This document shows, piece after piece, positions 1 through 64,000 of a stretch of DNA of 64,000 bases. A model generated the notes under the pieces. It was not told where the DNA came from and did not search any database. It was given only the letters and a program-made list of their open reading frames with translations. Origin of the DNA: Gemmatimonadetes bacterium 13_1_40CM_69_22 (GTDB taxonomy: Bacteria > Gemmatimonadota > Gemmatimonadetes > Gemmatimonadales > GWC2-71-9); assembly GCA_001917665.1 (NCBI GenBank), contig MNEL01000027.1, forward strand, positions 18,866-82,865, in the 5' to 3' direction. Numbering within the stretch: the first letter of the stretch is position 1; each line of letters opens with the position of its first letter. Both the position numbers and the translations under genes were made by a program.

Positions 1-666
1 CTCCAGCACGCGGCAGGCCTCTTCACCTTCCCGAGCTGGGCGGCGGTAGTCGGCTCGAGAAGGCCGGAAGGGCGCTCGCGGCGACACATACCAATCGAAC
101 AGGTTCTCCCTCCTTGCCGGCAGCCTTCCCGTGAGGGTTCGATACCCGGGAAGGGGCGAAAGATCGACTGCGACTCCGAGATCGCCGAGCGCGCAGCATG
201 TCCGGGTATTGTGGTACGCCCAGCCCATCCGCACGCTCTTCACTTCACTGGGGAGGCAGGCCGTAAGATCGGCATGGGCCCGCTCTAGCATGTCGACCTG
301 CCAGTCGACGTCTTGGAGCTCTTGAACCCAGGAACCGGTGCCCAGGTCGCGTCGCCAGAGGTGGGGGTGCCATCCCAGCTCGTCTCCAGTCTGCTGCAGG
401 GATCGCAAGAACGCTTCGTGCGCTTGCACGACCCACCCATAGGCGCCCTGGAGCGTACGCACTTGTTCATCGGCCCGAAGCAACCATGTGAACACCGGCT
501 CACGTTCTGCGCTGTCCTTCAGTCCGCACAGCAGCTGCTTGACGGCGGGGATGCCCTCCGTCATGCCCCGCCACGCCAGGCTCTCGGACGGAACTCCGTC
601 GAGGAAGCCGACGCGATCGGGATCGACATCGCAGCTGACGACGATGTAGACAGTGTTGCGCGGCAC
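1..666 (-). CDS. Polysaccharide deacetylase-like (CE4 / ArnD-like) protein; 3' end runs off the window
   Basis: My own minus-strand translation from GTG at 666 is stop-free to position 1 (222 codons): (M)PRNTVYIVVSCDVDPDRVGF...LGWHPHLWRRD... It has DxD and HxH motifs like NodB/ArnD-type deacetylases. The start lies 2 nt after the stop of the upstream ORF. It is absent from the ORF track because its stop is outside the window. Confidence 0.5.
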   Translation of the reverse strand, partial: MPRNTVYIVVSCDVDPDRVGFLDGVPSESLAWRGMTEGIPAVKQLLCGLKDSAEREPVFTWLLRADEQVRTLQGAYGWVVQAHEAFLRSLQQTGDELGWHPHLWRRDLGTGSWVQELQDVDWQVDMLERAHADLTACLPSEVKSVRMGWAYHNTRTCCALGDLGVAVDLSPLPGYRTLTGRLPARRENLFDWYVSPRAPFRPSRADYRRPAREGEEACRVLE

Positions 667-668
667 GA

Positions 669-1673
669 TCACCACAGATTATCCAGGTCTGAGTCGAAGA
701 AGGCCACGCGGATGGCTCCCTCGACGCCGGCCGCCAGGACCACCGGGTAGGGACGAGCCACGTACATCCCCGTGGCTCGGAACTCCGGTGCGTCCCGGGT
801 CGAACTCAGGCCGACGATGCCATACGTGCCGGCGGCTTCGTCCACGGCGTAGCGCATCGCCGCGGCGAACATGTCCCGTTTGGCGGTGCGCGACCCGACG
901 ACATCACAAATCTTCACGAGATCCATGTCCCTCGCGTGGTGTTTGGCGCGACGATAAATGATGTAGCCGTCAATCGCGCCGGACCGATCGCGATGCAGGA
1001 ACGTGAAATATTTGCGGTTCGGCTGGGCGAGCTTGTAATTGAGGAATGCGGCGTCGCGCGTTCCGTACAATTCGTACTGCTGCTTCAGGAGATCGTCCCA
1101 GATGGCATCCCATTCCGGCCGGAAGCGGGTGATCGGCTCGAGCGTGCCGAACCGGACCCGCGTCCGCGGTCTGAGAACGGTGTTTGCGAGTGTGACGAGG
1201 GGTCCTAGAGCCGCTGGTTTCTTCCAATACGCCAGGGCCTTGCCGGGCTGAAAGAACCTCGCGTAGTAATTGTTGGCACTCCGTCTGATTTGATGGCCGC
1301 GACGGAGATAGGCCGGTTCGATGGCCGGTACGACACCGACCGCCGCATACCTGAGGCCGGGGGCATCTTCGCAGGCCTTCAGCAGCCCGCGGCCGGCGGT
1401 CTTGCGCGTGGCGTCGTCCGACATGTCGAGCACCAGGGTGATCCCCCATCCCAGCTTCACCGGTGAGCGACCATTGGCGTAGCGGAACTCGTGCTCGATC
1501 TGCCCGATGTGCCCCACCACCTTGCCACCCGCCAGGGCCAGATAGCGGCTGCAGCGCTGCCAGTCGTAGAGCGATCGCTCGCCGAGCTCCGGATGGTCGG
1601 GGCTCCACGTGCGCATCATGGCCAGGGTTTCGACGAGGTACTTCGCGTCGAAGGGGATAATCGCTACTTCCAT
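669..1673 (-). CDS. Hypothetical protein, GNAT/FemAB-fold acyltransferase-like
   Basis: 334-aa ORF with an ATG start and protein-like composition. Two-lobed pattern (...GKVVGHIGQIEHEF... / ...IDGYIIYRR...GTYGIVGLSS...) resembles acyl-CoA N-acyltransferase-fold proteins. The functional call is weak. Confidence 0.5.
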   Translation of the reverse strand: MEVAIIPFDAKYLVETLAMMRTWSPDHPELGERSLYDWQRCSRYLALAGGKVVGHIGQIEHEFRYANGRSPVKLGWGITLVLDMSDDATRKTAGRGLLKACEDAPGLRYAAVGVVPAIEPAYLRRGHQIRRSANNYYARFFQPGKALAYWKKPAALGPLVTLANTVLRPRTRVRFGTLEPITRFRPEWDAIWDDLLKQQYELYGTRDAAFLNYKLAQPNRKYFTFLHRDRSGAIDGYIIYRRAKHHARDMDLVKICDVVGSRTAKRDMFAAAMRYAVDEAAGTYGIVGLSSTRDAPEFRATGMYVARPYPVVLAAGVEGAIRVAFFDSDLDNLW

Positions 1674-1694
1674 AAGTCAGCAATCTAAGGCGCG

Positions 1695-2897
1695 TTACTT
1701 CACGAAGTCGACCCATCCCGCTTCGTTGGCGATCACTGCGATAGTCCCTGCTTGGTTGAAGGCGATTCGTCGCGGGGCGCCGCCCGTTTGGATCGTCCGC
1801 AGGAGCGCGTGCGTGGATCGATTGAACACCAGTACCTGGCCGGCGGTTCGCACGCCGACCCAGAGCTTCGTTCCATCGGGGCTGAGCTGGACATCGAACG
1901 GCTGTCCGGGGAGCGCTATCGAGGCGACGGCGCCGCTCGCGAGGCTCACGACCTGCAGCCGGCCGCCCGCCTGGTCCGCCACGTACAGCTCGGAGGCATC
2001 CGGGGCCACGGCCAAGCCCTGGGCCTCGGAACCGACCGAAAGCGTCCGTAGCACGACGTCGCGCTTGAAGTTGATCTCCTTCACGGTTCCGTCAGTGACA
2101 CTGGCGTACAGCAGCGAGTCGTTACTCGGGTGGAATGCGAGGCCGTTCGCCGCCGTCGCGAAACTGAAGGTGTGCACGATGCCATTGGTGCTCAGGTCGA
2201 TCCCGTACAGGCCGCCCACGTTCGTCGTGACCCAGAGGAGCTTGTCATCGGGGCTTACCCGGACGATAAACGGATCGCCACTCAGGGCGATGGTGCTCGA
2301 CTGCGTGTTGGTCGCGACGGTAATGACCCCGACATTACTGCTGAGCTGATTGGCGACGAGGGCGGTCGTCCCGCTGGAAGTGAAGGCGACGGACGTAGGG
2401 GCCAACCCCACCGTGACGGATCCTGAGACGACCAGAGCGGGCAGGTCGATTCGCGCCAGAGCCGCGATGTCGAGGCCGGTGACGTAGACGACGCCCTGCG
2501 AGCTCACGGCGATGCCGAACGGCCGGCCGGGGAGCGGAAGACTGGCGACGACGTTCGAGTCCACGATGCGGACGCGCGCCGCCGCCTGGAAGATGCTGTA
2601 GGCGGCGGTGACCACGACGGCGCCCACGAGCCCGCGCGATGTCACGAGGCCGCTGGGCGAGACACGGGCGGTGTTCGAGTCGCTCGACACGAACGACGCC
2701 GGCACGTCAAGGACCGGGCGGCCCGCGGTGTCCACCAGGCTGGCGCGCAATTGCACGGTGGCGCCCTGCTGCATCGTCGTATCCGCCGGCTGCACGACGA
2801 GGCCCGTGACGTAGACGAGCTCTGTGGCGGTGTGGCAGGCGCTCGCAGCTGAGGCGAGCGCGCACGCCCACGCGACGAAGCCTGTTCGCAGCCTCAT
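1695..2897 (-). CDS. Secreted/lipoprotein with Big_2 Ig-like domain and YVTN-type beta-propeller repeats
   Basis: Start taken at MRLRTGFVAWACALASAASAC (signal/lipobox-like), which forms an ATGA overlap with the GT2 stop at 2894. The longer 579-aa track ORF has a junk-like N-terminus. Big_2-like segment: VTGLVVQPADTTMQQGATVQLRA. Repeated ~40-aa units follow (GVVYVTG, LLWVTTN, ELYVADQ, KLWVGV). Confidence 0.75.
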   Translation of the reverse strand: MRLRTGFVAWACALASAASACHTATELVYVTGLVVQPADTTMQQGATVQLRASLVDTAGRPVLDVPASFVSSDSNTARVSPSGLVTSRGLVGAVVVTAAYSIFQAAARVRIVDSNVVASLPLPGRPFGIAVSSQGVVYVTGLDIAALARIDLPALVVSGSVTVGLAPTSVAFTSSGTTALVANQLSSNVGVITVATNTQSSTIALSGDPFIVRVSPDDKLLWVTTNVGGLYGIDLSTNGIVHTFSFATAANGLAFHPSNDSLLYASVTDGTVKEINFKRDVVLRTLSVGSEAQGLAVAPDASELYVADQAGGRLQVVSLASGAVASIALPGQPFDVQLSPDGTKLWVGVRTAGQVLVFNRSTHALLRTIQTGGAPRRIAFNQAGTIAVIANEAGWVDFVK

Positions 2898-3853
2898 CCG
2901 CGCCGGACCTCCCCGCGCAGCTGTTCCACCTCCCGCTGCAGCCCCCGCACCTCCTCCCGCATCCCCGCCACCATCTCTCCCACGAAGCCGAACCCGAACA
3001 AGGCGAGACCGGCGATCACGAGCAGCAGCACCAGGTAGAGGAACGCACGATTGCCCTGGTGCAGCGCGTACCGCTCGATCAGCGCGTACACGCCGACCGC
3101 GACGCCGAGCAGCATGAGCACCGCACCGGTGACCCCGAAGAACAGCATCGGCTTCCGGCCGAAACGCAGCTGGAACCACACCGAGATCAGATCGAGTACA
3201 CCTACCGGAATCCGCCCGATCCCGAACTTCGACTTCCCGGACTGCCGGGGATAGAGCGGCACGGGCCGTTCGGCGAGCCGGAACCCCTCGGCGGCCGCGA
3301 GCACGACCATGTAGCGGTGCCAGTCGGGGCGGCTCGGCAGGTAGTCCATGACTTCGCGCCGATACGCCTTCACGGAGTTCAGGTCCGTCACCCGGATCCC
3401 GAACAGCCAGCGGCACAGCGTGTTGTACACCCACGAGACGAAGCGCTTCTCGTAATGTCCCTGCTTGGTGCCGGTCACAAAGTCGGCCTCGTCCGCGATG
3501 ATCGGCTGCACCAGCGTCGGAATGTCCGCCGGTCGATACTGCAGGTCCGCGGGATAGAACACGAGGATGCGCCCGCGGGCGGCATCGGTGCCGGACTTGA
3601 GCGCGTCGGCGATGCCCCGGCCGCTGCGGTGCGTGACGACCCGGACGAAGGGATGCTTGGCGGACAGCTCGTGCAGCACGTCGGCGGTGCCGTCGCGGCT
3701 GCCGTCGTCGATCACGACGATCTCGCTGGCGTAGGGGAGCGGCAGCAGCGCCTCGCGGGCCTGGCGCACAAACTCGGCAAGGTTTCCGGCTTCATCCTTC
3801 GCCGGGACCAGCACGCTCACCTCGGGCGCGACGGCCGGCGTGGCGAGGCTCAC
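2894..3853 (-). CDS. Family-2 glycosyltransferase, polyprenyl-phosphate sugar transferase type (ArnC/DPM1-like) with C-terminal TM helices
   Basis: VSVLVPAKDEAGNL...VVIDDGSRDGT...ADLQY motifs with two hydrophobic C-terminal helices. The GTG start overlaps the rpoN stop (GTGA). Confidence 0.85.
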   Translation of the reverse strand: MSLATPAVAPEVSVLVPAKDEAGNLAEFVRQAREALLPLPYASEIVVIDDGSRDGTADVLHELSAKHPFVRVVTHRSGRGIADALKSGTDAARGRILVFYPADLQYRPADIPTLVQPIIADEADFVTGTKQGHYEKRFVSWVYNTLCRWLFGIRVTDLNSVKAYRREVMDYLPSRPDWHRYMVVLAAAEGFRLAERPVPLYPRQSGKSKFGIGRIPVGVLDLISVWFQLRFGRKPMLFFGVTGAVLMLLGVAVGVYALIERYALHQGNRAFLYLVLLLVIAGLALFGFGFVGEMVAGMREEVRGLQREVEQLRGEVRRG

Positions 3854-5310
3854 AGCCGCTTGCGCATGCGTGCCGGAAGGATACCCAGCTGATCGCGGTA
3901 CTTGGCGACGGTGCGGCGCGCGATCTTCACGCCGCGCTGCGCGAACATCTCGACGATCTGCTGGTCGGTGAGCGGATTCTTGGGGTCCTCGTCGTCCACC
4001 ATCTTCTGGATCTGCGCCTTGATCGATCGGGCGCTGGCGTCCTCGCCGGTGGTGGTCGAAAGACCGCTCGAGAAGAAGAACTTGAGCGGTAGCAGGCCGC
4101 GTGGCGTCTGGACGTACTTCTCGTTGGTCACGCGGCTGACGGTGCTCTCGTGCATGTTGATGACGTCGGCGACCTCGCGCAGCGTGAGCGGCTTCAAGTA
4201 CTCGACGCCCTTTTCGAAGAACTCGCGCTGCCGGTCGACGATGAAGTTCATCACCTTGAGCATCGTCTGGCGGCGCTGCTCGATCGCCTGGATCATCCAG
4301 TGGGCGCTGTTGAGCCGTTGGTTGATGAAGTCCTTGTTCTCCCCCTGGAATTTCTTCTTGTCGCGCGCGATCTCCTGGTAGGTCTTGGAGATGCGGAGCC
4401 GGGGCAGCCCGCCGTCGTTCAGGAACACATGGTACTTGCCGTCGATCTTCTCCACGACCAGGTCGGGGATGATGTACGCGTCGCTCGCGGCGGAGTACTG
4501 CAGCCCGGGCTTCGGGTCGAGCCGCGCCAGCTCGTCCGCCACCCGCTGCACCTCCGCCGCATCGAGGCCGAACCGCTTGCCGAGGTCACTCCAGCGGTGC
4601 GCCTTGAGATCATCGAACGCCTCCTTGACGAGGCGGTAGGCGAGCGTGCCGGTTTCGTTGCGGGCCTCGAGCTGGAGCAGCAGACACTCGCGCAGGTCGC
4701 GGGCCCCGACGCCGGGGGGATCGAGCTTCTGGATGATGCGCAGCATCTCCTCGGCCTCGGCGAGGGCGAAGAGCTGCGGCTTCTCGTCCCCCTCGGCTTC
4801 GACCGCGTACTCCTCGAGCAGCTGGTTGGCGCCGCGGACGATCTCCTCGAGCGAAGCACCGAGATAGCCGTCCTCGGCGATGTTGCCGATGAACTCTTCG
4901 GCGAGCAGCTGTTGTCGAGGGGTCAGCTCGAGCAGCCGCATCTGGTCGCGCAGGTGGTGCGAGAGATCCTTGGTCTCGACCGGCACGGGCTCGATGTACT
5001 CCCGGGCTTCGCTCAGGTCGCGCGGCGGCGTGCCCTGGTCGCTGCCGTCGTCCAGCAGGATGTCCTCCCAGTTCGGCTCGTCGTTGTTCTCGGTTTCCTT
5101 CTTCTCCTCGACGCCGTCCTGCGTGAGGGGCAGCTCGGTGTCTTCTTCAGGCTCGATCAGCTCGAGGAACGGGTTGCCGAGCAGCTCCTGCTTCAGGTGC
5201 TGCTGCAGGTCCAGGAGCGGCATGTACAGCAGATCCATCGCCTGGTACAGGCGTGGATTGATGCGCAGGTCCTGGCGCAGCGCGGCGTGCTGATGCAGGC
5301 CGGTCTTCAT
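3850..5310 (-). CDS. rpoN: RNA polymerase sigma-54 factor
   Basis: 486 aa. N-terminal Gln/Leu-rich region I ([18 protein letters not shown]), acidic region II, and a C-terminal RpoN box (ARRTVAKYR). It sits immediately downstream of lptB, as in the classical kds-lpt-rpoN synteny. Confidence 0.95.
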
Positions 5311-6563
5311 ACCGGGACCGCGAGCCGCGCCCGCAGGCGCGCGGTGAGGGTGGGGCCGAGGTAGAGGTTGGCCACCCGGTCGTCGAACACGAGCTCGCGC
5401 ACGGTGCCCGAGACCTGGACCTTGCCCTCGAACATGATGTAGGCGCGATCCACGATATCCAGCGTTTGCTCCACGTTGTGGTCCGTGATCAGCACGCCGA
5501 TGCCGCGATGGCGGAGCCCGGCCACGATCGTCTGGATATCGTGTACAGCGATCGGATCCACCCCGGCGAACGGCTCGTCCAACAGCATGAATTTAGGCTG
5601 GGTGACGAGCGCACGCGTGATCTCGAGCCGGCGGCGCTCGCCGCCCGACAGCTGATAGCCCTTTTGGCGCCGCAGGTGCCGGATGGCGAGCTCGTCGAGC
5701 AGGTGATCGAGGCGCTGCCCCAGCTCTGCGTCGTCGAGCGGCAAGGTCTCGAGGATCGCCCGGACGTTGTCCTCCACGGTGAGCTTGCGGAACACCGACG
5801 GCTCCTGGGCGAGGTAGCCGATCCCCGCCCGGGCCCGCTGGTACATCGGCTCGGCGGTGACGTCGCGCCCGTCGAGCGCGATGCGGCCGCGGTCGGGCCG
5901 GATCAGCCCCGTGATCATGTAGAACGTGGTGGTCTTCCCCGCTCCGTTGGGGCCGAGCAGGCCGACGATCTCGCCCTGCTCGAGCCGCACGCTCACGTCG
6001 TTCACCACACGGCGGCCCTTATAGCTCTTCGCCAGCCCGGTCGCCTCGAGCAGGCTCCCGCCGGCGACGCGCGGGTAGGCGCCACTGGGCGACTCCGCCC
6101 GGGTGAGCGCGCGCTCGGCTGCCTCGAGCAGCTGGTCGGCCGCGCCGGGCGCCATCTGGAGCTCCTCCCACGCCTCCCGCGTGAACGCGACCAGGGCGTC
6201 GTCCGCGAGCAGGCCGTTCGGGTACCGCACCACCTTCGCCACGACGAGCCGCGGCAGCACCGAGGTGCGGAGACTGGTGCGGAACTCCTCGACCGACAGA
6301 CCGCCCAGCTCCGGGAGGTTCGCGCTGCGCGCGTGAATCCGCAGCTTCAGGAACTCCTCCCGATAGGCGATCGCCAGCTCGCCGAACGTGGTGCGTCCCT
6401 GCCCATCCGCCACGCGGGCGAGCGCCGCCGCGGCGAGCGGCAGTGAGGAATCCCGCTGCGCCAGCAGGTCGGGGATCCGCTGGGAGATCACGGGGGGCAC
6501 CGGGAACCCTGGGGGCGCGGGCGGCACGGGGGGCACGGGGGGCACTGCGGGGGGCGTGGTCAT
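5307..6563 (-). CDS. lptB: LPS export ABC transporter ATP-binding protein LptB carrying a ~175-aa N-terminal extension
   Basis: The C-terminal 240 aa align by eye with E. coli LptB ([53 protein letters not shown]). The in-frame upstream region is stop-free back to ATG 6563, which forms ATGA with the stop of the upstream gene. The nearest alternative in-frame start is ATG 6155. Confidence 0.85.
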
Positions 6564-7975
6564 CGATTCGATGGCTTCTTGGCGGCGCTGTCCGCCGGCG
6601 GCGGCTTGGGCGGCGCGGGCTCGAGGTGTACCCCGTCGGCGCGGCCGCTCACGACGATGCGGTCGACCTTGCCCGCCTTGAGGGCGATATCGATCATCTG
6701 GCCGCGCGAGTAGTCGATGGCGGGGCCGAGCGCTGCGGCGGAGTCCTTCGCGCTGCTGTAGATGTGGCTGAGCGAGCGGGCGGCGCCACGCGCCACGATC
6801 TGGTGCAGCTCGCTCTTCGTCTTGCCACCCGTGTCCGCCAACTGCGTCCAGTGGGCGGTGAGCGAGTCGCCCGCGATCCAGTCCACCGCCGCGGCCGCGG
6901 AAGCGTCCTTCTTCGACGTCGACAAGGCGTGGCGGAAGGCGCGAGCCTCGGTCAGCACCTCGTCCGGCGTGTCGAGCGCGAGCGAGTCGGCCTCGATCGT
7001 ATTGAGAGTCGACACCGCTTTCGCGCGGGTCGAGTCGCGTCCCCCCCTGTCCGCCCCGCCCCCTTTGTCCGCCTTGTCCCCCTTGTCCCCCTTGTCCCCC
7101 TTCCCTCCCCCGCCGCCCCCGCTCCAGGCGAACGCGTGCTGCAGCTTGCGGCGGTCCAGGGCGAGGTGAATCGTGTCGGCCGTGAGGCGCCAGTCGGTGC
7201 CGGTGGCGACGCCCTGCCCCAGCGCTTTGACGAGGCGGATCTCGCGGTCGCGGAGACCGAGCTCGATGCGGGTTCCCGTCAGTGCATACGCGCGCGCCCC
7301 CTTTCCTTCCACGCGGGGTCGACCCACCAGGACGGCGAACCCCGCGCCCTGATCGAGCTGCATCGAATCGCCGCGGGCGGCGAAGTCGCTCCGGTCGATC
7401 GTCACCTTCCCGCCGCCCCACATCCGGTCGTTCCCCTTGAAACGCACGCGGTCCCCTACGATGATGTACGGCTCGCCCGAGTCGGCGTTCGACCGGTAGT
7501 CGATCGTGGGGCGTCCGGAGGCGTACATCTCGAGGGTATCGCGGACGCCTTTCAGGGCCCGGTAGTAGGTGAGGTTCGGGCCGCGCAGCACCGATCCGGT
7601 GATGCGATTCACCGCGACCACGTTCTTGTGCGCCTCGAGCCGCTCCTGGTGCAGGAAATACGAGGCATTCACGGCGTCCAGGGTGAGGGTCGTGTCGCGG
7701 ATGTGCACGAGGTGCCGCTGCCCGATCATGTCGAACCGCCCGATTCCGGCGAACCACGCCACGCTGTCGGCGGACAAGGTGCTCCCCGTCCCCCGGCAAT
7801 GCGCCAAGACGCCACCGCCCGCGAACACGTTGGTCTCGCCCTTACGCACCTCGACCTGCTGCGCCCGTCCTCCAACCGAGTCGATATCCACGACGCAAGG
7901 ACGTCCCGCCGTGGTGTCCCCCGGCGAAGGGGCGGGTCGCTGGACCAACGCTAGGAGCAGGAGCGGGACGATCAT
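6560..7975 (-). CDS. Large periplasmic OstA/LptA-like protein (multiple OstA-like modules)
   Basis: 471 aa with a hydrophobic N-terminus ([11 protein letters not shown]). Repeated beta-strand-rich OstA-like modules are separated by a Gly/Lys/Asp linker. It occupies the position between lptC-like and lptB. Confidence 0.7.
7067..7102. repeat. 9-bp in-frame tandem repeat (3 perfect copies plus 1 degenerate) encoding (KGD)n in the LptA-like protein
   Basis: On the plus strand, GTCCCCCTT occurs 3 times at 7076-7102, preceded by GTCCGCCTT. It encodes ...[22 protein letters not shown]... on the minus strand. Confidence 0.85.
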
Positions 7976-8625
7976 TGGTTCGGCAGCGTGAACTTGCCGC
8001 CCGTCCCCTTCGGGCGGACCGCCGTCACGACCTTGAAGTCAGGATCCGAGGTGAAGCCCTCGCCCTCGATGTGGCGATTCGGCTCGTCGAACACGAACGG
8101 CTTGTCGGAGCTCACCTGGTTCTTCAACTGGCTGTAGCGCAGCACTTCCGTGCGCAGCGTGGCGCCGTCGGTGCGCACCACGACCACGTTGCCGCGTGCC
8201 TCCATGTCGCCGGGCCGCCAATGGTGGGTTCCCTCGCGCGCCGTGAGCGTCGACGTCTCGGCGCCGCGGGGGTCGTAGAACGTGATGTGCACGGTGCGCA
8301 GCTCGGCGGTCTGCAGGGGCGAGTAGAAGTACGCGGTGTCGGCCCGCACGTGGGCCCGCTGGATCCCCCCTGCGGTCACGTAGTGCGACATGTTGACCAG
8401 CACCTGATCAGCCGTGTCGGCCGCGGTGATGGTCGCGGTGGGTTTAATGCCTGCGTCGCAAGCCCCTACCGCAACCCCGCCCAAGAAGGCGTAGCACGAA
8501 AAGGCGTAGCACAAAGACGTCGCGCGAAGACGTGACGTCGTCGCGTGACGTCTTTGCGTGACGTCTCTGCGTGACACCTCTGCGTGACGTCTCTGCGTGA
8601 CGCCTCTGCGTGACGTCGTTTGCAT
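7972..8625 (-). CDS. lptC: LptC-like LPS export protein (start uncertain)
   Basis: The C-terminal ~150 aa are beta-rich and OstA/LptC-like (...TAYFYSPLQTAELRTVHITFYDP...GNVVVVRTDGATLRTEVLRYS...). The stop overlaps the downstream start (ATGA). ATG 8625 directly abuts the kdsD stop (TAAATG), but the first ~35 codons are the translated 13-bp repeat array. An alternative TTG start at 8514 precedes the hydrophobic segment LCYAFSCYAFLGGVAVGAC. Confidence 0.6.
   Translation of the reverse strand: MQTTSRRGVTQRRHAEVSRRDVTQRRHATTSRLRATSLCYAFSCYAFLGGVAVGACDAGIKPTATITAADTADQVLVNMSHYVTAGGIQRAHVRADTAYFYSPLQTAELRTVHITFYDPRGAETSTLTAREGTHHWRPGDMEARGNVVVVRTDGATLRTEVLRYSQLKNQVSSDKPFVFDEPNRHIEGEGFTSDPDFKVVTAVRPKGTGGKFTLPNQ
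8531..8621. repeat. Tandem array: 7 copies of a 13-bp unit, consensus CGTGACGTCTCTG
   Basis: CGTGAC recurs at exactly 13-nt spacing at 8531, 8544, 8557, 8570, 8583, 8596 and 8609. Each unit carries a GACGTC / TGACGTC core (two units are mutated). Confidence 0.95.
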
Positions 8626-9606
8626 TTAGGCTGCCCCCGCTTTCATCAAGTCGTGCAGATGCACCATCCCCACGACCTTGCGGCCGCCGTCCAGCACGGG
8701 GAGCGCCATGATGCCGTGCTGCTCCATGACGCGCACCGCGGCGCCGGCCAGCTCTTCTGGGGTCGTCGCTTTGGGGGTCTTGGTCATCACTTGTCCGACG
8801 GGGAGGTCGAGGAAGTGATTGGTCTTCTCCATCAGGCGCGTGAGGTCTCCGGCGGTGACCACGCCGACGAGATCCCCGCCTGCGTCCACGATCGCCACCG
8901 TGCCCCGCTTCTCCGCGAGCAGCACGACGCACTCGCGCATCGGCCGGTCGGGGAGGAGGGTTGGCACGTCGGCCGTGAGCATCACGTCCGCGACCCGCAG
9001 CAAGAGGTTGCGGCCCAGCGCCCCGCCGGGATGAAGCGCGGCGAACTGGTCGCGGCGGAAGCCTTTCACCTCGAGCAGGGCGACCGCGAGCGCGTCGCCC
9101 AGGGCGAGCGCGACCGTCGTGCTGGCCGTGGGGGCCAGCGTCTCGGGACACGCTTCCTCGGTGACGCTCGCGTCGAGCACGACGTCCGCCTGACGCGCGA
9201 GGATCGATTCGCCATCGCCGGTGATCGCGACGATGGGCACGCCCAGCCGCTTGAGCTGGCCCACGAGCCCGAACAGCTCGTCCGACGCACCGCTCTTCGA
9301 GAGCAGGAGCGCCGCGTCGTCGCGGTCGACGATGCCCAGGTCGCCGTGCAGCGAGTCCACGGGATGGAGGAACGACGCGGGCGTGCCGGTCGAGGTGAGC
9401 GTCGCGGCGATTTTGCGCGCGATCAGCCCGGACTTGCCGACGCCCGAGACGATGAGCCGGCCCGGTGCCGCCGCGAGCAGCCGCACCGCTGCCGCGAACG
9501 GGGGCCCCAGCCGCTCGGCGACCCGTCGGATCGCCGCCGCTTCGAGGGCCAGGACCCGGCGCCCGCGCTCAACGAGATCGATGGGCTCGGTGCGCGACAT
9601 CGCCAC
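8626..9606 (-). CDS. kdsD: Arabinose-5-phosphate isomerase (SIS domain plus CBS pair)
   Basis: GRLIVSGVGKSGLIARKIAATLTSTGTPASFLHPVDSLHGDLG (SIS) followed by two CBS motifs. First start is GTG 9606, with an ATG at 9600. It overlaps the kdsC 3' end by about 32-38 nt. Confidence 0.9.
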   Translation of the reverse strand: MAMSRTEPIDLVERGRRVLALEAAAIRRVAERLGPPFAAAVRLLAAAPGRLIVSGVGKSGLIARKIAATLTSTGTPASFLHPVDSLHGDLGIVDRDDAALLLSKSGASDELFGLVGQLKRLGVPIVAITGDGESILARQADVVLDASVTEEACPETLAPTASTTVALALGDALAVALLEVKGFRRDQFAALHPGGALGRNLLLRVADVMLTADVPTLLPDRPMRECVVLLAEKRGTVAIVDAGGDLVGVVTAGDLTRLMEKTNHFLDLPVGQVMTKTPKATTPEELAGAAVRVMEQHGIMALPVLDGGRKVVGMVHLHDLMKAGAA

Positions 9607-10141
9607 GCTCCACGAAGTACTGCGACAAGAGGTCCTGCCACTCGCCCCGCGCCCGGAGGATCAGCTCCGCCACTTCCCGGGCCGCGCCCTGCCCGCCGGG
9701 CACCGCGGTCACGACGCGCGCTGCCGCTTTCACCTCGGTGACCGCGTTCGGCACCGCAATGGGAAGCCCTACGCGCGTGAGCAGCGGCAGGTCCGCGAGG
9801 TCGTCTCCCACGAACGCACACTCTTCCCAGGCGAGCCCGCGCCGCTCGCGCAGCGCTTCGAACACGGGAAGCTTGCGCGCGCTCGGGTCCTGGATCACTT
9901 CGTCGATCGCAAGCTCGCGCGCGCGCTGCGCCGTCGCGGCGGACTCGCGACCGCTCACCCACACGACCACGAGCCCTGCGGTCTTGAGCAGCCGGATTCC
10001 CAGCCCGTCCTGGATGTGGAAGCGCTTGAACTCGACGGGGTGGTCGCCGACCATGCCGAGGTAGACGCCGTTGTCGGTGAGGACGCCGTCGACGTCGAAG
10101 CCGACGAGCTTCAAGCGGCGGGCGAGGGCAGCGTCGATCAT
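9569..10141 (-). CDS. kdsC: 3-deoxy-D-manno-octulosonate 8-phosphate phosphatase (HAD family)
   Basis: Start taken at MIDAALARRLKLVGFDVDGVLTDN (HAD DxDG motif); also ...FVGDDLADLP. The track ORF's upstream 82 codons look like GC noise. Confidence 0.85.
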   Translation of the reverse strand: MIDAALARRLKLVGFDVDGVLTDNGVYLGMVGDHPVEFKRFHIQDGLGIRLLKTAGLVVVWVSGRESAATAQRARELAIDEVIQDPSARKLPVFEALRERRGLAWEECAFVGDDLADLPLLTRVGLPIAVPNAVTEVKAAARVVTAVPGGQGAAREVAELILRARGEWQDLLSQYFVERGDVAHRAHRSR

Positions 10142-10399
10142 CGCGTGGCTGCCCGAGGACGGGGGGCGCGACTCCGGTGGCGCCCATACTTCCCCGCCCC
10201 GCCACGCCGTCGGACGCCCCCTGCGTCGTGCCCCCCGTCCTCGGGCCGTACGTGGAGGGCGGCGCCTGCGCGGCGTCCACCGTCCTCGGGCGTGGAACGC
10301 GATGGGCCCGCGGGTCGGAGGGGTCGGCCCTGGGCGGCGGATGCGGGGCGGTTGTACGGGCCGACCGCGGAGCGCCCGCGGGCCCAAGCGTTCAAGGGC

Positions 10400-11212
10400 C
10401 TACGCACGGACCGCCTCCCGCGCCCGCTGCCAGACTTCGAGCGCCACGCTCACAATCGCCGGCAGCTGGTCGAGCGGCAGCATGTTCGGCCCGTCGGACG
10501 GAGCGCGGTCGGGGTCGGGGTGCGTCTCGAGGAAGAACCCGTCCGCGCCGGCCGCGGCGGCGGCGTACAGGAGCGGCGGGATGAATTCCCGCAGGCCGCC
10601 GCTCGAGCCGCCCTCGCCCTTGCCCGGCTGCTGTACCGCGTGGGTGGCGTCGTAGACGACGGGGACGCCGCAGGCCGCCCGCAGACGGGCGAAGTTCCGC
10701 ATGTCCACCACCAGATCGCCGTAGCCGAAGAATGTGCCCCGCTCGGTCACCGCCACTTCCGGGGCGCCCCCCGCGCGCACCTTTTCGACCGCACCCTGCA
10801 TCCCGTCGGGCGACAGCCACTGGCCCTTCTTGACGTTGACCGCGCGCCCGGCACGTCCGGCGGCGACGAGCAGGTCCGTCTGGCGGCACAGAAACGCTGG
10901 GATCTGCAGCACGTCGGCCACCTGGGCTGCCGCGAGGACCTGACCCGCGTCGTGGACGTCGGTGAGGATGGGAAGGCCGGTCTCCGAGCGGACCGTGGCG
11001 AGCGCCTGGAGCCCGCGCTCGAGGCCGGGGCCGCGCGCGCCCTTCAGGCGCGAGCGGTTCGCTTTGTCGAAGGACCCCTTGTAGATGACGTGCACGCCGA
11101 GCTTGGTGCCGAGCTCGGCGAGCGCTTCACCGACTCGCAGGTTGAGCTCGTCCGATTCGACGACGCACGGCCCCGCGATGAGGAACGGGGTGGCTCCGAA
11201 GTGCTGGCCCAT
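10400..11212 (-). CDS. kdsA: 2-dehydro-3-deoxyphosphooctonate aldolase (KDO-8-P synthase)
   Basis: 270 aa: FLIAGPCVVES...VIYKGSFDKANRS...ILTDVH...LQIPAFLCRQTDL...DATHAVQ. Confidence 0.95.
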   Translation of the reverse strand: MGQHFGATPFLIAGPCVVESDELNLRVGEALAELGTKLGVHVIYKGSFDKANRSRLKGARGPGLERGLQALATVRSETGLPILTDVHDAGQVLAAAQVADVLQIPAFLCRQTDLLVAAGRAGRAVNVKKGQWLSPDGMQGAVEKVRAGGAPEVAVTERGTFFGYGDLVVDMRNFARLRAACGVPVVYDATHAVQQPGKGEGGSSGGLREFIPPLLYAAAAAGADGFFLETHPDPDRAPSDGPNMLPLDQLPAIVSVALEVWQRAREAVRA

Positions 11213-11215
11213 GGC

Positions 11216-13623
<2,408 letters not shown>

Positions 13624-13654
13624 GGAGGAACATACAAGATGCGTGCCGCGACGT

Positions 13655-14245
13655 CTAGGGCATGGCGCGTGCCACGCCTAAGAAATTCTCCAGCAATCGC
13701 TTACCGTGCTCCGTCCCGATGGACTCGGGATGGAATTGCACACCGTAGATCGGGTACTTCCGGTGCTTCATGGCCATGATCTCGGCGTCTTTGGGCCGGT
13801 CCGCGCTCCAGGCGGTGATCACGAGATCCTTGGGGAGCGAGCCGGGCTCGACGACGAGCGAGTGGTACCGCATGCCGGTCACCGGGCTGGGAATGCCCTC
13901 GAACAGCTCGTCGGCGTCATGGAGTACCGGGCACGTCTTGCCGTGCATCAGCCGGTCGGCCCGCACCACGCGGCCACCGAACGCCTCGCCGATGGCCTGG
14001 TGGCCGAGGCAGACGCCGAGGACGGGGATCTTCCCTGCCAGGGCCCGTACCAGCGGCACCAGGATCCCCGCGTCGCGGGGCGTGCACGGTCCGGGCGAGA
14101 GCACCGCTGCGCGCGGCTTCAGCGCGAGCACCTCCTCGACCGTGAGCGCGTCGTTGCGGTACACGACCGGGTCCTGGCCCAACTCGCCGAACAGCTGGAC
14201 GAGGTTGTACGTGAAGGAGTCGTAGTTGTCGAGGACGAAGAGCAT
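13655..14245 (-). CDS. Glutamine amidotransferase component II of anthranilate / aminodeoxychorismate synthase
   Basis: MLFVLDNYDSFTYNLVQ...LSPGPCTP...GVCLGHQAIG...HPES: class-I GATase of the TrpG/PabA type. TrpG and PabA cannot be distinguished from sequence alone. Confidence 0.85.
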   Translation of the reverse strand: MLFVLDNYDSFTYNLVQLFGELGQDPVVYRNDALTVEEVLALKPRAAVLSPGPCTPRDAGILVPLVRALAGKIPVLGVCLGHQAIGEAFGGRVVRADRLMHGKTCPVLHDADELFEGIPSPVTGMRYHSLVVEPGSLPKDLVITAWSADRPKDAEIMAMKHRKYPIYGVQFHPESIGTEHGKRLLENFLGVARAMP

Positions 14246-14263
14246 GGGAGCTGTGCGCGCGGT

Positions 14264-15178
14264 TCACGCCCGCGGATGATACTGCCGGTGGACGCTGCGG
14301 AGGTAGTCCCGGTCCACGTGGGTGTAGAGCTGCGTCGTGGCGAGGTCGGCGTGCCCCAGCATCTCCTGAACCGCCCGCAGGTCCGCGCCGCCCTCGAGCA
14401 GATGGGTGGCGAAGCTGTGGCGCAGGGTATGGGGCGTGACCCGCTTGGTGAGGCCGGCGAGCTTCGCGGCGCGCTTGATGATCATCCAGGCGCCGACGCG
14501 CGACAGCGGCGTGCCACGCGCGTTGAGAAACAGGACGCCGCGCGTCTTCCCCCTGTCGAAGCGCGGCCGGATCTCGCGCGCGTACAGCGCCACGGCGCCG
14601 AGCGCGCGCCGCCCCACGGGGACGATGCGCTGTTTCGCGCCCTTGCCGAAAATCCGCGCCAGCCCGTCCTCGTACAGGAGATCCTGGGGCTTCATGCCCA
14701 CCACCTCCGAGACGCGCGCTCCCGTCGCGTACACGAACTCGAGCAACGCTCGATCCCGCATCGCGAGCGGCTCGTCGGTGTTGGGCGCCGCGAGCAGCCG
14801 CCCCACCTCGGCTACGGTCAGCACCGTCGGCAAGGTGCGCCAGTGCTTGGGTGATTCGAGCCGTTCGCTCGGGTCGCGAGTCGCGTGCCCTTCCCCGACC
14901 AGGAACCGGTAGTACGTGCGGATCGCCGAGATCTGGCGACGGATCGTGGCCGGGGCGAGGCCGAGGTCCTTCAGATCGTAGATGAACTCGCGCAGCTGTG
15001 CCGCGGTGATGGCGTCGGGGCGGCCGGCGCCCCGGGCTGCCGCGTGGGCAATGAGCCGCCCGATGTCGCGGACGTAGTTTCCGACCGTATTCGCACTGTT
15101 TCCGGCCTCCAGGGCGAGATAGTCACGGAACTGCTCAACTTGAAAGACGCGGTCGAGCTCGCTCACGCTCACAGCCAC
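14264..15178 (-). CDS. xerD: Tyrosine recombinase, XerD type
   Basis: Catalytic motifs ATGARVSE...HTLRHSFATHLLEGGADLRAVQEMLGHADLATTQLYTHV and a C-terminal ...YHPRA, as in E. coli XerD. GTG start. Confidence 0.85.
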   Translation of the reverse strand: MAVSVSELDRVFQVEQFRDYLALEAGNSANTVGNYVRDIGRLIAHAAARGAGRPDAITAAQLREFIYDLKDLGLAPATIRRQISAIRTYYRFLVGEGHATRDPSERLESPKHWRTLPTVLTVAEVGRLLAAPNTDEPLAMRDRALLEFVYATGARVSEVVGMKPQDLLYEDGLARIFGKGAKQRIVPVGRRALGAVALYAREIRPRFDRGKTRGVLFLNARGTPLSRVGAWMIIKRAAKLAGLTKRVTPHTLRHSFATHLLEGGADLRAVQEMLGHADLATTQLYTHVDRDYLRSVHRQYHPRA

Positions 15179-15666
15179 CGCCGCACCCGCGCCTGGTACG
15201 CCCGATACTCATCGCCGAACTTGCGCTCCAGGTATGCCTCCTCCCGCGCGACGACCCACCACCGGATCACGATGAGCACCACGGGCAACACCACGAGCGG
15301 CCACAGCGAGTTGATGAGCAGCGTGACGCCGACGTAGAGCGCTGCGAGCCCGAGGTACATCGGGTTGCGGGTGAAGCGGTAGGGGCCCCGCACTACGAGC
15401 GCCGTAGTGGGCTGGATGGGAACCGGACTCGTGCCGGCCCGGCGAAACAGCATGATGGCGCTCGCCGCGATCGCAACGCCCGCGCCGGCGAGGACCCAGC
15501 CGAGCAGTGTCCGGGCTCCGCCATCCACACCGATCGGCGCGGGTTTCAGTCGATCCAGCGCGTACCCGATGCCCAGCCCCAGCGCGTAGACGAAGGGCGG
15601 CGGAAACACGACTCCCGAACTGTCGGCGCTAGCGTCCGGCATGGTGGGGGCTCCGGTTGGCGTCAC
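15169..15666 (-). CDS. Isoprenylcysteine carboxyl methyltransferase (ICMT/PEMT) family membrane protein
   Basis: Polytopic membrane protein with GPYRFTRNPMYLG...REEAYLERKFGDEY motifs. GTG start at 15666. Confidence 0.8.
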   Translation of the reverse strand: MTPTGAPTMPDASADSSGVVFPPPFVYALGLGIGYALDRLKPAPIGVDGGARTLLGWVLAGAGVAIAASAIMLFRRAGTSPVPIQPTTALVVRGPYRFTRNPMYLGLAALYVGVTLLINSLWPLVVLPVVLIVIRWWVVAREEAYLERKFGDEYRAYQARVRRWL

Positions 15667-15672
15667 GCGATT

Positions 15673-15706
15673 CTAACGCCTCAGGCGGCGCCAAATCCAT
15701 AGCCCG
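15673..15706. repeat. Left copy of a 34-bp perfect direct repeat (orphan copy of the dedA 3' end)
   Basis: CTAACGCCTCAGGCGGCGCCAAATCCATAGCCCG, identical to 29505-29538. It lies 6 nt upstream of the ICMT-family GTG start. Confidence 0.95.
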
Positions 15707-15787
15707 GGCGGCTTGCGGCCGCTGCGGTGTAGCTTAATCGTTCTTCGCGGCCAAGCTGCGCTTTTCACCCGCAGACCGGAAACACGC

Positions 15788-18418
15788 ATGAAACGGATGC
15801 TGCTCGCCGCCGCCGCTGTGCTGTGCCACCCGCTCACCAACCCTAGCGGGGTGCAGGCGCAGACGCCGGCCTACCAGAACCAGGAGCTCCCATTCGAGGT
15901 GCGGGTCAGCGACCTCGTCGGCCGCATGACGCTCGAGGAGAAGGTCTCGCAGATGAAGGATGTGGCCCCCGCGATCGAGCGGCTGGGCATCCCCGAGTAC
16001 AACTGGTGGAACGAAGCGCTGCACGGGGTCGCGCGCTCCGGCCTCGCGACGAGCTTTCCCCAGGCGATCGGCCTGGCCGCCACCTGGGACGACAGCCTCA
16101 TGTTCCGGATGGCGACCGTCATCTCCGACGAGGCCCGCGCCAAGCACCACGAGTACGTTCGCACCGGCAGCCACCAGCGGTATCAAGGTCTGACCTTTTG
16201 GTCCCCCAACATCAATCTGTTCCGCGACCCGCGGTGGGGCCGCGGCCAGGAGACCTATGGCGAGGATCCGTTCCTCACGGGCCGCCTCGCCGTGCAGTTC
16301 ATCCGCGGGCTGCAAGGTGACGACCCGAAGTACCTGAAGACCGTCGCCACCGTGAAGCACTTCGCCGTGCACAGCGGCCCGGAGCCGGAGCGCCACCAAT
16401 TCGACGCCGTGGTGAGCGAGCGGGACCTGCGCGAGAGCTACCTGCCCCACTTCGCGACCGGCATCCGCGAGGGCGGCGCGTACTCTCTGATGTGCGCCTA
16501 CAACCGCGTCGACGGCAAAGCCGCCTGCGGCAGCGACATGCTGCTCAAGGACATTCTCCGCGGCGAATGGGGCTTCCCCGGGTATGTCGTGTCCGACTGC
16601 GGCGCGATCGACGACATGTACCTCCGCCACAAGGTGGTGCACACCGCACCCGAGGCGGCCGCGCTGGGGGTGAAGACTGGCACCGACTTGGACTGCGGCC
16701 GGGTGTATCCCAACCTGATCGAGGCGGTGAAGCAGGGACTGATCACCGAGCACGAGATCGCTACGTCGGTGGAGCGGCTGTTCCTGGCGCGCTTCAAGCT
16801 CGGCATGTTCGACTCGCCCGAGCGGGTGCGCTGGGCACGGATCCCCTACAACGTCCTCGACCAGCCGGCGCATCGCGAGCTGGCGCGCCAGGCCGCGCGC
16901 GAGTCCATGGTGCTCCTCAAGAATGCCGGCGGCGTGCTGCCGTTGCACAAGACCCTCCGCACCATCGCGGTGATCGGGCCCAACGCCGACCAGTGGCGCA
17001 TGCTGCTCGGCAACTACAACGGGTTGCCGGCGGACCCCGTCACGCCGCTGCGCGGCATCCGTGAAGCCGTGGCGAAGGGAACGCGGGTGCTCTACGCCCG
17101 CGGCGCGGACCTCGCCGACGGCTTTCCGGTCCTCGACGTCGTACCGGCCGGCGTGCTGTTCACGTCCGAGCGTCGGCGCGGACTGCGTGTCGAGTACTTC
17201 GGGAGTCGGACGATGGCGGGCACGCCCCGCTTCAGCGGCACCGACACGACCCTCGACGCCAACTGGCGCGACGGGGCGCCGCGCCAGGACATGAATGTCG
17301 ACGATTTCGGGGTGCGCTGGACGGGTGCGCTGCGGCCGGCTGTGAGCGGAACGTACCGGCTCGGCCTGATCGGCACGGTCAAGTTTCAGCTCTTCCTCGA
17401 CGACAGTCTCGTGATCCGGTCGGTCTATCCGACACATGACGGCGAGTTCCCGGACCCGCGGCTCGTCCAGAGCGAGCCGCTCCAGCTCGAGGCAGGCCGC
17501 AGCTACCGGCTGCGGGTCGACGCCCAGGAGTCGTACGGCGAGGCGCAGCTCCAGCTCCTCTGGTCGGTGCCCCACGAGACGCTCGCGGGCGAGGCCGTGA
17601 AAGTCGCGCAGCAGGCGGACGCGGTCGTGCTGTTCCTCGGCCTGACGGCGCGCCTCGAGGGCGAGGAGATGCCGGTTCAGATCGAGGGGTTCCGCGGCGG
17701 CGATCGCACGCGGATCGACCTTCCGGCGCCCCAAGAGCAGCTGCTCGAGCGCATCGGCGCGGTCGGCAAGCCCACCGTGCTGGTGCTGCTCAGCGGCAGC
17801 GCGTTGGCAGTGAACTGGGCCCAGGACCACGTCCCGGCGATCGTGCAGGCGTGGTATCCAGGCCAGGCGGCTGGGACGGCGATCGCCGACGTGCTGTTCG
17901 GCGACTACAACCCGGGCGGTCGGCTGCCCGTCACGTTTTACCGTAGCGCGGACGACCTACCGTCCTTCGAGGACTACCGCATGGCGGGGCGGACGTATCG
18001 CTTCTTCAAGGGCACTCCGCTCTACCCCTTCGGCCATGGGCTCAGCTACACCACGTTCGGCTACAAAGACCTGCGCACCAGTGCCGACACCCTTCCAGCC
18101 GACGGCAGGATCACGGTGCGCGTGGACGTGACGAACAGCGGCAAGCGGGCCGGCGATGAGGTGGTGCAGCTGTACGTGCAACACCTCGGCTCGACCGTCG
18201 AGCGGTCGATCAGAGAGCTCAAGGGTTACAAGCGCGTTGCCTTGAAGCCCGGCGAGACCCGGACGGTGGAGCTGCCGCTCGCGGCAGCCTCGCTCGCCTA
18301 CTGGGATTCCGGGGGACATCACTGGGTCGTCGAGTCAGAGGCCGTTCGGATCCAGGTCGGGGCGTCTTCCACCGACATCCGGCTCGACAAGCCGATCACG
18401 GTGACGCGGGTGCGCTGA
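15788..18418 (+). CDS. Secreted glycoside hydrolase family 3 (beta-glucosidase/beta-xylosidase) with PA14 insertion
   Basis: Start taken at MKRMLLAAAAVLCHPL...VQAQT (signal peptide). GH3 motifs include NWWNEALHGV, FWSPNINLFRDPRWGRGQETYGEDP and GYVVSDCGAI. The PA14-like segment is DDFGVRWTGALRPAVSGTYRLGL. Confidence 0.9.
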   Translation: MKRMLLAAAAVLCHPLTNPSGVQAQTPAYQNQELPFEVRVSDLVGRMTLEEKVSQMKDVAPAIERLGIPEYNWWNEALHGVARSGLATSFPQAIGLAATWDDSLMFRMATVISDEARAKHHEYVRTGSHQRYQGLTFWSPNINLFRDPRWGRGQETYGEDPFLTGRLAVQFIRGLQGDDPKYLKTVATVKHFAVHSGPEPERHQFDAVVSERDLRESYLPHFATGIREGGAYSLMCAYNRVDGKAACGSDMLLKDILRGEWGFPGYVVSDCGAIDDMYLRHKVVHTAPEAAALGVKTGTDLDCGRVYPNLIEAVKQGLITEHEIATSVERLFLARFKLGMFDSPERVRWARIPYNVLDQPAHRELARQAARESMVLLKNAGGVLPLHKTLRTIAVIGPNADQWRMLLGNYNGLPADPVTPLRGIREAVAKGTRVLYARGADLADGFPVLDVVPAGVLFTSERRRGLRVEYFGSRTMAGTPRFSGTDTTLDANWRDGAPRQDMNVDDFGVRWTGALRPAVSGTYRLGLIGTVKFQLFLDDSLVIRSVYPTHDGEFPDPRLVQSEPLQLEAGRSYRLRVDAQESYGEAQLQLLWSVPHETLAGEAVKVAQQADAVVLFLGLTARLEGEEMPVQIEGFRGGDRTRIDLPAPQEQLLERIGAVGKPTVLVLLSGSALAVNWAQDHVPAIVQAWYPGQAAGTAIADVLFGDYNPGGRLPVTFYRSADDLPSFEDYRMAGRTYRFFKGTPLYPFGHGLSYTTFGYKDLRTSADTLPADGRITVRVDVTNSGKRAGDEVVQLYVQHLGSTVERSIRELKGYKRVALKPGETRTVELPLAAASLAYWDSGGHHWVVESEAVRIQVGASSTDIRLDKPITVTRVR

Positions 18419-18427
18419 GGCGCTCGC

Positions 18428-19942
18428 TCAGCCGACTCGAGGCTCGGTGGTCCGCGGGGGCCGGGAGGCGGGATAGGACGCTCGGAAGCGATCGTACAAC
18501 GCCTGGTAGGCCCGATGCGCCTGCGGGTCCGGGTACGCCGGCGGTGCCCGAGTCAGGGTGTGTCGCACCGCGGCCGCGAGATCGGGAAACGCGCCGGCTC
18601 CGACGGCAGCCAGGAGTGCAGCCCCGTAGGCCGGTCCCTCCTCGCGGTCGACCGTGCTGACCGGAAGCCCGAACACATCGGCCTGGAGCCGGCGGATGAG
18701 CGGGTTGCGGGCGCCGCCGCCGGTCAACAGGAGATGACTGGGTGCGAGCCCCAGCTCCTGGAGAATCGAGACGGAGTCGCGCAGCGCGAAGCAGACGCCC
18801 TCCAGCACGGCCCGGGTCAGGTGAGCGCGCGAATGCGCCAGGCTGAGGCCGACGAATGCGCCGCGCATGGCGGCATCCCGGTGCGGCGTCCGCTCCCCTT
18901 GCAGGTACGGGAGGAAGGTGACCCCGTCCGCGCCGGCGGGAATGGCCGCCGCCTCTTCGGTGAGCCGCGCGTCGGGCTGGTCCGCGCCCATTAGATCGCG
19001 GGCGAACTGATCGCGGTACCACGCGAAGGCGCCACCGGCCGAGAGCACCACTCCCATCACGTACCAGACCCCCGGCGCCACGTGACAGAAGGTGTGGGCG
19101 CGGAGGGCGGGATCCACTCGCGGCTCCGCCGTCGGCGCGAGCACGGTCCCAGACGTTCCCCAGCTGGCCACCGCCTCTCCGGGAGTGATCGCGCCGACCC
19201 CCGCCGCGCCGCAAGCGTTGTCCGCGCCGCCGCCTACTACCGGCGTCCCCGGCACGAGCCCCGTGAGCGCTGCGGCCGCCGGCGTGACGTGACCCAACAC
19301 CTCCGACGATCCCCCCACCTCGGGCACCAGCGAGACGGGCAGCCCGACGGCGTCCAGCATGTCACGACTCCACCGTAGCCGCGCGGGGTCGAACATCAGC
19401 GTGCCGGAGGCGTCGGACGGCTCCGTGCCGAGTGTTCCCGTGAGACGCAAGCGAACGAAATCTTTGGCGAGGAGAACCGTGGCCAACCGGGCAAATGCCG
19501 CCGGCTCTTGGTTCCTGAGCCACAGCACCTTGGGCAGCGTGAAGCCTTCCAGCGCTGGGTTGCACACCCAATCGCGCAGCCGCCCCTCACCGCCCACGCG
19601 CTGCGTGATCTCGGCGCATTCGGCGGTGGTTCGCCCGTCGCACCACAGCAGGGCTGGTCGGATCACCTCCGCGGCCCGGTCGAGAAAGACCGAGGAGTGC
19701 ATCTGTCCCGAGATCCCCACAGCCCGTACGCGCCGCGCGGAGCGTGGGGCGAGCAGTTGTCGGATGGACGCGAGGGACGCGTCCCACCAACTGTCCGGAT
19801 GCTGCTCCGCCCAGCCGGGGCGGGGGGTGCTCAGGGCGAGCGGCGTCGTCGCTGTGGCCTCCACCGCTCCCGCCTCGGTCACGAGGAGCGCCTTGACCCC
19901 GCTGGTGCCGACGTCCAGGCCCAGGAAGAGTGCATCGGCCAC
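18428..19942 (-). CDS. xylB: Xylulokinase (FGGY family)
   Basis: FLGLDVGTSGVKALL...GWAEQHPDSWW...GGGADNACGAAG. Start taken at GTG 19942, 2 nt after the xylA TAA. The track's ATG at 19993 would overlap xylA by 50 nt. Confidence 0.85.
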   Translation of the reverse strand: MADALFLGLDVGTSGVKALLVTEAGAVEATATTPLALSTPRPGWAEQHPDSWWDASLASIRQLLAPRSARRVRAVGISGQMHSSVFLDRAAEVIRPALLWCDGRTTAECAEITQRVGGEGRLRDWVCNPALEGFTLPKVLWLRNQEPAAFARLATVLLAKDFVRLRLTGTLGTEPSDASGTLMFDPARLRWSRDMLDAVGLPVSLVPEVGGSSEVLGHVTPAAAALTGLVPGTPVVGGGADNACGAAGVGAITPGEAVASWGTSGTVLAPTAEPRVDPALRAHTFCHVAPGVWYVMGVVLSAGGAFAWYRDQFARDLMGADQPDARLTEEAAAIPAGADGVTFLPYLQGERTPHRDAAMRGAFVGLSLAHSRAHLTRAVLEGVCFALRDSVSILQELGLAPSHLLLTGGGARNPLIRRLQADVFGLPVSTVDREEGPAYGAALLAAVGAGAFPDLAAAVRHTLTRAPPAYPDPQAHRAYQALYDRFRASYPASRPPRTTEPRVG

Positions 19943-19943
19943 G

Positions 19944-21140
19944 TTATCGCACGCCCAGCAACAGCTCCATGGTGAGCTGGTCGAGCCGCTCATAGGCGTA
20001 TCCCTGCCGTCGGATCGCCGGCAGGTCGAACGTCTCGGCCTGGAGCGCGCGCGCCCGCTCGGCGCTAAAGACGATGCGTTCCGCGGGCTTGTCTCCCCCG
20101 CCTCCCCCGCCCCGGGTCCGCAGCTCGGCCAGGAGCTGTTGGATCTCCGGATCCGCGTTGAAGCGCTCGGCCCTTTCCTTCAGGATCAGGTACGTGCGCA
20201 TGCTCCCGGAGGCGAAGTCCCAGACGCCGTCCTCGTCCTCCGTGCGGTAGGCGTGGCTGTCGAAGTGCCGCATCCCCGGCCAGCGCGCGTCTTCGAGCAG
20301 CTTCACGAGGAAGAATGCGCCCTTGGGGTCGTCGCTCCCGAACCGCAGGTCCTGATCGAAGCGTCCCAGTTTCTGCCCGTTCAGGTCGATGTGAAACAGC
20401 TTGCCCGCGTCCAGCGCCTGCGCCACGGCATGCGAGCAGTCGAGCCCCGCCATCTGCTCGTGCGCCACCTCGGGGTTGAGCCCGACCATTTCGGGGTGAT
20501 CGAGCGTGTAGATGAACGCCAGCATGTGGCCGGTCGTGGGGAGGAAGATGTCGCCGCGCGGCTCGTTCGGCTTCGCCTCCAGGGCGAATCTCATGTCGTA
20601 TCGCTGCGCGCGGACATAATCGCACAGGAAGTTGATGGCATCGCGGTACCATCCCAGCGCACTGCGCGCGTCCTTGGCGGCATTAGTCTCGACCCCCTCG
20701 CGCCCGCCCCAGAAGACGTACATGGAGGCGCCGAGCTCGACCCCCAGGTCGATCGCCGCCAAGGTCTTCTGCAGGGCGTACGCGCGCACCCGCGCGTCGT
20801 TGCTGGTGAACGCGCCGTCGCGGAAGGCGGGGTCGGAGAACAGGTTCGTCGTCGCCATCGGAACCTGGAGGCCGGTGGCTTGCAGCGCCGCCGTGAAGTC
20901 CCGCACGATCCGGTCGCGCTCGCTCGCGGCGGCATCCGAGGGCACGAGGTCGTTGTCGTGCAGGTTCACGCCGTAGGCCCCCAGCTCCGCGAGCTTGTGC
21001 ACGATGCGGGCGGGCGGGATCGGTGCGCGGACCGGCTCGCCGAAGGGATCGCGGCCCGGGTTCCCGACGGTCCAGAGGCCGAACGTGAAATGATGCTCCG
21101 GCCGCGGCGTGTAGGCGTCCTGCATGACTCTCCGGTTCAT
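19944..21140 (-). CDS. xylA: Xylose isomerase (short class I type)
   Basis: 398 aa: [17 protein letters not shown]...VFWGGREG...[18 protein letters not shown]...HIDLNGQ. Confidence 0.95.
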
Positions 21141-21193
21141 GAATAGGTCCCGTCGCAGGGGGCCGGCGGGCGGAGCTGTTCTCGTGTCCAGCG

Positions 21194-21222
21194 ATACTTC
21201 GTTTCCATTCGTACATTGTCAA
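21194..21222 (-). promoter_or_regulatory. Candidate sigma-70-type promoter for xylAB (TTGACA-N17-AAGTAT)
   Basis: On the minus strand, TTGACA lies at 21222-21217 and AAGTAT at 21199-21194 with a 17-nt spacer, about 55 nt upstream of the xylA ATG. Pattern match only. Confidence 0.25.
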
Positions 21223-21281
21223 GCCGTCGAATCGACGCCGCACCCGGCAGCGCCGCTCATTCCTTCAACCTGCTGGCGCCC

Positions 21282-22685
21282 ATGCACCCGTTGCTGATCC
21301 TGTTGGTGGGAATGACCACGATCCTCGCGGGGATCCTCGGGCTCCGGCTGAACGCTTTCCTCGCGCTGATCACCGCCGCGATTGTGGTCAGCTTGCTTGC
21401 CCCCGGTGAGCCCGCGGTGAAGATCGCTCGCGTGGCGGAGGGGTTCGGCCGCACGGCGGGCAGCATCGGGGTCGTCATCGCGCTGGCGGCGATCGCGGGT
21501 AAAGCGATGATGGAGAGTGGGGCGGCGGACCGGATCGTCACGGCGTTCCTCGCGTTGCTGGGTGTGCAGCGCGGCGCGACGGCCCTGTGCGCCACCGGCT
21601 ACGTATTGTCGATCCCGGTGTTCTTCGACACGGTCTTCTACCTGCTGGTCCCCTTGGCCCGCTCGATGTACGCGCGCACCAACCGCAATTATCTCAAGTA
21701 CATCATGGCCATTGCGGGGGGCGCGGCGGCGACACACACGCTGGTCCCGCCCACTCCCGGACCGTTAGCGGTGGCCGGTACGCTGGGCGTGGACCTGGGA
21801 ACCATGGTCCTGGTCGGCTTGGTCGTGGCGCTCCCTGCGGCGGGGGTCGGGCTGCTTTTCGCCGGATGGGTGGACCGCCGCATGCCCGTGGTGCCGCGAA
21901 CCCCCGCCGCCCCCGCCCTGCGCGGGAGTGACGCAGAGCCGGCGGCTACGCAGCCGTTTCCTGGTCTCGTTCCCTCACTCCTGCCCATCATCCTGCCCGT
22001 GCTGCTGATTTCGTCGAACACCGTGGTGCTGTCCATGACGGCACGTCCGGGGGCGCACCTCGCGACCTGGGCAGCCCTAGCTCCCTACACCGCGATCATC
22101 GGGAACGCCAACCTGGCGCTGCTCGTGTCCGCGGGCGTAGCCATGTGGGTGTACGCGCGGCAACGCGGCGCCAGCCGGGCGGCGCTCGCGGAAATGGTAG
22201 AGACGTCCCTGATGAGTGCGGGCGTGATCATCCTGATCACGGCGGCAGGGGGGGCGTTCGGGGCGACGCTGCAAGCCGCGCAGATCGGGCCCGTGATCGA
22301 GCGGGCTTTCGTGGGGCAGGCGGCCGGGTCGGGGACGGGCTCCGGCCTGATCTTTCTGTTCCTCGGGTTCGGGGTCGCGAGCCTGATGAAAATCGCCCAG
22401 GGCTCGAGCACCGTCGCGATGATCACGACCGCGGCGATGCTCGCGGCGATGCTGCCCGCGAGCAGCGGCGGTCTGCCGTTTCACACCGTGTATGTCGCGA
22501 CCGCGATCGCCAGCGGGTCGCTCGTCGGAACGTGGATGAACGACAGTGGGTTCTGGGTGTTTTCGAAGATGGGAGGAGTGACGGAGCTCGAGACCCTCAA
22601 GTCGTGGACTCCCCTGCTGGCGGTGGTCGGCGTTACCGGCATGGTGACGACCGTCGCGCTCGCGCTGCTCGTGCCGCTGCGCTAG
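21282..22685 (+). CDS. GntP-family (gluconate/sugar-acid:H+) permease
   Basis: Start taken at MHPLLILLVGMTTILAGILGLRLNAFLALI. It is a polytopic protein with a typical GntP N-terminus and ...GSSTVAMITTA... near the C-terminus. Confidence 0.85.
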   Translation: MHPLLILLVGMTTILAGILGLRLNAFLALITAAIVVSLLAPGEPAVKIARVAEGFGRTAGSIGVVIALAAIAGKAMMESGAADRIVTAFLALLGVQRGATALCATGYVLSIPVFFDTVFYLLVPLARSMYARTNRNYLKYIMAIAGGAAATHTLVPPTPGPLAVAGTLGVDLGTMVLVGLVVALPAAGVGLLFAGWVDRRMPVVPRTPAAPALRGSDAEPAATQPFPGLVPSLLPIILPVLLISSNTVVLSMTARPGAHLATWAALAPYTAIIGNANLALLVSAGVAMWVYARQRGASRAALAEMVETSLMSAGVIILITAAGGAFGATLQAAQIGPVIERAFVGQAAGSGTGSGLIFLFLGFGVASLMKIAQGSSTVAMITTAAMLAAMLPASSGGLPFHTVYVATAIASGSLVGTWMNDSGFWVFSKMGGVTELETLKSWTPLLAVVGVTGMVTTVALALLVPLR

Positions 22686-22744
22686 CAACCGGCTCAAAGT
22701 CGATTGCGGGATGAGCTGGAGAGTTTGCACAACCGGCTACCGAT

Positions 22745-23527
22745 CTACGACTTCGGTGCCGCAGGTTTGGCCGCGTAGATGAACTCGTAGTAGTCGCGCA
22801 TGGTCAGGTCCGCGGCTGCCTCCTTGTCGGCGATCACGATCGCATCACGGTGCAGCTGGATGGCACTTGCCGTCACCATGCTGGTGACCGGTCCCTCGAC
22901 GGCTTGGGCAATCGCCTTGGCCTTCGCCTTCCCGCTCGCAACCAGGACCAGCTTGCGCGCATCGAGGATGGTCCCGACGCCCATGGTGATCGCATAGACC
23001 GGCACACCCTCTCGGTGCTCGAAGAACCGGGCGTTGTCGTCGATGGTCTGTTTGGACAGCGTCTTGAGCCGCGTCCGCGAGCTCAGGGAGCTCCCCGGTT
23101 CGTTGAATGCGATGTGGCCGTCGGAGCCGATGCCCAGGATCTGCAGGTCGATACCGCCGCATTCCGCAATTCGCTCCTCGTACCATTGGCAGAAGGCGGG
23201 GTAGTTGCTGGTCGTGCCCGAGGGAATATTGATGTTGTGCCGCGGGATGTTCACGTGCTGGAAGAAGTGCTCGTGCATGAAGTAGTGGTAGCTCTGGGGG
23301 TGATTCACGGGCAGGCCGACATATTCGTCGAGGTTGAACGTCGTGACACGAGAGAAGTCGAGTTGCGCCTCTTTGTGCAGCCGCACCAACTCCTGATACA
23401 GGCCGAGTGGCGTGGACCCGGTCGCCATGCCGAGCACGGCATTCGGCTTGGTGTTGAGCACCTCTGCGACGATCTGCGCCGCGGTCTTGCTCATCTGCTC
23501 GTAGTCTCGCTGAATGATGACTTCCAT
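22745..23527 (-). CDS. nagB: Glucosamine-6-phosphate deaminase
   Basis: Start taken at MEVIIQRDYEQMS. Motifs: GMATGSTP...FNLDEYVGLP...GIGSDGHIAFNEPGS. Confidence 0.85.
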   Translation of the reverse strand: MEVIIQRDYEQMSKTAAQIVAEVLNTKPNAVLGMATGSTPLGLYQELVRLHKEAQLDFSRVTTFNLDEYVGLPVNHPQSYHYFMHEHFFQHVNIPRHNINIPSGTTSNYPAFCQWYEERIAECGGIDLQILGIGSDGHIAFNEPGSSLSSRTRLKTLSKQTIDDNARFFEHREGVPVYAITMGVGTILDARKLVLVASGKAKAKAIAQAVEGPVTSMVTASAIQLHRDAIVIADKEAAADLTMRDYYEFIYAAKPAAPKS

Positions 23528-23532
23528 GAGCC

Positions 23533-25020
23533 TCAGCCCGCCTCTTCCCATCGTCTGGCGCGGTCGAGCGCCTTCCGCCAGCCGGTCTCGAGCTGCTTGC
23601 GTTGTGCGGGTTTCATCGCGTGCGTGAAGCGGCGATCCACCTGCCACTGCGCCGCGATCTGCTTTAGGCCTTTCCAATAGCCGACGGCCAATCCCGCGAG
23701 ATACGCCGCGCCGAGTGCCGTGGTCTCGGTGACCTTCGGCCGCACCACGGGAACTCCCAGCAGGTGCGACTGAAATTGCATCAGCAGGTTGTTCGCAGAC
23801 GCGCCGCCATCCACGCGCAGCTCCTTCAGCTTGATCTTTGCGTCAGCCTCCATCGCCCGCAGCACATCAGCCACCTGAAACGCGATCCCCTCCAACGCCG
23901 CGCGCGCGATATGCGCCGCTGTCGTGCCGCGCGTGACGCCCGCTACGAGGCCGCGAGCGTATTGATCCCAGTGCGGCGCGCCGAGTCCGGCGAATGCGGG
24001 GACTAGGTACACTCCCTGCGTATCATCGACCTGCGAGGCCAGGGCTTCGATTTCCGATGACGACTTGATGATGCCGAGTCCGTCGCGCAGCCATTGCACC
24101 ACCGCACCGGCGATGAAAATGCTGCCTTCCAGCGCGTACTCGGTCCGGCTCCCGATGCGCCACGCCACCGTCGTCAGGAGATTGTTCTTGGAGGCAATCG
24201 GCTTGGTGCCGGTGTTCATGAGCATGAAACAACCGGTGCCGTAGGTGTTCTTCACCATTCCGGGCTGGGTGCACGCCTGGCCGAACAGCGCCGCCTGCTG
24301 GTCGCCCGCAATGCCGGCTATCGGCACCGCGCCGCCGAACAGCACCGTTTCGCCATACACCTCGCTCGACGAGCACACCGCCGGCAACATCGAGCGCGGC
24401 ACCCCAAACACCTCCAGCAGTTCGTCGTCCCAATCACCGGTCCGCAGATTGAACAGCATCGTGCGCGACGCGTTGCTCGGATCGGTCACGTGCACGCGGC
24501 CGCCCGTCAAGTTCCACACCAGCCACGAGTCCACGGTGCCGAACGCCAGTTTGCCTGCCTTCGCTTTGGCGCGCGCGCGGGGGACGTTGCGAAGCATCCA
24601 CTCCAGTTTCGTGCCGGAGAAATACGCGTCCACCACCAGGCCGGTCTTACGCTTGATCAAGGGCGCGAGGCCGCGGGCCTTCAGCCGGTCGCACGCGGCC
24701 GCGGTGCGGCGATCCTGCCAGACGATGGCGTGCGATACGGGCTCGCCCGTCTCGCGATCCCAAACCACGGTTGTTTCCCGCTGATTCGTGATCCCGATGG
24801 CGGCGATGTCGGCCGCAGTCAGGCCGGCCTTGGCGATCGCTTCGGTCGCCGTGTGCAGCTGCGTGGCCCAAATCTCCGTCGCATCGTGTTCCACCCAGCC
24901 GGGCTTGGGAAAGATCTGACGAAACTCCTTCTGAGCCGACGCGACAACGCTCCCGCTATGATCAAACACGATGGCGCGCGAGCTCGTCGTGCCCTGATCG
25001 AGGGCCAGGATGTACTTCAT
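23533..25020 (-). CDS. glpK: Glycerol kinase
   Basis: Start taken at [20 protein letters not shown]. Motifs: GWVEHD...[11 protein letters not shown]...[10 protein letters not shown]. The ATG overlaps the glpF stop (ATGA). Confidence 0.95.
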
Positions 25021-25747
25021 GCCGGCCACCACGTCTTGTACAGCAAGGCCGCGATCAAGCCGCCGATGATTGGTCCCGCCACCGGTATCCACGCATAGCT
25101 CCAATCCGAATGCCCCTTGCCCGCGATCGGCAGGAGCGCGTGCGCGAGCCGGGGACCGAAGTCGCGCGCCGGGTTGATCGCGTAGCCGGTCGGCCCGCCC
25201 AACGAAAGGCCGATGGCCCACACGAGGACACCGACCAGCCAAGGGCCGAATCCCGCGTCCCAACCGTGCACAGGGTTGAGGTTCTTCGGTGTCAGGATGG
25301 CCAGCACACCCAGCACCAGCACGCTGGTGCCGGCGATCTCGGTGAATAGATTCGCGGGCGAGTTGCGAATGGCGGGGGCGGTGCAAAAGACGGCCAGCTT
25401 CGCAGCTGGCTCTCCGTGACGGGCCAGTGTGGCAAGTAAGTGAGCCAAACTACGCCCGCACCGAGGAATGCGCCGAGCATCTGGGCGGTGATGTAGAGGG
25501 GCACCGAGGCCCACGCGAACTTGCCGATGGAGGCCAGGCCGATGGTCACTGCAGGGTTGAGATGCGCGCCGCTGAAGGTGCCGACGGCATAGACCGCGAC
25601 CGTCACGCCGAATGCCCAGCCGGCGGTGATAACGATCCACCCGCCGCTCTGGCCCTTGGTTCTATTGAGCACCACGTTCGCGACCACGCCATCGCCCAGG
25701 ATGACCAACAGCATGGTGCCGAGCAGTTCTGCAAGGAAAGGTGACAT
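25017..25747 (-). pseudogene. glpF: Glycerol uptake facilitator (aquaporin family) split by an apparent 1-nt frameshift
   Basis: The N-terminal half, containing HLNPAVT (NPA box 1), is in one frame (25747 down to ~25420). The C-terminal half, containing [11 protein letters not shown] (NPA box 2), is in another frame ending at 25017. The total span is 731 nt, which is not a multiple of 3. The frame switch is inferred near 25405-25425. Confidence 0.7.
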
Positions 25748-25854
25748 AGGGTTGAATGGTGCGGCGAAGCTACGAAGGCCACAGCGCGTTGTCCATACGT
25801 GCGAATCGTTGTGGACGTCGCCTCGGGAGGCGCACGCGCCTCAACTCCCCTTCA

Positions 25855-25980
25855 CCAGCCTTTCAAGCGCTCAGGGCCGAGGGCGGCGGCGATTTCGGGG
25901 TGGAGGACCTTGACTGCGACGGGACGGTGCTGCTTCGGGTCGATCGCGAGATAGACTACACCCTCCGCAACGATATGGCA
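25855..25980 (-). pseudogene. Relic of a Hanks-type Ser/Thr protein kinase N-lobe (about 42 codons, stops on both sides)
   Basis: The minus-strand translation reads CHIVAEGVVYLAIDPKQHRPVAVKVLHPEIAAALGPERLKGW*. It matches the end of the kinase Gly-loop (GxVY), the VAVKVL catalytic-Lys strand, and the PE..A..G.ERF motif common in bacterial STKs. A TAG lies immediately upstream and a TGA immediately after. Confidence 0.4.
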
Positions 25981-26007
25981 CTACTCGGCATGACCTCAGG
26001 AGCTACT

Positions 26008-26394
26008 ATGCCCCACGACATGGGAACTTTCCGCGTAGACGTCGAGATCGAGAACCCCGCCCGCCCGGGCGAGCGACGAGCCCTCAAATCGGTGCTGGTG
26101 GACACCGGCGCGGAATTGTCGTGGGTTCCGGCCGAGATTCTCGAATCGTTGGGCGTCGAGCGCAACAACAAGTGGCGCTTCCGCCAGGCCGACGGAACGA
26201 TTCTGGAGCGGTGGACTGGCGGTGTGTCCGTCTACGTGGTCGGGAAGCGGGCGGCGGACGAAGTAGTGTTCGGAGAGCCCGGCGACCTCGTATTGTTGGG
26301 CTCACGCACGCTGGAAGGGCTCAACTTCCGGATTGAGCCCGTCACCAAACAATTGGTGGACGCAGGCCCGGCGCCGGCCGCCGCCGCGGCGTAA
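26008..26394 (+). CDS. Retropepsin-like (clan AA) aspartic protease, single-domain
   Basis: 128 aa from ATG 26008, with AGGAG 7 nt upstream. It has the LVDTGA catalytic-Asp motif and ...[10 protein letters not shown]... Alternative upstream in-frame starts exist at 25975 and 25756. Confidence 0.65.
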
Positions 26395-26500
26395 GACAGC
26401 AAGCGGCTACCGCCGCTCGTCGTGCTCGTGCTGCTCGTGCCCCTGCGCTGGACGCGGACGCTGCTGGCGATTCGGCGCCCGTCGCCGCAACGTTGTGGGC

Positions 26501-28501
26501 ATGCACGGGAAGCTCGATGCGCCACCGCTCGATGCGGTACTCGGTTCGGCCAGCGCGGTCGCCGCCGGCCGCCTCGCCGGTGACGGGCCCGCGGGCCAGC
26601 TCCCCCTCACTCCCGACATGCTGCGCGAGGAGCCGAGCGGCAACGTATTTGGCCTGACGCAGAACGTGGGCATGGGCTGGAGCCCCGCGGCCCTCGAGGG
26701 CCCGCAGTACGTCATCGTCAGCACCCACGGCGGCCTGCGGAGCGAGGACGGGAGCCCGGTGGCGCTGGGATACCACACCGGGCACTGGGAGATTGGGCTC
26801 CTGGTCCGGGCGGCAGCCGAGACGCTGCGCGCCGCGGGGGCGATCCCCTTTGCGGCGTACTGTAGCGACCCCTGCGACGGCCGCACCCAGGGGACCACGG
26901 GGATGTTCGATAGCCTGCCCTATCGCAACGACGCGGCCGTCGTCATGCGCCGGTTGATCCGTTCGCTCCCCACCGCGTCGGGCGTGATGGGTGTCGCCAC
27001 GTGCGACAAGGGCCTGCCCGCGACGATGCTCGCGCTCGCCGGCTGCGGGGAGCTGCCCGGCGTAATCGTCCCCGGCGGCGTCACGCTGCCGGCGGTCGGG
27101 AGCGAGGACGCGGGCCAGGTGCAGAGCCTGGGCGCGCGCTTCGCCCGAGATCTCGTGAGCCTCGACTACGCGGCCACGATGGGTTGCCGCGCCTGCGGCT
27201 CGGCCGGCGGGGGCTGCCAGTTCTTGGGGACCGCGGCGACGTCTCAGGTGGTGGCGGAGGCGCTCGGCCTGGCACTACCGCACAGCGCGCTGGCGCCGTC
27301 CGGTGAGCCGGTGTGGCTCGAACTCGGCGCCCGCTCGGCCTTCGCCCTGGTGCGGCTGCACGCGCTCGGGATTCCGATCAAGCGGATCCTGACCCAGCAC
27401 GCGCTCGAGAACGCGATGCTGGTGCACGCGGCGTTCGGCGGGTCGACCAACCTGCTGCTGCACATCCCGGCGATTGCGCATGCGGCGGGGCTCCGGCCGC
27501 CCACGCTGGACGACTGGATCCGCGTGAATCGGGCCACGCCGCGCCTGGTCGATGCCCTGCCGAACGGCCCGCGCGGTCATCCTACCGTGCAGGTCTTCAT
27601 GGCCGGCGGTGTGCCCGAGGTGATGCTGCACCTGCGCCGCATGGGCCTGCTGCACGGCGACGTGCTCACGGCGACGGGCGACACCCTCGATGCGACGCTC
27701 GACTGGTGGGAGGCGAGCGAGCGGCGACGCGCGGCGCGAGCGCGGCTCGCCGCCGCCGCGGCGGTCGCTCCCGACGACGTCATCATGGGTCCCGACGCCG
27801 CGCGCGGGGCGGGCCTGACCAGCACCGTCGTTTTCCCGGTGGGGAACTTGGCACCCGAAGGGGCGGTGATCAAAGCCACCGCGCTCGACCCCGCCGTCGT
27901 GGGAGACGATCAGATATACCGCCACCGCGGCCCTGCGCGCGTGTTCGTCGACGAGCGGGACGCGATCCGGGCCGTGAAAGGAGCGACCGAGCGGCCGATC
28001 CGACCGGGAGACGTGATCGTGCTGATCGGCACGGGGCCATCGGGCACCGGGATGCAGGAGACCGCGCAGATCACCACCGCGCTCCGGTATCTCCCCTGGG
28101 GGAAGCACGTCGCGCTCCTCACCGACGGCCGTTTTTCCGGGTTCTCAAGCGGCGCGTGCGTGGGCCACATCGGACCCGAGGCATTGCACGGCGGCCCGAT
28201 CGGCCGGGTGCGCGACGACGACCTGATCGAGATCGTGATCGACCGCGGCACGCTCGCGGGTTCGGTCGACCTCGTGGGAGCGGCCGGGCAGCCGCTCGAC
28301 GCGGCCGCATGCGCCGCGCTGCTGGGGCAACGGAGCCCGCACCCCGGGCTCGCGCCCCACCCCGCCCTGCCCGCGGACACGCGCCTGTGGGCGGCGCTCC
28401 AGCGGGCGAGCGGCGGCACCTGGGCGGGCTGCGTGTACGACGTCGATCGCATCGTGGCGGCGCTCGAGGCCGGTCTCCACCTCACCAAGGAGCGAACGTG
28501 A
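26501..28501 (+). CDS. D-xylonate dehydratase, YjhG/YagF branch of the IlvD/Edd family
   Basis: Start taken at MHGKLD. Long colinear identity by eye with E. coli YjhG: [131 protein letters not shown]. Confidence 0.85.
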
Positions 28502-29508
28502 TCTCGGTGCAACGCTGGATTCGTGTCGTGGCAATGCTCATGGCGTTCGCGCCCGAGCTGCTGCTCGCGCAGGATCCGTCCATCGTGGCCCCTGGCGCCA
28601 AACTCGAGAGGTTATTCGGCGACGGGTTCTTCACCGAGGGTCCGGCGCAGGCGCCCGACGGGTCGGTCTATTTCTCGGACATCACCTTCGTCAAGGCATC
28701 CGGTTATCAGGCAGGCCACATCTGGCGCTGGGATCCGCGGACCGGGACGACCACGGTGTTCCGCTCGCCGAGCGGGATGTCCAACGGGATCGTGTTCGAC
28801 GAGCAAGACCGCATGGTCGTCGCGGAGGGGGCGGGGTTCGGCGGCCGCCGCATCACCCGGACCGATATGAAGACCGGCAAGGCCGTGATCCTCGCCGGGC
28901 TCTACAACGGACGACCCTTCAATTCTCCGAACGATCTCGTGCTCGATGCGCGCGGGCGCATCTACTTCACCGATCCGCGCTACTCGGGTTACGAGCCGGT
29001 CGAGCAGCCGGTGCAGGGGGTGTACCGCATCGATCCCGACGGACGCGTCTCGCTGGTTGCAGCAAATGCCGGCAAGCCGAACGGGATTGCCGTGTCTCCC
29101 GATCAGGCCACGCTGTACGTCGCCTCCATCGACAACGGATCGTTCGACGAGGATTTGCCGCCGGAGACGCCGGTTACGCCTGGACGCATGGCGCTGCTCG
29201 CGTACGACCTGGCGCCGGACGGCTCGGCGAAATTCCGCCGCACCGTGGTGGATTTCTCGCCGGGCGTCGGGCCCGATGGGATCAGCGTGGACCGGGACGG
29301 CAACATCTATTGCGCGATTCCGGGCGAGCGACCGGGCATCCATGTCTACTCTCCGGCCGGGAAGGAGCTGGCCTATATCCCGACGCCGGACCCCCCGACG
29401 AATGTGAAGTTCGGCCGCGGGGCGGATAAGCAGACGTTGTTCATTACGGCGCGGAAAAGTCTGTACCGGATTCGCGTGGAGCGGAGCGGGTACCACCCAG
29501 GCTCCTAA
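28498..29508 (+). CDS. Secreted SMP-30/gluconolactonase/LRE-family lactonase
   Basis: GTG 28498 overlaps the dehydratase stop (GTGA). Signal-peptide-like N-terminus (M)[25 protein letters not shown]. Family motifs: [60 protein letters not shown]. Confidence 0.8.
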
Positions 29509-29538
29509 CGCCTCAGGCGGCGCCAAATCCATAGCCCG
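29505..29538. repeat. Right copy of the 34-bp perfect direct repeat (functional 3' end of dedA; also contains the lactonase stop codon)
   Basis: Identical to 15673-15706. On the minus strand it encodes ...[10 protein letters not shown] plus TAG. Confidence 0.95.
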
Positions 29539-30107
29539 AGGGTCACCACCGCCGCGAGCGCGACCACGGCCAGGGCGCCGTTCACGCGCGTGACCGCCCG
29601 CAGGACCACATCGAGGTTCGTGCCCAGCACGGCAACGAGGTACGTGAGGAGCCCGTACCACAGCGCCGACGCGAGCGCCAGCGGGACGAGTGCCCGCACC
29701 GGCGGGACGCCGGCGATTCCGGCGAACGGCATCACCACGCCACGCCACACGGGCAGCAGCCGGCTCAGGAAGATCCCGTACGTGCCGTGCCGGTGGTATT
29801 GCTGCTCGATCTGAGCGAGGGTGTGCTCGGAGAGCAGCCGTTGCCCGAGCGGGCCGCGGAAGAACGGCCGCCCGAACCGCCGAGCCAGCAGGTAGACCAC
29901 CGCCCCGGCGCTCACGTTGGCGCTCCAGGTGAGCCCGAACACGCCCCAGGCGTCGAGCACCCCCCGCCCCGCCAGGAACGCGCCGAGGGCGACGACGGTG
30001 TCGGCCGGAACCGGGGGAAACAGATTCTCGAGGGCGGCGAAGACGGCGATCAGCGCGTAGAGGGGAGCTGGGGGGAGGGATTCGAGGGAGTGGACGAGGT
30101 CGGTCAC
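29505..30107 (-). CDS. dedA: DedA/SNARE-associated family membrane protein
   Basis: ENLFPPVPADTVV...G....R..P..R and a polytopic profile. Start taken at GTG 30107, overlapping the ispF stop (GTGA). Confidence 0.8.
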   Translation of the reverse strand: MTDLVHSLESLPPAPLYALIAVFAALENLFPPVPADTVVALGAFLAGRGVLDAWGVFGLTWSANVSAGAVVYLLARRFGRPFFRGPLGQRLLSEHTLAQIEQQYHRHGTYGIFLSRLLPVWRGVVMPFAGIAGVPPVRALVPLALASALWYGLLTYLVAVLGTNLDVVLRAVTRVNGALAVVALAAVVTLGLWIWRRLRR

Positions 30108-30571
30108 TCCAGCACCGCCACCGCGATCACCGCCACCCCTTCCCCACGCCCGATCCACCCCATTCCTTCGTTCGTCTTCCCCTTCACGGAAATGGCGTTC
30201 GCCGCAACGGACAAGGCGGCAGCGAGCCGCTCGCGCATCTGCGCTACGTGCGGCCCGATCTTCGGCCGCTCGGCGATGACCGTGATGTCGGCCTGAACCA
30301 ACCGGTGGCCCGCGGCCGCGACCATGCGATACGCCTGTTGCAACAGCTCGAGCGAGTTGGCGCCCTTCCAGCGCGGGTCCGAGTCGGGAAACAAGCTGCC
30401 GATATCCCCGAGTGCGGCGGCGCCCAGCACGGCGTCGGTGAGGGCGTGCGCGACGGCGTCGGCGTCGGAGTGGCCGGCGAGGCCCCGCGGGTGCGGAATC
30501 TCGACCCCCCCGAGGATAAGTTTGCGGTCGTCGGCGAAACGGTGCGAGTCGTACCCGATGCCGACACGCAT
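30104..30571 (-). CDS. ispF: 2-C-methyl-D-erythritol 2,4-cyclodiphosphate synthase
   Basis: MRVGIGYDSHRF...GHSDADAVAHALTDA..GDIG..FP. 155 aa. Confidence 0.95.
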   Translation of the reverse strand: MRVGIGYDSHRFADDRKLILGGVEIPHPRGLAGHSDADAVAHALTDAVLGAAALGDIGSLFPDSDPRWKGANSLELLQQAYRMVAAAGHRLVQADITVIAERPKIGPHVAQMRERLAAALSVAANAISVKGKTNEGMGWIGRGEGVAVIAVAVLE

Positions 30572-30620
30572 GGCTCCGTCTCCTCGCTCATGTGGCGCGG
30601 ACGCAACAGCCCCGCTCCGG

Positions 30621-30668
30621 CTTCAACAAATCCACGTGCACAATGTGCAGAATGCACATCCTGCACGT
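30621..30668 (-). terminator. Candidate intrinsic terminator or stable stem-loop after the PurE-like gene
   Basis: Minus-strand RNA: UGA-ACGUGCA-GG-AUGUGCA-UUC-UGCACAU-UG-UGCACGU-GGAUUUGUUGAAG. It forms nested 7+7-bp inverted repeats followed by a U-rich stretch. The region is locally AT-richer than its surroundings. Confidence 0.4.
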
Positions 30669-31063
30669 CACACCTGGAGAATGCGGATCGCGAGCAGGGC
30701 CGCGTTCTTGACGTTGTCGATCCCCACCGTCGCCACCGGGACGCCGCTTGGCAGCTGCGCGGTGGCGAGCAGGGCGTCGAGCCCGTTCAAGGGCCCGGCG
30801 GCGAACGGCACGCCGATGACGGGCAGGTCGGTGAGCGACGCGGCGAACCCGGGCAGCGCGGCCGAGAGCCCCGCGCCGGCGATCAGCACCTTGAAGCCTT
30901 TCTTACGGGCGGCCTTCACGAGCTCGGCCGTCTGCTCGGGCTGGCGGTGGGCAGAGGACACGTGAAACTCGTACGAAACGCCCGCCTTGTTCAGTACCTC
31001 GAAGGCGGGCTCGATCTTGGGCTTGTCGCTCTCGGAGCCGACGAGAATGAGCACGTCGGGCAT
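30668..31063 (-). CDS. Short PurE-like (AIR carboxylase/mutase fold) protein
   Basis: 131 aa: LILVGSESDKP...SSAHRQP...LIAGAGLSAALPG..A..T..PVIGVP. It aligns with PurE but ends where the PurE C-terminal helix would begin, and it has AAL in place of the AHL of class I PurE. The ATG shares 1 nt with the mqnC stop (TGATG). Confidence 0.7.
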   Translation of the reverse strand: MPDVLILVGSESDKPKIEPAFEVLNKAGVSYEFHVSSAHRQPEQTAELVKAARKKGFKVLIAGAGLSAALPGFAASLTDLPVIGVPFAAGPLNGLDALLATAQLPSGVPVATVGIDNVKNAALLAIRILQV

Positions 31064-32106
31064 CAGGCGGCTTCGTCGATGACGCTGTAGTCCTGACGGC
31101 GCTGGCGCGGCACGTAGCCGCCATCGGCGATCAGGCGCTGCATCTCCGGCAGCGTCATCCGCCACGTCGTGCCCGCCGCCGAGACGACGTTCTCCTCCAT
31201 CATGAGGGAGCCGAAGTCGTTCGCGCCGAACCGCAAGGCGACCTGCCCGATCTTCGGGCCCATCGTCACCCAGGAGGCCTGGATGTTCGGCACATTGTCG
31301 AGCACGATACGCGCGATCGCCTGCGTGCGCAGGTAGGTGACCGCGTCCGTCTTCGGGAGGTGGGCGAGCTCGGTGTGCTCTGGCTGCAGCGGCCAGCAGA
31401 TGAACGCCGTGAAGCCGCCGGTGCGCGCCTGGACCTGGTGCACGCGGAACAAGTGCTCGATGCGGTCGGCCGTCGTCTCGCCCAGGCCGTACATCATCGT
31501 GACCGACGTCTTCAGGCCCAGCCGGTGCGCCGTCTCCATCACCTCGAGCCAGCGGTCGGCCCCGGCCTTCTTCTTCGCGACGCGGTCGCGGACCTCCTGC
31601 ACCAGGATCTCGCCCCCGCCGCCCGGGACCGAGTCGAGGCCCGCCGCGACGAGCTCGCGGATCACCTCCTCGAGCGTCATCCCGAAGCGCCCCGCGAAGA
31701 AATCGATCTCCGACGGCGAAAAGCCATGGATATGAATCGGGTGATGCCGCTTGATGTAGCGCATCAGGTCCAGGTACCACTGGAACGGGATGTACGGGTT
31801 GTGTCCCCCCTGGATCAGGATCTGGACCCCGCCCAACGCCCGGAGCTCGTCGATCTTTCTGCCGATTTGCTCGAACGAGAGCACATAGCCTTCGTCGTGC
31901 TTGGGGCGCCGGTAGAACGCGCAGAACTTGCAGTCCGCGACGCACACGTTCGTGTAGTTGATGTTCCGGTCGATGATGTAGGTGACGACGTTCTCCGGGT
32001 GCAGCTTCCACCGGGCCGCGTCCGCGAGCGCGCCGAGCTCGAGCAACGAGGCGCGGTCGTACAGCTCGAGCGCGGAGCGGAATTCGGGCGCAGAGCGGTC
32101 CACCAT
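31063..32106 (-). CDS. mqnC: Radical SAM futalosine-pathway enzyme, most like cyclic dehypoxanthine futalosine synthase
   Basis: Start taken at MVDRSAPEF. Motifs: IIDRNINYTNVCVADCKFCAFYR (CxxxCxxC), ILIQGGHNP, HIHGFSPSEI. The MqnC versus MqnE assignment is from motif memory only. Confidence 0.7.
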   Translation of the reverse strand: MVDRSAPEFRSALELYDRASLLELGALADAARWKLHPENVVTYIIDRNINYTNVCVADCKFCAFYRRPKHDEGYVLSFEQIGRKIDELRALGGVQILIQGGHNPYIPFQWYLDLMRYIKRHHPIHIHGFSPSEIDFFAGRFGMTLEEVIRELVAAGLDSVPGGGGEILVQEVRDRVAKKKAGADRWLEVMETAHRLGLKTSVTMMYGLGETTADRIEHLFRVHQVQARTGGFTAFICWPLQPEHTELAHLPKTDAVTYLRTQAIARIVLDNVPNIQASWVTMGPKIGQVALRFGANDFGSLMMEENVVSAAGTTWRMTLPEMQRLIADGGYVPRQRRQDYSVIDEAA

Positions 32107-32108
32107 GG

Positions 32109-32930
32109 TCACGCTACCTGCAAGAACTGGAGCGACCCGTCGGGCACCAGCCCGCGGGCGGCGAGCCGGCGGAAGAAGTCCGTCAGCCCCGCGAGGTGCT
32201 TGTAGCCGAGGGCGTAGTCGAGACCGGCGAAGTAGCTGCGGCACTCCGCGACGGCGACGCCCGTGGCGCGCGACGCTGCCTCAGCGAGCACGTCGAGGTG
32301 CCTGAGCCCCCAGTCTCGCGACGCGAGCAGCGCCTCATGGACCCCGTACACCGCGTCGCGCGCTGCCGCGCGGCGGGCCGCCCACACCGCGAACACGAAC
32401 GGCAGGCCGGTCCAGCGCCGCCACTCCTCCCCCAGGTCATAGCGGTGCGCGTAGGTGTGCCGTGCCGAGAGCAGCAACGCCGGATCCCCGATCACGAGCA
32501 CCGCGTCGTGCGGCAGTCCCGCGAGGTCATCGAGGTCCGCAGCCTCGGCCCGCGCCTGCGCGAAGCGCGGCTGCACCTGCCAGACGTCCCGGCACAACAG
32601 CTCGAGCAGCAGCACCGACGTGCGCGACGACGCCGTGAGCAGCACCGTCGCTTGATCCAGCTCCTGCGCCGGTCGCTTGGAGAAGAGGGCGACGCTCCGC
32701 ACCGGCCCGTCGCAGGAGATGGCGAGGTCGGGGAGGAGGATGTAGTGCCGCGCCTGGCGGGCGTATTCGACGGCGCTCACCACGCTCACATCCAGCTCCC
32801 CCGCCGCGAGCAGGTCGTTGAGCTCGGACGGCGTCCCGGTCACGAGTTCGGCCGCGAGCGGCACGAGCCCCCGGTCGATCGCCCCGTAGACCGGGTAGCA
32901 GTTGATGTAGCCGATGCGGCCGACTCTCAT
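32109..32930 (-). CDS. mqnA: Chorismate dehydratase (futalosine pathway)
   Basis: MRVGRIGYINCYPVY...TPSELN..L..GELDVS.VS..EY...: periplasmic-binding-protein-like fold typical of MqnA. 273 aa. Confidence 0.85.
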   Translation of the reverse strand: MRVGRIGYINCYPVYGAIDRGLVPLAAELVTGTPSELNDLLAAGELDVSVVSAVEYARQARHYILLPDLAISCDGPVRSVALFSKRPAQELDQATVLLTASSRTSVLLLELLCRDVWQVQPRFAQARAEAADLDDLAGLPHDAVLVIGDPALLLSARHTYAHRYDLGEEWRRWTGLPFVFAVWAARRAAARDAVYGVHEALLASRDWGLRHLDVLAEAASRATGVAVAECRSYFAGLDYALGYKHLAGLTDFFRRLAARGLVPDGSLQFLQVA

Positions 32931-34207
32931 TCGGCGCCATCCACTGCAGAGAGCACCGGCAGCTCGCGCTGACCCCGGGCGCGAGCCCGGGGACGATGCG
33001 AGATCTGGAAGGTCGGTCCCTCCGGGCCCTGCGGCCTGACACCGGGAACCCCGGGGACCCCGGGCTTGCGCCCGGGGTCAGTGGATGCCCAGTCCTTGAA
33101 GGTGCGTACCGTCCGGTACAGCGAGTCGCGCTCGACCGGCTGCTTCCCCGCCCCGCGGATGAGGGAGACGACCTGATCGTAGCCGAGCCACATCGGCGTA
33201 CCGGCGCCGGCCTCGTGGTAGACCCGCTCGAAGACGACGGTGCCCTCGAGGTCGTCGCACCCGAAGGTGAGGGCCACCTGAGAGATGAACGGCGTCACCA
33301 TCGGCCAGTGGGTCTTGACGTGCGGGATGTTGTCGAGCACGAGCCGCCCCACGGCAATGTTCTTCAAGTCGTCGCAGCCGGTGGTGGCCGTGCCGGTTCT
33401 GCCCAGAGCCTCCCCCAGCTCGTTGTGGTCCGGGTGGTACGCCAGGGGGATGTAGGTGAGGAACCCGCTGGTCTCGTCCTGGAGCGCCCGCAGCGCGAGC
33501 AGGTGGTCCACGCGGTCCGCCATCGTCTCCACGTGGCCGTACAGCATGGTGCAGTTCGAGGGAATGCCCAGCCGGTGCGCCTCGCGATGGACGGCGAGCC
33601 ACTCCTCGCCGGACAGTTTCTTGTCCGCTATGGTGGCGCGCGCCGCAGGACTGAACACTTCCGCGCCGCCCCCCGGGAGACTGGTGACTCCGGCGTCCCG
33701 CAGCGCGATCAGGACGTCGCGCACGCTCATCCGCTCGAGGCGTGCGAGGTGCGCGACCTCGACGGCGGTAAGCGCCTTGATGTGGACGCCCGGGTGCCGC
33801 GCCTGCAAGCCGCGGAACATGTCGAGATAGTATGCCAGGCGCAGCTTCGGGTGCAGCCCGCCCACGATGTGGAATTCCCGGGTCGGGTTGTCGCGCGCGG
33901 CGTCCGCTTCGGCGAACACCTCCTCGAGGCTCCGCGTGTACGCCCCAGCTTCCTGCGGCATGCGTGCGAACGAGCAGAACACGCAGGTGTTCCGCAGCAC
34001 GCACACATTCGTGGGGTTGATGTGCTGGTTCGCGGCGAAGTAGACGCGGTCACCGTTGGCCCGACGGTTGGCGACATCGGCGAGCCGGCCGATCGTCAGA
34101 AGGTCCGACGAGTTGAAGAGCACGAGCGCGTCATCGCGCGTGAGGCGCTCGTTGCGCGAGACTTTCTCGCCAATCGGTCCGAGGGCGGGGTCGGTGATCA
34201 ATGGCAT
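32927..34207 (-). CDS. mqnE: Radical SAM futalosine-pathway enzyme, most like aminodeoxyfutalosine synthase; Pro/Gly-rich C-terminal tail
   Basis: Start taken at MPLITDPALG (TGATG junction with the fabF stop). Motifs: NQHINPTNVCVLRNTCVFCSF, FHIVGGLHP, HIKALTAVE. The last ~55 aa (..GRKPGVPGVPGVRPQGPEGP..) are low complexity. Confidence 0.7.
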   Translation of the reverse strand: MPLITDPALGPIGEKVSRNERLTRDDALVLFNSSDLLTIGRLADVANRRANGDRVYFAANQHINPTNVCVLRNTCVFCSFARMPQEAGAYTRSLEEVFAEADAARDNPTREFHIVGGLHPKLRLAYYLDMFRGLQARHPGVHIKALTAVEVAHLARLERMSVRDVLIALRDAGVTSLPGGGAEVFSPAARATIADKKLSGEEWLAVHREAHRLGIPSNCTMLYGHVETMADRVDHLLALRALQDETSGFLTYIPLAYHPDHNELGEALGRTGTATTGCDDLKNIAVGRLVLDNIPHVKTHWPMVTPFISQVALTFGCDDLEGTVVFERVYHEAGAGTPMWLGYDQVVSLIRGAGKQPVERDSLYRTVRTFKDWASTDPGRKPGVPGVPGVRPQGPEGPTFQISHRPRARARGQRELPVLSAVDGAE

Positions 34208-35451
34208 CACGCCGCGCGCTTGATCGCCAGCGTCACGTTGTGCCCGCCGAAGCCGAAGGAGTTCGAGAGCGCGACGGTCACTGGCCGCTTGACGGCCTTG
34301 TTCGGTGCCGAGTCGAGGTCGCAGGCGGGGTCGGGGGTGAACTGGTTGATCGTGGGCGGAATGACCCCCGTCTGGAGGACGAGCGCGCACACCGCCGCCT
34401 CGAGCGCGCCGGCGGCGCCGAGTAGGTGGCCGGTCATCGACTTGGTCGAGCCGAATACCAGTGTGCGCGCCTGCGCGCCGAACACCGCCTTGACCGCCGC
34501 CGTCTCGGCGGCGTCGCCGTGGGGCGTCGAGGTACCATGGGCGTTGATGTAGCCGATCTGTTCCGGCGTCACGCCGGCATCCTGCATCGCGAGCCGCATC
34601 GCCTCCTGCGCGCCAGAGCCGTCCGGCGCGGGGGCGGTGATGTGGTAGGCGTCGGCGGTCATACCGTAGCCCGCGACCTCCGCGTAGATCTTCGCGCCGC
34701 GGCGGCGCGCGTGCTCCCACTCCTCCAGGATGAGGACGGCGGCGCCGTCGCCCATCACGAAGCCGTCGCGGTCCTTGTCGAAGGGGCGGCTCGCCGTCCG
34801 CGGGTCGTCGTTGCGCTCGGAGAGCGCCTTCATGTTGGCGAAGCTCGCCACCGCGAGGGGGGTGATCGCCGCCTCCGCTCCACCCGCGATCATCAGGTCG
34901 GCGGCGTCGTGGCGGATCAGCTCGAGCGCGTCGCCCACGCTGTGGGCGGACGACGCGCACGCGGATACGGTGCAGTAGTTCGGGCCCTTGGCACCGTACC
35001 GCATGGAGATGAGCGCCGCCGCCACGTTCGGCATGTACATGGGCACGAAGAACGGCGACACCCGGCTCGGCCCCTTCTCAAACAACGCACGGCAGTTCTC
35101 CTCGAAGGTCTGGAGCCCGCCGGTCCCCGTGCCGATCAGGACACCCACGCGCTTCAGGTCCACCGCGCTCCAGTCGCTCGCGAGGCAGGCGTCGGTCACG
35201 GCTTGCTCCGCCGCGCCGATCGCGTACTGGGCGAACAGATCGTAGCGGCGGATCTCCTTTTTTTCGAGGTATTGGGCGGGGTCAAACCCCTTCACCTCGC
35301 ACGCGAACTTCACGGGGCTCTGCACCGGGTCGAACCGCGTGATGGGCCCCGCCCCTGAGCGGCCCGCCAGCAGGCCTTCCCACGTGCTCGAGACGTTCGT
35401 CCCCAACGGCGTCACCAACCCGAGACCCGTGATCGCGACCCGGCGGGCCAT
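34207..35451 (-). CDS. fabF: 3-oxoacyl-ACP synthase II
   Basis: 414 aa: VAITGLGLVTPLG...SACASSAHS...NAHGTSTP.GD...NSFGFGGHN. Confidence 0.95.
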   Translation of the reverse strand: MARRVAITGLGLVTPLGTNVSSTWEGLLAGRSGAGPITRFDPVQSPVKFACEVKGFDPAQYLEKKEIRRYDLFAQYAIGAAEQAVTDACLASDWSAVDLKRVGVLIGTGTGGLQTFEENCRALFEKGPSRVSPFFVPMYMPNVAAALISMRYGAKGPNYCTVSACASSAHSVGDALELIRHDAADLMIAGGAEAAITPLAVASFANMKALSERNDDPRTASRPFDKDRDGFVMGDGAAVLILEEWEHARRRGAKIYAEVAGYGMTADAYHITAPAPDGSGAQEAMRLAMQDAGVTPEQIGYINAHGTSTPHGDAAETAAVKAVFGAQARTLVFGSTKSMTGHLLGAAGALEAAVCALVLQTGVIPPTINQFTPDPACDLDSAPNKAVKRPVTVALSNSFGFGGHNVTLAIKRAA

Positions 35452-35454
35452 CCG

Positions 35455-35706
35455 CTACTTCCCCATCTTCTCGTGCAGGTACTGCAGCGCCTGCCCCACG
35501 GTGCGCAGTTTCTCAGCTTCCTCGTCCGGGATGTCGATGTCGAACTCCTTCTCGAAGGCCATGACCAGCTCGACGGTGTCGAGACTGTCCGCCCCCAAGT
35601 CCTCCATGAAGCTCGCGTCGGACGTGAGCTTGTCGCGCTCGACCCCCAGCTCTTCGACGATGATGTCTTTGACCTTCTCTTCGAGCTGCTTCATGTCCAT
35701 TGCCAT
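35455..35706 (-). CDS. acpP: Acyl carrier protein
   Basis: Start taken at [22 protein letters not shown]. The motif [19 protein letters not shown] contains the phosphopantetheine Ser. Confidence 0.95.
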
Positions 35707-35737
35707 GGGTGTCCTCAATGGAGGTGTGGGAAATGGG

Positions 35738-36478
35738 TCACAGCACCATCCCGCCGTCGACGACCAGCAGCTGCCCCGTAATGTAGCTGGCGAAGTCGGA
35801 GGCGAGAAAGAGCACGGCGGCGGCCACATCCTGCCCCTGTCCCAGCCGGCCCAGCGGGATCGCCTTGATCAGGCTATCTCGCGCCTCGCGGCTGATCCCC
35901 CGAGTGAGCTCGGTGTCGATGAACCCCGGCGCCACTGCGTTCACCAGCACGTTGCGCGAGGCGAGCTCCTTGGACACGGACTTCGTGAACCCGATGAGGC
36001 CGGCCTTCGACGCTGTGTAGTTCGTCTGGCCCTTGTTGCCGGAGATCCCGACGATGCTCGTAATGTTGATGATCCGGCCCCACCGCCGCTTGATCATGCC
36101 CCGGGCGGCGTGCTTGGTGACCAGGAACGCGCCCTTCAGGTTGGTGTCGAGCACCGTGTTCCAGTCGGCTTCGCTGATCCGGAACAACAGGTTGTCGCGC
36201 GTCGTGCCCGCGTTGTTGACGAGCACGTCGATCCGGTGGAAATCCTGCTCGACCGTCGCGACCGCCCGCTCGACCTGTCCGGCCTCGGCGACGTTGCAGG
36301 AGTAGCCGCGCCCCCGCCCATCGCCGAGCGACTGGGCCGCCTCCTGCGCCTTCGCCCCGTCGCGGGCCAGCACCGCCACCCGCGCGCCCGCGCCGGCGAG
36401 GGCCTGGGCGATGGCGTAGCCGATGCCGCGGCTTCCCCCCGTTACCAGGGCGACCTTGCCGGCCAGGTCGATCTTCAT
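35738..36478 (-). CDS. fabG: 3-oxoacyl-ACP reductase
   Basis: Start taken at [20 protein letters not shown]. Motifs: NNAG...YTASKAG...LVVDGGMVL. 246 aa. Confidence 0.95.
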
Positions 36479-36491
36479 CCCCCCGCTGCCC

Positions 36492-36598
36492 CGAATGCGG
36501 AATGCGGAATGCGGAATGCGGAGTGTACGTGGGAGCGTCGGGAGGCGAGCGAACTTTCCCAGCAATTCCGCATTCCGCACTCCGCATTCCGCATTGCG
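36492..36598. repeat. Heptamer-built inverted-repeat element, copy 1 (fabD/fabG intercistronic)
   Basis: Left arm CGAATGCGGAATGCGGAATGCGGAATGCGGAGTG (36492-36525). Right arm ATTCCGCATTCCGCACTCCGCATTCCGCAT (36565-36594). The arms are about 30 nt and complementary, with ~2 mismatches and a ~40-nt loop. The right arm is identical to 58970-58999. Confidence 0.9.
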
Positions 36599-37540
36599 TC
36601 AGGCCGCCTCTAGGAAGCGGGCGACCTCATCGGCAGTCCCCAGCGAGACCGTGTTCGCCCCCGGCACCGTCCGCTTCAGCAGCCCCGCCAGCACGTTGCC
36701 CGGTCCGATCTCCAGGAAGCACGCGTCGCTGCCGGCCAGTTCGGCCGCACGCTGCATACACGCGACCCAGTGCACCGGTGTGGTCAACTGGTCGGCCAGC
36801 AGGCGGCGCGCCCGGTTGGCGTCACGCACGGGCTCGGCCGTGGCGTTGGCGATCACCGGAAAGCGCGGGTCGCGGAAGGGCGCTCGCTCGAGCGCGACGC
36901 GCAGCTGATTCGCCGCCGGGCCCATGAGGGAGGAATGAAACGCGCCGCTCACCTTCAGAGGGATCACCCGCTTCGCACCGCGCGCCTTGCAGGCCGCGCT
37001 CGCTCGCGCCACGGCCTCCGGGTCGCCCGAGATGACCGTTTGGTCCGGTGCATTCAGGTTCGCCGCCACGGCGACCGCACCACCCACGGACGCTTCGCGG
37101 CAGGCAGCCTCGACTTCCGCCGTCGCGAGCCCCAGCACCGCCGCCATGGTGCCCGGCCGCTCACTGCCCGCCTGATGCATGAGCTCCCCGCGGCGGCGGA
37201 CCAACGTGGCCGCGTCGGTCGCCGTCAGCGCCCCGGCCGTCACATATGCGGAGTATTCGCCCAGGGAGTGGCCGGCGGCGGCGGCGGCGCCGTCCGCCCG
37301 GGGCGCGATGACCGCGAACACCGCTGCGCTGTGGGCGAGGATGGCGGGCTGGGCGTTGTGGGTCGCCGTGAGCTCCTCTTCCGGTCCCTCGAACATCAAC
37401 CGGCTGAGGCCGAATGCGAGCGCCTGGTCGATCGCCTGAAACGTGTCCCGGGCCGCCGGGAACCGCTCGGCCAGGTCCTTGCCCATCCCGACTTTTTGAG
37501 CGCCCTGCCCCGGGCAGAGCCACACAGTGGCAGCTACCAC
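36599..37540 (-). CDS. fabD: Malonyl-CoA:ACP transacylase
   Basis: WLCPGQGAQKVGMG...AGHSLGEYSA...GAFHS. Start taken at GTG 37540, overlapping the fabH stop (GTGGTAG). An alternative GTG lies 15 nt downstream. Confidence 0.9.
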   Translation of the reverse strand: MVAATVWLCPGQGAQKVGMGKDLAERFPAARDTFQAIDQALAFGLSRLMFEGPEEELTATHNAQPAILAHSAAVFAVIAPRADGAAAAAGHSLGEYSAYVTAGALTATDAATLVRRRGELMHQAGSERPGTMAAVLGLATAEVEAACREASVGGAVAVAANLNAPDQTVISGDPEAVARASAACKARGAKRVIPLKVSGAFHSSLMGPAANQLRVALERAPFRDPRFPVIANATAEPVRDANRARRLLADQLTTPVHWVACMQRAAELAGSDACFLEIGPGNVLAGLLKRTVPGANTVSLGTADEVARFLEAA

Positions 37541-38520
37541 TGCACCACCATGCTCGCCCACGTGAAACCAGCGCCGAAGGCGCAGAACATCACCTTCATG
37601 CCCGGTTGGATCCGACCGCACCGCACGGCCTCATCGAGCGCGATCGCGACCGAGGCGGCCGACGTGTTGCCGAAGCGGTCCACGTTCACGTACACCTTGT
37701 CCATCGGCAGGCCCGCGTGCTTCGCGGTGGCTTCGATGATCCGGATGTTCGCCTGGTGGGGGATGAGCAGGTCGATGTCGGCGGCCGTAAGGCCGGCGCG
37801 CGCGAGCGCCTTGTCGCAGGCGTCCGCCATCGAGAGCACGGCGGCCTTGAACACCTCGCGACCCGCCATCTTGATGTAGTAGGAGTGGTCCTTGAGCAGC
37901 GCCTCGTCCGGCGGGTGTGCGGCGCCGCCGCCCGGCCGGTACAACAGCTCGGCGAGCGTACCGTCGGACTTCATGTAGCTCGACAAGATGCCGCGGCCCG
38001 TGGTGCTGCGGCGCACGATGGTGGCCCCCGCCCCATCGCCGAACAGCACCGCGGTCGTCCGGTCGGTCCAGTCCATGATGCTCGTGAGCTTCTCGGATGC
38101 CACCACCAGCACGCGCTGCGCCTGCTCTGTGGCGACGAGGCCTTCGGCCACGTTCAGCGCGTACAGGAAGCCGGTGCACGCCGCGCCCACGTCGAAGGCG
38201 ACGGCGTCCTTCGCCCCCAGGATCGCCTGCAGGTCGCACGCCTGGGAGGGGAGCAGCCGGTCAGGGGAGCAGGTGGCGACGACGACCGCGCCCACGTCCA
38301 ACGGAGTCAGCCGCGTCTCCCGCAAAACCTGCTCGGCGGCGGCCTTGGCCATACAGGCGTTCGACTCGTCGGGCCCGGCCACGCGACGCTCGCGGATCCC
38401 CGTGCGCTCCCGGATCCACTGGTCCGACGTGTCGAGGATCTTCGAGAACTCGTCGTTGGTCAGCACGCGCTTCGGCGTGTAGCTCCCCGTGCCCCAGAGC
38501 TCCGCGATCGGTCGCTTCAC
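37534..38520 (-). CDS. fabH: 3-oxoacyl-ACP synthase III
   Basis: 328 aa: ...GAACTGFLYAL...IPHQANIRI...GNTSAASV...AFGAGFTW. Confidence 0.95.
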   Translation of the reverse strand: MKRPIAELWGTGSYTPKRVLTNDEFSKILDTSDQWIRERTGIRERRVAGPDESNACMAKAAAEQVLRETRLTPLDVGAVVVATCSPDRLLPSQACDLQAILGAKDAVAFDVGAACTGFLYALNVAEGLVATEQAQRVLVVASEKLTSIMDWTDRTTAVLFGDGAGATIVRRSTTGRGILSSYMKSDGTLAELLYRPGGGAAHPPDEALLKDHSYYIKMAGREVFKAAVLSMADACDKALARAGLTAADIDLLIPHQANIRIIEATAKHAGLPMDKVYVNVDRFGNTSAASVAIALDEAVRCGRIQPGMKVMFCAFGAGFTWASMVVQW

Positions 38521-39524
38521 CGGATGGCGCCTCCTTCCGCGAACTCCGCGCCGATGTCCTGATCGAGATGACTCGCGACCATCTGGGCGGCGACTCGCAC
38601 CGCGTTCATGATGGCTCGCGCGGGGGAGGCCCCGTGGCAGATGATGGCCACACCCTTCACGCCCAGCAGCGGCGCGCCGCCATACTCGGAGTAGTCGAGG
38701 AACTTGAACAGCTGCTTGACCTCGGGACGGCCCAGCACGTCGGGGAGTGCTTGCTTCAGCATTCCGGCGAACATGCGGCCGGCGGACTCATAGAACTTGA
38801 GGATCGCATTGCCGACGAAACCGTCGCACACCACGACGTCGATCTCGCCGCCCTTGCCCCGGCCCGCCAGGATGTCGCGCCCTTCCACGTTCCCGACGTA
38901 GCGGATCCCGGGAGTCTGCTTCAGGAGCTGGTGCGCTTCCTTGACGACGGCATTCCCCTTCTCGTCCTCTTCCCCGACGTTGAGGAGCCCGACACCGGCG
39001 CTCGACCGCCCCATCACGTCCCGGGCGTACACCGAGCCCAGGTGCGCGAAGCCCACGAGCTCGCGCGCGTCGCAGTCCACGTTCGCCCCGCCGTCGATGA
39101 CGAGCACCGGCCGGCCCGCGGTCGGGAACGGCGTGCCGATCGCCGCGCGCGCCACGCCCTCGTGCACGCGCAGCATCAGGGTCGCGGCGGCCATGACGGC
39201 CCCGGTGTTGCCGGCGGAGATGAACGCGTCGGACTGACCCTTCTGCTGCAGGCCGAGCCCGACCGCGATGGAGGAGCGGCGCTTGCTCTTGATCGCGGCC
39301 AGCGGCTTTTCGCCCATCCCCACCACCTCCGGAGCCTCGACGACCTCGAGCCGCCCGCGGTCGACATCGCCGTGGGGCTTGAGGGCCGCCTCGATATCCG
39401 CCGTGCGCCCCACGAGCTGCATGCGGAACGTGGGCGGCAGCTCGCGCAGCGCCTGCACGACCCCTTCGACCTCCACCCGCGGGGCCTCGTCGCCCCCCAT
39501 CGCATCCAGCGCGATGCGGATCAC
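38517..39524 (-). CDS. plsX: Phosphate acyltransferase
   Basis: MIRIALDAMGGDEAP...SAGNTGA...GFVGNA.LK. It sits directly downstream of rpmF, as is usual. Confidence 0.95.
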   Translation of the reverse strand: MIRIALDAMGGDEAPRVEVEGVVQALRELPPTFRMQLVGRTADIEAALKPHGDVDRGRLEVVEAPEVVGMGEKPLAAIKSKRRSSIAVGLGLQQKGQSDAFISAGNTGAVMAAATLMLRVHEGVARAAIGTPFPTAGRPVLVIDGGANVDCDARELVGFAHLGSVYARDVMGRSSAGVGLLNVGEEDEKGNAVVKEAHQLLKQTPGIRYVGNVEGRDILAGRGKGGEIDVVVCDGFVGNAILKFYESAGRMFAGMLKQALPDVLGRPEVKQLFKFLDYSEYGGAPLLGVKGVAIICHGASPARAIMNAVRVAAQMVASHLDQDIGAEFAEGGAIR

Positions 39525-39525
39525 G

Positions 39526-39705
39526 TCAATCCTCGACCGCCACCCGCTGCTCCCCGCGGTAGTAGCCGCAGGTCGGGCAGACCCGGTGCGGCCGCTTCAG
39601 GTCGCCACACCGCGGGCACGGCTGGAGCGTGATGTGCGCCGCCTTGTAATGGGTGCGGCGAGCGCGCTTCTTCCGCTTGGACGTTCTGCGTTTCGGTACG
39701 GCCAT
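39526..39705 (-). CDS. rpmF: 50S ribosomal protein L32
   Basis: Start taken at MAVPKRRTSKRKKRARR...CPRCG...CPTCGYY. 59 aa. Confidence 0.95.
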   Translation of the reverse strand: MAVPKRRTSKRKKRARRTHYKAAHITLQPCPRCGDLKRPHRVCPTCGYYRGEQRVAVED

Positions 39706-39718
39706 AGAGTTGTCCTTG

Positions 39719-40228
39719 TCAGTTGCGGGGCTTGCCTTTGAGTGCGGCCAGCGCCTGCCAGCGCGCATCGGCGGCCGGCGGGCAGCCGCAGGGGCCCGCG
39801 TTCAAGTCCTTGCCACAGTGCGGGCACAGCCCGCGGCAGTCTTCCCGGCACACCACCCACTGCGGCACAGCGAGCAGCAACTCCTCCCGCAGCGCGGGCC
39901 GGAGATCGATCTGCGTCGCGTCCCGCGCCAGCGGGTAGGAGTTCGGGTCTTCCAGCGCGTCCGGGTCCTGCGTGAACAGGGCGTCGATGTCGGCCGCCAC
40001 GGCCACCGCGACGGACGCCAGACAGCGCCGGCATTCCCCGGCAACCCGCGTGCGCAGGGAGCCCCGCCAGTAGAAGCGCCCCTCGCCGGCGGCGTGCAAC
40101 CGGCCGACCAGGCGCACCGGCCCGGCGAGAGCGACCTCCAGCTGTTCGAAGAGCGGATCATCTCCCGCCAGCTCGGCGTGGGTGTCGACGGGGCCGCTGG
40201 AAAGCTCCCGCAGGTCAACCTGTAACAT
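39719..40228 (-). CDS. yceD: YceD/DUF177 family protein (23S rRNA accumulation protein)
   Basis: 169 aa with ...CRRCL... and a C-terminal CREDCRGLCPHCGKDLN Cys cluster. It holds the conserved position upstream of rpmF. Confidence 0.85.
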   Translation of the reverse strand: MLQVDLRELSSGPVDTHAELAGDDPLFEQLEVALAGPVRLVGRLHAAGEGRFYWRGSLRTRVAGECRRCLASVAVAVAADIDALFTQDPDALEDPNSYPLARDATQIDLRPALREELLLAVPQWVVCREDCRGLCPHCGKDLNAGPCGCPPAADARWQALAALKGKPRN

Positions 40229-40262
40229 AGACGAGCGAACCTAAACCCTTGTGGGACTTGCG

Positions 40263-40682
40263 TCAAGCAAGCTCGCGCAGTTCCCGCTCCGGAAAGAAAA
40301 ACCCGACCTCCCGGGCAGCCGAGTCCGCCGAGTCCGAGGCGTGGATCGCGTTCCGTTCTTTGGACTCAGCGTACAGCTGGCGCACCGTCCCGGGCTTCGC
40401 TGCGGCGGGATCGGTGGCGCCGATCACCTCGCGCAGCCGCGCGACGGCGTCGTCGCGCTCGAGCGCCAGCGCCAGTGCGGGCCCGGACGTCATGAACGCC
40501 ACGAGGGGGCGGTAAAACGGGCGCTCGCGGTGCACCTCGTAGAACGCCTCGGCCTGGCCGGTGGTGAGCTTCACGAGGCGCGCGGCGCGGATTTTGAACC
40601 CGGCGCCCTCGAGATGGGCGAGGATCTTCCCGGTCTTGCCGGCGCGCACGGCGTCCGGTTTGATGATGGCGAGTGTGAGCAT
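40263..40682 (-). CDS. ndk: Nucleoside diphosphate kinase
   Basis: Start taken at MLTLAIIKPDAV...FMTSGP...RNAIHASDS. 139 aa. Confidence 0.95.
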   Translation of the reverse strand: MLTLAIIKPDAVRAGKTGKILAHLEGAGFKIRAARLVKLTTGQAEAFYEVHRERPFYRPLVAFMTSGPALALALERDDAVARLREVIGATDPAAAKPGTVRQLYAESKERNAIHASDSADSAAREVGFFFPERELRELA

Positions 40683-40705
40683 CGGGTGTCGGGGGGGGGC
40701 GGGTG

Positions 40706-41614
40706 TCAGGGCGCAATCAGGCGGCGAACGACATCCGCGCGCGTCAGGAAGCCGACCACGACGCCTTCGCGAACCACGGGGAAGCGGTCGACGTCCTTCG
40801 AGCTCATCAGGTTTGCGACGTCGCTCAGTGTCTGGTCCTCCGACAGGCACAGCACCGAGCGGGCCATCGCGTCCTTCACCGGGATGGCCCGGGGGTCCGC
40901 GGCGCCGCGCTGCAGCTGGCTCCGCGTCGGCGCGCGGACCTCGCCGGTCTTGGTGCGCTGCAGAAAGTCGGGCATGAGGTGCCGTAGGAGCTCGCGGTGG
41001 GTCACCATGCCGATGAGCGCGCCCGAGTCGTCCACCACGGGCATCGCCCGGATGTCGTGCTCGATCATCGTGCGCGCCACCTCGCCGAGGGTTTGCGCCG
41101 GCCGCACCGTGAAGGCGTGGGACGTCATGATGTCGCGCACCGTGAGCTGGCTCGGCAGCTGCACGGCGTCGAGGGCCGCGAGGTGGACCACCTGCTCCGC
41201 CGTCTTCGCGGCAAGCAGGGCGAGCACGGTCTCCGGATCGGACAGGGTGCGGGCGAACGCCCCGACGACCTGAAGGTAGAGCGCCGCGTCGCGCAGTGGG
41301 GCCACGATGAAGATGACGATGCGGGCGGCGCGGTGGGGGTCCTTCTCCCAGCGGATCGGCGCCGGAGAGATTCCCACCGCCGTGACGAGACGGCGCACCG
41401 CCTCGGTGCGGAAGTGCGGGAGGAAGGCGTGCTCCCCGACCGACACCATGTCCTCGGGCCACGTGTGGCGGATCACGGCGTTGAGACGCTGGGGCTCGGC
41501 CACGGCGCCCGCTTGAATGAGTTGTTCGGCGAGCCGCTCGGTGGCCTCCTTGACGGTGCCGGCGCGCAGCGGGACGATGATGTGCTCGGGGCTCAAGACG
41601 TCGGTGAGCTTCAC
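40706..41614 (-). CDS. PTS EIIA(Ntr)-like domain fused to a CBS pair
   Basis: GTG 41614 overlaps the sucD stop (GTGA). The N-terminal ~150 aa resemble the PtsN/EIIA type-2 fold (..[13 protein letters not shown].., IVIFIVAP). The C-terminal half carries two CBS motifs ([12 protein letters not shown]...[16 protein letters not shown]; [12 protein letters not shown]...[15 protein letters not shown]). Confidence 0.7.
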
Positions 41615-42480
41615 AGTCGTTCCCTCAGGAGCGGCGCGACGTCGGCCGGCCGCTTCATCACCGAGATTCCGGCGCGCGCGAACGCCGCCATTTTCTCCGC
41701 CGCCGTGCCGCTCGAGCCCGAGATGATCGCGCCGGCGTGGCCCATGCGGCGCCCGGGAGGGGCGGTCTGCCCGGCGATGAAGCCGATCACGGGCTTGGTC
41801 ATCCCCTTCGCGACGAACTCGGCGGCCTGCTGCTCGTCGGTGCCGCCGATCTCGCCGATCATCACCACGGCGTCCGTCTCCGGGTCCGCCTGGAACGCCG
41901 AGAGGCAGTGGGTGAAGTGCGTACCGATCAACGGGTCGCCGCCGATGCCGACGCACGTGGATTGGCCGAACCCGTGGGTCGAGAGCTGGTGCACGATCTC
42001 ATAGGTGAGCGTGCCGCTGCGCGACACGACCCCGACGCGCCCCGGCGTGCAGATGTTGCCCGGGATGATCCCGACCTTGCTCTGCGCCGGCGAGATCAGG
42101 CCGGGACAGTTGGGGCCGATGAGCCGCGCGCCGCGCTCGTGCAGGTACGGCAGCACCTTCGTCATGTCGAGCACGGGGATGCCTTCGGTGATGCAGACGA
42201 TCAGCCCGAGCCCGGCGTCGGCCGCCTCGTAAACGGCCGAGGCGGCGACGGCGGCCGGCACGTAGATCACGGCGGCGTTGGCCCGCGTGTCGCGCACCGC
42301 GTCCGCCACGGTGTCGAATACCGGCACCACGCCGTCGAACAGCCGCCCGCCCTTCCCCGGCGTCACGCCCGCCACGACCTTGGTGCCGTAGCCGATCATC
42401 TGGCGCGTGTGGAACGAGCCGTCGCGGCCCGTGATTCCCTGGACCAGCAGGCGTGTGCCCTGGTCGATGAAGATGCTCAC
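41611..42480 (-). CDS. sucD: Succinyl-CoA ligase subunit alpha
   Basis: Start taken at GTG 42480 (M)[17 protein letters not shown]. Motifs: SRSGTLTYE...MGHAGAII. Confidence 0.95.
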
Positions 42481-43631
42481 GCCGCCCCCCCCCCCACCGC
42501 CCCCCCCGCCTGCGCGACCGCCTGCTGCACGGCCTCGTCCATGTCGGTGAGCGCCGAGAAGCCGGCGGCGGTGAGGATTCGCACCGCCTCCGCCTCGTTC
42601 GTGCCGGTGAGCCGGATGACCAGCGGGACGTGGAGGGGAAACTGTTGCGTGGCCTGCACGATGCCGTTCGCCACGTCGTCGCACCGGGTGATGCCGCCGA
42701 AAATGTTGAAGAGAATCGCCTTCACGTGCGGATCCGCGGTGATGATGCGCAGCGCAGCGACGACCTTCTGCGGGTTGGAGCTGCCTCCGATGTCTAGGAA
42801 ATTCGCGGGCGCGCCGCCGTAGTACTGCACCAGATCCATCGTCGCCATCGCGAGCCCGGCGCCGTTCACGCAGCAGCCGACCGACCCGTCCAGCTTGATG
42901 AAGGTGAGCCCCGCCTCCCGCGCCTGTACCTCGGACGGCGCCTCGGCCGAGGCGTCCCGCAGGGCGGCGATCTCGGGGCGGCGGTCGAGCTCGTTGTCGT
43001 CGATCACCATCTTGGCGTCGAGCGCGAGGATTTTCCCGTCCGGCGTGGCGACGAGCGGGTTGATCTCCACGAGCGACGCACCTACCGCGTAGCACGCGGC
43101 GTACAAATTTCCCATGATCCCCGCGGCGCCGCGCGCCTGGCCGACATCCCGGTAGAGCCGGAGGGCGAGGCCAAGCGCCTGATGCGACAGGAGCCCGTAG
43201 CGCGGGTCGATCGCGACGCGGTGGATCCGCTCGGGCGTCGTGGCTGCCACTTCTTCGATATCGATGCCGCCCGCGGCGCTCACCATGAGCACGGGGCGCT
43301 GCGAGGCGCGGTCGACGATGATCCCGACGTAGCTCTCGGACGCGATGTCGGCCGCCGGCGTCACCAGGACCTTGTGAACGGTGAGCCCCTTGATCGTCAT
43401 CCCCAGGATTCGGGACGCATGCGCCGCCGCCTCGTCGGCGTTCGCCGCGAGCTGCACACCCCCCGCCTTGCCCCGCCCCCCCGCGTGCACCTGGGCCTTC
43501 ACCACGACCTTGCCGCCCAGGCGCTGCGCGACGGCGCGGGCCTCGGCCGGGCTCTCGGCGACGTCGCCGTCCGGGATGGGGATGCCATAGCGCCTGAGGA
43601 TGTCCCGCGCCTGATACTCGTGCAGGTTCAC
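42477..43631 (-). CDS. sucC: Succinyl-CoA ligase subunit beta
   Basis: (M)[15 protein letters not shown]...[15 protein letters not shown]...[10 protein letters not shown]. The GTG start overlaps the arcC stop (GTGA). Confidence 0.95.
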
Positions 43632-44587
43632 GCGCGCTCCAAGGTGATCGTGGTGCCGGCCTCGCCCCGCAAGGCGGGAAGACCTTGAGCCAGCTCGGCG
43701 ATGATGGCGCGTCGGCTGGGGCCCCCGCCCGCTCGTACGAAGTCCGCCGCGGCCTCGACCTTGGGGCGCATGCTTCCCGTGCCGAGCTCCTTCCCGGCGA
43801 GCAGATGATCCGCGCTCGGGAGGTCGAGGTGCCGAATCGCCCGTTGGTGCTTCGTGCCGAACCCGTGGTACACGGCGTCCACGTTAGTGAGGATCAACAG
43901 TACATCGGCGCCGATCTCGCGACCCAGGATCGCCGCGACGCGGTCCTTGTCGGCCACCGCGTCGATTCCCTCGAAGCCCAGGACCGGGTCGTGGTAGACT
44001 GGCGGCCCGCCGCCCCCGCAGGCGACGACGATGTGCCCGGCGGCGACCAGGTGGTGGATCATGTCCCGCTCCACCACGGCGATCGGCTTCGGGCTCGGCG
44101 CGAGCCGCCGCCAGCGGCCGGGCTGCTCCTCCCGGACCGGAACGCCGCGCGCCAGGAGCCGCGCCACGCGGGTCGCGTCGAGTGCGTGCCCGATCGGCTT
44201 GGTCGGGATGCGCAGGTTCGGATCGTTCGCGTCGCACAGCGTCTGCGTGACGAGCGTGACGACCTGCCGCTCGACGCCGACGCGTGCGAGGGCGTTCTGG
44301 AGCGACTGCTGAATCATGTAGCCCATCCACCCCGCCGTCGCCGCGACCAGCACGCCCAGCGGCAGCGGCTCCACCTGGTCGGCGGCGAGCTCGTTGCGCG
44401 CCAGCTCGTCGCCCACCTGCGGGCCGTTGCCGTGCACCAGTGCGATCGCCCACCCCTCGCGCGCCAGGTCCACGATCGGCGCCAGGCTCTCGCGCGTGTG
44501 CCGGAACTGGTTCGCGATGGTGGGCCGCTCTCCCGGTGGTGCAACTGCGTTCCCACCCACCGCCACGACGATCGTCCCGGGCCTCAC
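43628..44587 (-). CDS. arcC: Carbamate kinase
   Basis: IVVAVGGNA...VHGNGPQVG...GGGGPPV...DKD..A..LA..I.AD.L.ILT.VD.V. Confidence 0.85.
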
Positions 44588-44598
44588 GGCGGCGCAAC

Positions 44599-47082
44599 CT
44601 AGCGCGGCCCCGAGGCGGGAGCAAGCGTGCGCCGGCCCAGATCGAGGAGCTGCCTGAGCTGCCGGTAGTAGCGTCCGAACGCCTCGACATCACCCGCGGC
44701 AAGCGCGGCGTCGGCCTGGGCAGCGAGCCGGCGCGCCTCCTCCCAGCGGGCCGCGAGCGAGGTGTCCGCGGCCAGGTGCTCGCCGCGCCGCGCGGCCAGA
44801 AGGTCGCGCAAAGCGGCCCACGGTGTCGCTCCCTGGCCGCGTCGGTCGCTCCAGGTGAGAAACACGGCGTCGATGCCGGCGGGCGGGCCCCCGCTCACCG
44901 GCTCGTTGAACAACGCCTGCTCCGAAAACAGCAGGCCGCCCACGTTCCACAGTCGGAGCACGCCGGGGGCGGTCGGCGGCTGTGGCGAACCGACCAGCAC
45001 GCCGGGCAGGCGCACGGTGGGGCTGGGGCGCCAGGCGAACAGCTCCGGCCCTTGCGGTCCCATCGTCGCGGCCACGAGCGCCGCTACCTCTCTTGGCGTG
45101 CCGGTCTCGAACCCCTGGGCGGTCCAGACGCGCGTCTCCGCTCCCGCTTCAGTGACGGGCGCGACCAGCTCGAACGGCTCGCGCGAGCGGGGCAGCCAGG
45201 CGGCCGAGTCGGTTCGCGCCGGCGCCACGAGCGCGGCCGCGATCCGGAACGCCTGGCGCGGATACGGTAGCTGCGACCGGAGCGCGGCCGGGAGACTGTC
45301 GCTCGGCTGCACGAGAGGGTCGAGGACGCGGGCCCACGTTGCTGCGAGCGAGTCGGCGCCGGGTGCCAAGTAGAGGCGCGTCTCACCGCTCGCCGCGCTG
45401 ACAGCGCCGACGAGGCCCGCGCGCAGGTAGCGGACGGGACGCCCTTGCCACTCGAGCCGCCGCACCAGCGGGAACGCCTCCGATTCGAGATACCCGTAGG
45501 CGACCCACCACAGCGTGCCGTCCGCCACCAGCGGCCCGGGGGCGTCGAACCTGGCGAACGGCGCGAGCCGCTGGAGCCGCTCCACGACGTCGCGGCGCCA
45601 CAGCACCAGCAACCCGTCGGTTTCCTTGCGCGTCAGCTCCGGGCTCTGCAACGCCCACGCGAGCGCGGTGCGTCGCCACGAGCCGGCGAGCGCGATGCCC
45701 GAGGCGCGGAGCGCCGGCCAGCTGTCCGCCGCCACGACGGCGAACTCGCGGAAGCCCGGTCCGAACCAGGCGGCCGAGTCGCGCGTGGCGAGTGGGGCGA
45801 AGCGCAGCCCGCTGTCCGCCTCCACGGCGACGACCGGCCGGCCGGCGTGCGCCCAGCCGCCCCGGTGCAGGTCGGTCCACAGCGGCGCCGGCTGGAGGTG
45901 CGCGACCGCATCGAGGTCGGGCATTTGGGCGACGAGCCAGGTGGCGCGGTTACCGCCGGGCTCGTGCGCCGACAACGCGATCCCCGCCACCTGGCTGTGC
46001 GGGCCCAGCAGCTGCGGCGCGCGCCGGGCCGTCGCCGCGCCGACGCGGCCGGGATCCCACAACGGCAAGGCCAGCACCGCCGCCTCCGCCGTCGGCCACG
46101 CCGGGGGGACCCGGTCGGCCAGCGACTCGGCGCCGAATGCGAGCCGCTCCAGGCGCGTCCGCTCCGCGAGGAACGTCGCGTCCGTGTCCGGGGCGGCGCC
46201 GTGCCAGACCGCGGGGACTACCAGGTACACGATGGCCGCTGCGCCGAGCAGCGCGCTCCAGCTCGCGACGAGCAGCGCCGGCCGGTCGCGCAGCGCCCAC
46301 ACGAGACTGGCGATCGTCGCGACGGTCGCGAGTGCCGTCACGAACGCGGCGCCGGGGAGACGCACCTCGAGTGTGCCCCGGTCGAGCGCGCCGTGCAGCC
46401 CGGCCACGGTTTCCGCGGGGTCGAGCACCGCGCCCCACGCGAGCGCCAGGGCCGTCGCGGCGAGCAGCAGCCCGAGGTGGCCGCGCGCGTGCGCGCTCGC
46501 CTGGGGGAGCCAGCGGCGGAAGCGCAGCGATCCCATGCCGAGATACAAGAGGGCGACGAGGATCGTGCTCGTCACGCTTGCGCGGAGGAACAGGCCCTGC
46601 ATCCGCTCGAGCCAGGGGAGTTGGCCCAGGTAAAAGCCGAGGTCTCGCTGGAGCAGCGGGTCGGCGACGCCGAAGCGCGGTGCATGCGCCGCGAGCCGCG
46701 CCGCCATCCACCAGTCCCCTGTCCCGAGGGCGAGCAGGAGGCCGAAGACGAGACCGGTGGTGATGGTGCCGCCGAGCAACACGCGCTGGGGCACCGCTTC
46801 CACGATCTCGAGATCGCCGAGCCGGCGCGGCAGCTGCACCGAGCCGATGGCCCGGTACACGAGGAACACGTTGCCGGTGCCCCACCCGATCGTGAGCAGC
46901 AGGATCAGCCCGCTCACGAGTCGCGCGACGTCGTGTCCCACGACGTAGACGTGTCCGCCTGGGACACTCGCGGCCCACGCCCGCTCGGCGATCTCGAGCG
47001 CCAGCCAGCGCCCGCCCACGAGCACCACGACCAGCGCGGCGGCGCCGGCGACCAGCCACGACCGCCGGCGCGCGCGGGTCAC
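44599..47082 (-). CDS. UPF0182-family large integral membrane protein (function unknown)
   Basis: Start taken at GTG 47082, overlapping the pmm stop (GTGA). The track's upstream 120 codons look like noise. About 7 N-terminal TM segments include DLGFYLGQLPWLE (compare the FY.FQLPF motif of UPF0182), followed by a large soluble C-terminal region. The family call is from memory of motifs. Confidence 0.65.
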   Translation of the reverse strand: MTRARRRSWLVAGAAALVVVLVGGRWLALEIAERAWAASVPGGHVYVVGHDVARLVSGLILLLTIGWGTGNVFLVYRAIGSVQLPRRLGDLEIVEAVPQRVLLGGTITTGLVFGLLLALGTGDWWMAARLAAHAPRFGVADPLLQRDLGFYLGQLPWLERMQGLFLRASVTSTILVALLYLGMGSLRFRRWLPQASAHARGHLGLLLAATALALAWGAVLDPAETVAGLHGALDRGTLEVRLPGAAFVTALATVATIASLVWALRDRPALLVASWSALLGAAAIVYLVVPAVWHGAAPDTDATFLAERTRLERLAFGAESLADRVPPAWPTAEAAVLALPLWDPGRVGAATARRAPQLLGPHSQVAGIALSAHEPGGNRATWLVAQMPDLDAVAHLQPAPLWTDLHRGGWAHAGRPVVAVEADSGLRFAPLATRDSAAWFGPGFREFAVVAADSWPALRASGIALAGSWRRTALAWALQSPELTRKETDGLLVLWRRDVVERLQRLAPFARFDAPGPLVADGTLWWVAYGYLESEAFPLVRRLEWQGRPVRYLRAGLVGAVSAASGETRLYLAPGADSLAATWARVLDPLVQPSDSLPAALRSQLPYPRQAFRIAAALVAPARTDSAAWLPRSREPFELVAPVTEAGAETRVWTAQGFETGTPREVAALVAATMGPQGPELFAWRPSPTVRLPGVLVGSPQPPTAPGVLRLWNVGGLLFSEQALFNEPVSGGPPAGIDAVFLTWSDRRGQGATPWAALRDLLAARRGEHLAADTSLAARWEEARRLAAQADAALAAGDVEAFGRYYRQLRQLLDLGRRTLAPASGPR

Positions 47083-48455
47083 GCGCGGATGCCCTGGGCG
47101 GCGAGCCAGTCCTCCACTTCGGCCCGGTACGCAGCGAGGGCGGCGGCGCTGCCCGCCTCGAACCGCAGGACCAGGACCGGTTGGGTGTTCGACGCGCGCA
47201 CGAGCCCCCAGCCGTCGGGGAACGTGATGCGCACCCCGTCGAGCGTGGACACGGAGTACCGGGCCGCGAAGTGCTGGGCGGCGCGCTCGACGATCGCGAA
47301 CTTGCGCTCGTCGGCGCAGTCGACGCGCAGCTCCGGTGTGGATACCGTCGGCGGGAGGTCGGCGAGCAGGCGGGACAGCGGGCCTCCCAGCTCCGCCATG
47401 TAGCGCAGCAGGCGCGCGGCGGCGAACAGCGCGTCGTCGAAGCCGTACCAATCGCCGCCGAAGAACATGTGCCCGCTCATCTCACCGGCCAGGGGGGCCT
47501 GCAGCTCCTTCATCTTCTGCTTGATCAGGGAGTGTCCGGTCTTCCACATCGTCGGCTTCAGGCCGACGCGGGCCAGCTCCTTCGCCAGCACTTCCGAGCA
47601 CTTCACGTCGAAGATCACAGCGTGCCCCGGGCCCATGCGGCGCGCCAGGTCGCGACCCAGCAGCACCAGCAGCTGGTCGCCGAACAGGATGCGCCCCTGC
47701 TCGTCCACCGCCCCGATCCGATCGCCGTCGCCGTCGAACGCGATCCCGAGCTCGGCCTTCTCCCGGCGCACGGCGGCTTGCAAGTCGTGCAGGTTCTCGG
47801 GCACGGTGGGATCGGGATGGTGATTCGGGAACGTGCCATCTGACTCGCAAAACAGCGGCACCACGTCGGCGCCGAGCGTACGGAGGGTCTCGACCGCGAC
47901 CAGGCTCGCGACGCCGTTGCCGCAATCGACGACGACCTTCACCCGCCGCGGCAGCGGGCCGTTCCGCGCGACGATGGCCTTCCGGTAGCCGTCCAGCACG
48001 TCGCCGTGCGTCTTCCGGGACCCGCCGGCCCGATCGGGCGTGCGGTCCTCCAAGATCATACGGTGCAGCAGCTTGATGTCCTCGCCGTGGATCGCGCCGC
48101 CCTCGAGCACCATCTTGAACCCGTTGAACGCGGGCGGGTTGTGGGAACCGGTGACCTGGAGGCCGCCGTCGACCGTGAGCGTGTGAGTGGCGAAGTACAG
48201 GGCGGGCGTCGGTACCATGCCCACGAACAGGGCCAACGCCCCGGCGTCCTCGATGCCCGACAGCACGTTGGCGGCGAAGTCCGCCCCGGAGGGTCGGTTG
48301 TCGCGGCCGACGGCGATGCGGGGCGCGCGCCCCAGCCGCTCGGCGGCGAGGGTCGCGAACGCCTTGCCGATCGCGTGCGCGACCTCCCCCGTGAGCTGGT
48401 CGCCCACGGTGCCCCGGATGTCGTACTCGCGGAAAATGGTGGCGGGGACCTGCAT
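47079..48455 (-). CDS. Phosphomannomutase/phosphoglucomutase
   Basis: FREYDIRG...VTGSHNPP.FNGFK...FDGDGDR...GEMSGH. Confidence 0.9.
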   Translation of the reverse strand: MQVPATIFREYDIRGTVGDQLTGEVAHAIGKAFATLAAERLGRAPRIAVGRDNRPSGADFAANVLSGIEDAGALALFVGMVPTPALYFATHTLTVDGGLQVTGSHNPPAFNGFKMVLEGGAIHGEDIKLLHRMILEDRTPDRAGGSRKTHGDVLDGYRKAIVARNGPLPRRVKVVVDCGNGVASLVAVETLRTLGADVVPLFCESDGTFPNHHPDPTVPENLHDLQAAVRREKAELGIAFDGDGDRIGAVDEQGRILFGDQLLVLLGRDLARRMGPGHAVIFDVKCSEVLAKELARVGLKPTMWKTGHSLIKQKMKELQAPLAGEMSGHMFFGGDWYGFDDALFAAARLLRYMAELGGPLSRLLADLPPTVSTPELRVDCADERKFAIVERAAQHFAARYSVSTLDGVRITFPDGWGLVRASNTQPVLVLRFEAGSAAALAAYRAEVEDWLAAQGIRA

Positions 48456-48467
48456 GGACTCCCCGTC

Positions 48468-50015
48468 TCAGCGGCCCGTCGGCTCTCGGGGCGCGGGGGG
48501 CGCGTCCGACGAGACCGCGGGCGCCGCCCGGACCGAGGCGCCGCTCGTCCGGGCGATGTCGAGCAAGCGGTTCGGCCGCACGCCGAAGAAGAGGAGCCCC
48601 GCGACCGAAGCCGCGACGACGGCGGCTCCGAGCCGGCCGAGCCGCATGCCGGCATGCGCCTGCTCGGAGGGCTCGGGCTGCATGTACATCGCCATAATCA
48701 CCGGTAGATAGTAGCCTGCGGAGATCACGCTGGCGAGCACTAGGACGGCGGCGAGGAGCCCCTGCCCCGTCGCCGTGGCCGCCACGAGGATGTACCACTT
48801 CCCGATGAAGCCCGCGGTGCCCGGGATGCCGAGCAGGGACAACATGCAGACCGCCAGCGCGAAGGCGAGCCAGGGCCGCCGCTGGGCGAGCCCGGCCAGG
48901 TCGTCGATGCTCACGTCGCGTTCGCCGTCCGTGCCTTTGGCGGCGAGCAGCGCGAACGCCGCGAGCGTCATCAGCGTGTAGGCGACCAGGTAGAACAGGA
49001 ACGCTGCAGAGCCTACCGCCGTCCCGACCGCCACCGCGACGAGCAGGTACCCGGCGTGCGCGATGGACGAATAGGCGAGCATGCGCTTGAGGGTGCGCTG
49101 CGCCAGGGCGATCAGGTTTCCCACCACCATGGTGGCGACGGCGAGCCACCACACGACCGCGTGCCAGGCGGGCACCGCGTCGAACGCCTCCCCCAGCACG
49201 CGGAACAGCGCCGCGAACGCGGCGGCCTTCACCGCCGTCGCCATGTACCCGGTGACGGGCGTGGGCGAGCCGTCGTACACGTCGGGCGCCCACATGTGGA
49301 AGGGCACCGCGGCGACTTTGAACCCGAAGCCGACGAGCAGCAACCCGAGCCCGATCAGCAGCATGGTGTTGTGCTGCAGGCCGAGGGTCGCGACCTGCAC
49401 GCCGATCAAGGTGAGGTTGGTGGTGGCCGTCGCGCCGTACACGAGGGCGATGCCGTACAGCAGAAAGCCGGAGGCGAACGCCCCCAGCAGGAAGTACTTG
49501 AGTGCGGCTTCCGCCGCCGCCGCGCTGCGGCGATTGATCCCGGCGAGCACGTAGACCGCGACCGACATGAGCTCGAGACCGAGGAACAGCACCATCAGAT
49601 CTTGGGCGCCCGCCATCAGCATCATCCCCAGCGTCGCGAAGAGCAGCAGCGCGAAGTATTCGGGCACCAGCAGCGCCTCCCGCTCGAGATACTCGAACGA
49701 GACGAGCACCGTCAGCCCGGCCGTGCCGAGGAACAGCCAGTCGGCGACGAAGCGAAAGTCGTCCACGGCGATCATGGCCGCGATCCCCGGCGCGTGGGCG
49801 GCCTGCCACCACAGGAACCACGCGGCGAGACCGGCGGCGCCGAGCCCGGCCAGCGTCACCCACCCGGCGAGACGCAGATCCTGCGGCGTGCGGTGCCGCC
49901 AGGCGACCACGATGAGCACGAGCAACGCCGTCGTCGTGAGCACCAGCTCCGGCGCCAGCGCGATGAGCAGGTCGCCGGGGCGCGAGAGATCGAGGGTCGA
50001 GAGGTCGACGTTCAT
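48468..50015 (-). CDS. nuoN: NADH-quinone oxidoreductase subunit N
   Basis: Start taken at MNVDLSTLDL (ATGA with the nuoM stop). It is a polytopic antiporter-like subunit and the last gene of the nuo run. Confidence 0.95.
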   Translation of the reverse strand: MNVDLSTLDLSRPGDLLIALAPELVLTTTALLVLIVVAWRHRTPQDLRLAGWVTLAGLGAAGLAAWFLWWQAAHAPGIAAMIAVDDFRFVADWLFLGTAGLTVLVSFEYLEREALLVPEYFALLLFATLGMMLMAGAQDLMVLFLGLELMSVAVYVLAGINRRSAAAAEAALKYFLLGAFASGFLLYGIALVYGATATTNLTLIGVQVATLGLQHNTMLLIGLGLLLVGFGFKVAAVPFHMWAPDVYDGSPTPVTGYMATAVKAAAFAALFRVLGEAFDAVPAWHAVVWWLAVATMVVGNLIALAQRTLKRMLAYSSIAHAGYLLVAVAVGTAVGSAAFLFYLVAYTLMTLAAFALLAAKGTDGERDVSIDDLAGLAQRRPWLAFALAVCMLSLLGIPGTAGFIGKWYILVAATATGQGLLAAVLVLASVISAGYYLPVIMAMYMQPEPSEQAHAGMRLGRLGAAVVAASVAGLLFFGVRPNRLLDIARTSGASVRAAPAVSSDAPPAPREPTGR

Positions 50016-51517
50016 CGCGCGGCCGCGGCCGGCGCGGCGGGCCGGACGGACTCGATGAATCGCTGCGCGCTCGGCTCCATGCGCCGCAGGAACGGCGTCG
50101 GGTACACGCCGATCCACACGATGCAGGCGACGAGCGGCAGCAGCACGGCCAGCTCGCGCGGCGACAGGTCGGCAAGCTGCGCGTTCTCGGGCTTGTCGAG
50201 CGGGTTGTAGATCACCCGCTGCAACGCCGGCAGGAGGTACATCGCCGCCACGATGACCCCCGTGGTCGCCACGCCCGCGGCGATGGGGTAGGTGCGGAAC
50301 GCCCCGAGCAGCACGAGGAATTCCCCGACGAACCCGTTGGTGGCGGGCAACCCGATGGATGAGAGCGACACGATCGTGAGCACGGCGGCGAAGAGCGGCA
50401 CGACCTTCGCGATGCCGCCAAACGCCTCGATCAGCCGGCTGTGACGCCGCTCGTACAGCATCCCGACCAGGAAGAAGAGCGCGCCGGTCGAGATGCCGTG
50501 ATTGATCATCACCATGAGCGCGCCCTGCACGCTCTGCAGCGTCAGGGCCCAGATGCCGAGCATCACGAACCCCAGGTGCGCGACCGAAGAGTACGCGATC
50601 AGCTTTTTGAAGTCGGGCTGCGCCATGGCGACGAGCCCGCCGTAGACGATCCCGATCAGGGACAGCGTGACGATCGCCGCCTGCACCGCCGGGTGGAGCG
50701 CCACCTGCGGGAAGAACGGCAATGCGAAGCGCAGGAAGCCGTACGTCCCCATCTTCAGCAGGACCGCGGCGAGGAGCACCGAGCCCGCAGTCGGCGCCTC
50801 GACGTGGGCGTCCGGGAGCCAGGTGTGGAACGGAAACATCGGGACCTTGATCGCGAACGCGAGAAAGAAGGCGCCGAACAACCAGAACGCCACGGTCCCC
50901 AGCGCGCCGATGTTGCTCATCAGGTGGACGTAGGAGAACGAGTAGACGCCGGTGCGCTGGGCGACGAGGTAGACGAGCGTCAGGATCGCCACCAGCATCA
51001 GCAGCGATCCGAAAAACGTGTAGACGAAGAACTTGAGCGCCGCGTACAGCCGGTTTTGTCCGCCCCACACGCCGATGATGAAGTACATGGGGATGAGCAT
51101 CACGTCCCACATCACGTAGAAGAGGAAGAGATCGAGCGACACAAACACGCCGATCATCCCGGACGTGAGCACGAGCATGAGCGCATAGAACGCCCGCTCG
51201 CGCGTCGTGATGTAGTTGTAGCTCCCCAGGATCGACAGCGGCACGAGGAACGTCGTGAGCAGGACCATGAAGAGTGAGATCCCGTCGACACCCACCGTGT
51301 AGTGTATCCCCCAGCTCGGGATCCAGGGCACGTCGAGCTGGAGCTGCATCCCGCCCGCGGGCTGGAAGACCCACCACAGCGGCACGGAGATGGCGAACTC
51401 GAGCAGGCTTGCCGCAAGCGCGATGTGCTTCGCCCAGCGCTCCGGCGCGGCGAGGACGACGACGGCCGCGATCGCGGGCCAGGCGATGAGCGCCGTGAGA
51501 ACCGATTGAGCGTACAT
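50012..51517 (-). CDS. nuoM: NADH-quinone oxidoreductase subunit M
   Basis: 501 aa: ...FAIKVPMFPFHTWLPDAHVEAPTAGSV... Confidence 0.95.
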   Translation of the reverse strand: MYAQSVLTALIAWPAIAAVVVLAAPERWAKHIALAASLLEFAISVPLWWVFQPAGGMQLQLDVPWIPSWGIHYTVGVDGISLFMVLLTTFLVPLSILGSYNYITTRERAFYALMLVLTSGMIGVFVSLDLFLFYVMWDVMLIPMYFIIGVWGGQNRLYAALKFFVYTFFGSLLMLVAILTLVYLVAQRTGVYSFSYVHLMSNIGALGTVAFWLFGAFFLAFAIKVPMFPFHTWLPDAHVEAPTAGSVLLAAVLLKMGTYGFLRFALPFFPQVALHPAVQAAIVTLSLIGIVYGGLVAMAQPDFKKLIAYSSVAHLGFVMLGIWALTLQSVQGALMVMINHGISTGALFFLVGMLYERRHSRLIEAFGGIAKVVPLFAAVLTIVSLSSIGLPATNGFVGEFLVLLGAFRTYPIAAGVATTGVIVAAMYLLPALQRVIYNPLDKPENAQLADLSPRELAVLLPLVACIVWIGVYPTPFLRRMEPSAQRFIESVRPAAPAAAAR

Positions 51518-51520
51518 CGG

Positions 51521-53500
51521 TTATCGCACCGCCCCGCCGACCACCAGCAACACCCCGACGACGAACAGGACGACGTAGAAGCCCACCTCGCCGGTCTGCA
51601 GCCTGCTCCCGAGCCAGCCGAGCGCGCGGGAGGCCGTGGCGCTGCCGTTCACGATCAGCCCGTCCACGATGCGGGCGTCGATGGTCTTCCACAGGACCTC
51701 ACGGGCCAGCCATTGGATGGGCCGCACGATGATCGTGTCGTACAGCTCGTCCACATACCACTTCTTCCACAGGAGGCGCCCCAGGCCGGTTTCGGGAGGC
51801 GCGAGCCGCGCCGGCAGCAGCGCCTCCGGCTGGAGCAGCCGCACCGCGCCGACGATGCCGAGTGCGGCCACCCCGACCGCGCTGCTCAGCACGGCCCACT
51901 CGACGACGGGCGACAGCTCCACCGCGGGACGCATCCGGGCGGCGAGCCCGGTGACCGGCTCGAGCCAGTGCTGCAGGAAAGCGCCACCGCCCATGAGCTC
52001 GGGGAGGTCGAGCAGGCCCCCGATCAGGCTCAGCAGCCCTAACACGACCAGCGGTCCGGTCATCACCCATGGCGCCTCGTGCAGGTGCGGCCGCTCCTGC
52101 TCGCCCGTGCGGGTGGCGCCGTGGAAGGTGTAGAGCATCAGCCGCGTCATGTAGAACGCGGTGAGCAGCGCCGCCGCGACGCCCATCCCCCAGTACACGT
52201 ACCAGATCGGCTCGGCCGTGGCGAGCGCGAACGCGGCGCCGAGAATCGCGTCTTTGGAGAAGAAGCCCGAGAGGGGCGGGATGCCCGCGATGGCGAGGGT
52301 CGCGATCCACATGAGGGTCGCGGTCCACGGGAGATAGCGCCGTAGCCCCCCCATGTTCCGCATGTCCTGGGCGTCGTCGTGGGAGTGGGTGGCGTGGTAG
52401 GCGCGGTGCATCGCGTGGATGACGCTGCCCGAGCCCAGAAACAGGAGCGCCTTGAAAAACGCATGCGTCACGAGGTGGAAGATTCCGGCGGCGTACGCGC
52501 CAGTGCCCACACCCAAGAACATGTAGCCGAGCTGCGAGATGGTGGAATACGCGAGCACACGCTTGATGTCCCATTGTTTGAGCGCGATGGTGGCGGCGAA
52601 CAGTGCGGTCAGGGCGCCGACGCCGGCGACCGCAGCGCTCCCCAGCGGGGATAGCGCGAACAGCACGTTGCAGCGTGCCACGAGATAGACGCCCGCCGTC
52701 ACCATCGTAGCCGCGTGGATCAGCGCCGACACCGGTGTCGGGCCCTGCATCGCATCCGGCAGCCAGGTGTACAGCGGGATCTGCGCCGACTTTCCCGTAC
52801 AGCCGAGGAACAGGAAGAGCGTGACGGCGGTGATCGTGGTCCCCGCGGGCGGGAACACCGCCTGCGCCCGGCCGAACACCGGGCCAAAGTCGAGCGAGCC
52901 GGTCGCGCGGAAGATCAGAAACATCGCGATCAGGAACCCGAAGTCGCCGATGCGGTTCACGATGAACGCCTTCTTGCCGGCGTCGGCGTTGATCTGCTCG
53001 TTGAACCAGAAGCCGATCAGGAGGTAGGAGCACAGTCCCACCCCTTCCCACCCCACGAACATCACCGGGAAGCTCGCCCCCAGCACGAGCATCAGCATGA
53101 AGAACACGAACAAATTGAGGTAGGCGAAGTAGCGCGCGTACCCCGCGTCTGCGTGCATGTAGCCGACGCTGAAGAGGTGGATGAGGGCGCCGACGCCGGT
53201 CACGACCAGCGCCATCACCGCGGCGAGCTGGTCGAACTGGAGTGCGAAGTCGAGCCGCAGGTCGCCGGCCGGCATCCACGCCCAGTAGCGGAACACCAGC
53301 GGCGCGGCCTGATGGAGGCCCGCGAACTCGGCCACGGCGGCCGCCGCTGCGGCGAACGCCAGCACGAGCACCCCCACCCCGATCGTCGACACGGCGGCCT
53401 TGGCGGTGGGACGCCACAGCGCCAGCGCGCCGTTCAGGAGGAAGCCCACGAGCGGCAGCGCCGGGACCAGCCAGAGCAGCTGCAGCGCGGAGGCCGGCAT
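51521..53500 (-). CDS. nuoL: NADH-quinone oxidoreductase subunit L
   Basis: Start taken at [17 protein letters not shown] (TGATG with the nuoK stop). Motifs: ...WEGVGLCSYLLIGFW...KSAQIPLYTWLPDAMQGPTPVSALIHAATMV. Confidence 0.95.
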   Translation of the reverse strand: MPASALQLLWLVPALPLVGFLLNGALALWRPTAKAAVSTIGVGVLVLAFAAAAAAVAEFAGLHQAAPLVFRYWAWMPAGDLRLDFALQFDQLAAVMALVVTGVGALIHLFSVGYMHADAGYARYFAYLNLFVFFMLMLVLGASFPVMFVGWEGVGLCSYLLIGFWFNEQINADAGKKAFIVNRIGDFGFLIAMFLIFRATGSLDFGPVFGRAQAVFPPAGTTITAVTLFLFLGCTGKSAQIPLYTWLPDAMQGPTPVSALIHAATMVTAGVYLVARCNVLFALSPLGSAAVAGVGALTALFAATIALKQWDIKRVLAYSTISQLGYMFLGVGTGAYAAGIFHLVTHAFFKALLFLGSGSVIHAMHRAYHATHSHDDAQDMRNMGGLRRYLPWTATLMWIATLAIAGIPPLSGFFSKDAILGAAFALATAEPIWYVYWGMGVAAALLTAFYMTRLMLYTFHGATRTGEQERPHLHEAPWVMTGPLVVLGLLSLIGGLLDLPELMGGGAFLQHWLEPVTGLAARMRPAVELSPVVEWAVLSSAVGVAALGIVGAVRLLQPEALLPARLAPPETGLGRLLWKKWYVDELYDTIIVRPIQWLAREVLWKTIDARIVDGLIVNGSATASRALGWLGSRLQTGEVGFYVVLFVVGVLLVVGGAVR

Positions 53501-53796
53501 CAGCCCTTGAGCAGGTTGATGTTCTGGAGGTTGACTGTCCCCCGGTGGCGGTAGATCGCGAGGATGATCGCGAGTCCGACCGCCGCCTCCGCAGCGGCCA
53601 CCGCCATCACGAAGAAAACGAAAAGCTGCCCGGCGACGCCCAGACGCTGCGCCAGCGCGACGAACGTGAGATTCACCGCGTTCAGCATCAGCTCGACGCA
53701 CATGAAGATCACGATGGCGTTACGCCGCAGCAGCACTCCGAAGACACCGAGCGTGAACAGTGCGGCGGAAACGAACAGGGCGGGTCCGAGGAGCAT
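53500..53796 (-). CDS. nuoK: NADH-quinone oxidoreductase subunit K
   Basis: 98 aa, three TM segments: ...[12 protein letters not shown].... Confidence 0.95.
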
Positions 53797-54318
<522 letters not shown>

Positions 54319-54321
54319 GTC

Positions 54322-54828
54322 CTACTCGCCGTTGGGGTCGGAGGGGTCCCATAGCGTCGAGACGGGATGCGTCTGCGCGCACAAGCGCTCGAGATCGTAG
54401 ACGAAGCGATCGCGCGAGAACTCCGAGTTCTCGAAGTGCACGCCCACGTGGATCGCCTCCTCGGGGCAGACTTCCTGGCAGTAGCCGCAGAATATGCAAC
54501 GGAACTCGTCGATCTCGTAGATCAGGGGGTAGCGGTTGCCTTGCTCGTCCTCCCCCGGCACGAGCTTGATGCAGTTGGCGGGGCAGATCTGGGGGCACAG
54601 CCCGCAGGCGACGCATTTGGCGCGCCCCTGCTCGTCGGTGAGCATGCGGTGGGTGCCGCGCCAGCGCGGCGAGAGCGTCCAGTCCTTGCTGCTCTTTTCC
54701 TCCGGGTACTGCATCGTCACCTTCGGCCGCCACAGGTGGCTGAACGTGAGCGCCATGCCCTTGAGCGTGGCGCGGAGGTAGGACGCCTGGGTGCCGGGCC
54801 GCTTCATCACCTTCACGCCGATGGCCAT
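54322..54828 (-). CDS. nuoI: NADH-quinone oxidoreductase subunit I
   Basis: Two 4Fe-4S ferredoxin motifs: CVACGLCPQICP and CIFCGYCQEVCP. Confidence 0.95.
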   Translation of the reverse strand: MAIGVKVMKRPGTQASYLRATLKGMALTFSHLWRPKVTMQYPEEKSSKDWTLSPRWRGTHRMLTDEQGRAKCVACGLCPQICPANCIKLVPGEDEQGNRYPLIYEIDEFRCIFCGYCQEVCPEEAIHVGVHFENSEFSRDRFVYDLERLCAQTHPVSTLWDPSDPNGE

Positions 54829-54829
54829 G

Positions 54830-55999
54830 TCAGCGCGGCTCCTGCGCCACCGCGCCCGCCACCAGGCGGCCCCGATCGAGCACGAAGAACAGCGGCAGGG
54901 CGAGCAGCACGTTCAGCCCGAACAGCGCGAGCCCGAACTGCCGATCATAGTCCCAACCCAGCAGCCCGTGCAGGATCCAGATCGCGGTGGCGATCACGGT
55001 GACATAGCCGAGGGCGAGCGGCAGCATCACCTTCCACCCGAGCGCCATCAGCTGGTCGTAGCGGAAGCGCGGCAGGGTCCACCGCACCCAGATGTAGAGG
55101 AACAGGAACACCAGGACCTTGAAGGAGAACGCCCCCAGCGTCAGGAGGGTCTTGAGGGGCGACCACGGCGGGGTGTTGTCCCAGCTCGTGAACGGGATGT
55201 CCCACCCGCCGAAGAACAGCGTGGTCATCAGCGCCGACGCCGTCACCATATTCGAGTACTCGGCGATGTAGAACATCGAGAACTTCATCGCACTGTACTC
55301 GGTGTGGTAGCCGGCGATCAGCTCGCCTTCGGCCTCGGGGAGGTCGAACGGCAGCCGGTTCGTCTCTGCGAACGCCGCGACGATGAAGACGAAGAACGCG
55401 AGCGACAGTGGGAACACGTTCCACGTGACGAGCGACTGGGACTGCTTCGCGATGACGTCGGTGAGCGTCACGTTGCCCGCAAGCAGCAGCACCGCCACGG
55501 TGCTCATCCCCATGGCGATCTCGTAGGAGATCATCTGGGCCGAGGCGCGCAGGCCGCCGAGCAGCGAGTACTTGTTGTTCGACGCCCACCCCGCGAGCAC
55601 GATGCCGTACACGCCCAGCGAGCCGAACGCGAGGATGTAGAGGAACCCGACCGGCAGGTTCGCCACGACCATGTCCACGTCGCCCCAGGGCGTGGGCAGC
55701 GGGGTGGCGAACGGGATCACGGCGAAGGTGAGCAACGCGGGCACGAACGACATCGTCGGCGCGAGCATGAACAGCACCTTGTCGGCCTGCGCCGGCAGCG
55801 TCTCTTCCTTGAGCAGATTCTTGAGCCCGTCGGCCGCCGGTTGCAGCAGCCCCTGAGGCCCCACGCGGTTGGGGCCGAGACGATCCTGCATCCAGGCGCA
55901 GATGCGCCGCTCTGCCAGAGTCAGCAGGGCCACGCCCACCATGATCACGGTGAACACCACCACGATCTTGATGATCGAGCTGACCAGGAAGAACGTCAC
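54830..55999 (-). CDS. nuoH: NADH-quinone oxidoreductase subunit H
   Basis: Start taken at GTG 55999 (GTGA with the nuoG stop). Motifs: ...LAERRICAWMQDRLGPNRVGP.GLLQP.ADG.K... Confidence 0.9.
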   Translation of the reverse strand: MTFFLVSSIIKIVVVFTVIMVGVALLTLAERRICAWMQDRLGPNRVGPQGLLQPAADGLKNLLKEETLPAQADKVLFMLAPTMSFVPALLTFAVIPFATPLPTPWGDVDMVVANLPVGFLYILAFGSLGVYGIVLAGWASNNKYSLLGGLRASAQMISYEIAMGMSTVAVLLLAGNVTLTDVIAKQSQSLVTWNVFPLSLAFFVFIVAAFAETNRLPFDLPEAEGELIAGYHTEYSAMKFSMFYIAEYSNMVTASALMTTLFFGGWDIPFTSWDNTPPWSPLKTLLTLGAFSFKVLVFLFLYIWVRWTLPRFRYDQLMALGWKVMLPLALGYVTVIATAIWILHGLLGWDYDRQFGLALFGLNVLLALPLFFVLDRGRLVAGAVAQEPR

Positions 56000-57564
56000 G
56001 CCGTCGCTCCGACTGCCGTGGTGAGCCTCCTGCCGAGCAGTCCCAGGCTCGCGTAGCTCAGCCCTGCGAACGGCTCCCCCCCCACCGACTGGGCGAGCCG
56101 GTCGAACACCTCGGCCGGTCCCGCGAGCGGCGCGCCGTTCCCCAGCGCCCCGAGCAGCTCGGCGAGTACCCACCACGCCGGCCGGGCCATCCCGGGCGCG
56201 GGCTTCGCCTGGAAGTAGCGCTGCACGCGCCCATCCCGGTTCACGAAGCTGCCGTCCTCCTCCGCCACGTTGGCGATGGGGAGCACGACCTCGGCGTGAC
56301 GCGCGCCGTCCGGCAGCACGGTGCCGAGGTAGACGAGGGCCCCCGCCGGCTGGACCGTGATCTCCGGTTCGTCGAGCACGAGGACGACCCCGGCTGACTC
56401 CGCCGCCCGGAGCGCGGCGGCATAATCGCGCCCGTACCCGAGCAGATCGGCGGCGGTGCCGTTCGGGGCTCGCTCCGCCCGCAGCGCCAGGTTCGGGACT
56501 CCCGCGAGCGGCGCCTCCTCGCCCATTACGATCTGCACGGCGCCGGTCCAGTCGAAGCCGGCGAGCAGCTCGCGGGCGAGGAACAGCGCCTCAGTCGACA
56601 TCCTGGGTGACGCCAGCGCCACGGCTTTGCCGCTCGCCCCCCGCAGCACGGTCGCGGCGCGCTCCAGCGCCTCGTCCCAGTCCACTGCCTGTAGCTCACC
56701 GCCGCCGCGCTGCACCAGCGGCGCCTCGATCCGGTCGCCGCGGTTCATCCAGCGGTAGTGCATGCGGCCGTGGTCGCACAGGAAGTAGCGGTTGACTTCG
56801 AGGTTCGGGCGGGGGCGCACGCGCACCACGATGTTGTCGCGCGTGTCGAGCGTGACGTTGCAGCCCTGCGAGCAGCCGGTGCAGACGGAGGCCGACTTGT
56901 CGAGCTCCCAGGCGCGTGCCCGGTGCAGGAAATCCTTGGACAGGAGGGAGCCGACCGGGCACAAATCGACGACGTTCCCGGCCCACGGGTGGTCGAGCCG
57001 CGCCGCGGGGTGGATCCCGATGTAGGCCCGGTCGCCCCGCTCGGAGACGTTGAGCACGGGCTCCTGGGCGACGTCCTCCATGAAACGCACGCAGCGGGTG
57101 CACAGGATGCAGCGGTTCGGGACGTACAGCACGTCGGGACCGAAGTCCTCCACCGGGTTGAAGCGCTTCGCATAGTCCGGGCTGTAGCGCGTCGCCGGGC
57201 GGCCTTCCTGGAAGGTGAAGTCTTGTAACTCGCACTCCCCCGCCTGATCGCAGATCGGGCAGTCGAGCGGGTGGTTGATGAGCAGCAGCTCGAGCACTCC
57301 CATGCGGGCGCTCTTCGCCGGCTCGGACTGCGTATGCACCACCATCCCCTCGGTCACCTGAGTGGCACAGGCGATCTGCAGCTTCGGGGCGTTCTCGACC
57401 TGCACGAGACACATGCGGCACACACCGGCCACCGGCAGCCCCGGGTGATAGCAGTAGTGCGGGACCAGCACGCCTGCCTGTTTCGCCGCCTCGATGACGA
57501 GGGTGCCTGGAGGCACGCTGACGGGCATCCCGTCGATCGTCAGATTGACCGCGCCGTCAGCCAT
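55996..57564 (-). CDS. nuoG: NADH-quinone oxidoreductase subunit G (short form)
   Basis: N-terminal 2Fe-2S/4Fe-4S Cys clusters (HYCYHPGLPVAGVCRMCLV; CPICDQAGECELQ) with a truncated molybdopterin-like domain. 522 aa. Confidence 0.9.
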   Translation of the reverse strand: MADGAVNLTIDGMPVSVPPGTLVIEAAKQAGVLVPHYCYHPGLPVAGVCRMCLVQVENAPKLQIACATQVTEGMVVHTQSEPAKSARMGVLELLLINHPLDCPICDQAGECELQDFTFQEGRPATRYSPDYAKRFNPVEDFGPDVLYVPNRCILCTRCVRFMEDVAQEPVLNVSERGDRAYIGIHPAARLDHPWAGNVVDLCPVGSLLSKDFLHRARAWELDKSASVCTGCSQGCNVTLDTRDNIVVRVRPRPNLEVNRYFLCDHGRMHYRWMNRGDRIEAPLVQRGGGELQAVDWDEALERAATVLRGASGKAVALASPRMSTEALFLARELLAGFDWTGAVQIVMGEEAPLAGVPNLALRAERAPNGTAADLLGYGRDYAAALRAAESAGVVLVLDEPEITVQPAGALVYLGTVLPDGARHAEVVLPIANVAEEDGSFVNRDGRVQRYFQAKPAPGMARPAWWVLAELLGALGNGAPLAGPAEVFDRLAQSVGGEPFAGLSYASLGLLGRRLTTAVGATA

Positions 57565-57577
57565 CGACCGTCAGCCT

Positions 57578-58858
57578 TCACGCCACCATCACGGGGCGCC
57601 GCCGGCCCGCGATGTAGTCTTCGAACTCGCTGCGGAACTTCTTGATGCCGGAGACGACGGGGGCAGCGCAGGAGTCCGAGAGCACGCAGATGGTCTTTCC
57701 CGTCATGTTCTCCGCGAGGTCGAGCAGCAGGTCGAGATCCGACGTTTTCCCCTGGCCCGCCAGGATCCGCTCGAGGATCTTCGTGGTCCACGCGGTCCCT
57801 TCGCGGCACTGGGTGCACTGGGCGCACGACTCGTGCGCGTAGAAGCGGGCGAGGCGCATGATCTGATAGACCAGGTCGGCGGAATCGTCGAACACGATCA
57901 CGCCACCCGAGCCCAGCATGGTGCCTTGCTCGACGGCCCCCTCGTAATCCAGCAGGCAGCTTTCCGTTTCGTCGCGGTTCAGAATCGGGACCGACGAGCC
58001 GCCCGGGATGCAGGCTTTCAGGGTGCGGCCCGGCTGCATCCCGCCGCACAGCTCGTACAGCAGGTCCTTGAGCGGGAAGCCCATCGTCACCTCGTAGTTG
58101 CCCGGCTTCTGGACCTGCCCGCACACCGAGAACAGCTTCGTGCCCGTGCTCTTCGGGTTGGAGAGGGACAGCTTCTTGTACCACGCCGGGCCGTTCGTGA
58201 GGATGGGCGGCACCGCGGCGAGCGTCTCGACGTTGTTGATCGTGGTCGGCAGGCCGAACACGCCGACGGCGGCGGGGAACGGCGGCTTGATCCGGGGGTT
58301 GCCGCGCTTTCCCTCGATCGAGTTCATCAGCGCGGTCTCTTCGCCGCAGATGTACGCGCCCGCGCCGCGGTGCAGGTGGATCTTGAGATCGCCGAACACG
58401 GCAGCGGCGCTCGCTTCGGCGAGCGCTTGCTCCATGATCGCATACGGCTCGGTGAACTCGCCCCGGATGTAGATGTAGCCGACCTCGGCCTGGATCGCCC
58501 GCATCGCGATCGCCGTGCCCTCGAGCAGCGCGTGCGGCGTCCAGCGCATGATCTCGCGGTCCTTGAACGTCCCTGGCTCGGACTCGTCCGCGTTCACGCA
58601 CAGGTAGTGCGGCTTTTTCTTCTCCTTGGGCATGAACGACCACTTGAGGCCCGTCGGGAAGCCGGCGCCACCGCGCCCGCGCAGCCCGGACTCCTTCACC
58701 GCTTCAGTGATGGCCGCGGGCGCCATCGTCTGCGCCTGCTTCCACGCCTCGTAGCCCCCGCGCTTCACCCAGCCCTTGTAGGTGCGCGCGTCCGGGTCGC
58801 CGAAGTACCTCGAGAGAACGGCGGTCTCTTTGGGATGCGGCTTGTGGGGGTAGCCCAT
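57578..58858 (-). CDS. nuoF: NADH-quinone oxidoreductase subunit F
   Basis: Start taken at MGYPHKPHPKE. Motifs: GLRGRGGAGFPTG.KW, NADESEPGTFKDR, ESCAQCTQCREG. The track's upstream 47 codons are a translation of the heptamer repeat element. Confidence 0.95.
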   Translation of the reverse strand: MGYPHKPHPKETAVLSRYFGDPDARTYKGWVKRGGYEAWKQAQTMAPAAITEAVKESGLRGRGGAGFPTGLKWSFMPKEKKKPHYLCVNADESEPGTFKDREIMRWTPHALLEGTAIAMRAIQAEVGYIYIRGEFTEPYAIMEQALAEASAAAVFGDLKIHLHRGAGAYICGEETALMNSIEGKRGNPRIKPPFPAAVGVFGLPTTINNVETLAAVPPILTNGPAWYKKLSLSNPKSTGTKLFSVCGQVQKPGNYEVTMGFPLKDLLYELCGGMQPGRTLKACIPGGSSVPILNRDETESCLLDYEGAVEQGTMLGSGGVIVFDDSADLVYQIMRLARFYAHESCAQCTQCREGTAWTTKILERILAGQGKTSDLDLLLDLAENMTGKTICVLSDSCAAPVVSGIKKFRSEFEDYIAGRRRPVMVA

Positions 58859-58880
58859 TACCGCCGCCCTTCCCCACCCC

Positions 58881-59000
58881 GAGTGCGGAGTGTGGAATGC
58901 GGAATGCGTAATTGAACGTCCAGGTTCGATCCCCCAAATCCGACGTCGGCCTCGACGCCTGCCCGATATATTCCGCATTCCGCACTCCGCATTCCGCATC
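58881..59000. repeat. Heptamer-built inverted-repeat element, copy 2 (nuoE/nuoF intercistronic)
   Basis: Left arm GAGTGCGGAGTGTGGAATGCGGAATGCG (58881-58908). Right arm ATTCCGCATTCCGCACTCCGCATTCCGCAT (58970-58999), identical to 36565-36594. The arms are complementary over ~21-25 nt, and the ~60-nt loop is unrelated to that of copy 1. Confidence 0.9.
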
Positions 59001-59006
59001 TGGTCT

Positions 59007-59528
59007 TCACTGGTACTTCCTCACGAGCTCCGCGACCTTCTCCGGGCGCACGCTCTCGATGAAGTCGTCGTTGATCAGCACCGGGGTCGCGAACCCGCAG
59101 GCACCCAGGCATTCCACCTCGATCACCGTCCACTTGCCGTCGGGGCTCGTGGCACCGAGCTCCTTCGCCCCGGTCGCCTCCAGCAGGGCCTTCACCACGT
59201 CCTCGGCCCCGCAGATGTTGCAGGGCGACGTCGTGCACACCTGCACGAAATGCGTTCCCACCGGGTGCTGATGATACATGGTGTAGAACGTCACCACCCC
59301 CTTGACGTAGGCGGGCGTGAGGCCGAGCAGCGCGGCCACCTCGGTCATGTCGCGGTCGGAGATCCAGCCGCGCTGCTGCTGCACCAGCCACAGCGCCGGC
59401 AAGAGCGCCCCCTGCTTCGTGGGGTAGCGGGCGAGGATCGCCTGCAGCTCGGCGAGGACCTTCCCGGTGAACACCGGCTGATACTCTTCCATCCCGGTCT
59501 CGTGGGCGGGGCGCGCGCTCACGCTCAT
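59007..59528 (-). CDS. nuoE: NADH-quinone oxidoreductase subunit E
   Basis: Start taken at [10 protein letters not shown] (ATGA with the nuoD stop). Motifs: ...VCTTSPCNICGAE...VECLGACGFAP-like 2Fe-2S motif. Confidence 0.95.
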   Translation of the reverse strand: MSVSARPAHETGMEEYQPVFTGKVLAELQAILARYPTKQGALLPALWLVQQQRGWISDRDMTEVAALLGLTPAYVKGVVTFYTMYHQHPVGTHFVQVCTTSPCNICGAEDVVKALLEATGAKELGATSPDGKWTVIEVECLGACGFATPVLINDDFIESVRPEKVAELVRKYQ

Positions 59529-60814
59529 CGGTCGACCTCCCCCATCACGATGTCCACTGACGCGTTGATGGCGATCAAGTCGGAGAGCAGGTGCCCTTCG
59601 GCCATCTTCGGCAGTGCCGCGAGGTTGATGAACGACGGCGGTCGGATACGCCAGCGCACCGGCTTGGCGGTGCCGTCGGAGACCAGATAGGTGCCCAGCT
59701 CGCCCTTGGGGTTCTCGATCCCGACGTACGCCTCGCCGACCGGCGCCTTCACCCCCTCCATCACCTGCTTGAAGTGATAGATCATCGCTTCCATATCGCT
59801 CATGGCGCGCGACTTGGGGGGCAGAATCAGGCGCGGGTCCGCCACGTTCAGCGGGCCGTCGGGGAGCCGCTCGAGCGCCTGCCGCAGGATGCGGTTCGAC
59901 TGGTGGCACTCCTCGAGGCGCACCAGGTAGCGGTCGTACACATCGCCGTGCTCGCCCACGGGGACATCGAACTCGTAACTGTCGTAGTCGAGGTACGGCC
60001 GGTCTTTGCGCACGTCGTACGGGACGCCACTGGCCCGCAGCATCGGTCCGGACAGGGAGTAGTTGATCGCTTCCTGCGCCGTCATCGCGCCCACGCCCTG
60101 GGTGCGGCCGACCCAGACGGCGTTGCGCGTCAGCACGCGGTCGATCTCGTGCAGCGTCTTCGGGTAGGTGTCGACGAACTGCCGCAACCCCGCGACGAAG
60201 TCGTCCGTCACGTCGGCCATCATGCCCCCGACCCGCGTCACGCTCGTCGTGAGCCGCGCTCCGGTCCACATCTCCTGCAGGTTGTAGATGCGCTCCCGCT
60301 CCTGGAAGGCCCACAAGAACGGCGTGAATGCGCCGAGGTCGATCGAGGTCGTGCCGAGCCACACCATGTGCGAGATGATGCGGCTCATCTCGCACGCGAT
60401 CACGCGCAGCACGGTGCAGCGTGGCGTGAGCTCGATCCCCATCAGTTGCTCTGCCGCGAGTGCGAACCCGACGTTGTTCGCCATGGGCGAGAGGTAGTCG
60501 GTGCGGTCGGTGAGCGGGATGATCTGATTGTAGTGGCGGTATTCCCCGAGTTTCTCGAACCCGGAGTGCAAGTAGCCGACGTGGGGGATGACGCGGACGA
60601 CGGTCTCGCCGTCGAGCTCGACGACGAGGCGCAGCACGCCGTGCGTGGCGGGGTGCTGCGGACCGAGGTTGAGCAGCATGTGCTCGCCACCGGCCTCGGG
60701 CTCACCGTGTCGCTCGGGCTCGCGTGCTGCGGCGGCGAGCGGGAGGCGCGCCGGTCGGCCCTGCGCGTCCAGCCCCGGCGTCGCAAGCGCGAGTTCGACG
60801 GTCCGCTTGGTCAT
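59525..60814 (-). CDS. nuoD: NADH-quinone oxidoreductase subunit D
   Basis: Start taken at MTKRTVEL (ATGA with the nuoC stop). Motifs: ...[16 protein letters not shown]...GYLH.G.EK... Confidence 0.95.
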
Positions 60815-61428
60815 TCGGAGTGAGGGATCTTGCCGCGCTCGCCGCGGCGCAGCCGCTCCCGCATGTCGGGCGGCAGCTCGTCGTACGCGGCGGCGATCGA
60901 CAGCTCCTCCAGCGAGTAGTGCGCCTCGGGGTTCGCGGCGAGCGCCTGGCGCACCTGCTCCGCGCGGCTGAACCGGCCGCGCAGCGGGAAGTCTTTGCGC
61001 AGGGGGTGGCCTTCGGCGTACGTCTCCCACATCAGGATGCGCCGCAGGTCGGGATGGCCGCGGAACGCGACGCCGAACATGTCGTAGACCTCGCGCTCCA
61101 GCCAGTCGGCGCCCCGCCACAGCGGGACGATCGAGTCGACCGTCAGGTCGCCGCGCGGGTCGAGCTCGACCTTCACTCGCACGTCCACCCGCCGATCGAG
61201 CGAGCGCAGGTTGTAGACCAGCTCGAGCGGCCGCTCCCGGTCGCGGTATTCCACGGCGGTGACGTCGACGAGGTAGTCGTACTGCTGCCCCGGTGTGTCG
61301 CGCAGCCAGGCCATCACGTCGAGGAGCGCCGCGCGGTCCACGTAGACGATCGTGTCCCCGCACGACTCGACCGCGCGGCCGATCGCGCTGCCGAAGGTCG
61401 CTCGCAGGGCCTCGGCGGAGGGGTTCAC
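60811..61428 (-). CDS. nuoC: NADH-quinone oxidoreductase subunit C
   Basis: Start taken at GTG 61428 (GTGA with the nuoB stop). Motifs: ...[22 protein letters not shown]... Confidence 0.9.
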
Positions 61429-62045
61429 GCCGAGCGGAACTGGTGGACGGAGTTTCCGAACGGCTCGGAGATCTCGTCGATCTGCTCGGGCGGCAGCCGC
61501 AGGCCGCGTTCGTCGAGCGGCTGCTCCTCGCGCCGCGCGGCGCGGTCGAACAGCGATTCTCCCTTGATCTTCTTGTGCAACAGCAGCACCCCGTACAGCA
61601 GCCCCTCGGGGCGGGGCGGGCCCCCCGGGACATACACGTCGACCGGGACGATCGTGTCGATCCCCTGCACCATCGCGTAGTTGTCGAAGATCCCGCCGGT
61701 CGACGCGCAGGCGCCCATCGAGATGACCCATTTGGGCTGCGGCATCTGGTCGTAGATGCGCCGGATCACGGGAGCGAGCTTGAACGGCAGTCGTCCGGCG
61801 CAGATGAGGACGTCGGCCTGGCGCGGGCTGAAGGCCTGGCGCTCCATGCCGAATCGGGCGAAGTCGTAGCGCGACGCCGCTGTGGCCATGAACTCGATGG
61901 CACAGCACGCCGTGCCGAACGGCATCGGCCAGAGGGAGTTGGCGCGCGAGGAGTTGACCGCCCAGTCGATGAGATCCTGGGCCTTCGCGAGCAGGTAGTT
62001 CGGGCTTTGCCCGGTTACTTCCTTCGTTTCGAGAACGCGCTTCAT
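61425..62045 (-). CDS. nuoB: NADH-quinone oxidoreductase subunit B
   Basis: ...[18 protein letters not shown]...GACASTGG...[13 protein letters not shown]. Confidence 0.95.
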
Positions 62046-62076
62046 GGCGCTGCCCCTTGACGCCTCAATTGACGTC

Positions 62077-62448
62077 TCAATCCCACTGTAGCGCTCCCCG
62101 CTTCCACACGTAGACGTACCCCACCGCGAGGATGAGGATGAACACCAGCATCTCTACGAGCAGGAACCCCATCCCTGGCCCGGTTCCCCCGCCGAAGAAG
62201 ATCGTCCCCCAGGGAATGAGGAACACCGTTTCGATGTCGAAGACGATGAACAGCATCGCCACGAGGTAGAACTTGACCGAGAAGCGCTCGTGCGCGCTGC
62301 CCAGCGGCGCCATGCCGCTCTCGTAGGGCGCGTCCTTGACCGCGGTGGGTTTGTGGGGCGCAAGCAGGTGCGACAGCCCAATCAGTCCGCCCGCGTTGAG
62401 CGCGACGAAAGCGAGCAACAGCAGGAAGGAGAGGTAGGGCTGGTTCAT
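62077..62448 (-). CDS. nuoA: NADH-quinone oxidoreductase subunit A
   Basis: 123 aa, three TM segments: ...[30 protein letters not shown]. Confidence 0.95.
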
Positions 62449-62480
62449 GAGTTCGTGAAAAAATTCACTTGACCGGTCGA

Positions 62481-62509
62481 AACGTATTCGCGCGCCATAC
62501 CGTTGTCAA
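62481..62509 (-). promoter_or_regulatory. Candidate sigma-70-type promoter of the nuo operon (TTGACA-N17-TACGTT)
   Basis: On the minus strand, TTGACA lies at 62509-62504 and TACGTT at 62486-62481 with a 17-nt spacer. The short leader contains the palindrome GTGAA-N4-TTCAC (62455-62468), 7 nt from the nuoA ATG. Pattern match only. Confidence 0.35.
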
Positions 62510-62530
62510 CCGAATCGAGTGGCGTAAGTA
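62503..62530 (+). promoter_or_regulatory. Candidate promoter of dcd (TTGTCA-N16-TAAGTA), with its -35 box interlocked with the nuo -35
   Basis: On the plus strand, TTGTCA lies at 62503-62508 and TAAGTA at 62525-62530. The dcd ATG is at 62558. Pattern match only. Confidence 0.3.
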
Positions 62531-62557
62531 TCGACGGCGCCGATATATTGGCGCGCC

Positions 62558-63118
62558 ATGTCCATCAAGTCCGATCGCTGGATCCGCCACATGGCGAAGA
62601 CGCAGGGCATGATCGATCCGTTCGCCGAAAACCAGGTCCGCGCGGGCGTGATCTCCTACGGCGTGTCGTCCTACGGCTACGACATGCGCGTCGCGCCCGA
62701 GTTCAAGATCTTCACCAACGCCCTGTCCGCCGTGGTCGATCCCAAGAGCTTCGATCCGAAATCGTTCGTCGAGTTCAGCGGCAACGTGTGCATCGTCCCG
62801 CCCAACTCGTTCGCGCTGGCGCGCTCGGTCGAATACTTTCGTATTCCCCGCAACGTGTTGACGATCTGCGTCGGCAAGAGCACCTACGCCCGCTGCGGCA
62901 TCATCACCAACGTCACGCCGTTCGAGCCGGAGTGGGAGGGCTTCGTGACGCTCGAGATCTCCAACACGACGCCCCTCCCGGCGAAGATCTATGCCAACGA
63001 GGGCATTGCCCAGGTGCTGTTCTTCACCGCGGACGAGGGCGACGAGTGCGAGGTCAGCTACAAGGACAAGAAGGGGAAGTACCAAGCACAGCAGGGGATC
63101 ACGCTGCCCAAACTGTAA
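62558..63118 (+). CDS. dcd: dCTP deaminase
   Basis: 186 aa: MSIKSDRWI...YGYD.R....F...VDPK...IPPNSFAL..S.EYF.IP.....C.GKS.YAR.GI..NVTP.EP.W.G..TLE.SN. Confidence 0.95.
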
Positions 63119-63215
63119 CGGCGTCCAGCAACGTCGTCCAGCACGTGCGTCGAACGCAGGCGTCGAACGGAACCATGGTCACGGGTCCGCGCGACGTTCT
63201 CGTTTGACGTCCCGA

Positions 63216-64000
63216 TTAGACGTTACTGCGCGACGCGCTTACTGCCTTTCGGTTGTACGCGTACGCCACCGCCAATGCAATCAGCGCCAGCGCGAAAAAC
63301 GACGCCACGCGATAGAGGGCGTAGAGGGCCGACAAATCGTACAGCACGATCTTGAGCCCGGCCCCCGCGGCGACGGCGAGGCCCGAGGAACGCACATCTT
63401 TGCGGTCGAGGCGGAAGCCCAGAAGCACGAGCACCCCGGCGGCGACGAGCCACCAGATACTCAGCGCGAGGTCGCCGGCGAGATCGGCGAGGCGCCCGAA
63501 GGAGCGACCGAACTGGATCGAGCCTCCCACGAAGACGGCGACACCACACAGCGCCCAGCAGAACTCTCCACCCCGGGCTTCCCACGCCGCCGGCTGCGGC
63601 GGAACGCGCCACCAGCGGGCGCACAGGGCGGCGGCCGCGACGTACGCGTAGAGCGCCACCGCCCAGGCGTCGGTGAAGACTGGGGCGCCGGACTCACGGG
63701 CCCACACGGCAACCGAGAACACGCATAGCAGCGCGAGCACCGCGAGCCCGACCGCCGCGGCGCGTCCACCCGGCCGCCCGCTCCATCGGTCTGCCGCAAG
63801 CGCTACCACGCCCAGCACGGTCCAGCCCAGGGCCACGCTCGCCGCGCTCCACTCCAGCGTCATCGCGAGGGCGGCGAGCGCGAATCCCATCATCAGCGGG
63901 GACGCGGCCCACCGCAGCCAACCCGCCGTGAGGTAGACCGCCCCCAGGAGCGCCGCCACCGCTCCTGGGGCTTGCTCGAGCAGCCGCGGGTCCGTGGCGC
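63216..64000 (-). CDS. Polytopic membrane protein, DUF2339-like; 5' end probably beyond the window
   Basis: Consecutive hydrophobic helices rich in W, A, L and G. The reading frame remains open upstream of the track's GTG 63959 through position 64000. Confidence 0.55.
   Translation of the reverse strand, partial: ATDPRLLEQAPGAVAALLGAVYLTAGWLRWAASPLMMGFALAALAMTLEWSAASVALGWTVLGVVALAADRWSGRPGGRAAAVGLAVLALLCVFSVAVWARESGAPVFTDAWAVALYAYVAAAALCARWWRVPPQPAAWEARGGEFCWALCGVAVFVGGSIQFGRSFGRLADLAGDLALSIWWLVAAGVLVLLGFRLDRKDVRSSGLAVAAGAGLKIVLYDLSALYALYRVASFFALALIALAVAYAYNRKAVSASRSNV

Follow-up and report, generated by a model that had tools for sequence, protein, structure and literature searches.

The essential complex LptB2FG, a current antibiotic target, ranks among the best-studied lipid-extracting ABC machines. 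To our knowledge, all mechanistic work on LptB has been done on the bare ATPase of about 240 residues. Canonical LptB of E. coli, Pseudomonas, Vibrio, and other bacteria has ~241 aa and has been solved both on its own and within LptB2FG(C). The solved LptB chains matched in our searches, which comprise ~241 to 282 residues, begin at the first β-strand of the ATPase, apart from leads of at most ~33 residues. Additional cytoplasmic domains are known from the nucleotide-binding domains (NBDs) of other transporters. The regulatory domains of MalK, MetN, and ModC are β-rich (TOBE-like or C2) and sit on importers, whereas LptB is a lipopolysaccharide (LPS) extractor. Wzt carries a C-terminal carbohydrate-binding β-sandwich domain on the NBD of an O-antigen ABC exporter, where it binds the polysaccharide cap, showing that NBD appendages can carry substrate or state sensing in envelope glycolipid export. 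Extra domains on ABC transporters are often regulatory (PMC3971661). The literature that we searched contained no description of an N-terminal domain on LptB.

We analyzed a 64,000-nucleotide stretch of DNA (hereafter, the window), in which both the ORF list and the sequence show a minus-strand open reading frame (ORF) running from ATG 6563 to a stop at 5307 and encoding 418 aa. This complete long-form lptB ORF (5307..6563, stop codon included) belongs to an operon-like series of overlapping genes, all on the minus strand. Upstream lie a gene for a kdsD-like SIS/CBS isomerase (8626..9606), lptC (7972..8625; Pfam LptC and TIGR04409, the 5′ end of the called ORF being doubtful), and, at the lptA position, a gene for a 471-aa protein (6560..7975) for which neither Pfam nor NCBIfam gave a family match. 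Downstream lie rpoN, encoding sigma-54 (3850..5310; Pfam Sigma54_AID, Sigma54_CBD, and Sigma54_DBD), and a gene for a GT2 glycosyltransferase (2894..3853). ATGA overlaps mark both ends of lptB: at 6560..6563, its ATG (6563-6561) overlaps the TGA of the 471-aa gene (6562-6560), and at 5307..5310, its TGA (5309-5307) overlaps the ATG of rpoN (5310-5308). The initial annotation, which had described the ATGA at 6563 and placed lptB directly upstream of rpoN, was thus borne out on both points. A gene without a Pfam match also occupies the lptA position in four of the other loci examined (L081-L084).

The C-terminal part of the encoded protein, residues 171-418 (5310..6053, minus strand), corresponds to the canonical LptB ATPase. 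Solved LptB structures in the PDB align to residues 171-404 with E values of 2e-82 to 1e-75, the TIGR04406 model scores 352.3 bits over residues 172-405, against an equivalog cut-off of 240, and Pfam ABC_tran spans residues 187-333. The ABC motifs are complete, comprising Y181, which aligns with the A-loop Tyr13 of solved LptB structures, the Walker A motif GPNGAGKT (204-211), Q253, LSGGERRR (305-312), LLDEP (327-331), and H362. All of them, from the A-loop tyrosine to the H-switch, are invariant among 70 orthologs, and the C-terminal tail of 14 residues is likewise invariant. Canonical LptB aligns end to end with residues 171-418 and shares the ABC motifs and the lptC/rpoN context; here, lptC and rpoN flank the gene, and the gene at the lptA position has no family match. 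Judged by these alignments and motifs, residues 171-418 are a bona fide LptB, and the core belongs to the LptB family by every testable criterion save domain architecture. Instead of the single-domain protein of ~240 residues, the gene encodes 418 residues, of which 1-170 are covered by no LptB model or structure, and canonical LptB is without these ~170 extra N-terminal residues and without the folded ~130-residue domain predicted within them. An in-frame extension of ~175 aa had been described earlier; the extension is indeed in frame, but its length is about 170 aa, since the solved structures align from residue 171.

Composition, homologs, and substitution pattern all bear on the coding status of the extension. 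GC contents at codon positions 1/2/3 are 0.79/0.54/0.93 in the extension, 0.73/0.41/0.92 in the core, and 0.69/0.34/0.92 in rpoN. When the extension was searched by itself, 101 metagenomic proteins matched it with local identities of 43-100%, and many of these run on into an ABC domain. For the extension, dN/dS (Nei-Gojobori method; 25 closest of 71 orthologs) ranges over 0.03-0.5 and is typically ~0.3; for the core, it is ~0.11. In the untranslated nucleotide alignment, the only internal gaps are of 6, 9, 12, 18, 72, and 75 nt, all multiples of 3. As for alternative starts, no in-frame ATG, GTG, or TTG occurs between ATG 6155 and GTG 6008, a segment that offers only CTG codons, and GTG 6008 itself lies inside the ATPase core, where initiation would delete the first β-strand and the A-loop. 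Nor is a start-like codon near the core conserved among the orthologs: in the best column near the core start, 30 of 70 sequences have one, and the window has GTC. A downstream internal start yielding canonical LptB was rejected on these grounds. The GC3 of 0.93, the dN/dS values, the gaps in multiples of 3, and the lack of a usable start near the core show, at the level of sequence, that the extension is translated as part of LptB.

These results settle most of what the initial annotation had said about the reading frame. Its statement that no ATG or GTG lies near the canonical LptB N-terminus holds, although ATG 6155 is 34 rather than 40 codons upstream of the core, and its description of the extension as protein-like is supported by the codon-position GC, the 101 homologs, and dN/dS. 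It had also named two observations that would speak against the extension, namely, orthologs starting at or after the equivalent of 6155 and non-coding evolution of the upstream 400 nt. No ortholog needs such a start, the 400 nt upstream evolve in the manner of coding sequence, and the ortholog alignment that it had proposed, comparing synonymous with nonsynonymous changes, gave a purifying pattern (dN/dS 0.03-0.5). The plus-strand antisense ORFs at 5466-6446 and 6443-7954 were considered as genes in their own right and rejected, as GC3, homologs, and dN/dS favor the minus frame.

The long form is not confined to the window. A scan of contigs, with one genome per GTDB species, detected the domain in at least 91 genomes, of which the best 80 were examined. 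All of these 80 are metagenome-assembled genomes, labeled Gemmatimonadales, Gemmatimonadaceae, Gemmatimonadetes, or Gemmatimonadota, bar one "uncultured bacterium" and two "Eisenbacteria" contigs. Among the 80 examined, an occurrence outside Gemmatimonadota was rejected, the two "Eisenbacteria" contigs (L051 and L066, 2.8-2.9 kb) looking like mis-binned Gemmatimonadales fragments. The AYREEF motif of the domain was found in 77 loci, and in 75 of them, it is in frame with the Walker A motif GPNGAGKT, from which it is separated by a constant 138-144 residues; the remaining 2 loci run off their contigs. A whole-protein search gave a consistent picture: the 120 matches listed range over 351-418 aa in length, with a single one below 388 aa, cover 66-100% of the query, nearly all of them 92-100%, and are annotated by PGAP and IMG as LPS export ABC transporter ATP-binding proteins. 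In 59 of 69 orthologous loci, the lptB start overlaps a TGA (NTGA). In 54 of the 59, this TGA ends an open frame of 200 codons or more lying upstream, and the start of rpoN overlaps the stop of lptB in all 69. The gene order kdsA-kdsC-kdsD-lptC-unknown-lptB-rpoN-GT2 is kept even in divergent subfamilies, and the conserved neighborhood of the long lptB contains no gene that is conspicuous as a partner.

The one pattern that could suggest 2 separate proteins, with the domain made as a small protein from a gene upstream of lptB and its fusion arising as an artifact of annotation, assembly, or read-through, comes from 3 split loci (L082, L083, and L084). In these, domain-only ORFs of 160-179 aa (P0365, P0374, and P0123) lie directly upstream of an lptB of 228-256 aa in another frame, the 2 ORFs overlapping or abutting. 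The frame switches inside the linker, and several neighboring genes are fragmented in L083 and L084 (as in L081), which points to indel errors in assembly. The 3 domain-only ORFs were accordingly rejected as stand-alone genes, since each directly precedes lptB in another frame and 2 lie amid fragmented genes. The uninterrupted frame and constant spacing in the window and in 75/77 GTDB loci, together with the lack of a conserved start codon at the core and of any start codon between 6155 and 6008 in the window, leave this explanation extremely improbable and, on the available sequences, already largely refuted. The frame data and the breadth of the distribution instead indicate that the long LptB form is real and conserved, occurring here and in no fewer than 70 genomes of related soil Gemmatimonadales. 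The pairwise distances of the extension correlate with those of the core (r = 0.85), indicating that the two parts have been co-inherited, and the pattern fits one old fusion inherited vertically. The long Gemmatimonadales lptB gene models are thus correct and should not be trimmed to the canonical length.

By the same pairwise distances, divergence is 2.7 times faster in the extension than in the core. Together with the repeat expansion at its very N-terminus (see below), this faster evolution is what might be expected of a functionless appendage, that is, of a tolerated leftover of gene fusion. A functionless extension is very unlikely, given the purifying selection on the extension (dN/dS ~0.3), the confidently predicted fold, and the pattern of residue conservation. 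Across 70 species-level genomes, 17 extension columns are invariant. Positions of the domain without variation in 70 genomes include L41, L43, A47, L48, R50, G56, A64, A66, and Y67, as well as R68, F71, L72, L89, S90, P104, R105, L106, and A149. The extension is kept in divergent subfamilies at 23-36% identity, in which S40, R68, L98, P104-R105-L106, and W132 are still invariant and D38, A52, R95, and an acidic residue at position 92 nearly so. The conserved positions fall within a domain spanning residues 28-157 (6093..6482, minus strand), which is supported by the alignments, the AlphaFold2 (AF2) model, and Foldseek comparisons and is joined to the ATPase core by a variable, flexible linker of low conservation (residues 158-170; 6054..6092, minus strand), with pLDDT below 50 at residues 158-162 in the full-length model.

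Profile searches and structure prediction on the extension, which the initial annotation had proposed, returned no family match and a predicted winged-helix core (residues ~38-128) followed by 2 helices (129-157). The AF2 model of the domain has a mean pLDDT of 81.8, reaching 90 or more in most of the core. It contains helices at 40-51, 60-78, 91-108, 129-136, and 141-157 and strands at 57-59, 112-113, and 124-127. The predicted topology, α1-β1-α2-α3-β2-β3, follows the winged-helix order before the 2 C-terminal helices. A full-length AF2 model, built on an alignment of database proteins, repeats the secondary structure of the domain (pTM 0.57); in this monomer model, with its low-confidence linker, the domain is not docked confidently on the NBD. 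The top PDB matches found by Foldseek are all winged-helix proteins, namely, the Sir3 C-terminal domain, Orc1/Cdc6, MukE/F, MarR, and FOXN1, although the matches are weak (E 0.02-0.2, TM 0.35-0.55, 10-20% identity). We consider a winged-helix fold probable. At the level of sequence families, the extension was searched against Pfam, NCBIfam, PADLOC, and the PDB, the last by sequence and by profile, with all members of 2 alignments included, and nothing scored above threshold; isolated sub-threshold Pfam matches were obtained for one member each to DUF7344 (E 0.11) and PaaX (E 0.024). By these searches, domain 28-157 is a new family with no sequence match in Pfam, NCBIfam, or the PDB.

A winged helix next to rpoN calls to mind DNA binding, with LptB serving also as a regulator of transcription tethered to the membrane, the kds-lpt-rpoN operon being one conceivable target. 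Besides the predicted topology and the position of the gene, this reading could draw on the presence of MarR-family repressors, FOXN1, and the DNA-binding domains of Orc1/Cdc6 among the structural matches, and on R95 and R105 of the third helix, which are invariant or nearly so. Charge and predicted loop geometry speak against it. The net charge of the domain averages −3 across the 70 orthologs (range −6 to 0), with the third helix and wing at ~0, and an acidic domain is unlikely to bind DNA. The α2 and α3 helices are joined by a 12-residue, variable loop modeled with low confidence, in place of the tight turn of a DNA-binding winged helix. The predicted domain has neither this turn nor the basic DNA-contacting surface of DNA-binding winged helix-turn-helix (wHTH) regulators (MarR, PaaX, DUF7344). 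In addition, no Pfam DNA-binding wHTH family was matched above its gathering threshold, and LptB is part of an inner-membrane complex. The charge and the long α2-α3 loop therefore suggest that the domain probably does not bind DNA, and a role for LptB as a DNA-bound regulator is improbable.

Winged helices that mediate protein contacts, such as those of Sir3, Orc1/Cdc6, and MukE/MukF, come closest to the model in structure. They share the α1-β1-α2-α3-β2-β3 topology with the model of the LptB domain, which differs in its long α2, the 12-residue α2-α3 loop, and the 2 extra C-terminal helices and has no sequence relation to them. The Sir3 C-terminal winged helix is a homodimerization module, and MukE and MukF are part of complexes that clamp the heads of ABC-type SMC proteins. 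LptB itself acts as a dimer, and with the Sir3 domain as the best PDB match and the MukE/MukF winged helices also among the matches, the paired domains could be imagined to bind each other or the NBDs, holding the NBDs close or stabilizing the assembly with no signal input. We regard a purely structural role of this kind as unlikely: in the monomer model, the domain is not packed confidently against the NBD (pTM 0.57, linker pLDDT below 50), canonical LptB dimers manage without such a clamp, and the domain is also found in an unrelated protein with a TIR domain.

The TIR protein emerged when 1.84 billion representative proteins were searched with a profile of the domain, which matched only 178 clusters at E ≤ 0.001. 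This number is an undercount, as full-length members are clustered together with ordinary LptB. Almost all of the matches are LptB N-termini, several of them in frameshifted or truncated gene calls, and 2 other architectures were each seen once. The first (P0220) is a protein of 1339 aa with TIR_2 at 866-988 and the domain at 353-468, where it is 53-54% identical to one subfamily of LptB extensions. The second (P0165) is a protein of 273 aa without an ABC domain, encoded on a 2-kb contig. Its recurrence inside the TIR protein and its predicted fold indicate that the domain is an autonomous, independently folding module.

The reading that we favor, at a probability of roughly 0.55, is that the extension is a translated, co-inherited N-terminal module of LptB with a regulatory or docking role on LptB2FG; the role is proposed by analogy with other NBD accessory domains. 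The initial annotation had likewise suggested a regulatory or partner-binding module, which is plausible. The gene for a bona fide LptB has gained a 5′ module translated with it, from an ATG or GTG overlapping the stop of the gene at the lptA position. The product consists of the Pro/Val tract (residues 1-25), the ~130-residue domain (28-157), a linker of ~13 residues, and the LptB NBD. Each LptB2FG would thereby present 2 copies of the domain in the cytoplasm, adjoining the nucleotide sites, each copy being attached one β-strand upstream of Y181, the A-loop tyrosine that stacks on ATP. The domain would bind a cytoplasmic partner protein, its other copy, or an anionic ligand, the conserved D38, S40, R68, R95, R105, and W132 forming a candidate binding site, and such binding would adjust the closure of the NBDs and their ATPase activity, thereby setting the rate of LPS extraction.

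The proposed mode of action resembles that of the regulatory domains of MalK, MetN, and ModC, which are likewise extra cytoplasmic domains on an NBD. Those domains are C-terminal, whereas the LptB domain is N-terminal and predicted to be an α/β winged helix, so that the parallel is one of functional analogy only, with no homology. Wzt similarly provides an NBD accessory domain in an exporter of the LPS pathway, one with no relation in sequence or fold to the LptB domain. A bolder scheme would make LptB a signal-transducing ATPase, whose domains sense the transport state or a cytoplasmic metabolite of the LPS pathway and then capture or release a transcription factor, or else bind DNA directly. 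Sigma-54, the gene of which is translationally coupled to lptB in 69/69 loci, would be the leading candidate for such a factor. We consider this scheme highly speculative and very unlikely; if it were true, it would link outer-membrane LPS export physically to transcription in Gemmatimonadales.

The long LptB is a known ABC ATPase with a clade-wide accessory domain that is undescribed in the literature searched, and its retention by an entire order of abundant soil bacteria implies that LPS export is subject to a layer of control or coupling missing from proteobacterial models. The accretion of domains on NBDs is in itself unsurprising; the present case concerns a transporter of high mechanistic and medical interest, and the domain is conserved order-wide.

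The Pro/Val-rich tract at the N-terminus (residues 1-25; 6489..6563, minus strand) is lineage-specific. Tandem Repeats Finder identified a 9-nt tandem repeat (period 9), CCCCCCGTG, present in 6.3 copies at 6489-6545 and encoding the PPV tract, the gaps of which relative to related sequences are multiples of 3. The distance from the start to AYREEF is 63 residues in the window versus 35-48 in most orthologs, most of which are without the PPV tract; comparable tracts occur only in the closest relatives (L001, L002, L009, and L014). Modeled pLDDT is below 50 in the full-length protein and 55-67 in the domain-only model, and the tract is a repeat expansion specific to this lineage and probably disordered. 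The extension thus does begin with the PPVPPVPP sequence pointed out earlier, but this sequence is not part of the conserved module. A further tandem repeat, with a unit of 13 nt, lies at 8531-8617, within the called lptC ORF.

On the minus strand, lptB and rpoN are joined by an ATGA overlap of the lptB stop codon with the rpoN start codon (window 5307–5310), and the same arrangement was found at 69 of the 69 related loci examined, so that lptB and sigma-54 appear to be translationally coupled throughout this clade. Immediately upstream of this junction, the C-terminal tail of LptB (residues 401–414; window 5310–5360, minus strand) is near-fully invariant in the 70-genome alignment A3. The tail, which continues a few residues past the point where the alignment with the solved LptB chains stops, is predicted by modeling to form part of a long terminal helix.

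In several relatives, the lptB reading frame is interrupted. Four assemblies carry a frame-changed lptB (L081–L084; ENA ERZ25039498, ERZ25039530, and ERZ25039507, and GCA_016705425.1), with the frame change located in the linker preceding the ATPase core in L082–L084 and past the Walker A region in L081. Multiple fragmented genes surround lptB in L081, L083, and L084, and this fragmentation looks like indel error. Broken gene calls of this type form separate 50% clusters in the representative search and are over-represented among its matches. A shortened frame also occurs in L002 (QHTT01000076.1), which is among the two closest relatives retrieved and whose extension is 93% identical; here, the frame stops after 290 codons, within the ATPase core, owing either to an error in the assembly or to pseudogenization. 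Long lptB genes were additionally found on 2 short contigs binned as “Candidatus Eisenbacteria,” namely, L051 (VBOS01000019.1, 2.9 kb) and L066 (DATGVE010000001.1, 2.8 kb). The open reading frame (ORF) geometry of L051 is that of the Gemmatimonadetes locus L045, with both originating from one soil study, and the 2 contigs probably represent mis-binning rather than the occurrence of a long lptB in another phylum.

The conserved domain of the LptB extension is also found in a different protein context. A 1339-aa hypothetical protein (P0220) encoded on a 5.8-kb contig of JGI metagenome 3300045391 contains a copy of the domain at residues 353–468, which is 53% to 54% identical to one subfamily of LptB extensions, and a TIR_2 domain at residues 866–988, indicating that the module has been recruited into a non-LptB protein on at least one occasion. 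A PADLOC search with P0220 yielded no match.

The gene occupying the lptA position, between lptC and lptB (window 6560–7975, minus strand), encodes 471 aa in the window, and its counterparts at the equivalent position in L081–L084 range from 262 to 572 aa. Sequence searches of Pfam, NCBIfam, and PDB with this gene's product returned no match, and the L081–L084 counterparts likewise have no Pfam hit. A hydrophobic segment opens the product, which may represent a novel or highly divergent periplasmic component of the Lpt system. Within the 471-aa gene, a 9-nt/27-nt tandem repeat (window 7042–7119, minus strand) encodes a Gly/Asp/Lys low-complexity stretch, a second in-frame repeat expansion in the operon, comparable to the Pro/Val-rich PPV tract of lptB.

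A further tandem repeat, with a 13-nt ACGTCACGCAGAG-like unit (6.7 copies, 86% matches; window 8531–8617, minus strand), follows the kdsD stop codon (8626), precedes the body of lptC, and takes up the initial ~90 nt of the called lptC ORF. Since the repeat period is not divisible by 3, doubt falls on the called N-terminus, which reads MQTTSRRGVTQRRHAEVSRRDVTQRRH... and is probably not real; the true lptC start is likely to lie farther downstream, close to the lipobox-like ...LGGVAVGAC.

What the first reader, a model, noticed from the sequence alone, without database searches (positions are those of the whole stretch)
15673..29538. Perfect 34-bp direct repeats bracket a 13.8-kb sugar-catabolism insertion at the 3' end of dedA
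CTAACGCCTCAGGCGGCGCCAAATCCATAGCCCG occurs identically at 15673-15706 and 29505-29538. The right copy is the last 10 codons plus TAG of dedA (...[10 protein letters not shown], minus strand). The left copy is an orphan lying 6 nt upstream of the GTG start of the ICMT-family gene. Removing one copy and the intervening DNA would recreate a tight dedA-TAG-N6-GTG junction, like the other junctions of this minus-strand run. Everything between the copies is mixed-strand and carbohydrate-related, and it carries decay marks (a frameshifted glpF and a kinase relic). That is the footprint of integration into a gene 3' end with duplication of the target. Yet no integrase, transposase or tRNA lies inside; the only recombinase (XerD-type) sits about 0.5 kb outside the left repeat. 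How the block arrived is therefore unexplained.
Basis: partly seen in the sequence, partly recalled or inferred. Interest (0 to 1): 0.8.

Follow-up and report, generated by a model that had tools for sequence, protein, structure and literature searches.

The report
Old sugar-gene insertion scar at dedA
The repeat is real and marks an old insertion of xylose/xylonate-use genes into a conserved operon of soil Gemmatimonadales. The inserted block is inherited, patchwork and no longer mobile, so it is an ordinary genomic islet, not a new kind of mobile element.

Summary
The 34-mer occurs exactly twice in the window, at the stated coordinates, and chance does not explain it. The right copy is the true end of dedA. 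The left copy is an orphan upstream of the ICMT-xerD pair.

Relatives confirm an insertion. In 31 Gemmatimonadetes loci dedA is followed directly by (ICMT-)xerD. Only the closest relatives carry sugar genes between them, and four other assemblies representing three distinct sequences (L016, L002, L004=L017) keep the same orphan.

The duplication is therefore old, predates speciation, and was probably 36 bp originally. The 13.8 kb did not arrive as one unit:
- The core is gntP, a xylonate dehydratase and a lactonase.
- xylAB, GH3 and nagB-glpK-glpF' are presence/absence variants among relatives (later gains or losses). Only nagB-glpK-glpF' shows signs of recent gain.
- The nagB-glpK-glpF'-asp part is flanked by its own 32-nt duplication of the gntP tail.

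Overall composition equals the flanks; only the nagB-glpK-glpF' part is atypical. No integrase appears in any variant, and xerD is the ancestral housekeeping gene.

In three loci from at least two lineages the same module lies on the other side of xerD. I favour integrase-independent, recombination-based insertion (about 0.5) over a classical integrase that was later lost (about 0.3). This is a new member of a known kind, and interest is low to moderate.

The parts
29505..29538 (-). Native 3' end of dedA (last 10 codons plus TAG); right copy of the 34-nt repeat. The lactonase stop TAA (29506-29508) overlaps the dedA stop.
15673..15706 (-). Orphan copy of the dedA tail. Together with the following 'aatcgc' it reproduces the ancestral dedA-to-ICMT junction seen in empty-site relatives.
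15707..15743 (.). 37-nt island-end segment next to the orphan. Shared with L002 and L016, absent in L004 and L017.
15788..18418 (+). GH3 glycoside hydrolase with PA14 and Fn3-like domains. Present in the window and L016, absent in L002, so it is a later gain or a loss.
18428..19993 (-). xylB xylulokinase (TIGR01312, 536 bits).
19944..21140 (-). xylA xylose isomerase, Arthrobacter type (TIGR02631, 573 bits).
21282..22685 (+). GntP-family permease, a core module gene. Its last 32 nt (22652-22683) are the left copy of a second direct repeat.
22686..25987 (-). Nested addition of nagB (22745-23527), glpK (23533-25020) and frameshifted glpF (about 25017-25711). GC is 0.64 and the tetranucleotide profile is an outlier. 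Absent from all fetched loci outside the window's own species (same-species contig L097 carries it).
26008..26394 (+). Small clan-AA (retropepsin-like) aspartic protease ORF. Shared with L002 only.
26418..26449 (+). Orphan copy (29 of 32 identical) of the gntP tail, upstream of the dehydratase start.
26501..28501 (+). YjhG/YagF-family D-xylonate dehydratase (TIGR03432, 1051 bits), a core module gene.
28498..29508 (+). SMP-30/gluconolactonase-family lactonase, a core module gene. Its C-terminus GYHPGS* is native.
15169..15642 (-). PEMT/ICMT-family methyltransferase, the ancestral neighbour of dedA, now separated from it.
14264..15178 (-). Housekeeping xerD (TIGR02225, 344.9 bits against a cutoff of 329.6). 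It overlaps ICMT by 10 nt. It belongs to the conserved flank, not to the island.

Best explanation
**What it is.** This is a fixed, non-mobile catabolic islet. It sits in a gene-order hot spot next to xerD in one subclade of soil Gemmatimonadales.

**Ancestral state (shown).** The tight, same-strand order purE-ispF-dedA-(ICMT)-xerD-trpG/pabA-type GATase is conserved deep in the phylum.

**The founding event.** In the ancestor of the window's subclade, a gntP / xylonate dehydratase / lactonase module was inserted exactly at the dedA stop codon. The last 34-36 bp of dedA were duplicated. One copy still ends dedA. The orphan copy stayed attached to ICMT-xerD.

**Later history (shown).** The islet was then remodelled. 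The asp ORF lies between gntP and the dehydratase, flanked by a 32-nt duplication of the gntP tail. nagB-glpK-glpF' is nested next to asp. xylAB and GH3 lie at the far end. Relatives show deletions and replacements.

**How the founding event most likely happened (inferred).** I think host recombination, not an island-encoded integrase, made the insertion. Two routes fit:
- A single crossover of a circularised fragment on about 35 bp of homology.
- A homology-anchored illegitimate join or template switch that re-entered the recipient about 35 nt upstream of the point where it had left.

Either route leaves the insert flanked by a duplicated target.

**Why the orphan persists (hypothesis, not tested).** It may carry expression signals for ICMT-xerD. 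Once the insertion cut the pair off from the dedA operon, those signals would have been needed.
For: **Insertion and its age.**
- 31 loci have dedA directly followed by (ICMT-)xerD.
- Islet-bearing loci are those whose flanking genes are closest to the window.
- The orphan is present in the window, L016 (1 mismatch), L004 and L017 (1) and L002 (4). In each it is followed by the same 'aatcgc' as in the empty sites L006 and L007.
- In relatives both copies are followed by AA, so the ancestral duplication was probably 36 bp.

**Mosaic growth.** Relatives carry subsets of the block. Only the nagB-glpK-glpF' part is compositionally atypical.

**Against an integrase.**
- None is present in about 10 variant islets.
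- There is no non-coding room for a relic.
- Homology between the window and L101 ends exactly at the lactonase stop, and the module end shares CTA with the dedA end, a 3-nt microhomology.
- A second tail duplication of similar length lies at an unrelated sequence inside the islet, in a position that in L002 holds only about 0.45 kb.
- A third insert at the same gntP/edd junction, in L004, has only a 5-nt duplication.
- The 34-mer contains no perfect inverted arms (5-7 nt, 5-9 nt apart), unlike a recombinase core site.

**The module moves without mobility genes.** It lies beyond xerD, with the dedA-ICMT junction intact, in L099, L100 and L104. It lies in unrelated contexts in L101 and L105.

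**Precedent.** Single crossover of a circle carrying a short homologous segment duplicates that segment. Illegitimate joins with 3-10 bp microhomology are documented (PMC3240628).
Against: - A direct repeat of 34-36 bp covering a gene's 3' end is the classic signature of tyrosine-integrase islands. Early loss of the integrase would leave exactly this picture.
- In L004 and L017 a deletion ends within 0-2 nt of the orphan's inner edge. That hints the edge is a preferred recombination point or a functional boundary.
- The orphan is 33/34 conserved between the window and L004, while the adjacent spacer has diverged strongly. This is compatible with a site function.
- Recombination on only about 35 bp is inefficient.
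- The single-crossover route needs a donor that already carried a dedA tail next to the lactonase gene. No such donor was found.
- The tight stop-codon overlap could equally result from later trimming of spacer DNA, which weakens the microhomology argument.
- The promoter idea has no support from the consensus scan.
Confidence: 0.5

Rival explanations
1. This was a classical integrative island. A circular element carrying its own tyrosine (or serine) integrase and an attP that mimics the dedA tail integrated into the 3' end of dedA. The integrase and excisionase were then deleted before the present species diverged.
For: - The direct repeat of 34-36 bp restores the target gene's 3' end, and empty sites exist in relatives.
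- The variable, deletion-prone end of the islet is the one next to the orphan, where an integrase would typically sit.
- The deletion endpoint in L004 and L017 coincides with the orphan's edge.
- The orphan is well conserved.
Against: - No integrase or fragment appears in any of about 10 variants.
- Non-coding gaps are shorter than 300 nt.
- The 34-mer has no perfect-arm dyad (5-7 nt arms, 5-9 nt apart).
- The module boundary coincides with the lactonase stop and shares a 3-nt microhomology.
- A second, unrelated 32-nt tail duplication inside the islet would need a second lost integrase.
- The same module occurs in three other contexts without the 34-mer.
Confidence: 0.3
2. The event was a local rearrangement, not an import. 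An ancestor carried the module just beyond xerD, as in L099 and L104. A tandem duplication followed by losses, or an excision and reinsertion, then swapped the order of the ICMT-xerD segment and the module. This swap carried a 34-36-nt piece of the dedA tail along with ICMT-xerD.
For: - The same module (SGL 86-87% in both; EDD 89% and GntP 85% in L099) lies on the other side of xerD, in the same orientation relative to dedA, in L099, L100 and L104.
- Module divergence is similar to that of the flanking core genes.
Against: - The xerD-GATase junction in the window (18 nt) looks ancestral. It is just as tight in deep relatives, so ICMT-xerD probably never moved.
- The route needs at least three steps, including a precise restoration of that junction.
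- Genes next to the module in L099 (AKR, GFO/IDH, SDR) have no counterpart in the window-type islets.
Confidence: 0.1
3. The resident XerC/XerD recombinase, whose xerD gene lies 0.5 kb away, captured the DNA at a pseudo-dif site. This would resemble elements that exploit Xer recombination, or an integron-like platform.
For: - xerD is adjacent to the site.
- Both intergenic junctions flanking xerD are variable in relatives.
Against: - The gene is the conserved housekeeping xerD, present in all empty-site genomes.
- The 34-mer has no dif-like architecture, and the window has no match to the conserved dif core.
- The other inserts next to xerD carry no flanking repeats.
- The cassettes are multi-gene and mixed-strand, with no attC-like sites.
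Confidence: 0.04
4. The repeat is a chance match, a dispersed motif or an assembly artefact.
For: Only a 64-kb window, not the whole genome, could be scanned.
Against: - 0 of 100 shuffles gave a match.
- In 105 fetched loci the motif occurs only at the two homologous positions.
- Both junctions are reproduced in independent assemblies.
Confidence: 0.01

Closest known systems
Genomic islands or islets integrated at the 3' end of a gene and flanked by direct repeats, tyrosine-integrase type
   Same: - A direct repeat of 34-36 bp duplicates the target gene's 3' end.
- Empty sites exist in relatives.
- The cargo is accessory catabolic genes.
   Different: - There is no integrase, excisionase or relic in any variant.
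- No perfect-arm dyad was found in the repeat.
- Composition matches the host.
- The island is old, mosaic and vertically inherited.
Helicobacter pylori cag pathogenicity island (from my own knowledge: Censini et al. 1996 and Akopyants et al. 1998 describe 31-bp direct repeats at the 3' end of glr/murI and no integrase). PMC10896142 confirms only its location next to glr.
   Same: - The island sits beside the end of a housekeeping gene.
- It is flanked by a direct repeat of about 30 bp derived from that gene's end.
- It carries no mobility genes, and its integration mechanism is unknown.
- Empty-site alleles exist.
   Different: - The cargo here is sugar catabolism, not a secretion system.
- It is much smaller.
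- It shows nested additions, one with its own tail duplication.
Chromosomal hot spots of gene gain and loss between conserved core genes that lack recognisable mobile elements (from my own knowledge: Oliveira, Touchon, Cury and Rocha 2017)
   Same: - Different relatives hold different gene sets at the same core-gene junctions (dedA|ICMT-xerD, xerD|GATase, gntP|edd).
- No mobile-element genes are present.
- Identity patterns are mosaic, which suggests allele exchange by homologous recombination.
   Different: A clear duplication scar of the founding insertion survives here. Such hot spots are not usually reported with one.
Homology-facilitated illegitimate recombination, and single-crossover integration on short homology (PMC3240628)
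   Same: - The structure is an insert flanked by a duplicated target segment.
- There is a 3-nt microhomology at the module/dedA junction.
- No dedicated recombinase is needed.
   Different: - Duplications documented in that study were 109-950 bp, not about 35 bp.
- The process was not observed here and is only inferred from the scar.
E. coli yjhG-yjhH-yjhF and yagE-yagF xylonate clusters (from my own knowledge: these lie in prophage-like regions)
   Same: A YjhG/YagF-family xylonate dehydratase (1051 bits) is paired with a GntP-family permease in a horizontally variable region.
   Different: - No aldolase gene lies in the block.
- The dehydratase is paired with a lactonase and with xylAB.
- There is no prophage context.

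Membership tests
Integrase-mediated integrative genomic island | Direct repeats (att core) at both ends, one copy overlapping the target gene's end | tested here: met
   The 34-nt repeat is perfect, was probably 36 nt ancestrally, and covers the dedA stop.
Integrase-mediated integrative genomic island | A site-specific recombinase gene inside the element, usually next to one att site | tested here: not met
   Pfam and NCBIfam scans of all ORFs in the block and in the variant islets of relatives found none. Gaps are shorter than 300 nt.
Integrase-mediated integrative genomic island | Empty target site in related genomes | tested here: met
   31 loci have dedA directly followed by (ICMT-)xerD.
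Integrase-mediated integrative genomic island | Core-type inverted binding arms around an overlap region within the att core | tested here: inconclusive
   No perfect arms of 5-7 nt separated by 5-9 nt were found in the repeat plus or minus 12 nt. Imperfect arms cannot be excluded.
Integrase-mediated integrative genomic island | Excision to a circle, or repeat-to-repeat deletion variants in the population | not testable with these tools
   No reads were available. Same-species contigs L096-L098 all show the occupied right junction.
Xer-exploiting integrative element (IMEX) or pdif module | Flanking sites are dif-like: about 28 bp, with XerC and XerD arms around a 6-8-bp spacer | tested here: not met
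   The 34-mer has no perfect-arm dyad. The window has no match to CATAAT-N6-TTATG within 2 mismatches. The true dif of this clade is unknown.
Xer-exploiting integrative element (IMEX) or pdif module | Insertion at the chromosomal dif site in the terminus region | not tested
   The terminus and dif of these MAGs were not located. The GC-skew profile of the window shows no clear switch at the site.
Integron | IntI-type integrase with adjacent attI, and an array of mostly promoterless cassettes each ending in attC | tested here: not met
   The recombinase scores as XerD (344.9 bits). It is far below the integron-integrase cutoffs (133.6 against 265). The cargo is multi-gene and mixed-strand with no repeated attC-like element.
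Transposon or insertion sequence | Transposase gene, terminal inverted repeats and a short fixed-length target duplication | tested here: not met
   There is no transposase. No terminal inverted repeats lie at the block ends. The duplication is 34-36 nt.
MGE-free chromosomal hot spot / genomic islet | The same core-gene junction holds different accessory genes in different relatives, without mobility genes | tested here: met
   Contents at dedA|ICMT-xerD vary across loci:
- window
- L002
- L004
- L005 and L103
- L003
- L009
- L015
- L016

The xerD|GATase and gntP|edd junctions vary as well.

The most novel reading that the evidence does not exclude
Soil Gemmatimonadales may have a so-far undescribed, integrase-independent way of inserting DNA at the 3' ends of tightly packed genes. 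It would leave target duplications of about 32-36 nt. Two such scars, at unrelated sequences, lie inside this one islet. The process could be linked to the neighbouring xerD, both of whose flanking junctions are variable. The orphan tail might be kept as a reusable entry site or as the promoter of ICMT-xerD.
Probability: 0.07. Interest if true: 0.7.

Novelty: new member of a known kind. Interest (0 to 1): 0.3.

Why it matters
This is a clean, datable example from an almost uncultured soil phylum. It shows how a catabolic trait (xylan sugar, xylose and xylonate use) was wired into a conserved housekeeping operon and then grew by nested additions.

The founding scar has survived across species. 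The case illustrates that long flanking repeats do not by themselves show that an element is recent or mobile.

It also gives two testable junctions for asking whether such scars need an integrase at all.

Tried and rejected
- **dif-like site:** none found in the window.
- **Rfam families, 13-31 kb at E up to 0.1:** none found.
- **Consensus promoter or terminator around the orphan:** none found.
- **tRNA genes:** none found.
- **Integrases in the unexplained stretches of relatives:** Pfam scans found only a molybdopterin oxidoreductase, an AraC regulator, PAP2, an SDR fragment, TfoX, GNAT and similar.
- **Gene-tail duplications as a general signature:** I tested more than 50 other insert junctions in the fetched loci. 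Only the dedA one was found.
- **Link between the islet's far end and the L099-type island:** I looked through shared genes and found none.
not found.
- **The palindromic 28-mer from L002 and L006:** absent from the window.
- **Open-access source for the 31-bp repeats of the cag island:** not found, so that comparison rests on my own knowledge.
- **Whole-genome scan for further copies of the 34-mer:** not possible.


Full report
**1. Observation**

The 34-mer CTAACGCCTCAGGCGGCGCCAAATCCATAGCCCG occurs exactly twice in the 64-kb window, at 15673-15706 and 29505-29538. No third copy appears even with 3 mismatches allowed, and none of 100 shuffles gave a match. Identity ends sharply at both edges.

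The right copy is the last ten codons plus TAG of a VTT/DedA-family gene on the minus strand, reading ...[10 protein letters not shown]. The left copy is non-coding. It lies 6 nt from a GTG (15666) of a PEMT/ICMT-family ORF. The likelier start of that ORF is the ATG at 15642, which is preceded by GGAG.

**2. Gene content** (Pfam; NCBIfam; public gene calls)

| Region | Genes |
|---|---|
| Left flank, minus strand | GATase (13655-14245), xerD (14264-15178; TIGR02225 344.9 bits against a cutoff of 329.6), ICMT (15169-15642) |
| Between the copies | GH3 glycosidase (+), xylB (-), xylA (-), gntP (+), nagB (-), glpK (-), frameshifted glpF (-), small retropepsin-like ORF (+), YjhG/YagF-type D-xylonate dehydratase (+, 1051 bits), SMP-30 lactonase (+) |
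| Right flank, minus strand | dedA, ispF, purE and menaquinone (futalosine-pathway) genes |

- In glpF, the two NPA-containing halves lie in different frames. The same split appears in an independent assembly.
- The lactonase stop TAA overlaps the dedA stop.
- There is no tRNA, integrase or transposase inside the block.
- All non-coding stretches in the block are shorter than 300 nt.
Both FGGY kinases are full length, and tblastn found no extra fragment.

**3. Relatives**

The dedA protein retrieved 15 loci from Gemmatimonadales and Gemmatimonadetes MAGs. The XerD protein retrieved 80 metagenomic loci.

tblastn mapping of the window's proteins shows that the order purE-ispF-dedA-(ICMT)-xerD-GATase is conserved deep in the phylum, down to XerD identity of about 53%.
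- 31 loci have dedA directly followed by ICMT-xerD or by xerD.
- The xerD-GATase spacing is 4-50 nt in many deep relatives. It is 18-21 nt in the window, L002 and L016.

Both junctions flanking the insertion site are therefore ancestral.

**4. The islet is old and mosaic**

Only loci whose flanking genes are closest to the window carry sugar genes between dedA and ICMT/xerD, and the contents differ:

| Locus | Content between dedA and ICMT/xerD |
|---|---|
| L002 | lactonase, dehydratase, asp, gntP, xylA, xylB (8 kb; no GH3, no nagB-glpK-glpF') |
| L016 | dehydratase, gntP, xylA, xylB, GH3 |
| L004, L017 | lactonase, dehydratase, a PAP2 gene, gntP |
| L005, L103 | lactonase, dehydratase, gntP, then an SDR in place of ICMT |
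| L015 | lactonase reduced to a relic of about 110 nt |
| L003 | lactonase replaced by an oxidoreductase and an AraC regulator |

The orphan dedA tail is present next to ICMT in L016 (1 mismatch), L004 and L017 (1) and L002 (4). It is always followed by the 'aatcgc' seen in empty sites. In the relatives both copies are followed by AA, so the original duplication was probably 36 nt.

The duplication therefore predates the divergence of several species-level lineages. The perfect identity in the window means that neither copy has changed from the inferred ancestral sequence.

Composition agrees with this picture:
- The block as a whole has GC 0.682, against 0.684 and 0.693 for the flanks, and its tetranucleotide profile is ordinary.
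- Only the 22.5-26.5 kb part (nagB-glpK-glpF'-asp) has GC 0.64 and is a tetranucleotide outlier.

**5. A second scar inside the islet**

gntP and the dehydratase are adjacent in L005, L015, L016 and L099: the gntP stop, 10 nt, then ATG. In the window they are separated by 3.8 kb (nagB, glpK, glpF', asp).

This insert is flanked by a 32-nt direct repeat, 29 of 32 identical, at 22652-22683 and 26418-26449. The repeat is a duplication of the gntP tail.

Other lineages differ at the same junction:
- L002 holds only the asp ORF there. It is flanked by two copies of a 34-nt unit containing a perfect 28-nt palindrome.
- L004 has a different insert (PAP2) with only a 5-nt duplication.

More than 50 other insert junctions in the fetched loci show no tail duplication.

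**6. The module in other places**

Lactonase homologues at 83-88% identity were traced to their contigs.
- **L099, L100 and L104:** gntP, dehydratase and lactonase lie on the other side of xerD (lactonase> <AKR or PD40 <xerD <ICMT <dedA). The dedA-ICMT junction is intact.
- **L101:** a gntP 3' remnant, the dehydratase and the lactonase lie in an unrelated neighbourhood.
- **L105:** gntP and the lactonase flank a different gene.

The lactonase C-terminus GYHPGS* is the same in the window and in L101. Homology between them ends exactly at the stop codon. So the right repeat copy is native dedA, and the module starts at the dedA stop, sharing only CTA with it.

**7. Mechanism**

*Shown:*
- An ancestral tight junction was split.
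- 34-36 nt of the target were duplicated.
- The insert lacks mobility genes in every variant.
- The islet later gained and lost genes.
- The same module occupies several sites.

*Inferred:* how the first insertion happened. I favour an integrase-independent, host-recombination event (confidence about 0.5). The possible routes are a single crossover of a circular fragment on about 35 bp of homology, or a homology-anchored illegitimate join or template switch that re-entered about 35 nt upstream. Both leave a duplicated target. Microhomology joins and crossover-generated duplications are documented (PMC3240628).

Arguments for this view:
- No integrase and no room for a relic.
- The CTA microhomology at the module end.
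- A second tail duplication at an unrelated sequence around a very small insert.
- No perfect-arm dyad in the 34-mer.

Arguments against:
- This is the textbook signature of an integrase island.
- The deletion endpoint in L004 and L017 coincides with the orphan's edge.
- The orphan is 33/34 conserved where the neighbouring spacer has diverged.

The classical integrase-then-loss model keeps about 0.3. A local swap from the 'beyond xerD' arrangement keeps about 0.1; it is weakened by the ancestral-looking xerD-GATase junction and by the lack of shared neighbouring genes. Xer-mediated capture keeps about 0.04: the gene is the housekeeping xerD and no dif-like site exists. Chance or artefact is effectively excluded.

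**8. Why the orphan persists (hypothesis only)**

The orphan plus the next three bases read ...TGGATTT-N17-TAGAAT, 27 nt before the ICMT ATG. All six substitutions seen in orphans fall outside these two elements. That would happen by chance about 6% of the time (my estimate, not a tool result).

After the insertion, ICMT-xerD needed its own promoter. However, the consensus scan did not call a promoter here, and promoters of this phylum are not characterised.

**9. Comparison with known systems and verdict**

The closest known kinds are:
- integrase-type islands at gene 3' ends, where the defining integrase was tested for and not found;
- the integrase-less, repeat-flanked cag island of H. pylori (the repeat detail is from my own knowledge);
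- mobile-element-free hot spots between core genes.

I file this as a new member of a known kind. It is a domesticated catabolic islet with a surviving insertion scar. Interest is low to moderate. The unusual points are the age of the scar, the two nested tail duplications of similar length, and the concentration of variability around xerD.

Noticed in passing
window 22652-22683 and 26418-26449: A second direct repeat (32 nt, 29 of 32 identical) duplicates the gntP tail. It flanks nagB-glpK-glpF'-asp, which separates gntP from the xylonate dehydratase. These two genes are adjacent in relatives.
   Followed up: yes
L002 13630-13657 and 14091-14118; L006 4134-4161: A perfect 28-nt palindrome, GTAGGGGCGCAGCATGCTGCGCCCCTAC, looks like a REP-like dispersed element. 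Two copies flank the asp ORF in L002, and one lies between ispF and dedA in L006. It is absent from the window.
   Followed up: partly
xerD|GATase junction (window 14246-14263) compared with L007, L008, L010, L011 and L041: The junction on the other side of xerD is a second variable spot. It is 18 nt in the window but holds 0.7-6.8 kb of unrelated DNA in many relatives. In L099, L100 and L104 it holds the gntP-dehydratase-lactonase module itself.
   Followed up: partly
window about 21186-21223: A conserved element, TCCAGCGATACTTCGTTTCCATTCGTACATTGTCAAGC, lies upstream of gntP. It is kept in islets at both positions (window, L002, L005, L016, L099). It is probably the module's promoter or operator.
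   Followed up: no
window 43000-48500 and 49000-56000: The stretch at 43-48.5 kb has GC 0.74-0.75 and is a tetranucleotide outlier. The stretch at 49-56 kb has strongly positive AT skew (0.13-0.29, mostly above 0.19).
   Followed up: no
L001 (end) and L015 (start), MAG SMAG_U11559: One contig ends 12 nt after the dedA stop. Another starts inside the dedA tail and continues into a lactonase relic. This suggests an assembly break or strain variation exactly at this junction.
   Followed up: partly
L004 about 13670-15137 (GntP-sense orientation): A PAP2-family gene is inserted between gntP and the dehydratase with only a 5-nt (TAGCG) duplication. This is an independent insertion at the same junction as in the window.
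   Followed up: partly

Follow-up and report, generated by a model that had tools for sequence, protein, structure and literature searches.

Heptamer-armed palindromes in the fab and nuo operons of a Gemmatimonadota bacterium: probable gene-less members of a dispersed, IVS-like family linked to PF05635 genes

The spacer between fabD and fabG of Gemmatimonadetes bacterium 13_1_40CM_69_22 holds a long inverted repeat built of tandem heptamers, and the question it raises is whether such a structure, lying inside an essential operon, serves the operon or has merely been inserted into it. We have followed this question through the window, by which is meant the whole 64,000-nt stretch of contig MNEL01000027.1 that was analysed, and through genomes, metagenomes and viral contigs in which the same heptamer occurs. 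A preliminary description, drawn up from the letters of the window, had taken the repeat for one copy of a family of mRNA hairpins, and what became of its claims is told along with the results that bear on them.

Two palindromes in the window and their family

The stop codon of fabD (TGA, 36599-36601) and the start codon of fabG (ATG, 36476-36478) are separated by a spacer of 120 nt, both genes lie on the minus strand, and the identities of fabD, fabG, nuoE and nuoF are all borne out by NCBIfam. Element 1 (36494-36595) is a 102-nt palindrome within this spacer that starts 3 nt downstream of the fabD stop codon on the mRNA and is composed of (AATGCGG)4, a 44-nt interior and (CCGCATT)4; TRF delimits the two arrays as (GAATGCG)4.3 at 36493-36522 and (ATTCCGC)4.4 at 36565-36595. 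The inverted heptamer arms of about 30 nt that had been proposed for the spacer are indeed there, with 29 nt in each arm (36494-36522 and 36567-36595), 97% complementarity and 44 nt between them. On the minus-strand transcript the arm at 36567-36595, inside the exact 30-mer ATTCCGCATTCCGCACTCCGCATTCCGCAT (36565-36594), is the 5' arm, while the arm at 36494-36522, which reads (AATGCGG)4 on the plus strand, is the 3' arm, and the interior (36523-36566) belongs by family alignments to a "44-nt spacer family" described below. Just before the fabG start codon lies a G-rich SD region, GGGGCAGCGGGGGG, which by comparison with the empty site of another genome (L136) represents the uninterrupted remainder of a short ancestral fabD-fabG spacer. 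Element 1 is found unchanged in a metagenome assembly of independent origin, with 99.55% identity across 3.1 kb, and is therefore no assembly artefact.

An exact second copy of the 30-mer lies on the same strand at 58970-58999 (by chance, 0 would be expected), and it there forms one arm of element 2 (58881-58999), a more degenerate palindrome between the minus-strand genes nuoE and nuoF. A second element 22 kb away, with an arm 100% identical and in the same orientation relative to the genes, had been described and is thus confirmed. On the nuo mRNA the element begins 7 nt past the nuoE stop codon (59007-59009) with the exact 30-mer as its 5' arm, continues with a 57-nt interior of the "GGTTCGATCC" type (58913-58969), and ends with the degenerate 3' arm GAGTGCGGAGTGTGGAATGCGGAATGCGTAAT (58881-58912, minus strand, as found by TRF and inverted-repeat searches), 22 nt upstream of the nuoF ATG (58856-58858). 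The GGTTCGATCC motif may be read as a remnant of an ORF tail or of a leader; a tRNA origin of the motif was considered and rejected, as ARAGORN finds no tRNA in the window. At the orthologous nuoE-nuoF site of a further genome (L193) the element is present and its interior appears inverted. A short match at 23157-23172 of the window lies inside coding sequence and looks like chance.

Folding of the transcribed strands gives stable hairpins for both elements, as had been anticipated: the free energy of element 1 is −70.5 kcal/mol (z = −7.3), that of element 2 −64.3 kcal/mol (z = −3.6). Arms of 29 nt with 97% complementarity do make a long duplex of the type cut by RNase III. No part of the window matches Rfam at gathering score, and a permissive Rfam search with the element returned sub-threshold matches to generic miRNA-precursor hairpin models only.

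That the fab element is one copy of a family is amply supported. When GTDB was scanned for three GGARTGC units, each species being represented by a single genome, at least 120 loci were found in genomes of at least five phyla, the matches listed being mostly from MAGs of Acidobacteriota, Verrucomicrobiota, Planctomycetota, Gemmatimonadota and Chloroflexota, and the exact 30-mer occurs at no fewer than 118 metagenome loci, at least 118 loci also keeping the internal variant pattern AAT-AGT-AAT-AAT exactly; furthermore, the array is found in 59 IMG/VR viral contigs. Paired arrays are ordered (GCGGANN)n ... (NNTCCGC)n in 52 of the 53 pairs of one set and in all 104 of another. Arms and solo arrays alike have a heptamer number that peaks sharply at 4, and within each of three sets of contigs from different samples (9, 6 and 8 contigs) there is one fixed spacer length. 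The arrays therefore behave as fixed modules and not as slipping microsatellites, and the register slippage that the heptamer periodicity had been thought to allow is not supported by them, even if a few very long arrays of 10-23 units do exist. In loci L001-L120, arrays with a period of 7 number 327, against 64 with a period of 6 and 59 with a period of 8, and other heptamers form 180 arrays in these loci, again with a peak at 4 copies. In the cross-phylum, genome-derived set, solo (GCGGANN)4 arrays outnumber hairpins by 112 to 35, and the solo arrays favour one orientation to the genes only weakly (27 vs 15). A CsrA/GGA or SD-like role of the GGA-containing arm was considered as well and set aside, since this orientation is unsupportive of it. 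It should also be mentioned that the reverse order of arms would make an equally good hairpin.

The position of the elements relative to genes was tabulated with a crude codon-usage gene finder of our own, for which the called genes at the fab loci served as a check. By this count 57 hairpins lie between co-directional genes, 6 between convergent and 9 between divergent ones, while 24 overlap a predicted ORF, the few inspected among these "intragenic" cases looking like read-through of stop-free arms. Indeed the arms hold no stop codon in any frame, and gene callers consequently read through them and lengthen the annotations of fabG and of PF05635 genes. Most of the 57 co-directional hairpins begin 0-7 nt after the upstream stop codon, and this placement is seen with all three stop codons, which often overlap the first base of the arm. 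It is furthermore retained where space would allow otherwise, since among the 16 hairpins whose intergenic space leaves 60 nt or more free, 10 still abut a stop codon as compared with 0.9 expected (P < 5e-6). Inside the fab, nuo and tRNA clusters the next start codon follows within 0-30 nt of the hairpin; further copies are found between tRNA genes, and one long array adjoins an RNase P RNA gene. In position the elements resemble REPs, and the tabulation of location and orientation that had been called for yields one fixed arm polarity and a setting mostly in co-directional spacers. The placement by the stop codon may represent a target preference, or selection that keeps the ribosome-binding site of the next gene intact, or else a need of the full-length form described below for ribosomes terminating just upstream; it could also reflect a function at the level of the host rather than a preference in insertion.

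Relatives with PF05635 genes and the probable origin of the short spacers

Where the two arms lie further apart, they often bracket a gene, an association that the preliminary description had missed. Most of the checked arm pairs that are about 290-440 nt apart enclose an ORF of about 120 aa, which is placed by Pfam in PF05635 (23S rRNA intervening-sequence protein) and by NCBIfam in TIGR02436 (four helix bundle protein), and whose protein has 2RLD as its closest solved structure. Among 12 arm pairs 286-5,713 nt apart, 6 were checked and 4 of these 6 enclose PF05635 genes; the six hold no transposase between their arms, and apart from PF05635 there is a 74-aa ORF of no known kind (L144) and there are ordinary genes. 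Conversely, when the PF05635 protein was searched for among the loci with tblastn, all 7 of 7 matches were flanked by inverted heptamer arrays, the units of these cassettes being AATGCGG, AACGCGG, ATTGCGG and GAGTGCG and, in a contig of low GC content, an AT-rich heptamer. Several of the PF05635 cassettes are about 1-3 kb away from the array by which the locus had been recruited, and the sampling is therefore not wholly circular. No PF05635 gene was found by tblastn within the window itself, whose two interiors of 44 and 57 nt contain no ORF.

Full-length relatives with the PF05635 ORF are found at L037, L085, L154, L174, L261 and L262-L265. The layout, taken from L262-L265, L174, L261 and L228/L233, is an arm, a leader GGAAAGGTGAGGTCGTG with an SD and a GTG start, the ORF, a tail and the second arm, the ORF of full-length copies running through the 3' arm; L228/L233 is an intermediate in which the ORF is internally deleted. 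All full-length copies recovered from Gemmatimonadota are situated between a CMD-family gene and obg, co-oriented with these and with no room for a promoter, and this single locus fits a lone "master" copy, as it also fits a resident gene. Most contigs with arm-bearing PF05635 genes are short, perhaps because the repeats break assemblies.

The association can also be read from proteins. Of the 120 closest homologues of one PF05635 protein, most end in translated heptamer arms, which at the N-terminus take the form of RIADCGLRI, NAECGMRNAE or NAEGGTRNAE and at the C-terminus that of NPQSAIRNPQCS, IPHSAFRIPH, VPRSAFRVPR or TPHSALRTPH, and residue identity in the tails of the homologues is 33% at lag 7 as compared with 4-10% at other lags. 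With a tail-free profile, 15,962 clusters at 50% identity match PF05635/TIGR02436 at E ≤ 1e-3, and in 150 diverse representatives of such clusters the lag-7 identity is 14% against 6-8% elsewhere. A weaker signal thus persists in diverse representatives, and the link between PF05635 and the arms is in consequence general, though not universal. PF05635/TIGR02436 is a very large orphan family, and among its known relatives a role has, to our knowledge, been established for the Avd proteins of diversity-generating retroelements (DGRs) alone. The relationship of this DGR accessory protein to the PF05635 family is documented (PMC10053308).

The short interiors group into families of defined polarity, and it is by way of these families that the window copies can be connected to the gene-bearing form. 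Element 1 belongs to the 44-nt family, for which the consensus is GTCAGGGTGAGCGTCG..GCGAGCGACC..TGCA; the left half of the family sequence resembles the full-length leader and start codon, and the right half the ORF tail. Among short spacers compared with the full-length leader plus tail by Smith-Waterman alignment with shuffled controls, 30% reach z > 2 and 11% z > 3, and some short-spacer members retain the first codons of the ORF, with z = 5.7-7.3 against shuffled controls. In the same kind of alignment with the full-length leader and tail the two window spacers are not significant (z = 0.3 for element 1 and 0.1 for element 2), and it is hence because of their family membership, and not of their own similarity, that a derivation from the PF05635 cassette is proposed for them. 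On these grounds the interior of element 1 would consist of a leader, with SD and start codon, joined to the 3' remnant of a PF05635 ORF that has been deleted, and the polarity of this putative ORF remnant would be that of the plus strand, antisense to the fab genes. The idea that the repeats were added to captured fragments in a telomere-like or templated manner was considered and rejected, since the spacers form conserved families and the arms bracket a specific gene.

Turnover at orthologous sites and the weighing of alternatives

Homologues of its FabG assign the window to Gemmatimonadota/Gemmatimonadales. The fabD-fabG spacer of relatives with FabG about 90% identical exists in four differing states, that of the window included. 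In the L136 group it is 19 nt long and contains no repeat; in the L121 and L326 group it measures 34 nt and is made up of one unpaired direct array, (AACGCGG)4, which runs up to the ATG; and in the L130 group a 97-nt hairpin is present that is built from another heptamer, (ATTGCGG)4 – 24 nt – (CCGCAAT)4. Removal of AATGCGG..CCGCATT from the window leaves TGA CGC|CGGGGCAGCGGGGGG ATG, and the empty site reads TGA CGT|CGGGGGCGAAGCGGGA GTG. The excised spacer aligns with the empty site, and the insertion has therefore been precise and without target duplication, the latter resting on this one clean empty/filled pair; the junction table likewise shows no repeated flanks at the element junctions. 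Counterparts are also known from unrelated loci: in another genome (L018) an element lying between mutL and miaA shares 85% identity with element 1 across arms and interior, and the element that separates glmS from dtd in L031 shares 79% with element 2. The flanks match in neither comparison. Judged from these alignments, element 1 is evidently an insertion and not a conserved regulator of the fab operon, and the family of palindromic inserts looks mobile. A selected role in the fab operon, as implied by the preliminary description, is in poor agreement with a spacer that is empty or different in such close relatives.

The notion that the hairpin is a selected mRNA structure fares no better, since all five tests carried out for it were negative. 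Folding energies of sense and antisense strands show no sense-strand bias (25 vs 32, p = 0.77), on the sense strand G.U mismatches occur as often as A.C mismatches do (64 vs 68), the arms pair no better with their own partner than with shuffled partners of other elements (0.891 vs 0.885), RNAalifold on 21 spacers finds 0 covarying pairs beyond the arms, and interiors point with or against transcription at random (4 same vs 6 opposite). We thus found no evidence of selection on the hairpin at the RNA level. Compensatory changes specific to single elements, the lack of which had been named as a refuting outcome, are accordingly missing; between lineages, however, both arms do shift together (AAT/ATT, ATT/AAT, AAC/GTT, AGT/ACT), and such joint change is expected of terminal repeats that are read by a single factor or of a palindrome that is homogenised.

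With these results at hand the alternatives can be weighed. A cis-acting RNA hairpin selected by the host, be it an RNase III site or a barrier to 3'-exonucleases that sets the stability or translation of operon segments, in the manner of the REP in malE-malF, would account for the very stable stem, for the occurrence in transcribed spacers including those of tRNA genes, and for the non-random placement 0-7 nt past stop codons even when the next gene is far away. It is however in conflict with the turnover at the orthologous fabD-fabG site and with the five negative tests just given, namely the strand-neutral mismatches and energies, the lack of element-specific compensatory change and of interior covariation, and the random polarity of the interiors, and we consider it unlikely, though not negligible. 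An intrinsic terminator without a U-tract is barely conceivable, even though a strong, GC-containing hairpin directly after a stop codon might suggest one, since a U-tract 3' of the hairpin is absent at element 1 and at element 2 alike, the elements lie inside fab, nuo and tRNA clusters with the next start codon close by, and they are missing from the same sites in relatives; the preliminary description was right to dismiss termination. Hardly more credible is a hypermutable contingency locus in which the number of heptamers slips to tune expression. Perfect tandem heptamers could slip in principle, and the few arrays of 10-23 units may hint at it, but copy number stands sharply at 4, each of the 9-, 6- and 8-contig sets has its one spacer length, the element is unchanged in the 99.55% identical strain and the AAT-AGT-AAT-AAT pattern is exact at its many loci, so the repeat-number polymorphism of contingency loci is not what these arrays display.

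Two further explanations place the weight on a protein. The arrays could be DNA or RNA binding sites of an oligomeric protein with a spacing of 7 nt, the hairpin being secondary, and candidate binders would be a CsrA/Csp/S1-like RNA-binding protein, such as has been suggested for TAACTGA repeats, or the pentameric four-helix-bundle protein itself. This would agree with the fact that partnerless (GCGGANN)4 arrays are commoner than hairpins in the cross-phylum set, with the solo array directly before the fabG ATG in L121, with the common peak at 4 copies among the 180 arrays of other heptamers, and with the precedent of the TAACTGA heptamer repeats (PMC4679880). The orientation bias of solo arrays is however weak, each of many heptamers would need a binder of its own, and the paired form of fixed polarity dominates the lineage of the window (104/104), which together make it distinctly improbable. 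Still more doubtful is a REP/BIME-type element mobilised by a RAYT, an IS200/IS605-like Y1 transposase, encoded elsewhere in the genome. The elements do resemble the REPs and BIMEs of enterobacteria and pseudomonads in being extragenic palindromes in operons or after stop codons, with stable hairpins and a probably high copy number; transcription and the capacity of hairpins to protect upstream mRNA are further traits by which the two may be compared, and the apparent lack of a target duplication is also known from IS200/IS605 relatives. REPs are however species-specific, whereas the same heptamer is found here in several phyla, the stem of 29-31 bp is much longer, and the sole gene found inside the arms is PF05635 and not a RAYT. 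Moreover, the arms start with AATGCGG and end with CCGCATT and bear neither of the terminal tags, GTAG or CGTC, by which REP super-families are defined (PMC3733652). The analogy with REPs and RNase III substrates drawn in the preliminary description is thus reasonable with respect to position and to the long duplex, and does not extend to the tag or to a link with RAYT.

We are left with the reading that we prefer, in which both hairpins of the window are probably gene-less, MITE-like copies of a dispersed, IVS-like palindromic element with heptamer arms. The arms of the element are four GCGGANN heptamers, always of the polarity 5'-(GCGGANN)4 ... (NNTCCGC)4-3', and full-length relatives carry a promoter-less, Avd-like PF05635/TIGR02436 four-helix-bundle gene of about 120 aa between the same arms. 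The window copies keep the arms and, as we infer, the leader together with the 3' part of the ORF that was lost. They would have been inserted precisely, a few nt past the stop codons of fabD and nuoE and upstream of the next ribosome-binding site, and would be co-transcribed with the operon and fold into a duplex of 29-31 bp. RNase III may cut this duplex mid-stem by analogy with IVSs, an idea that the IVS-like build of the full-length relatives indirectly favours, and for a stem of 29 bp such cleavage is plausible; it would part fabH-fabD from fabG-acpP-fabF, and nuoA-E from the segment beginning with nuoF. An uncut stem would instead furnish the upstream segment with a protective, REP-like 3' hairpin. 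In either case the element would be a selfish or neutral insert that the host tolerates, and no dedicated regulator of fab or nuo.

Relation to known elements

The closest parallel is offered by the intervening sequences (IVSs) of 23S rRNA. In Coxiella, the terminal inverted repeats of the IVS form a 28-bp stem with the S23p ORF in its loop, and 23S rRNA IVSs are excised by RNase III cutting mid-stem (PMC4990558). The present elements are similar to the IVSs of Coxiella burnetii and Leptospira (PMC4990558) in that a stem of about 28 bp there corresponds to 29-nt arms with 97% complementarity here, in that the full-length relatives have a promoter-less PF05635 ORF of about 120 aa in the loop, and in that both are located inside transcribed regions, have a sporadic and horizontal-looking distribution and contain an ORF that is prone to decay. 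They differ in their host sites, which are intergenic spacers of mRNA and tRNA by stop codons and not helices 9, 25 and 45 of 23S rRNA, and there is no rRNA next to any of the arrays examined. They differ furthermore in having arms of four tandem heptamers and gene-less derivatives dispersed over many loci, the window copies being devoid of the PF05635 ORF, and excision by RNase III may be transferred to them by analogy.

As regards their short form, the elements resemble MITEs, being non-coding and about 100-120 bp long with terminal inverted repeats and many dispersed copies, and apparently what internal deletion has left of a longer, gene-bearing element. Unlike MITEs they show no target-site duplication at the one empty/filled pair, their arms are tandem repeats, and the cargo of the long form is a PF05635 protein and no recognised transposase; indeed, no known transposase is encoded by the elements. 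The cyanobacterial STRR and TAACTGA repeats are likewise short intergenic heptamer arrays, often at ORF boundaries, mixed with arrays of other heptamers and spread patchily across phyla. TAACTGA repeats occur in Beggiatoaceae, Cyanobacteria and Bacteroidetes as direct repeats, with one inverted case among 170 sets (PMC4679880), whereas the defining form here is an inverted pair of fixed polarity that is linked to a PF05635 gene. With Avd, the accessory protein of DGRs, the cargo protein shares the four-helix-bundle family (PF05635/cd16375), but neither a reverse transcriptase nor a template repeat or variable repeat lies beside the elements examined. The open-access papers searched include none with the repeat string in this context or with a link between PF05635 and heptamers, and earlier descriptions are possible.

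A wider interpretation may be offered tentatively, although we regard it as unlikely as a whole, namely that heptamer-armed PF05635 cassettes constitute a distinct and undescribed selfish class that inhabits rRNA, tRNA-cluster and operon-junction spacers, is tolerated by virtue of RNase III, and has its arms read by an Avd-like pentamer. RNase III would, if the analogy with IVSs holds, remove or split the cassette at the RNA level, and hence the tolerance; the pentameric, Avd-like protein would recognise the arms by their four to five heptamer units and aid in spread or maintenance, perhaps together with a reverse transcriptase or recombinase of the host; and the gene-less hairpins would be parasites of this PF05635 cassette system.

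The origin of 23S rRNA IVSs has been unexplained since the early 1990s (PMC4990558), and bacterial heptanucleotide repeats have no accepted function (PMC4679880). If true, the selfish-class interpretation would join these two matters with the thousands of orphan genes annotated as "four helix bundle protein". Inverted arrays, each of four heptamers, routinely flank PF05635 genes on both sides, and gene-less palindromes with the same arms lie after stop codons, in essential operons, in several phyla of soil bacteria. Together, the PF05635-arm link and the gene-less copies provide one testable model for three puzzles, that is the PF05635 orphans, the origin of the IVSs and the heptamer repeats.

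Cassettes upstream of obg and arrays that are read through

In Gemmatimonadota, every full-length PF05635 cassette that was recovered, with arms enclosing a gene for a four-helix-bundle protein, lies between a CMD-family gene and obg (L262-L265; L174, 3327-3753; L261, 3290-3726; L228, 2922-3258), and the arms found at this single site are of AAT-, AAC- or ATT-type depending on the genome. The 3' arm runs up to or into the ATG of obg, and the stop codon of the cassette ORF lies a few nucleotides within obg, an arrangement suggesting that the essential Obg may depend on the cassette through translational coupling.

All six frames of the arms are furthermore free of stop codons, which makes both in-frame inserts and read-through by ORFs possible, and since ORFs do read through them, the gene calls of fabG and of the PF05635 gene are over-long. 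A single 30-nt array appears to lie in frame within a coding region in L155 (~774-803) and L180, where it would be a 10-codon insert.

Interiors and surroundings of the arrays

Canonical arms in the contig L144 (333-697) enclose a 74-aa ORF (MNSDVREPVTIEAVREIWRIDDEWWREP...) that differs from the PF05635 gene, and because it gave no match in an NCBIfam search it may be an alternative cargo of the arms. A related genome (L193) carries, at its orthologous nuoE-nuoF site, an element whose interior is apparently inverted with respect to window positions 58913-58969, as seen from the motif GATCGAACC versus GGTTCGATC, and either an independent insertion in the opposite orientation or a flip by recombination between the arms would explain this.

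Elements also occur beside RNA genes, a hairpin element being found in the spacer between clustered tRNA genes (L199, ~945-1020; L248) and an array of 23 heptamer units adjoining an RNase P RNA gene (L168, 5442-5600). Among the matches listed for the GTDB genome loci L001-L120, arrays of four units built from unrelated heptamers (GTCGAGG, GGTTATT, TTTGCCA, GCACCTT, CTTCGTC and others) often adjoin GCGGANN arrays, as in L008, L016, L042, L058, L066, L093 and L104; these loci contain 180 arrays of unrelated heptamers, and among all their arrays period 7 is about five-fold commoner than periods 6 and 8.

Other repeats in the window

An intergenic block at 8482-8617 consists of 6.7 copies of the 13-nt tandem repeat GCGTGACGTCTCT, each with the core TGACGT, preceded by two GGCGTAGCAC units, and forms as a whole an imperfect 52-nt inverted repeat; an iteron or operator-like array is one possible reading. 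Three G+C-rich 35-nt arms at 10151-10291 (GCCCGAGGACGGGGGGCGCGACTCC...) are mutually complementary at 77-86%, and are, judged from sequence, a palindromic element distinct from the heptamer hairpins or a set of alternative hairpins. Downstream of the fab cluster and close to a gene boundary, an inverted repeat (32969-33081) has 24-nt arms of 96% complementarity, which are 65 nt apart and enclose three copies of the 9-mer GACCCCGGG. A long C-rich run, ccccccccccaccgcccccccc (42485-42507), adjoins or lies within a predicted ORF.

Arrays in viral contigs

The array is present in 59 viral or proviral IMG/VR contigs (L266-L324), mostly singly, and none of these 59 contigs has a PF05635 match. Viruses and proviruses may carry the array from one phylum to another.

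What the first reader, a model, noticed from the sequence alone, without database searches (positions are those of the whole stretch)
58881..59000. Second copy of the heptamer inverted-repeat element, splitting nuoE from nuoF
The nuoE/nuoF spacer is 148 nt, whereas most other nuo junctions overlap or are only a few nt (nuoA/nuoB is 31 nt). It contains GAGTGCGGAGTGTGGAATGCGGAATGCG ... ATTCCGCATTCCGCACTCCGCATTCCGCAT. The arms are shared with the fab-operon copy, but the ~60-nt loop is unrelated. The arms, not the loop, therefore look like the conserved functional unit. Finding the same element inserted into two unrelated, highly expressed operons argues for a mobile or selected intercistronic RNA/DNA module. 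The supplied longest ORFs starting MRNAECGMRN... are translation artefacts of this element.
Basis: seen in the sequence. Interest (0 to 1): 0.65.

Follow-up and report, generated by a model that had tools for sequence, protein, structure and literature searches.

The report
Heptamer-repeat hairpin inserted between nuoE and nuoF
The long gap between two respiratory-complex genes of a soil Gemmatimonadales bacterium holds a recently inserted, dispensable DNA hairpin whose two arms are short tandem runs of a 7-base unit, a poorly understood kind of bacterial repeat already known from cyanobacteria and here found in many other phyla.

Summary
The 148-nt nuoE-nuoF spacer holds an inverted repeat at 58881-59000. 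Its arms are about four tandem heptamers, GCGGAAT-type then ATTCCGC-type, around a 57-nt loop. A second copy lies between fabD and fabG (36492-36597) and shares a 30-nt arm.

The element is a derived, dispensable insertion. Relatives with 90-94% identical NuoF have overlapping or abutting stop and start codons. Two other close relatives carry hairpins at the same junction built from different unit variants (GCGGAAC, GCGGATT), each complementary in both arms.

The same arm type occurs in more than 120 genome loci from many phyla and in 66 viral contigs. The G-rich arm always comes first (47 pairs to 0), and arms most often have four units.

The two window loops are unrelated to each other, but each has a homologue at a different locus in another genome. 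The unit therefore behaves like a dispersed repeat as well as a simple-sequence repeat.

The closest known kind is the 7-bp-repeat (STRR) hairpin between hupS and hupL in cyanobacteria. I found no terminator, promoter, Rfam family or strand-specific RNA signature. The most likely reading is a tolerated, selfish or neutral palindromic repeat that forms a strong stem-loop in the nuo mRNA and carries its own ribosome-binding tail.

The parts
59007..59531 (-). nuoE (NADH dehydrogenase subunit E); stop codon TGA at 59009-59007
   Evidence: Pfam PF01257, E 2.7e-48; translation ends ...VRKYQ*
59000..59006 (-). 7-nt linker (AGACCAG on the - strand) between the nuoE stop codon and the hairpin
   Evidence: Read from the sequence. 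In 9 related elements the 5' arm starts 0-9 nt after the upstream stop codon
58970..58999 (-). 5' arm on the mRNA: ATGCGGAATGCGGAGTGCGGAATGCGGAAT (4.3 heptamers). On the + strand it reads (ATTCCGC)4.3 and is identical to the right arm of copy 1
   Evidence: TRF period 7, 4.3 copies, 91% matches; inverted repeats I1-I3
58913..58969 (-). 57-nt loop with its own small internal stem. It is unrelated to the copy 1 loop, but collinear and of equal length with the loop of L037 (glmS|dtd, another Gemmatimonadales genome)
   Evidence: shuffle p about 0.005 against L037; p 0.35 against copy 1
58881..58912 (-). 3' arm on the mRNA: ATTACGCATTCCGCATTCCACACTCCGCACTC. This is the more degenerate arm
   Evidence: TRF period 7, 4.1 copies, 81% matches; paired with the 5' arm in the minimum-energy fold
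58859..58880 (-). G-rich tail GGGGTGGGGAAGGGCGGCGGTA between the hairpin and the nuoF ATG. It is a presumed Shine-Dalgarno region. Its last bases (GGTAATG) retain the ancestral stop/start overlap TAATG
   Evidence: Homologous tails TCGGGG..GGGGA..GTA(A/G)TG follow the hairpin in L274 and L275, and ATTCGGGGCAGCGGGGGGATG follows copy 1. The tail is absent from empty sites. The ribosome-binding role is inferred
57578..58858 (-). nuoF (NADH dehydrogenase subunit F), true start ATG at 58858
   Evidence: Pfam PF01512, PF10589, SLBB; the N-terminus MGYPHKPH is conserved in relatives
36492..36597 (-). Copy 1 of the same element family, between the fabD stop codon (36601-36599) and the fabG ATG (36478): (GAATGCG)4.3, a 40-nt loop, then (ATTCCGC)4.4
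   Evidence: Its loop is homologous to L022 (mutL|miaA), 85% over 101 nt

Best explanation
The spacer is one copy of a dispersed family of short palindromic repeats whose arms are simple-sequence arrays. About four tandem GCGGAAT units are followed by a variable loop and then about four ATTCCGC units. This is the heptanucleotide (STRR-type) hairpin known from cyanobacterial operons, here in a soil Gemmatimonadales bacterium.

Shown:
- It was inserted recently into a junction where the nuoE stop and the nuoF start ancestrally overlap (TAATG).
- It is dispensable, because close relatives lack it.
- It evolves quickly. The unit variant and the loop turn over while the two arms of each element stay complementary.

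Inferred:
- The element is co-transcribed with the nuo operon and folds into a stem-loop of about -64 kcal/mol.
- The fold loops out the inserted 120 nt, so the nuoE stop codon sits next to the G-rich ribosome-binding tail and the nuoF start. nuoF is still translated and the insertion is tolerated.
- Any effect on expression would be of the REP/BIME type: a barrier to 3' exonucleases or a double-strand RNase site that lets the nuoA-E and nuoF-N segments differ in stability.
- Arm complementarity is most simply kept by replication slippage within arms together with hairpin-templated correction between arms. Selection is not required.
- On balance it is a selfish or neutral repeat, not a dedicated regulator. 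How copies reach new loci is not known.
For: Anatomy and fold:
-.

Derived and dispensable:
- L273 (94% NuoF identity in the alignment) and L276 (92%) have a 1-nt stop/start overlap. L129 (90%) has TAA directly followed by ATG.
- L128, L130-L135 and L205 (57-74%) have gaps of -1 to 3 nt.

Same junction, different variants:
- L274 (94%) has a 148-nt spacer with GCGGAAC/GTTCCGC arms, including a matched GCGGAAG:CTTCCGC unit, folding at -73 kcal/mol.
- L275 (92%) has a 106-nt spacer with GCGGATT/AATCCGC arms, folding at -56 kcal/mol.
- Across 41 elements the two arms of one element match in unit variant more than arms of different elements do (0 of 5000 permutations).

Simple-sequence behaviour:
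- A relative has only a solo (AACGCGG)4.4 array as its whole fabD|fabG spacer.
- Period 7 dominates the perfect tandem arrays in the fetched loci.

Dispersal:
- Arm-plus-loop homologues lie at unrelated junctions in other genomes: L037 glmS|dtd, L022 mutL|miaA, L101 oxidase|transporter.
- The identical 28-mer ATTCCGCATTCCGCACTCCGCATTCCGC occurs in five elements from three Gemmatimonadales genomes and one related soil-metagenome contig.
- One copy is in frame inside an aminotransferase gene.
- The pattern occurs in 66 viral-contig stretches.

Context:
- Of 17 confidently called flanks, 16 are co-directional, 1 convergent and 0 divergent.
- The 5' arm starts 0-9 nt after the upstream stop codon.

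Precedent:
- 7-bp-repeat hairpins lie between hupS and hupL in cyanobacteria, with proposed roles in transcript stability or translational coupling (PMC2670836).
- Inverted GGGAATC pairs occur in Xanthomonas (PMC4692102).
Against: - No transcript data exist, so co-transcription, folding in vivo and any processing are inferred.
- The element has been kept, in different guises, at nuoE|nuoF in three close lineages. A fourth relative (L127) carries an octamer-armed hairpin at the same junction. That recurrence could mean selection rather than tolerance.
- The strict G-arm-first polarity (47 to 0) and the four-unit mode are not predicted by neutral slippage. They hint at a constraint or a trans-acting factor that I could not identify.
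- The NuoF tree does not make the element-bearing lineages a clade. A single insertion with losses and repeated insertion cannot be told apart.
- No target-site duplication could be shown.
Confidence: 0.6

Rival explanations
1. It is a selected intercistronic RNA module. The stem-loop is kept because it splits or stabilises the nuo mRNA, or decouples or couples translation at the nuoE/nuoF boundary, and so sets subunit stoichiometry.
For: - Hairpins are kept at the same junction in three close lineages, with arm changes that preserve pairing. An independent octamer-armed hairpin sits there in L127.
- The stem is long enough (about 26-28 bp) to be a double-strand RNase substrate.
- The element carries its own G-rich ribosome-binding tail.
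- The same roles were proposed for the cyanobacterial hupS-hupL hairpins (PMC2670836).
Against: - It is absent from the nearest relatives (90-94% NuoF) and from nearly all others.
- The same family sits at functionally unrelated junctions and once inside a coding sequence.
- Mismatches show no G-U preference on the transcribed strand (22 G-U against 32 A-C).
- Arm-to-arm agreement can arise without selection, through template-switch correction of quasi-palindromes (established knowledge, not tested here).
Confidence: 0.15
2. It is a true non-autonomous transposon (MITE- or REPIN-like). The heptamer arrays are terminal inverted repeats recognised by a transposase encoded elsewhere in the genome, and that enzyme inserted the whole unit at this site.
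For: - The arms have a fixed polarity relative to the element ends (47 to 0) and a fixed modal arm length of four units, as expected for transposase-binding ends.
- Filled and empty sites occur among close relatives.
- Subfamily-specific loops occur at unrelated loci.
- The identical 28-nt arm is found in five elements from three Gemmatimonadales genomes and one related soil-metagenome contig.
- One copy is an in-frame insertion in a gene.
Against: - No convincing target-site duplication: the flanks match at only 2-4 of 6 positions.
- The two copies in the window share no internal sequence.
- Many other, unrelated heptamers form the same kind of inverted pair, with the G-rich arm first in 7 pairs, the C-rich arm first in 1, and 2 ties. 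One sequence-specific enzyme would not explain that.
- Solo arrays are common, and unit variants change within one locus.
- The arms have no internal palindrome and no GTAG motif as REP sequences do.
Confidence: 0.15
3. It arose purely in place. A short G-rich, ribosome-binding-like heptamer at the junction expanded by slippage, and a fold-back or template switch generated the inverted arm. No sequence moved between loci.
For: - A solo (AACGCGG)4.4 array makes up a relative's fabD|fabG spacer.
- Short ribosome-binding-like heptamer arrays lie at nuoF|nuoG in L274 and L275.
- Unit variants are lineage-specific.
- Heptamers are the dominant long simple-sequence repeat (literature cited in PMC4679880).
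Against: - The ancestral nuoE|nuoF junction has no spacer to expand.
- The 57-nt loop has no source elsewhere in the window, but it does have a collinear homologue at glmS|dtd in another genome.
- Identical 28-30-nt arms carrying the same internal variant occur at unlinked loci.
Confidence: 0.07
4. It works at the DNA level or as a transcription stop: a cruciform or protein-binding site, or an intrinsic or factor-dependent terminator or attenuator inside the operon.
For: - Both DNA strands fold strongly.
- The element is symmetric with respect to strand, and its mismatches show no preference for the RNA strand.
Against: - No T-run follows the stem, and the scan finds no terminator-like or promoter-like site.
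- A terminator between nuoE and nuoF, or between fabD and fabG, would cut off essential downstream genes.
- No binding protein is known.
Confidence: 0.03

Closest known systems
[quoted passage not shown]
   Same: - Tandem 7-bp units arranged so that they can form a hairpin.
- Located between two co-transcribed subunit genes of a redox enzyme.
- Many dispersed copies in intergenic regions.
- Function unknown; transcript stability or translational coupling has been proposed.
   Different: - A different phylum (Gemmatimonadota, plus many others in the genome scan) and a different unit (GCGGAAT rather than CCCCAGT-type units).
- This work adds evidence for recent insertion, filled and empty sites among close relatives, joint change of both arms, strict G-arm-first polarity and a four-unit mode. 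I did not find these points in the papers read.
Heptameric simple-sequence repeats of Xanthomonas (GGGAATC) and Nostoc (GGGGATT) (PMC4692102), Geobacter (four tandem GGGACCG, PMC2700814) and Beggiatoaceae (TAACTGA, PMC4679880)
   Same: - Intergenic heptamer arrays, often of about four units.
- Some form convergent inverted pairs able to make stem-loops (Xanthomonas).
- One Nostoc array lies between the operon genes pecE and pecF.
- Length and sequence vary between close relatives.
   Different: - Those repeats are mostly solo direct arrays, and G-quadruplex or translational roles were proposed for them.
- Here the unit cannot form a quadruplex, and the paired arm-loop-arm form is frequent (39 pairs in the 120 loci of the genome scan plus the window).
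REP/BIME elements and REPINs of proteobacteria
   Same: - Short extragenic palindromic repeats, often between co-directional or convergent genes and co-transcribed.
- REPINs are inverted doublets with a less conserved spacer that form long hairpins.
- They are known to stabilise upstream mRNA segments.
   Different: - REP units are imperfect palindromes with a conserved 5' GTAG and are linked to RAYT transposases.
- Here the arms are tandem heptamers without an internal palindrome, and no associated gene is known.
MITEs (e.g. Correia elements)
   Same: - Size of about 100-150 bp.
- Inverted ends, a hairpin in transcripts, and insertion into operons.
- Presence/absence polymorphism.
   Different: - No target duplication could be shown.
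- The internal sequence is not shared between copies in one genome.
- The ends are simple-sequence arrays whose unit changes between lineages.

Membership tests
Heptanucleotide simple-sequence repeat / STRR-type hairpin | Tandem head-to-tail copies of a 7-nt unit (three or more) | tested here: met
   TRF period 7: 4.1 and 4.3 copies in copy 2, and 4.3 and 4.4 copies in copy 1
Heptanucleotide simple-sequence repeat / STRR-type hairpin | Intergenic location, including between co-transcribed genes | tested here: met
   nuoE|nuoF and fabD|fabG. Of 17 confidently called contexts, 16 are co-directional
Heptanucleotide simple-sequence repeat / STRR-type hairpin | Two arrays in inverted (convergent) orientation able to pair | tested here: met
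   Inverted repeat I2 is 92% complementary over 25 nt. The RNA fold is -64.3 kcal/mol, z -3.6
Heptanucleotide simple-sequence repeat / STRR-type hairpin | Copy number and unit sequence vary between close relatives | tested here: met
   AAT, AAC and ATT variants, different unit counts, or absence at the same junction
REP / REPIN | Each repeat unit is an imperfect palindrome with a conserved 5' GT(A/G)G | tested here: not met
   The arms are direct heptamer arrays with no internal dyad and no GTAG
REP / REPIN | Inverted doublet with a less conserved spacer that forms a long hairpin | tested here: met
REP / REPIN | A RAYT (Y1 transposase) gene flanked by the repeats in the same genome | not testable with these tools
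   Only a 64-kb window and short metagenome contigs of the source organism are available
MITE | Terminal inverted repeats | tested here: met
   28-31-nt arms
MITE | Target-site duplication flanking the element | tested here: inconclusive
   In the filled-against-empty comparison, the candidate CGGTAA duplication matches at only 2-4 of 6 positions in the three filled sites
MITE | Copies within a genome share the internal sequence | tested here: not met
   The two window copies have unrelated loops (p 0.35). Loop homologues exist only in other genomes
Intrinsic (Rho-independent) terminator | A GC-rich stem with a short loop, followed by a U-run | tested here: not met
   0 terminator-like sites in 58600-59300. 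The stem is followed by GGGGUGGGG
Any curated Rfam RNA family | A score at or above the family's gathering threshold | tested here: not met
   No hit in the whole window. In E-value mode only generic microRNA-precursor hairpins appear, far below threshold
Intercistronic RNase III processing hairpin | A double-stranded RNA stem of about 20 bp or more within a polycistronic transcript | tested here: met
   The predicted stem has about 26-28 pairs with a few interruptions. This is a prediction only
Intercistronic RNase III processing hairpin | Demonstrated cleavage in the stem | not testable with these tools
   No transcript data are available

The most novel reading that the evidence does not exclude
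The hairpin of (GCGGAAT)4, a loop and (ATTCCGC)4 could be the cis element of an unrecognised system that is widespread across phyla. In this reading a trans-acting protein or enzyme reads a duplex or hairpin with 7-bp periodicity. That factor would impose the four-unit length and the strict G-arm-first polarity, copy the module into operon junctions just after stop codons, and keep the arms matched. If so, the long-noted excess of heptamer repeats in bacteria would have a dedicated machinery and a function, rather than being polymerase slippage.
Probability: 0.1. Interest if true: 0.8.

Novelty: new member of a known kind. Interest (0 to 1): 0.4.

Why it matters
Heptamer repeats have been known as the commonest long simple-sequence repeat in many bacteria since 1990-2007, and their origin and role remain unexplained. 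This locus offers a clean natural series for study. At one operon junction in organisms with 90-95% identical proteins there are empty sites and three hairpins built from different unit variants. A second junction (fabD|fabG) adds a solo array in a close relative.

Four regularities across phyla came out of the follow-up, and each is a concrete hypothesis that can be tested in complete genomes and reporter constructs:
- The G-rich arm always comes first.
- Arms most often have four units.
- The element starts immediately after the upstream stop codon.
- Divergent promoter regions are avoided.

There is also a practical point for annotation. These elements are stop-free in some frames, so gene callers produce false N-terminal extensions (MRNAECG..., IPHSAFRIPH...) on real proteins. 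Several FabG database entries show this.

Tried and rejected
- RNA-strand signature. I counted G-U against A-C mismatches in the stems relative to the inferred direction of transcription. The count was 22 against 32, so there is no support for RNA-level selection. The counts are dominated by a few homogenised arms.
- Rho-avoidance as the reason for the polarity. The idea was that the C-rich arm is never exposed as a single strand. Solo arrays in co-directional contexts put the G-rich strand on the mRNA 30 times and the C-rich strand 18 times, which is not significant. It stays as speculation only.
- First gene-direction heuristic. It failed on the known cases. I recalibrated it on nuoF and replaced it.
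- Target-site duplication. It is not demonstrable from the filled and empty sites.
- tRNA-like loop. The loop contains GGTTCGATCC, but ARAGORN finds no tRNA or tmRNA in the window.
- Rfam. There is nothing at gathering thresholds, and only generic hairpin hits in E-value mode.
- Promoter or terminator inside the spacer. None was found.
- Local origin of the loops. No source sequence exists in the window.
- Third copy in the window. The weak matches at 23158 and 30678 are chance hits inside coding sequence.
- Genome-wide homogenisation of the unit variant. The signal is only weak (within-genome difference 0.27 against 0.40 between genomes, p about 0.05). It is contradicted by L279, which has two elements with different variants 2.4 kb apart.
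- Literature search for the exact arm sequence. There were 0 papers.
- 9-mer arrays at 6489-6545 and 7042-7119. They are coding low-complexity repeats, not an element.

Full report
**What is there**

On the + strand, a left arm of about four heptamers (TGCGGAA-type, 58881-58912) is followed by a 57-nt loop and a right arm of 4.3 ATTCCGC units (58970-58999).

The flanking genes are on the - strand. Pfam identifies them as nuoE (2Fe-2S thioredoxin-like) and nuoF (51-kDa FMN-binding subunit). nuoE stops at 59009-59007 and nuoF starts at 58858, so the spacer is 148 nt. The other nuo junctions overlap by 4 nt or are 1, 13 or 31 nt long.

The motif is far above chance: 16 matches against 3.5 +/- 1.9 in shuffles, 14 of them in the two elements. 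The transcribed strand folds at -64.3 kcal/mol (z -3.6). Copy 1, between fabD and fabG (36492-36597), folds at -76.1 kcal/mol (z -8.1).

The two copies share an identical 30-nt arm, but their loops are unrelated. The spacer is identical in six independent metagenome assemblies, so it is not an assembly artefact. NuoF homologues at 86-88% identity are named Gemmatimonadales by NCBI.

**It is a derived, dispensable insertion**

Among metagenome relatives, NuoF orthologues at 57-74% identity have nuoE/nuoF gaps of -1 to 3 nt. The closest relatives, with NuoF identities taken from the alignment, give a finer picture.

| Locus | NuoF identity | nuoE/nuoF junction |
|---|---|---|
| L273 | 94% | stop and start overlap by 1 nt (TAATG) |
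| L276 | 92% | stop and start overlap by 1 nt (TGATG) |
| L129 | 90% | TAA directly followed by ATG |
| L274 | 94% | 148-nt spacer, GCGGAAC/GTTCCGC arms, -73 kcal/mol |
| L275 | 92% | 106-nt spacer, GCGGATT/AATCCGC arms, -56 kcal/mol |

The L274 hairpin includes a matched GCGGAAG:CTTCCGC unit.

The three filled sites share several features:
- a NuoE C-terminus VRKY-x with a TGA stop;
- a G-rich tail after the hairpin (TCGGGG..GGGGA..GTA(A/G)TG);
- a relic of the ancestral stop codon immediately before the start codon.

These features suggest one ancestral insertion. The NuoF tree, however, does not make the three lineages a clade, so repeated insertion or loss cannot be excluded.

A more distant relative (L127, 80%) has a 279-nt spacer with an analogous hairpin built from octamers (CAGGCGGA / TCCGCCTG). 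Its G-rich arm again comes first, and it overlaps the end of nuoE.

Copy 1 is also derived. A relative with 90% identical FabG has a 34-nt fabD|fabG spacer that consists only of a solo (AACGCGG)4.4 array. Several FabG database entries carry false N-terminal extensions such as IPHSAFRIPH, SAFRVPRS and QSAIANPQSAI. These reveal hairpins with AAT, AAC and ATT variants at that junction in other lineages.

**A wide family with regular anatomy**

About two hits are my own estimate of the chance expectation. The hits come from Acidobacteriota, Verrucomicrobiota, Planctomycetota, Gemmatimonadota, Chloroflexota, Nitrospirota, Bacteroidota and others, including megabase contigs. The same scan found 66 stretches in viral contigs.

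Regularities in these loci:
- In the genome loci and the window there are 39 inverted pairs within 150 nt. All have the G-type arm first and none has the opposite order. Eight more pairs in viral and close-relative loci follow the same order, giving 47 to 0.
- Arm length peaks sharply at four units: the C arm has four units in 26 of 39 pairs and the G arm in 19 of 39.
- The same genomes hold many other heptamer arrays. Ten of these form inverted pairs. The G-rich arm comes first in seven, the C-rich arm in one, and two are ties.
- Period 7 dominates the perfect tandem arrays.
- Where flanking gene directions could be called with a heuristic calibrated on known genes, 16 contexts were co-directional, 1 convergent and 0 divergent.
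- In nine elements checked by eye, the 5' arm starts 0-9 nt after the upstream stop codon.

**Both a simple-sequence repeat and a dispersed repeat**

Simple-sequence features:
- solo arrays;
- changes in unit number and unit variant between close relatives;
- homogenisation within each arm.

Dispersed-repeat features:
- The copy 2 loop has the same length as, and is collinear with, the loop of an element between glmS and dtd in another Gemmatimonadales genome (L037; shuffle p about 0.005).
- The copy 1 loop matches an element between mutL and miaA (L022; p about 0.001).
- The identical 28-mer ATTCCGCATTCCGCACTCCGCATTCCGC, with its single variant unit in the same place, occurs in five elements at different loci, from three Gemmatimonadales genomes and one related soil-metagenome contig.
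- In a Verrucomicrobiota genome (L007) one element sits in frame inside a bioA-like aminotransferase gene.

Within each element the two arms agree in unit variant more than arms from different elements do (0 of 5000 permutations). One contig (L279) has two elements 2.4 kb apart with different variants. Matching therefore works per element, not per genome.

**What it probably does**

I found nothing that points to a dedicated function:
- The region has no terminator-like or promoter-like site.
- No Rfam family matches.
- No tRNA-like gene is present.
- Mismatches show no bias toward G-U on the transcribed strand.

The element is missing from the nearest relatives. The most economical reading is a tolerated palindromic insertion. 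By inference, the stem loops out the inserted sequence and brings the nuoE stop codon next to the G-rich tail and the nuoF start. The tail supplies the ribosome-binding site that used to lie inside nuoE. If the element has an effect, it would be the REP-like one: protection of the upstream segment from 3' exonucleases, or cleavage by a double-strand RNase.

Agreement between the arms can be kept without selection, by slippage together with template-switch correction of quasi-palindromes. That mechanism is established knowledge and was not tested here.

The polarity rule and the four-unit mode remain unexplained. My Rho-avoidance idea found no significant support in solo arrays (30 against 18).

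**Comparison with what is known**

The closest known kind is the cyanobacterial STRR hairpin. [quoted passage not shown] Their function is unknown, and roles in transcript stability or translational coupling have been proposed (PMC2670836).

Related reports:
- GGGAATC repeats in Xanthomonas, some as convergent inverted pairs, and GGGGATT between pecE and pecF in Nostoc (PMC4692102).
- Four-unit GGGACCG elements in Geobacter (PMC2700814).
- TAACTGA repeats in Beggiatoaceae, in a paper that also summarises the finding that heptamers are the most abundant long simple-sequence repeat (PMC4679880).

No paper in the searched library contains the arm sequence. I therefore file the element as a new member of a known kind. 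It fails the defining tests for REP sequences, for typical MITEs (no shared interior within one genome, no clear target duplication) and for intrinsic terminators.

**Verdict**

The loops, however, are not arbitrary, the arms are not fixed, and a selected regulatory role is not supported. Interest is moderate. The locus itself is ordinary for this class of repeat. The comparative series and the cross-phylum regularities make an old unexplained phenomenon easier to test.

Noticed in passing
L127:2185-2440: A relative with 80% identical NuoF has a 279-nt nuoE-nuoF spacer. It holds an analogous hairpin whose arms are tandem octamers (CAGGCGGA x3, then TCCGCCTG x about 7). The G-rich arm comes first, and the left arm overlaps the last codons of nuoE.
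   Followed up: partly
L007:4249-4324: In a Pedosphaera (Verrucomicrobiota) genome a GCGGAAT/ACTCCGC hairpin lies in frame, without stop codons, inside a bioA-like aminotransferase gene. It adds about 25 residues (SAECGMRSAESKRAAIPHSALRTPQ) between conserved segments.
   Followed up: partly
L277:9967-10000: In a relative with 90% identical FabG the entire 34-nt fabD-fabG spacer is a solo array (AACGCGG)4.4. It runs from the stop codon to the fabG ATG, with no loop and no complementary arm.
   Followed up: partly
L279:607-718 and L279:3008-3108: One soil contig carries two heptamer hairpins 2.4 kb apart, at fabD|fabG and after fabF. They use different unit variants (GTTCCGC and ATTCCGC). The second has the same 28-nt arm as both window copies.
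   Followed up: partly
L274:2471-2494 and L275:2484-2506: The short nuoF-nuoG spacers of two close relatives consist of small arrays of purine-rich, ribosome-binding-like heptamers: (TGAGGGC)3.4 and (GGGGAAG)3.3.
   Followed up: no
P0131, P0135, P0152, P0154, P0159, P0167, P0218 (FabG homologues): These database FabG proteins are 20-50 residues too long at the N-terminus because gene callers read through an upstream heptamer hairpin. The extensions contain peptides such as MRNAE..., IPHSAFRIPH and SAFRVPRS.
   Followed up: partly
L107:2184-2260: In a Saprospiraceae genome the C-rich arm, (ATTCCGC)6, directly abuts what looks like the 3' end of a tRNA gene on the opposite strand (GGAGAGACAGGGATTCGAACCC).
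   Followed up: no
genome loci L001-L120: In C-type arms the pattern ATTCCGC followed by three ACTCCGC units (loop-proximal unit different) occurs 15 times. The mirror pattern is absent from the 25 commonest patterns listed. This suggests directional growth or homogenisation of the arrays.
   Followed up: no
window:6489-6545 and 7042-7119: Two 9-nt tandem arrays (CACGGGGGG and CCCCCTTGT) look like an inverted pair. They are in fact coding low-complexity repeats: a Pro/Val-rich N-terminus of an ABC ATPase and a GDK-rich stretch of the neighbouring protein.
   Followed up: yes
window:8531-8617: A 13-nt tandem repeat (CGTGACGTCTCTG, 6.7 copies, 86% matches) was reported by Tandem Repeats Finder. 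I did not examine it.
   Followed up: no
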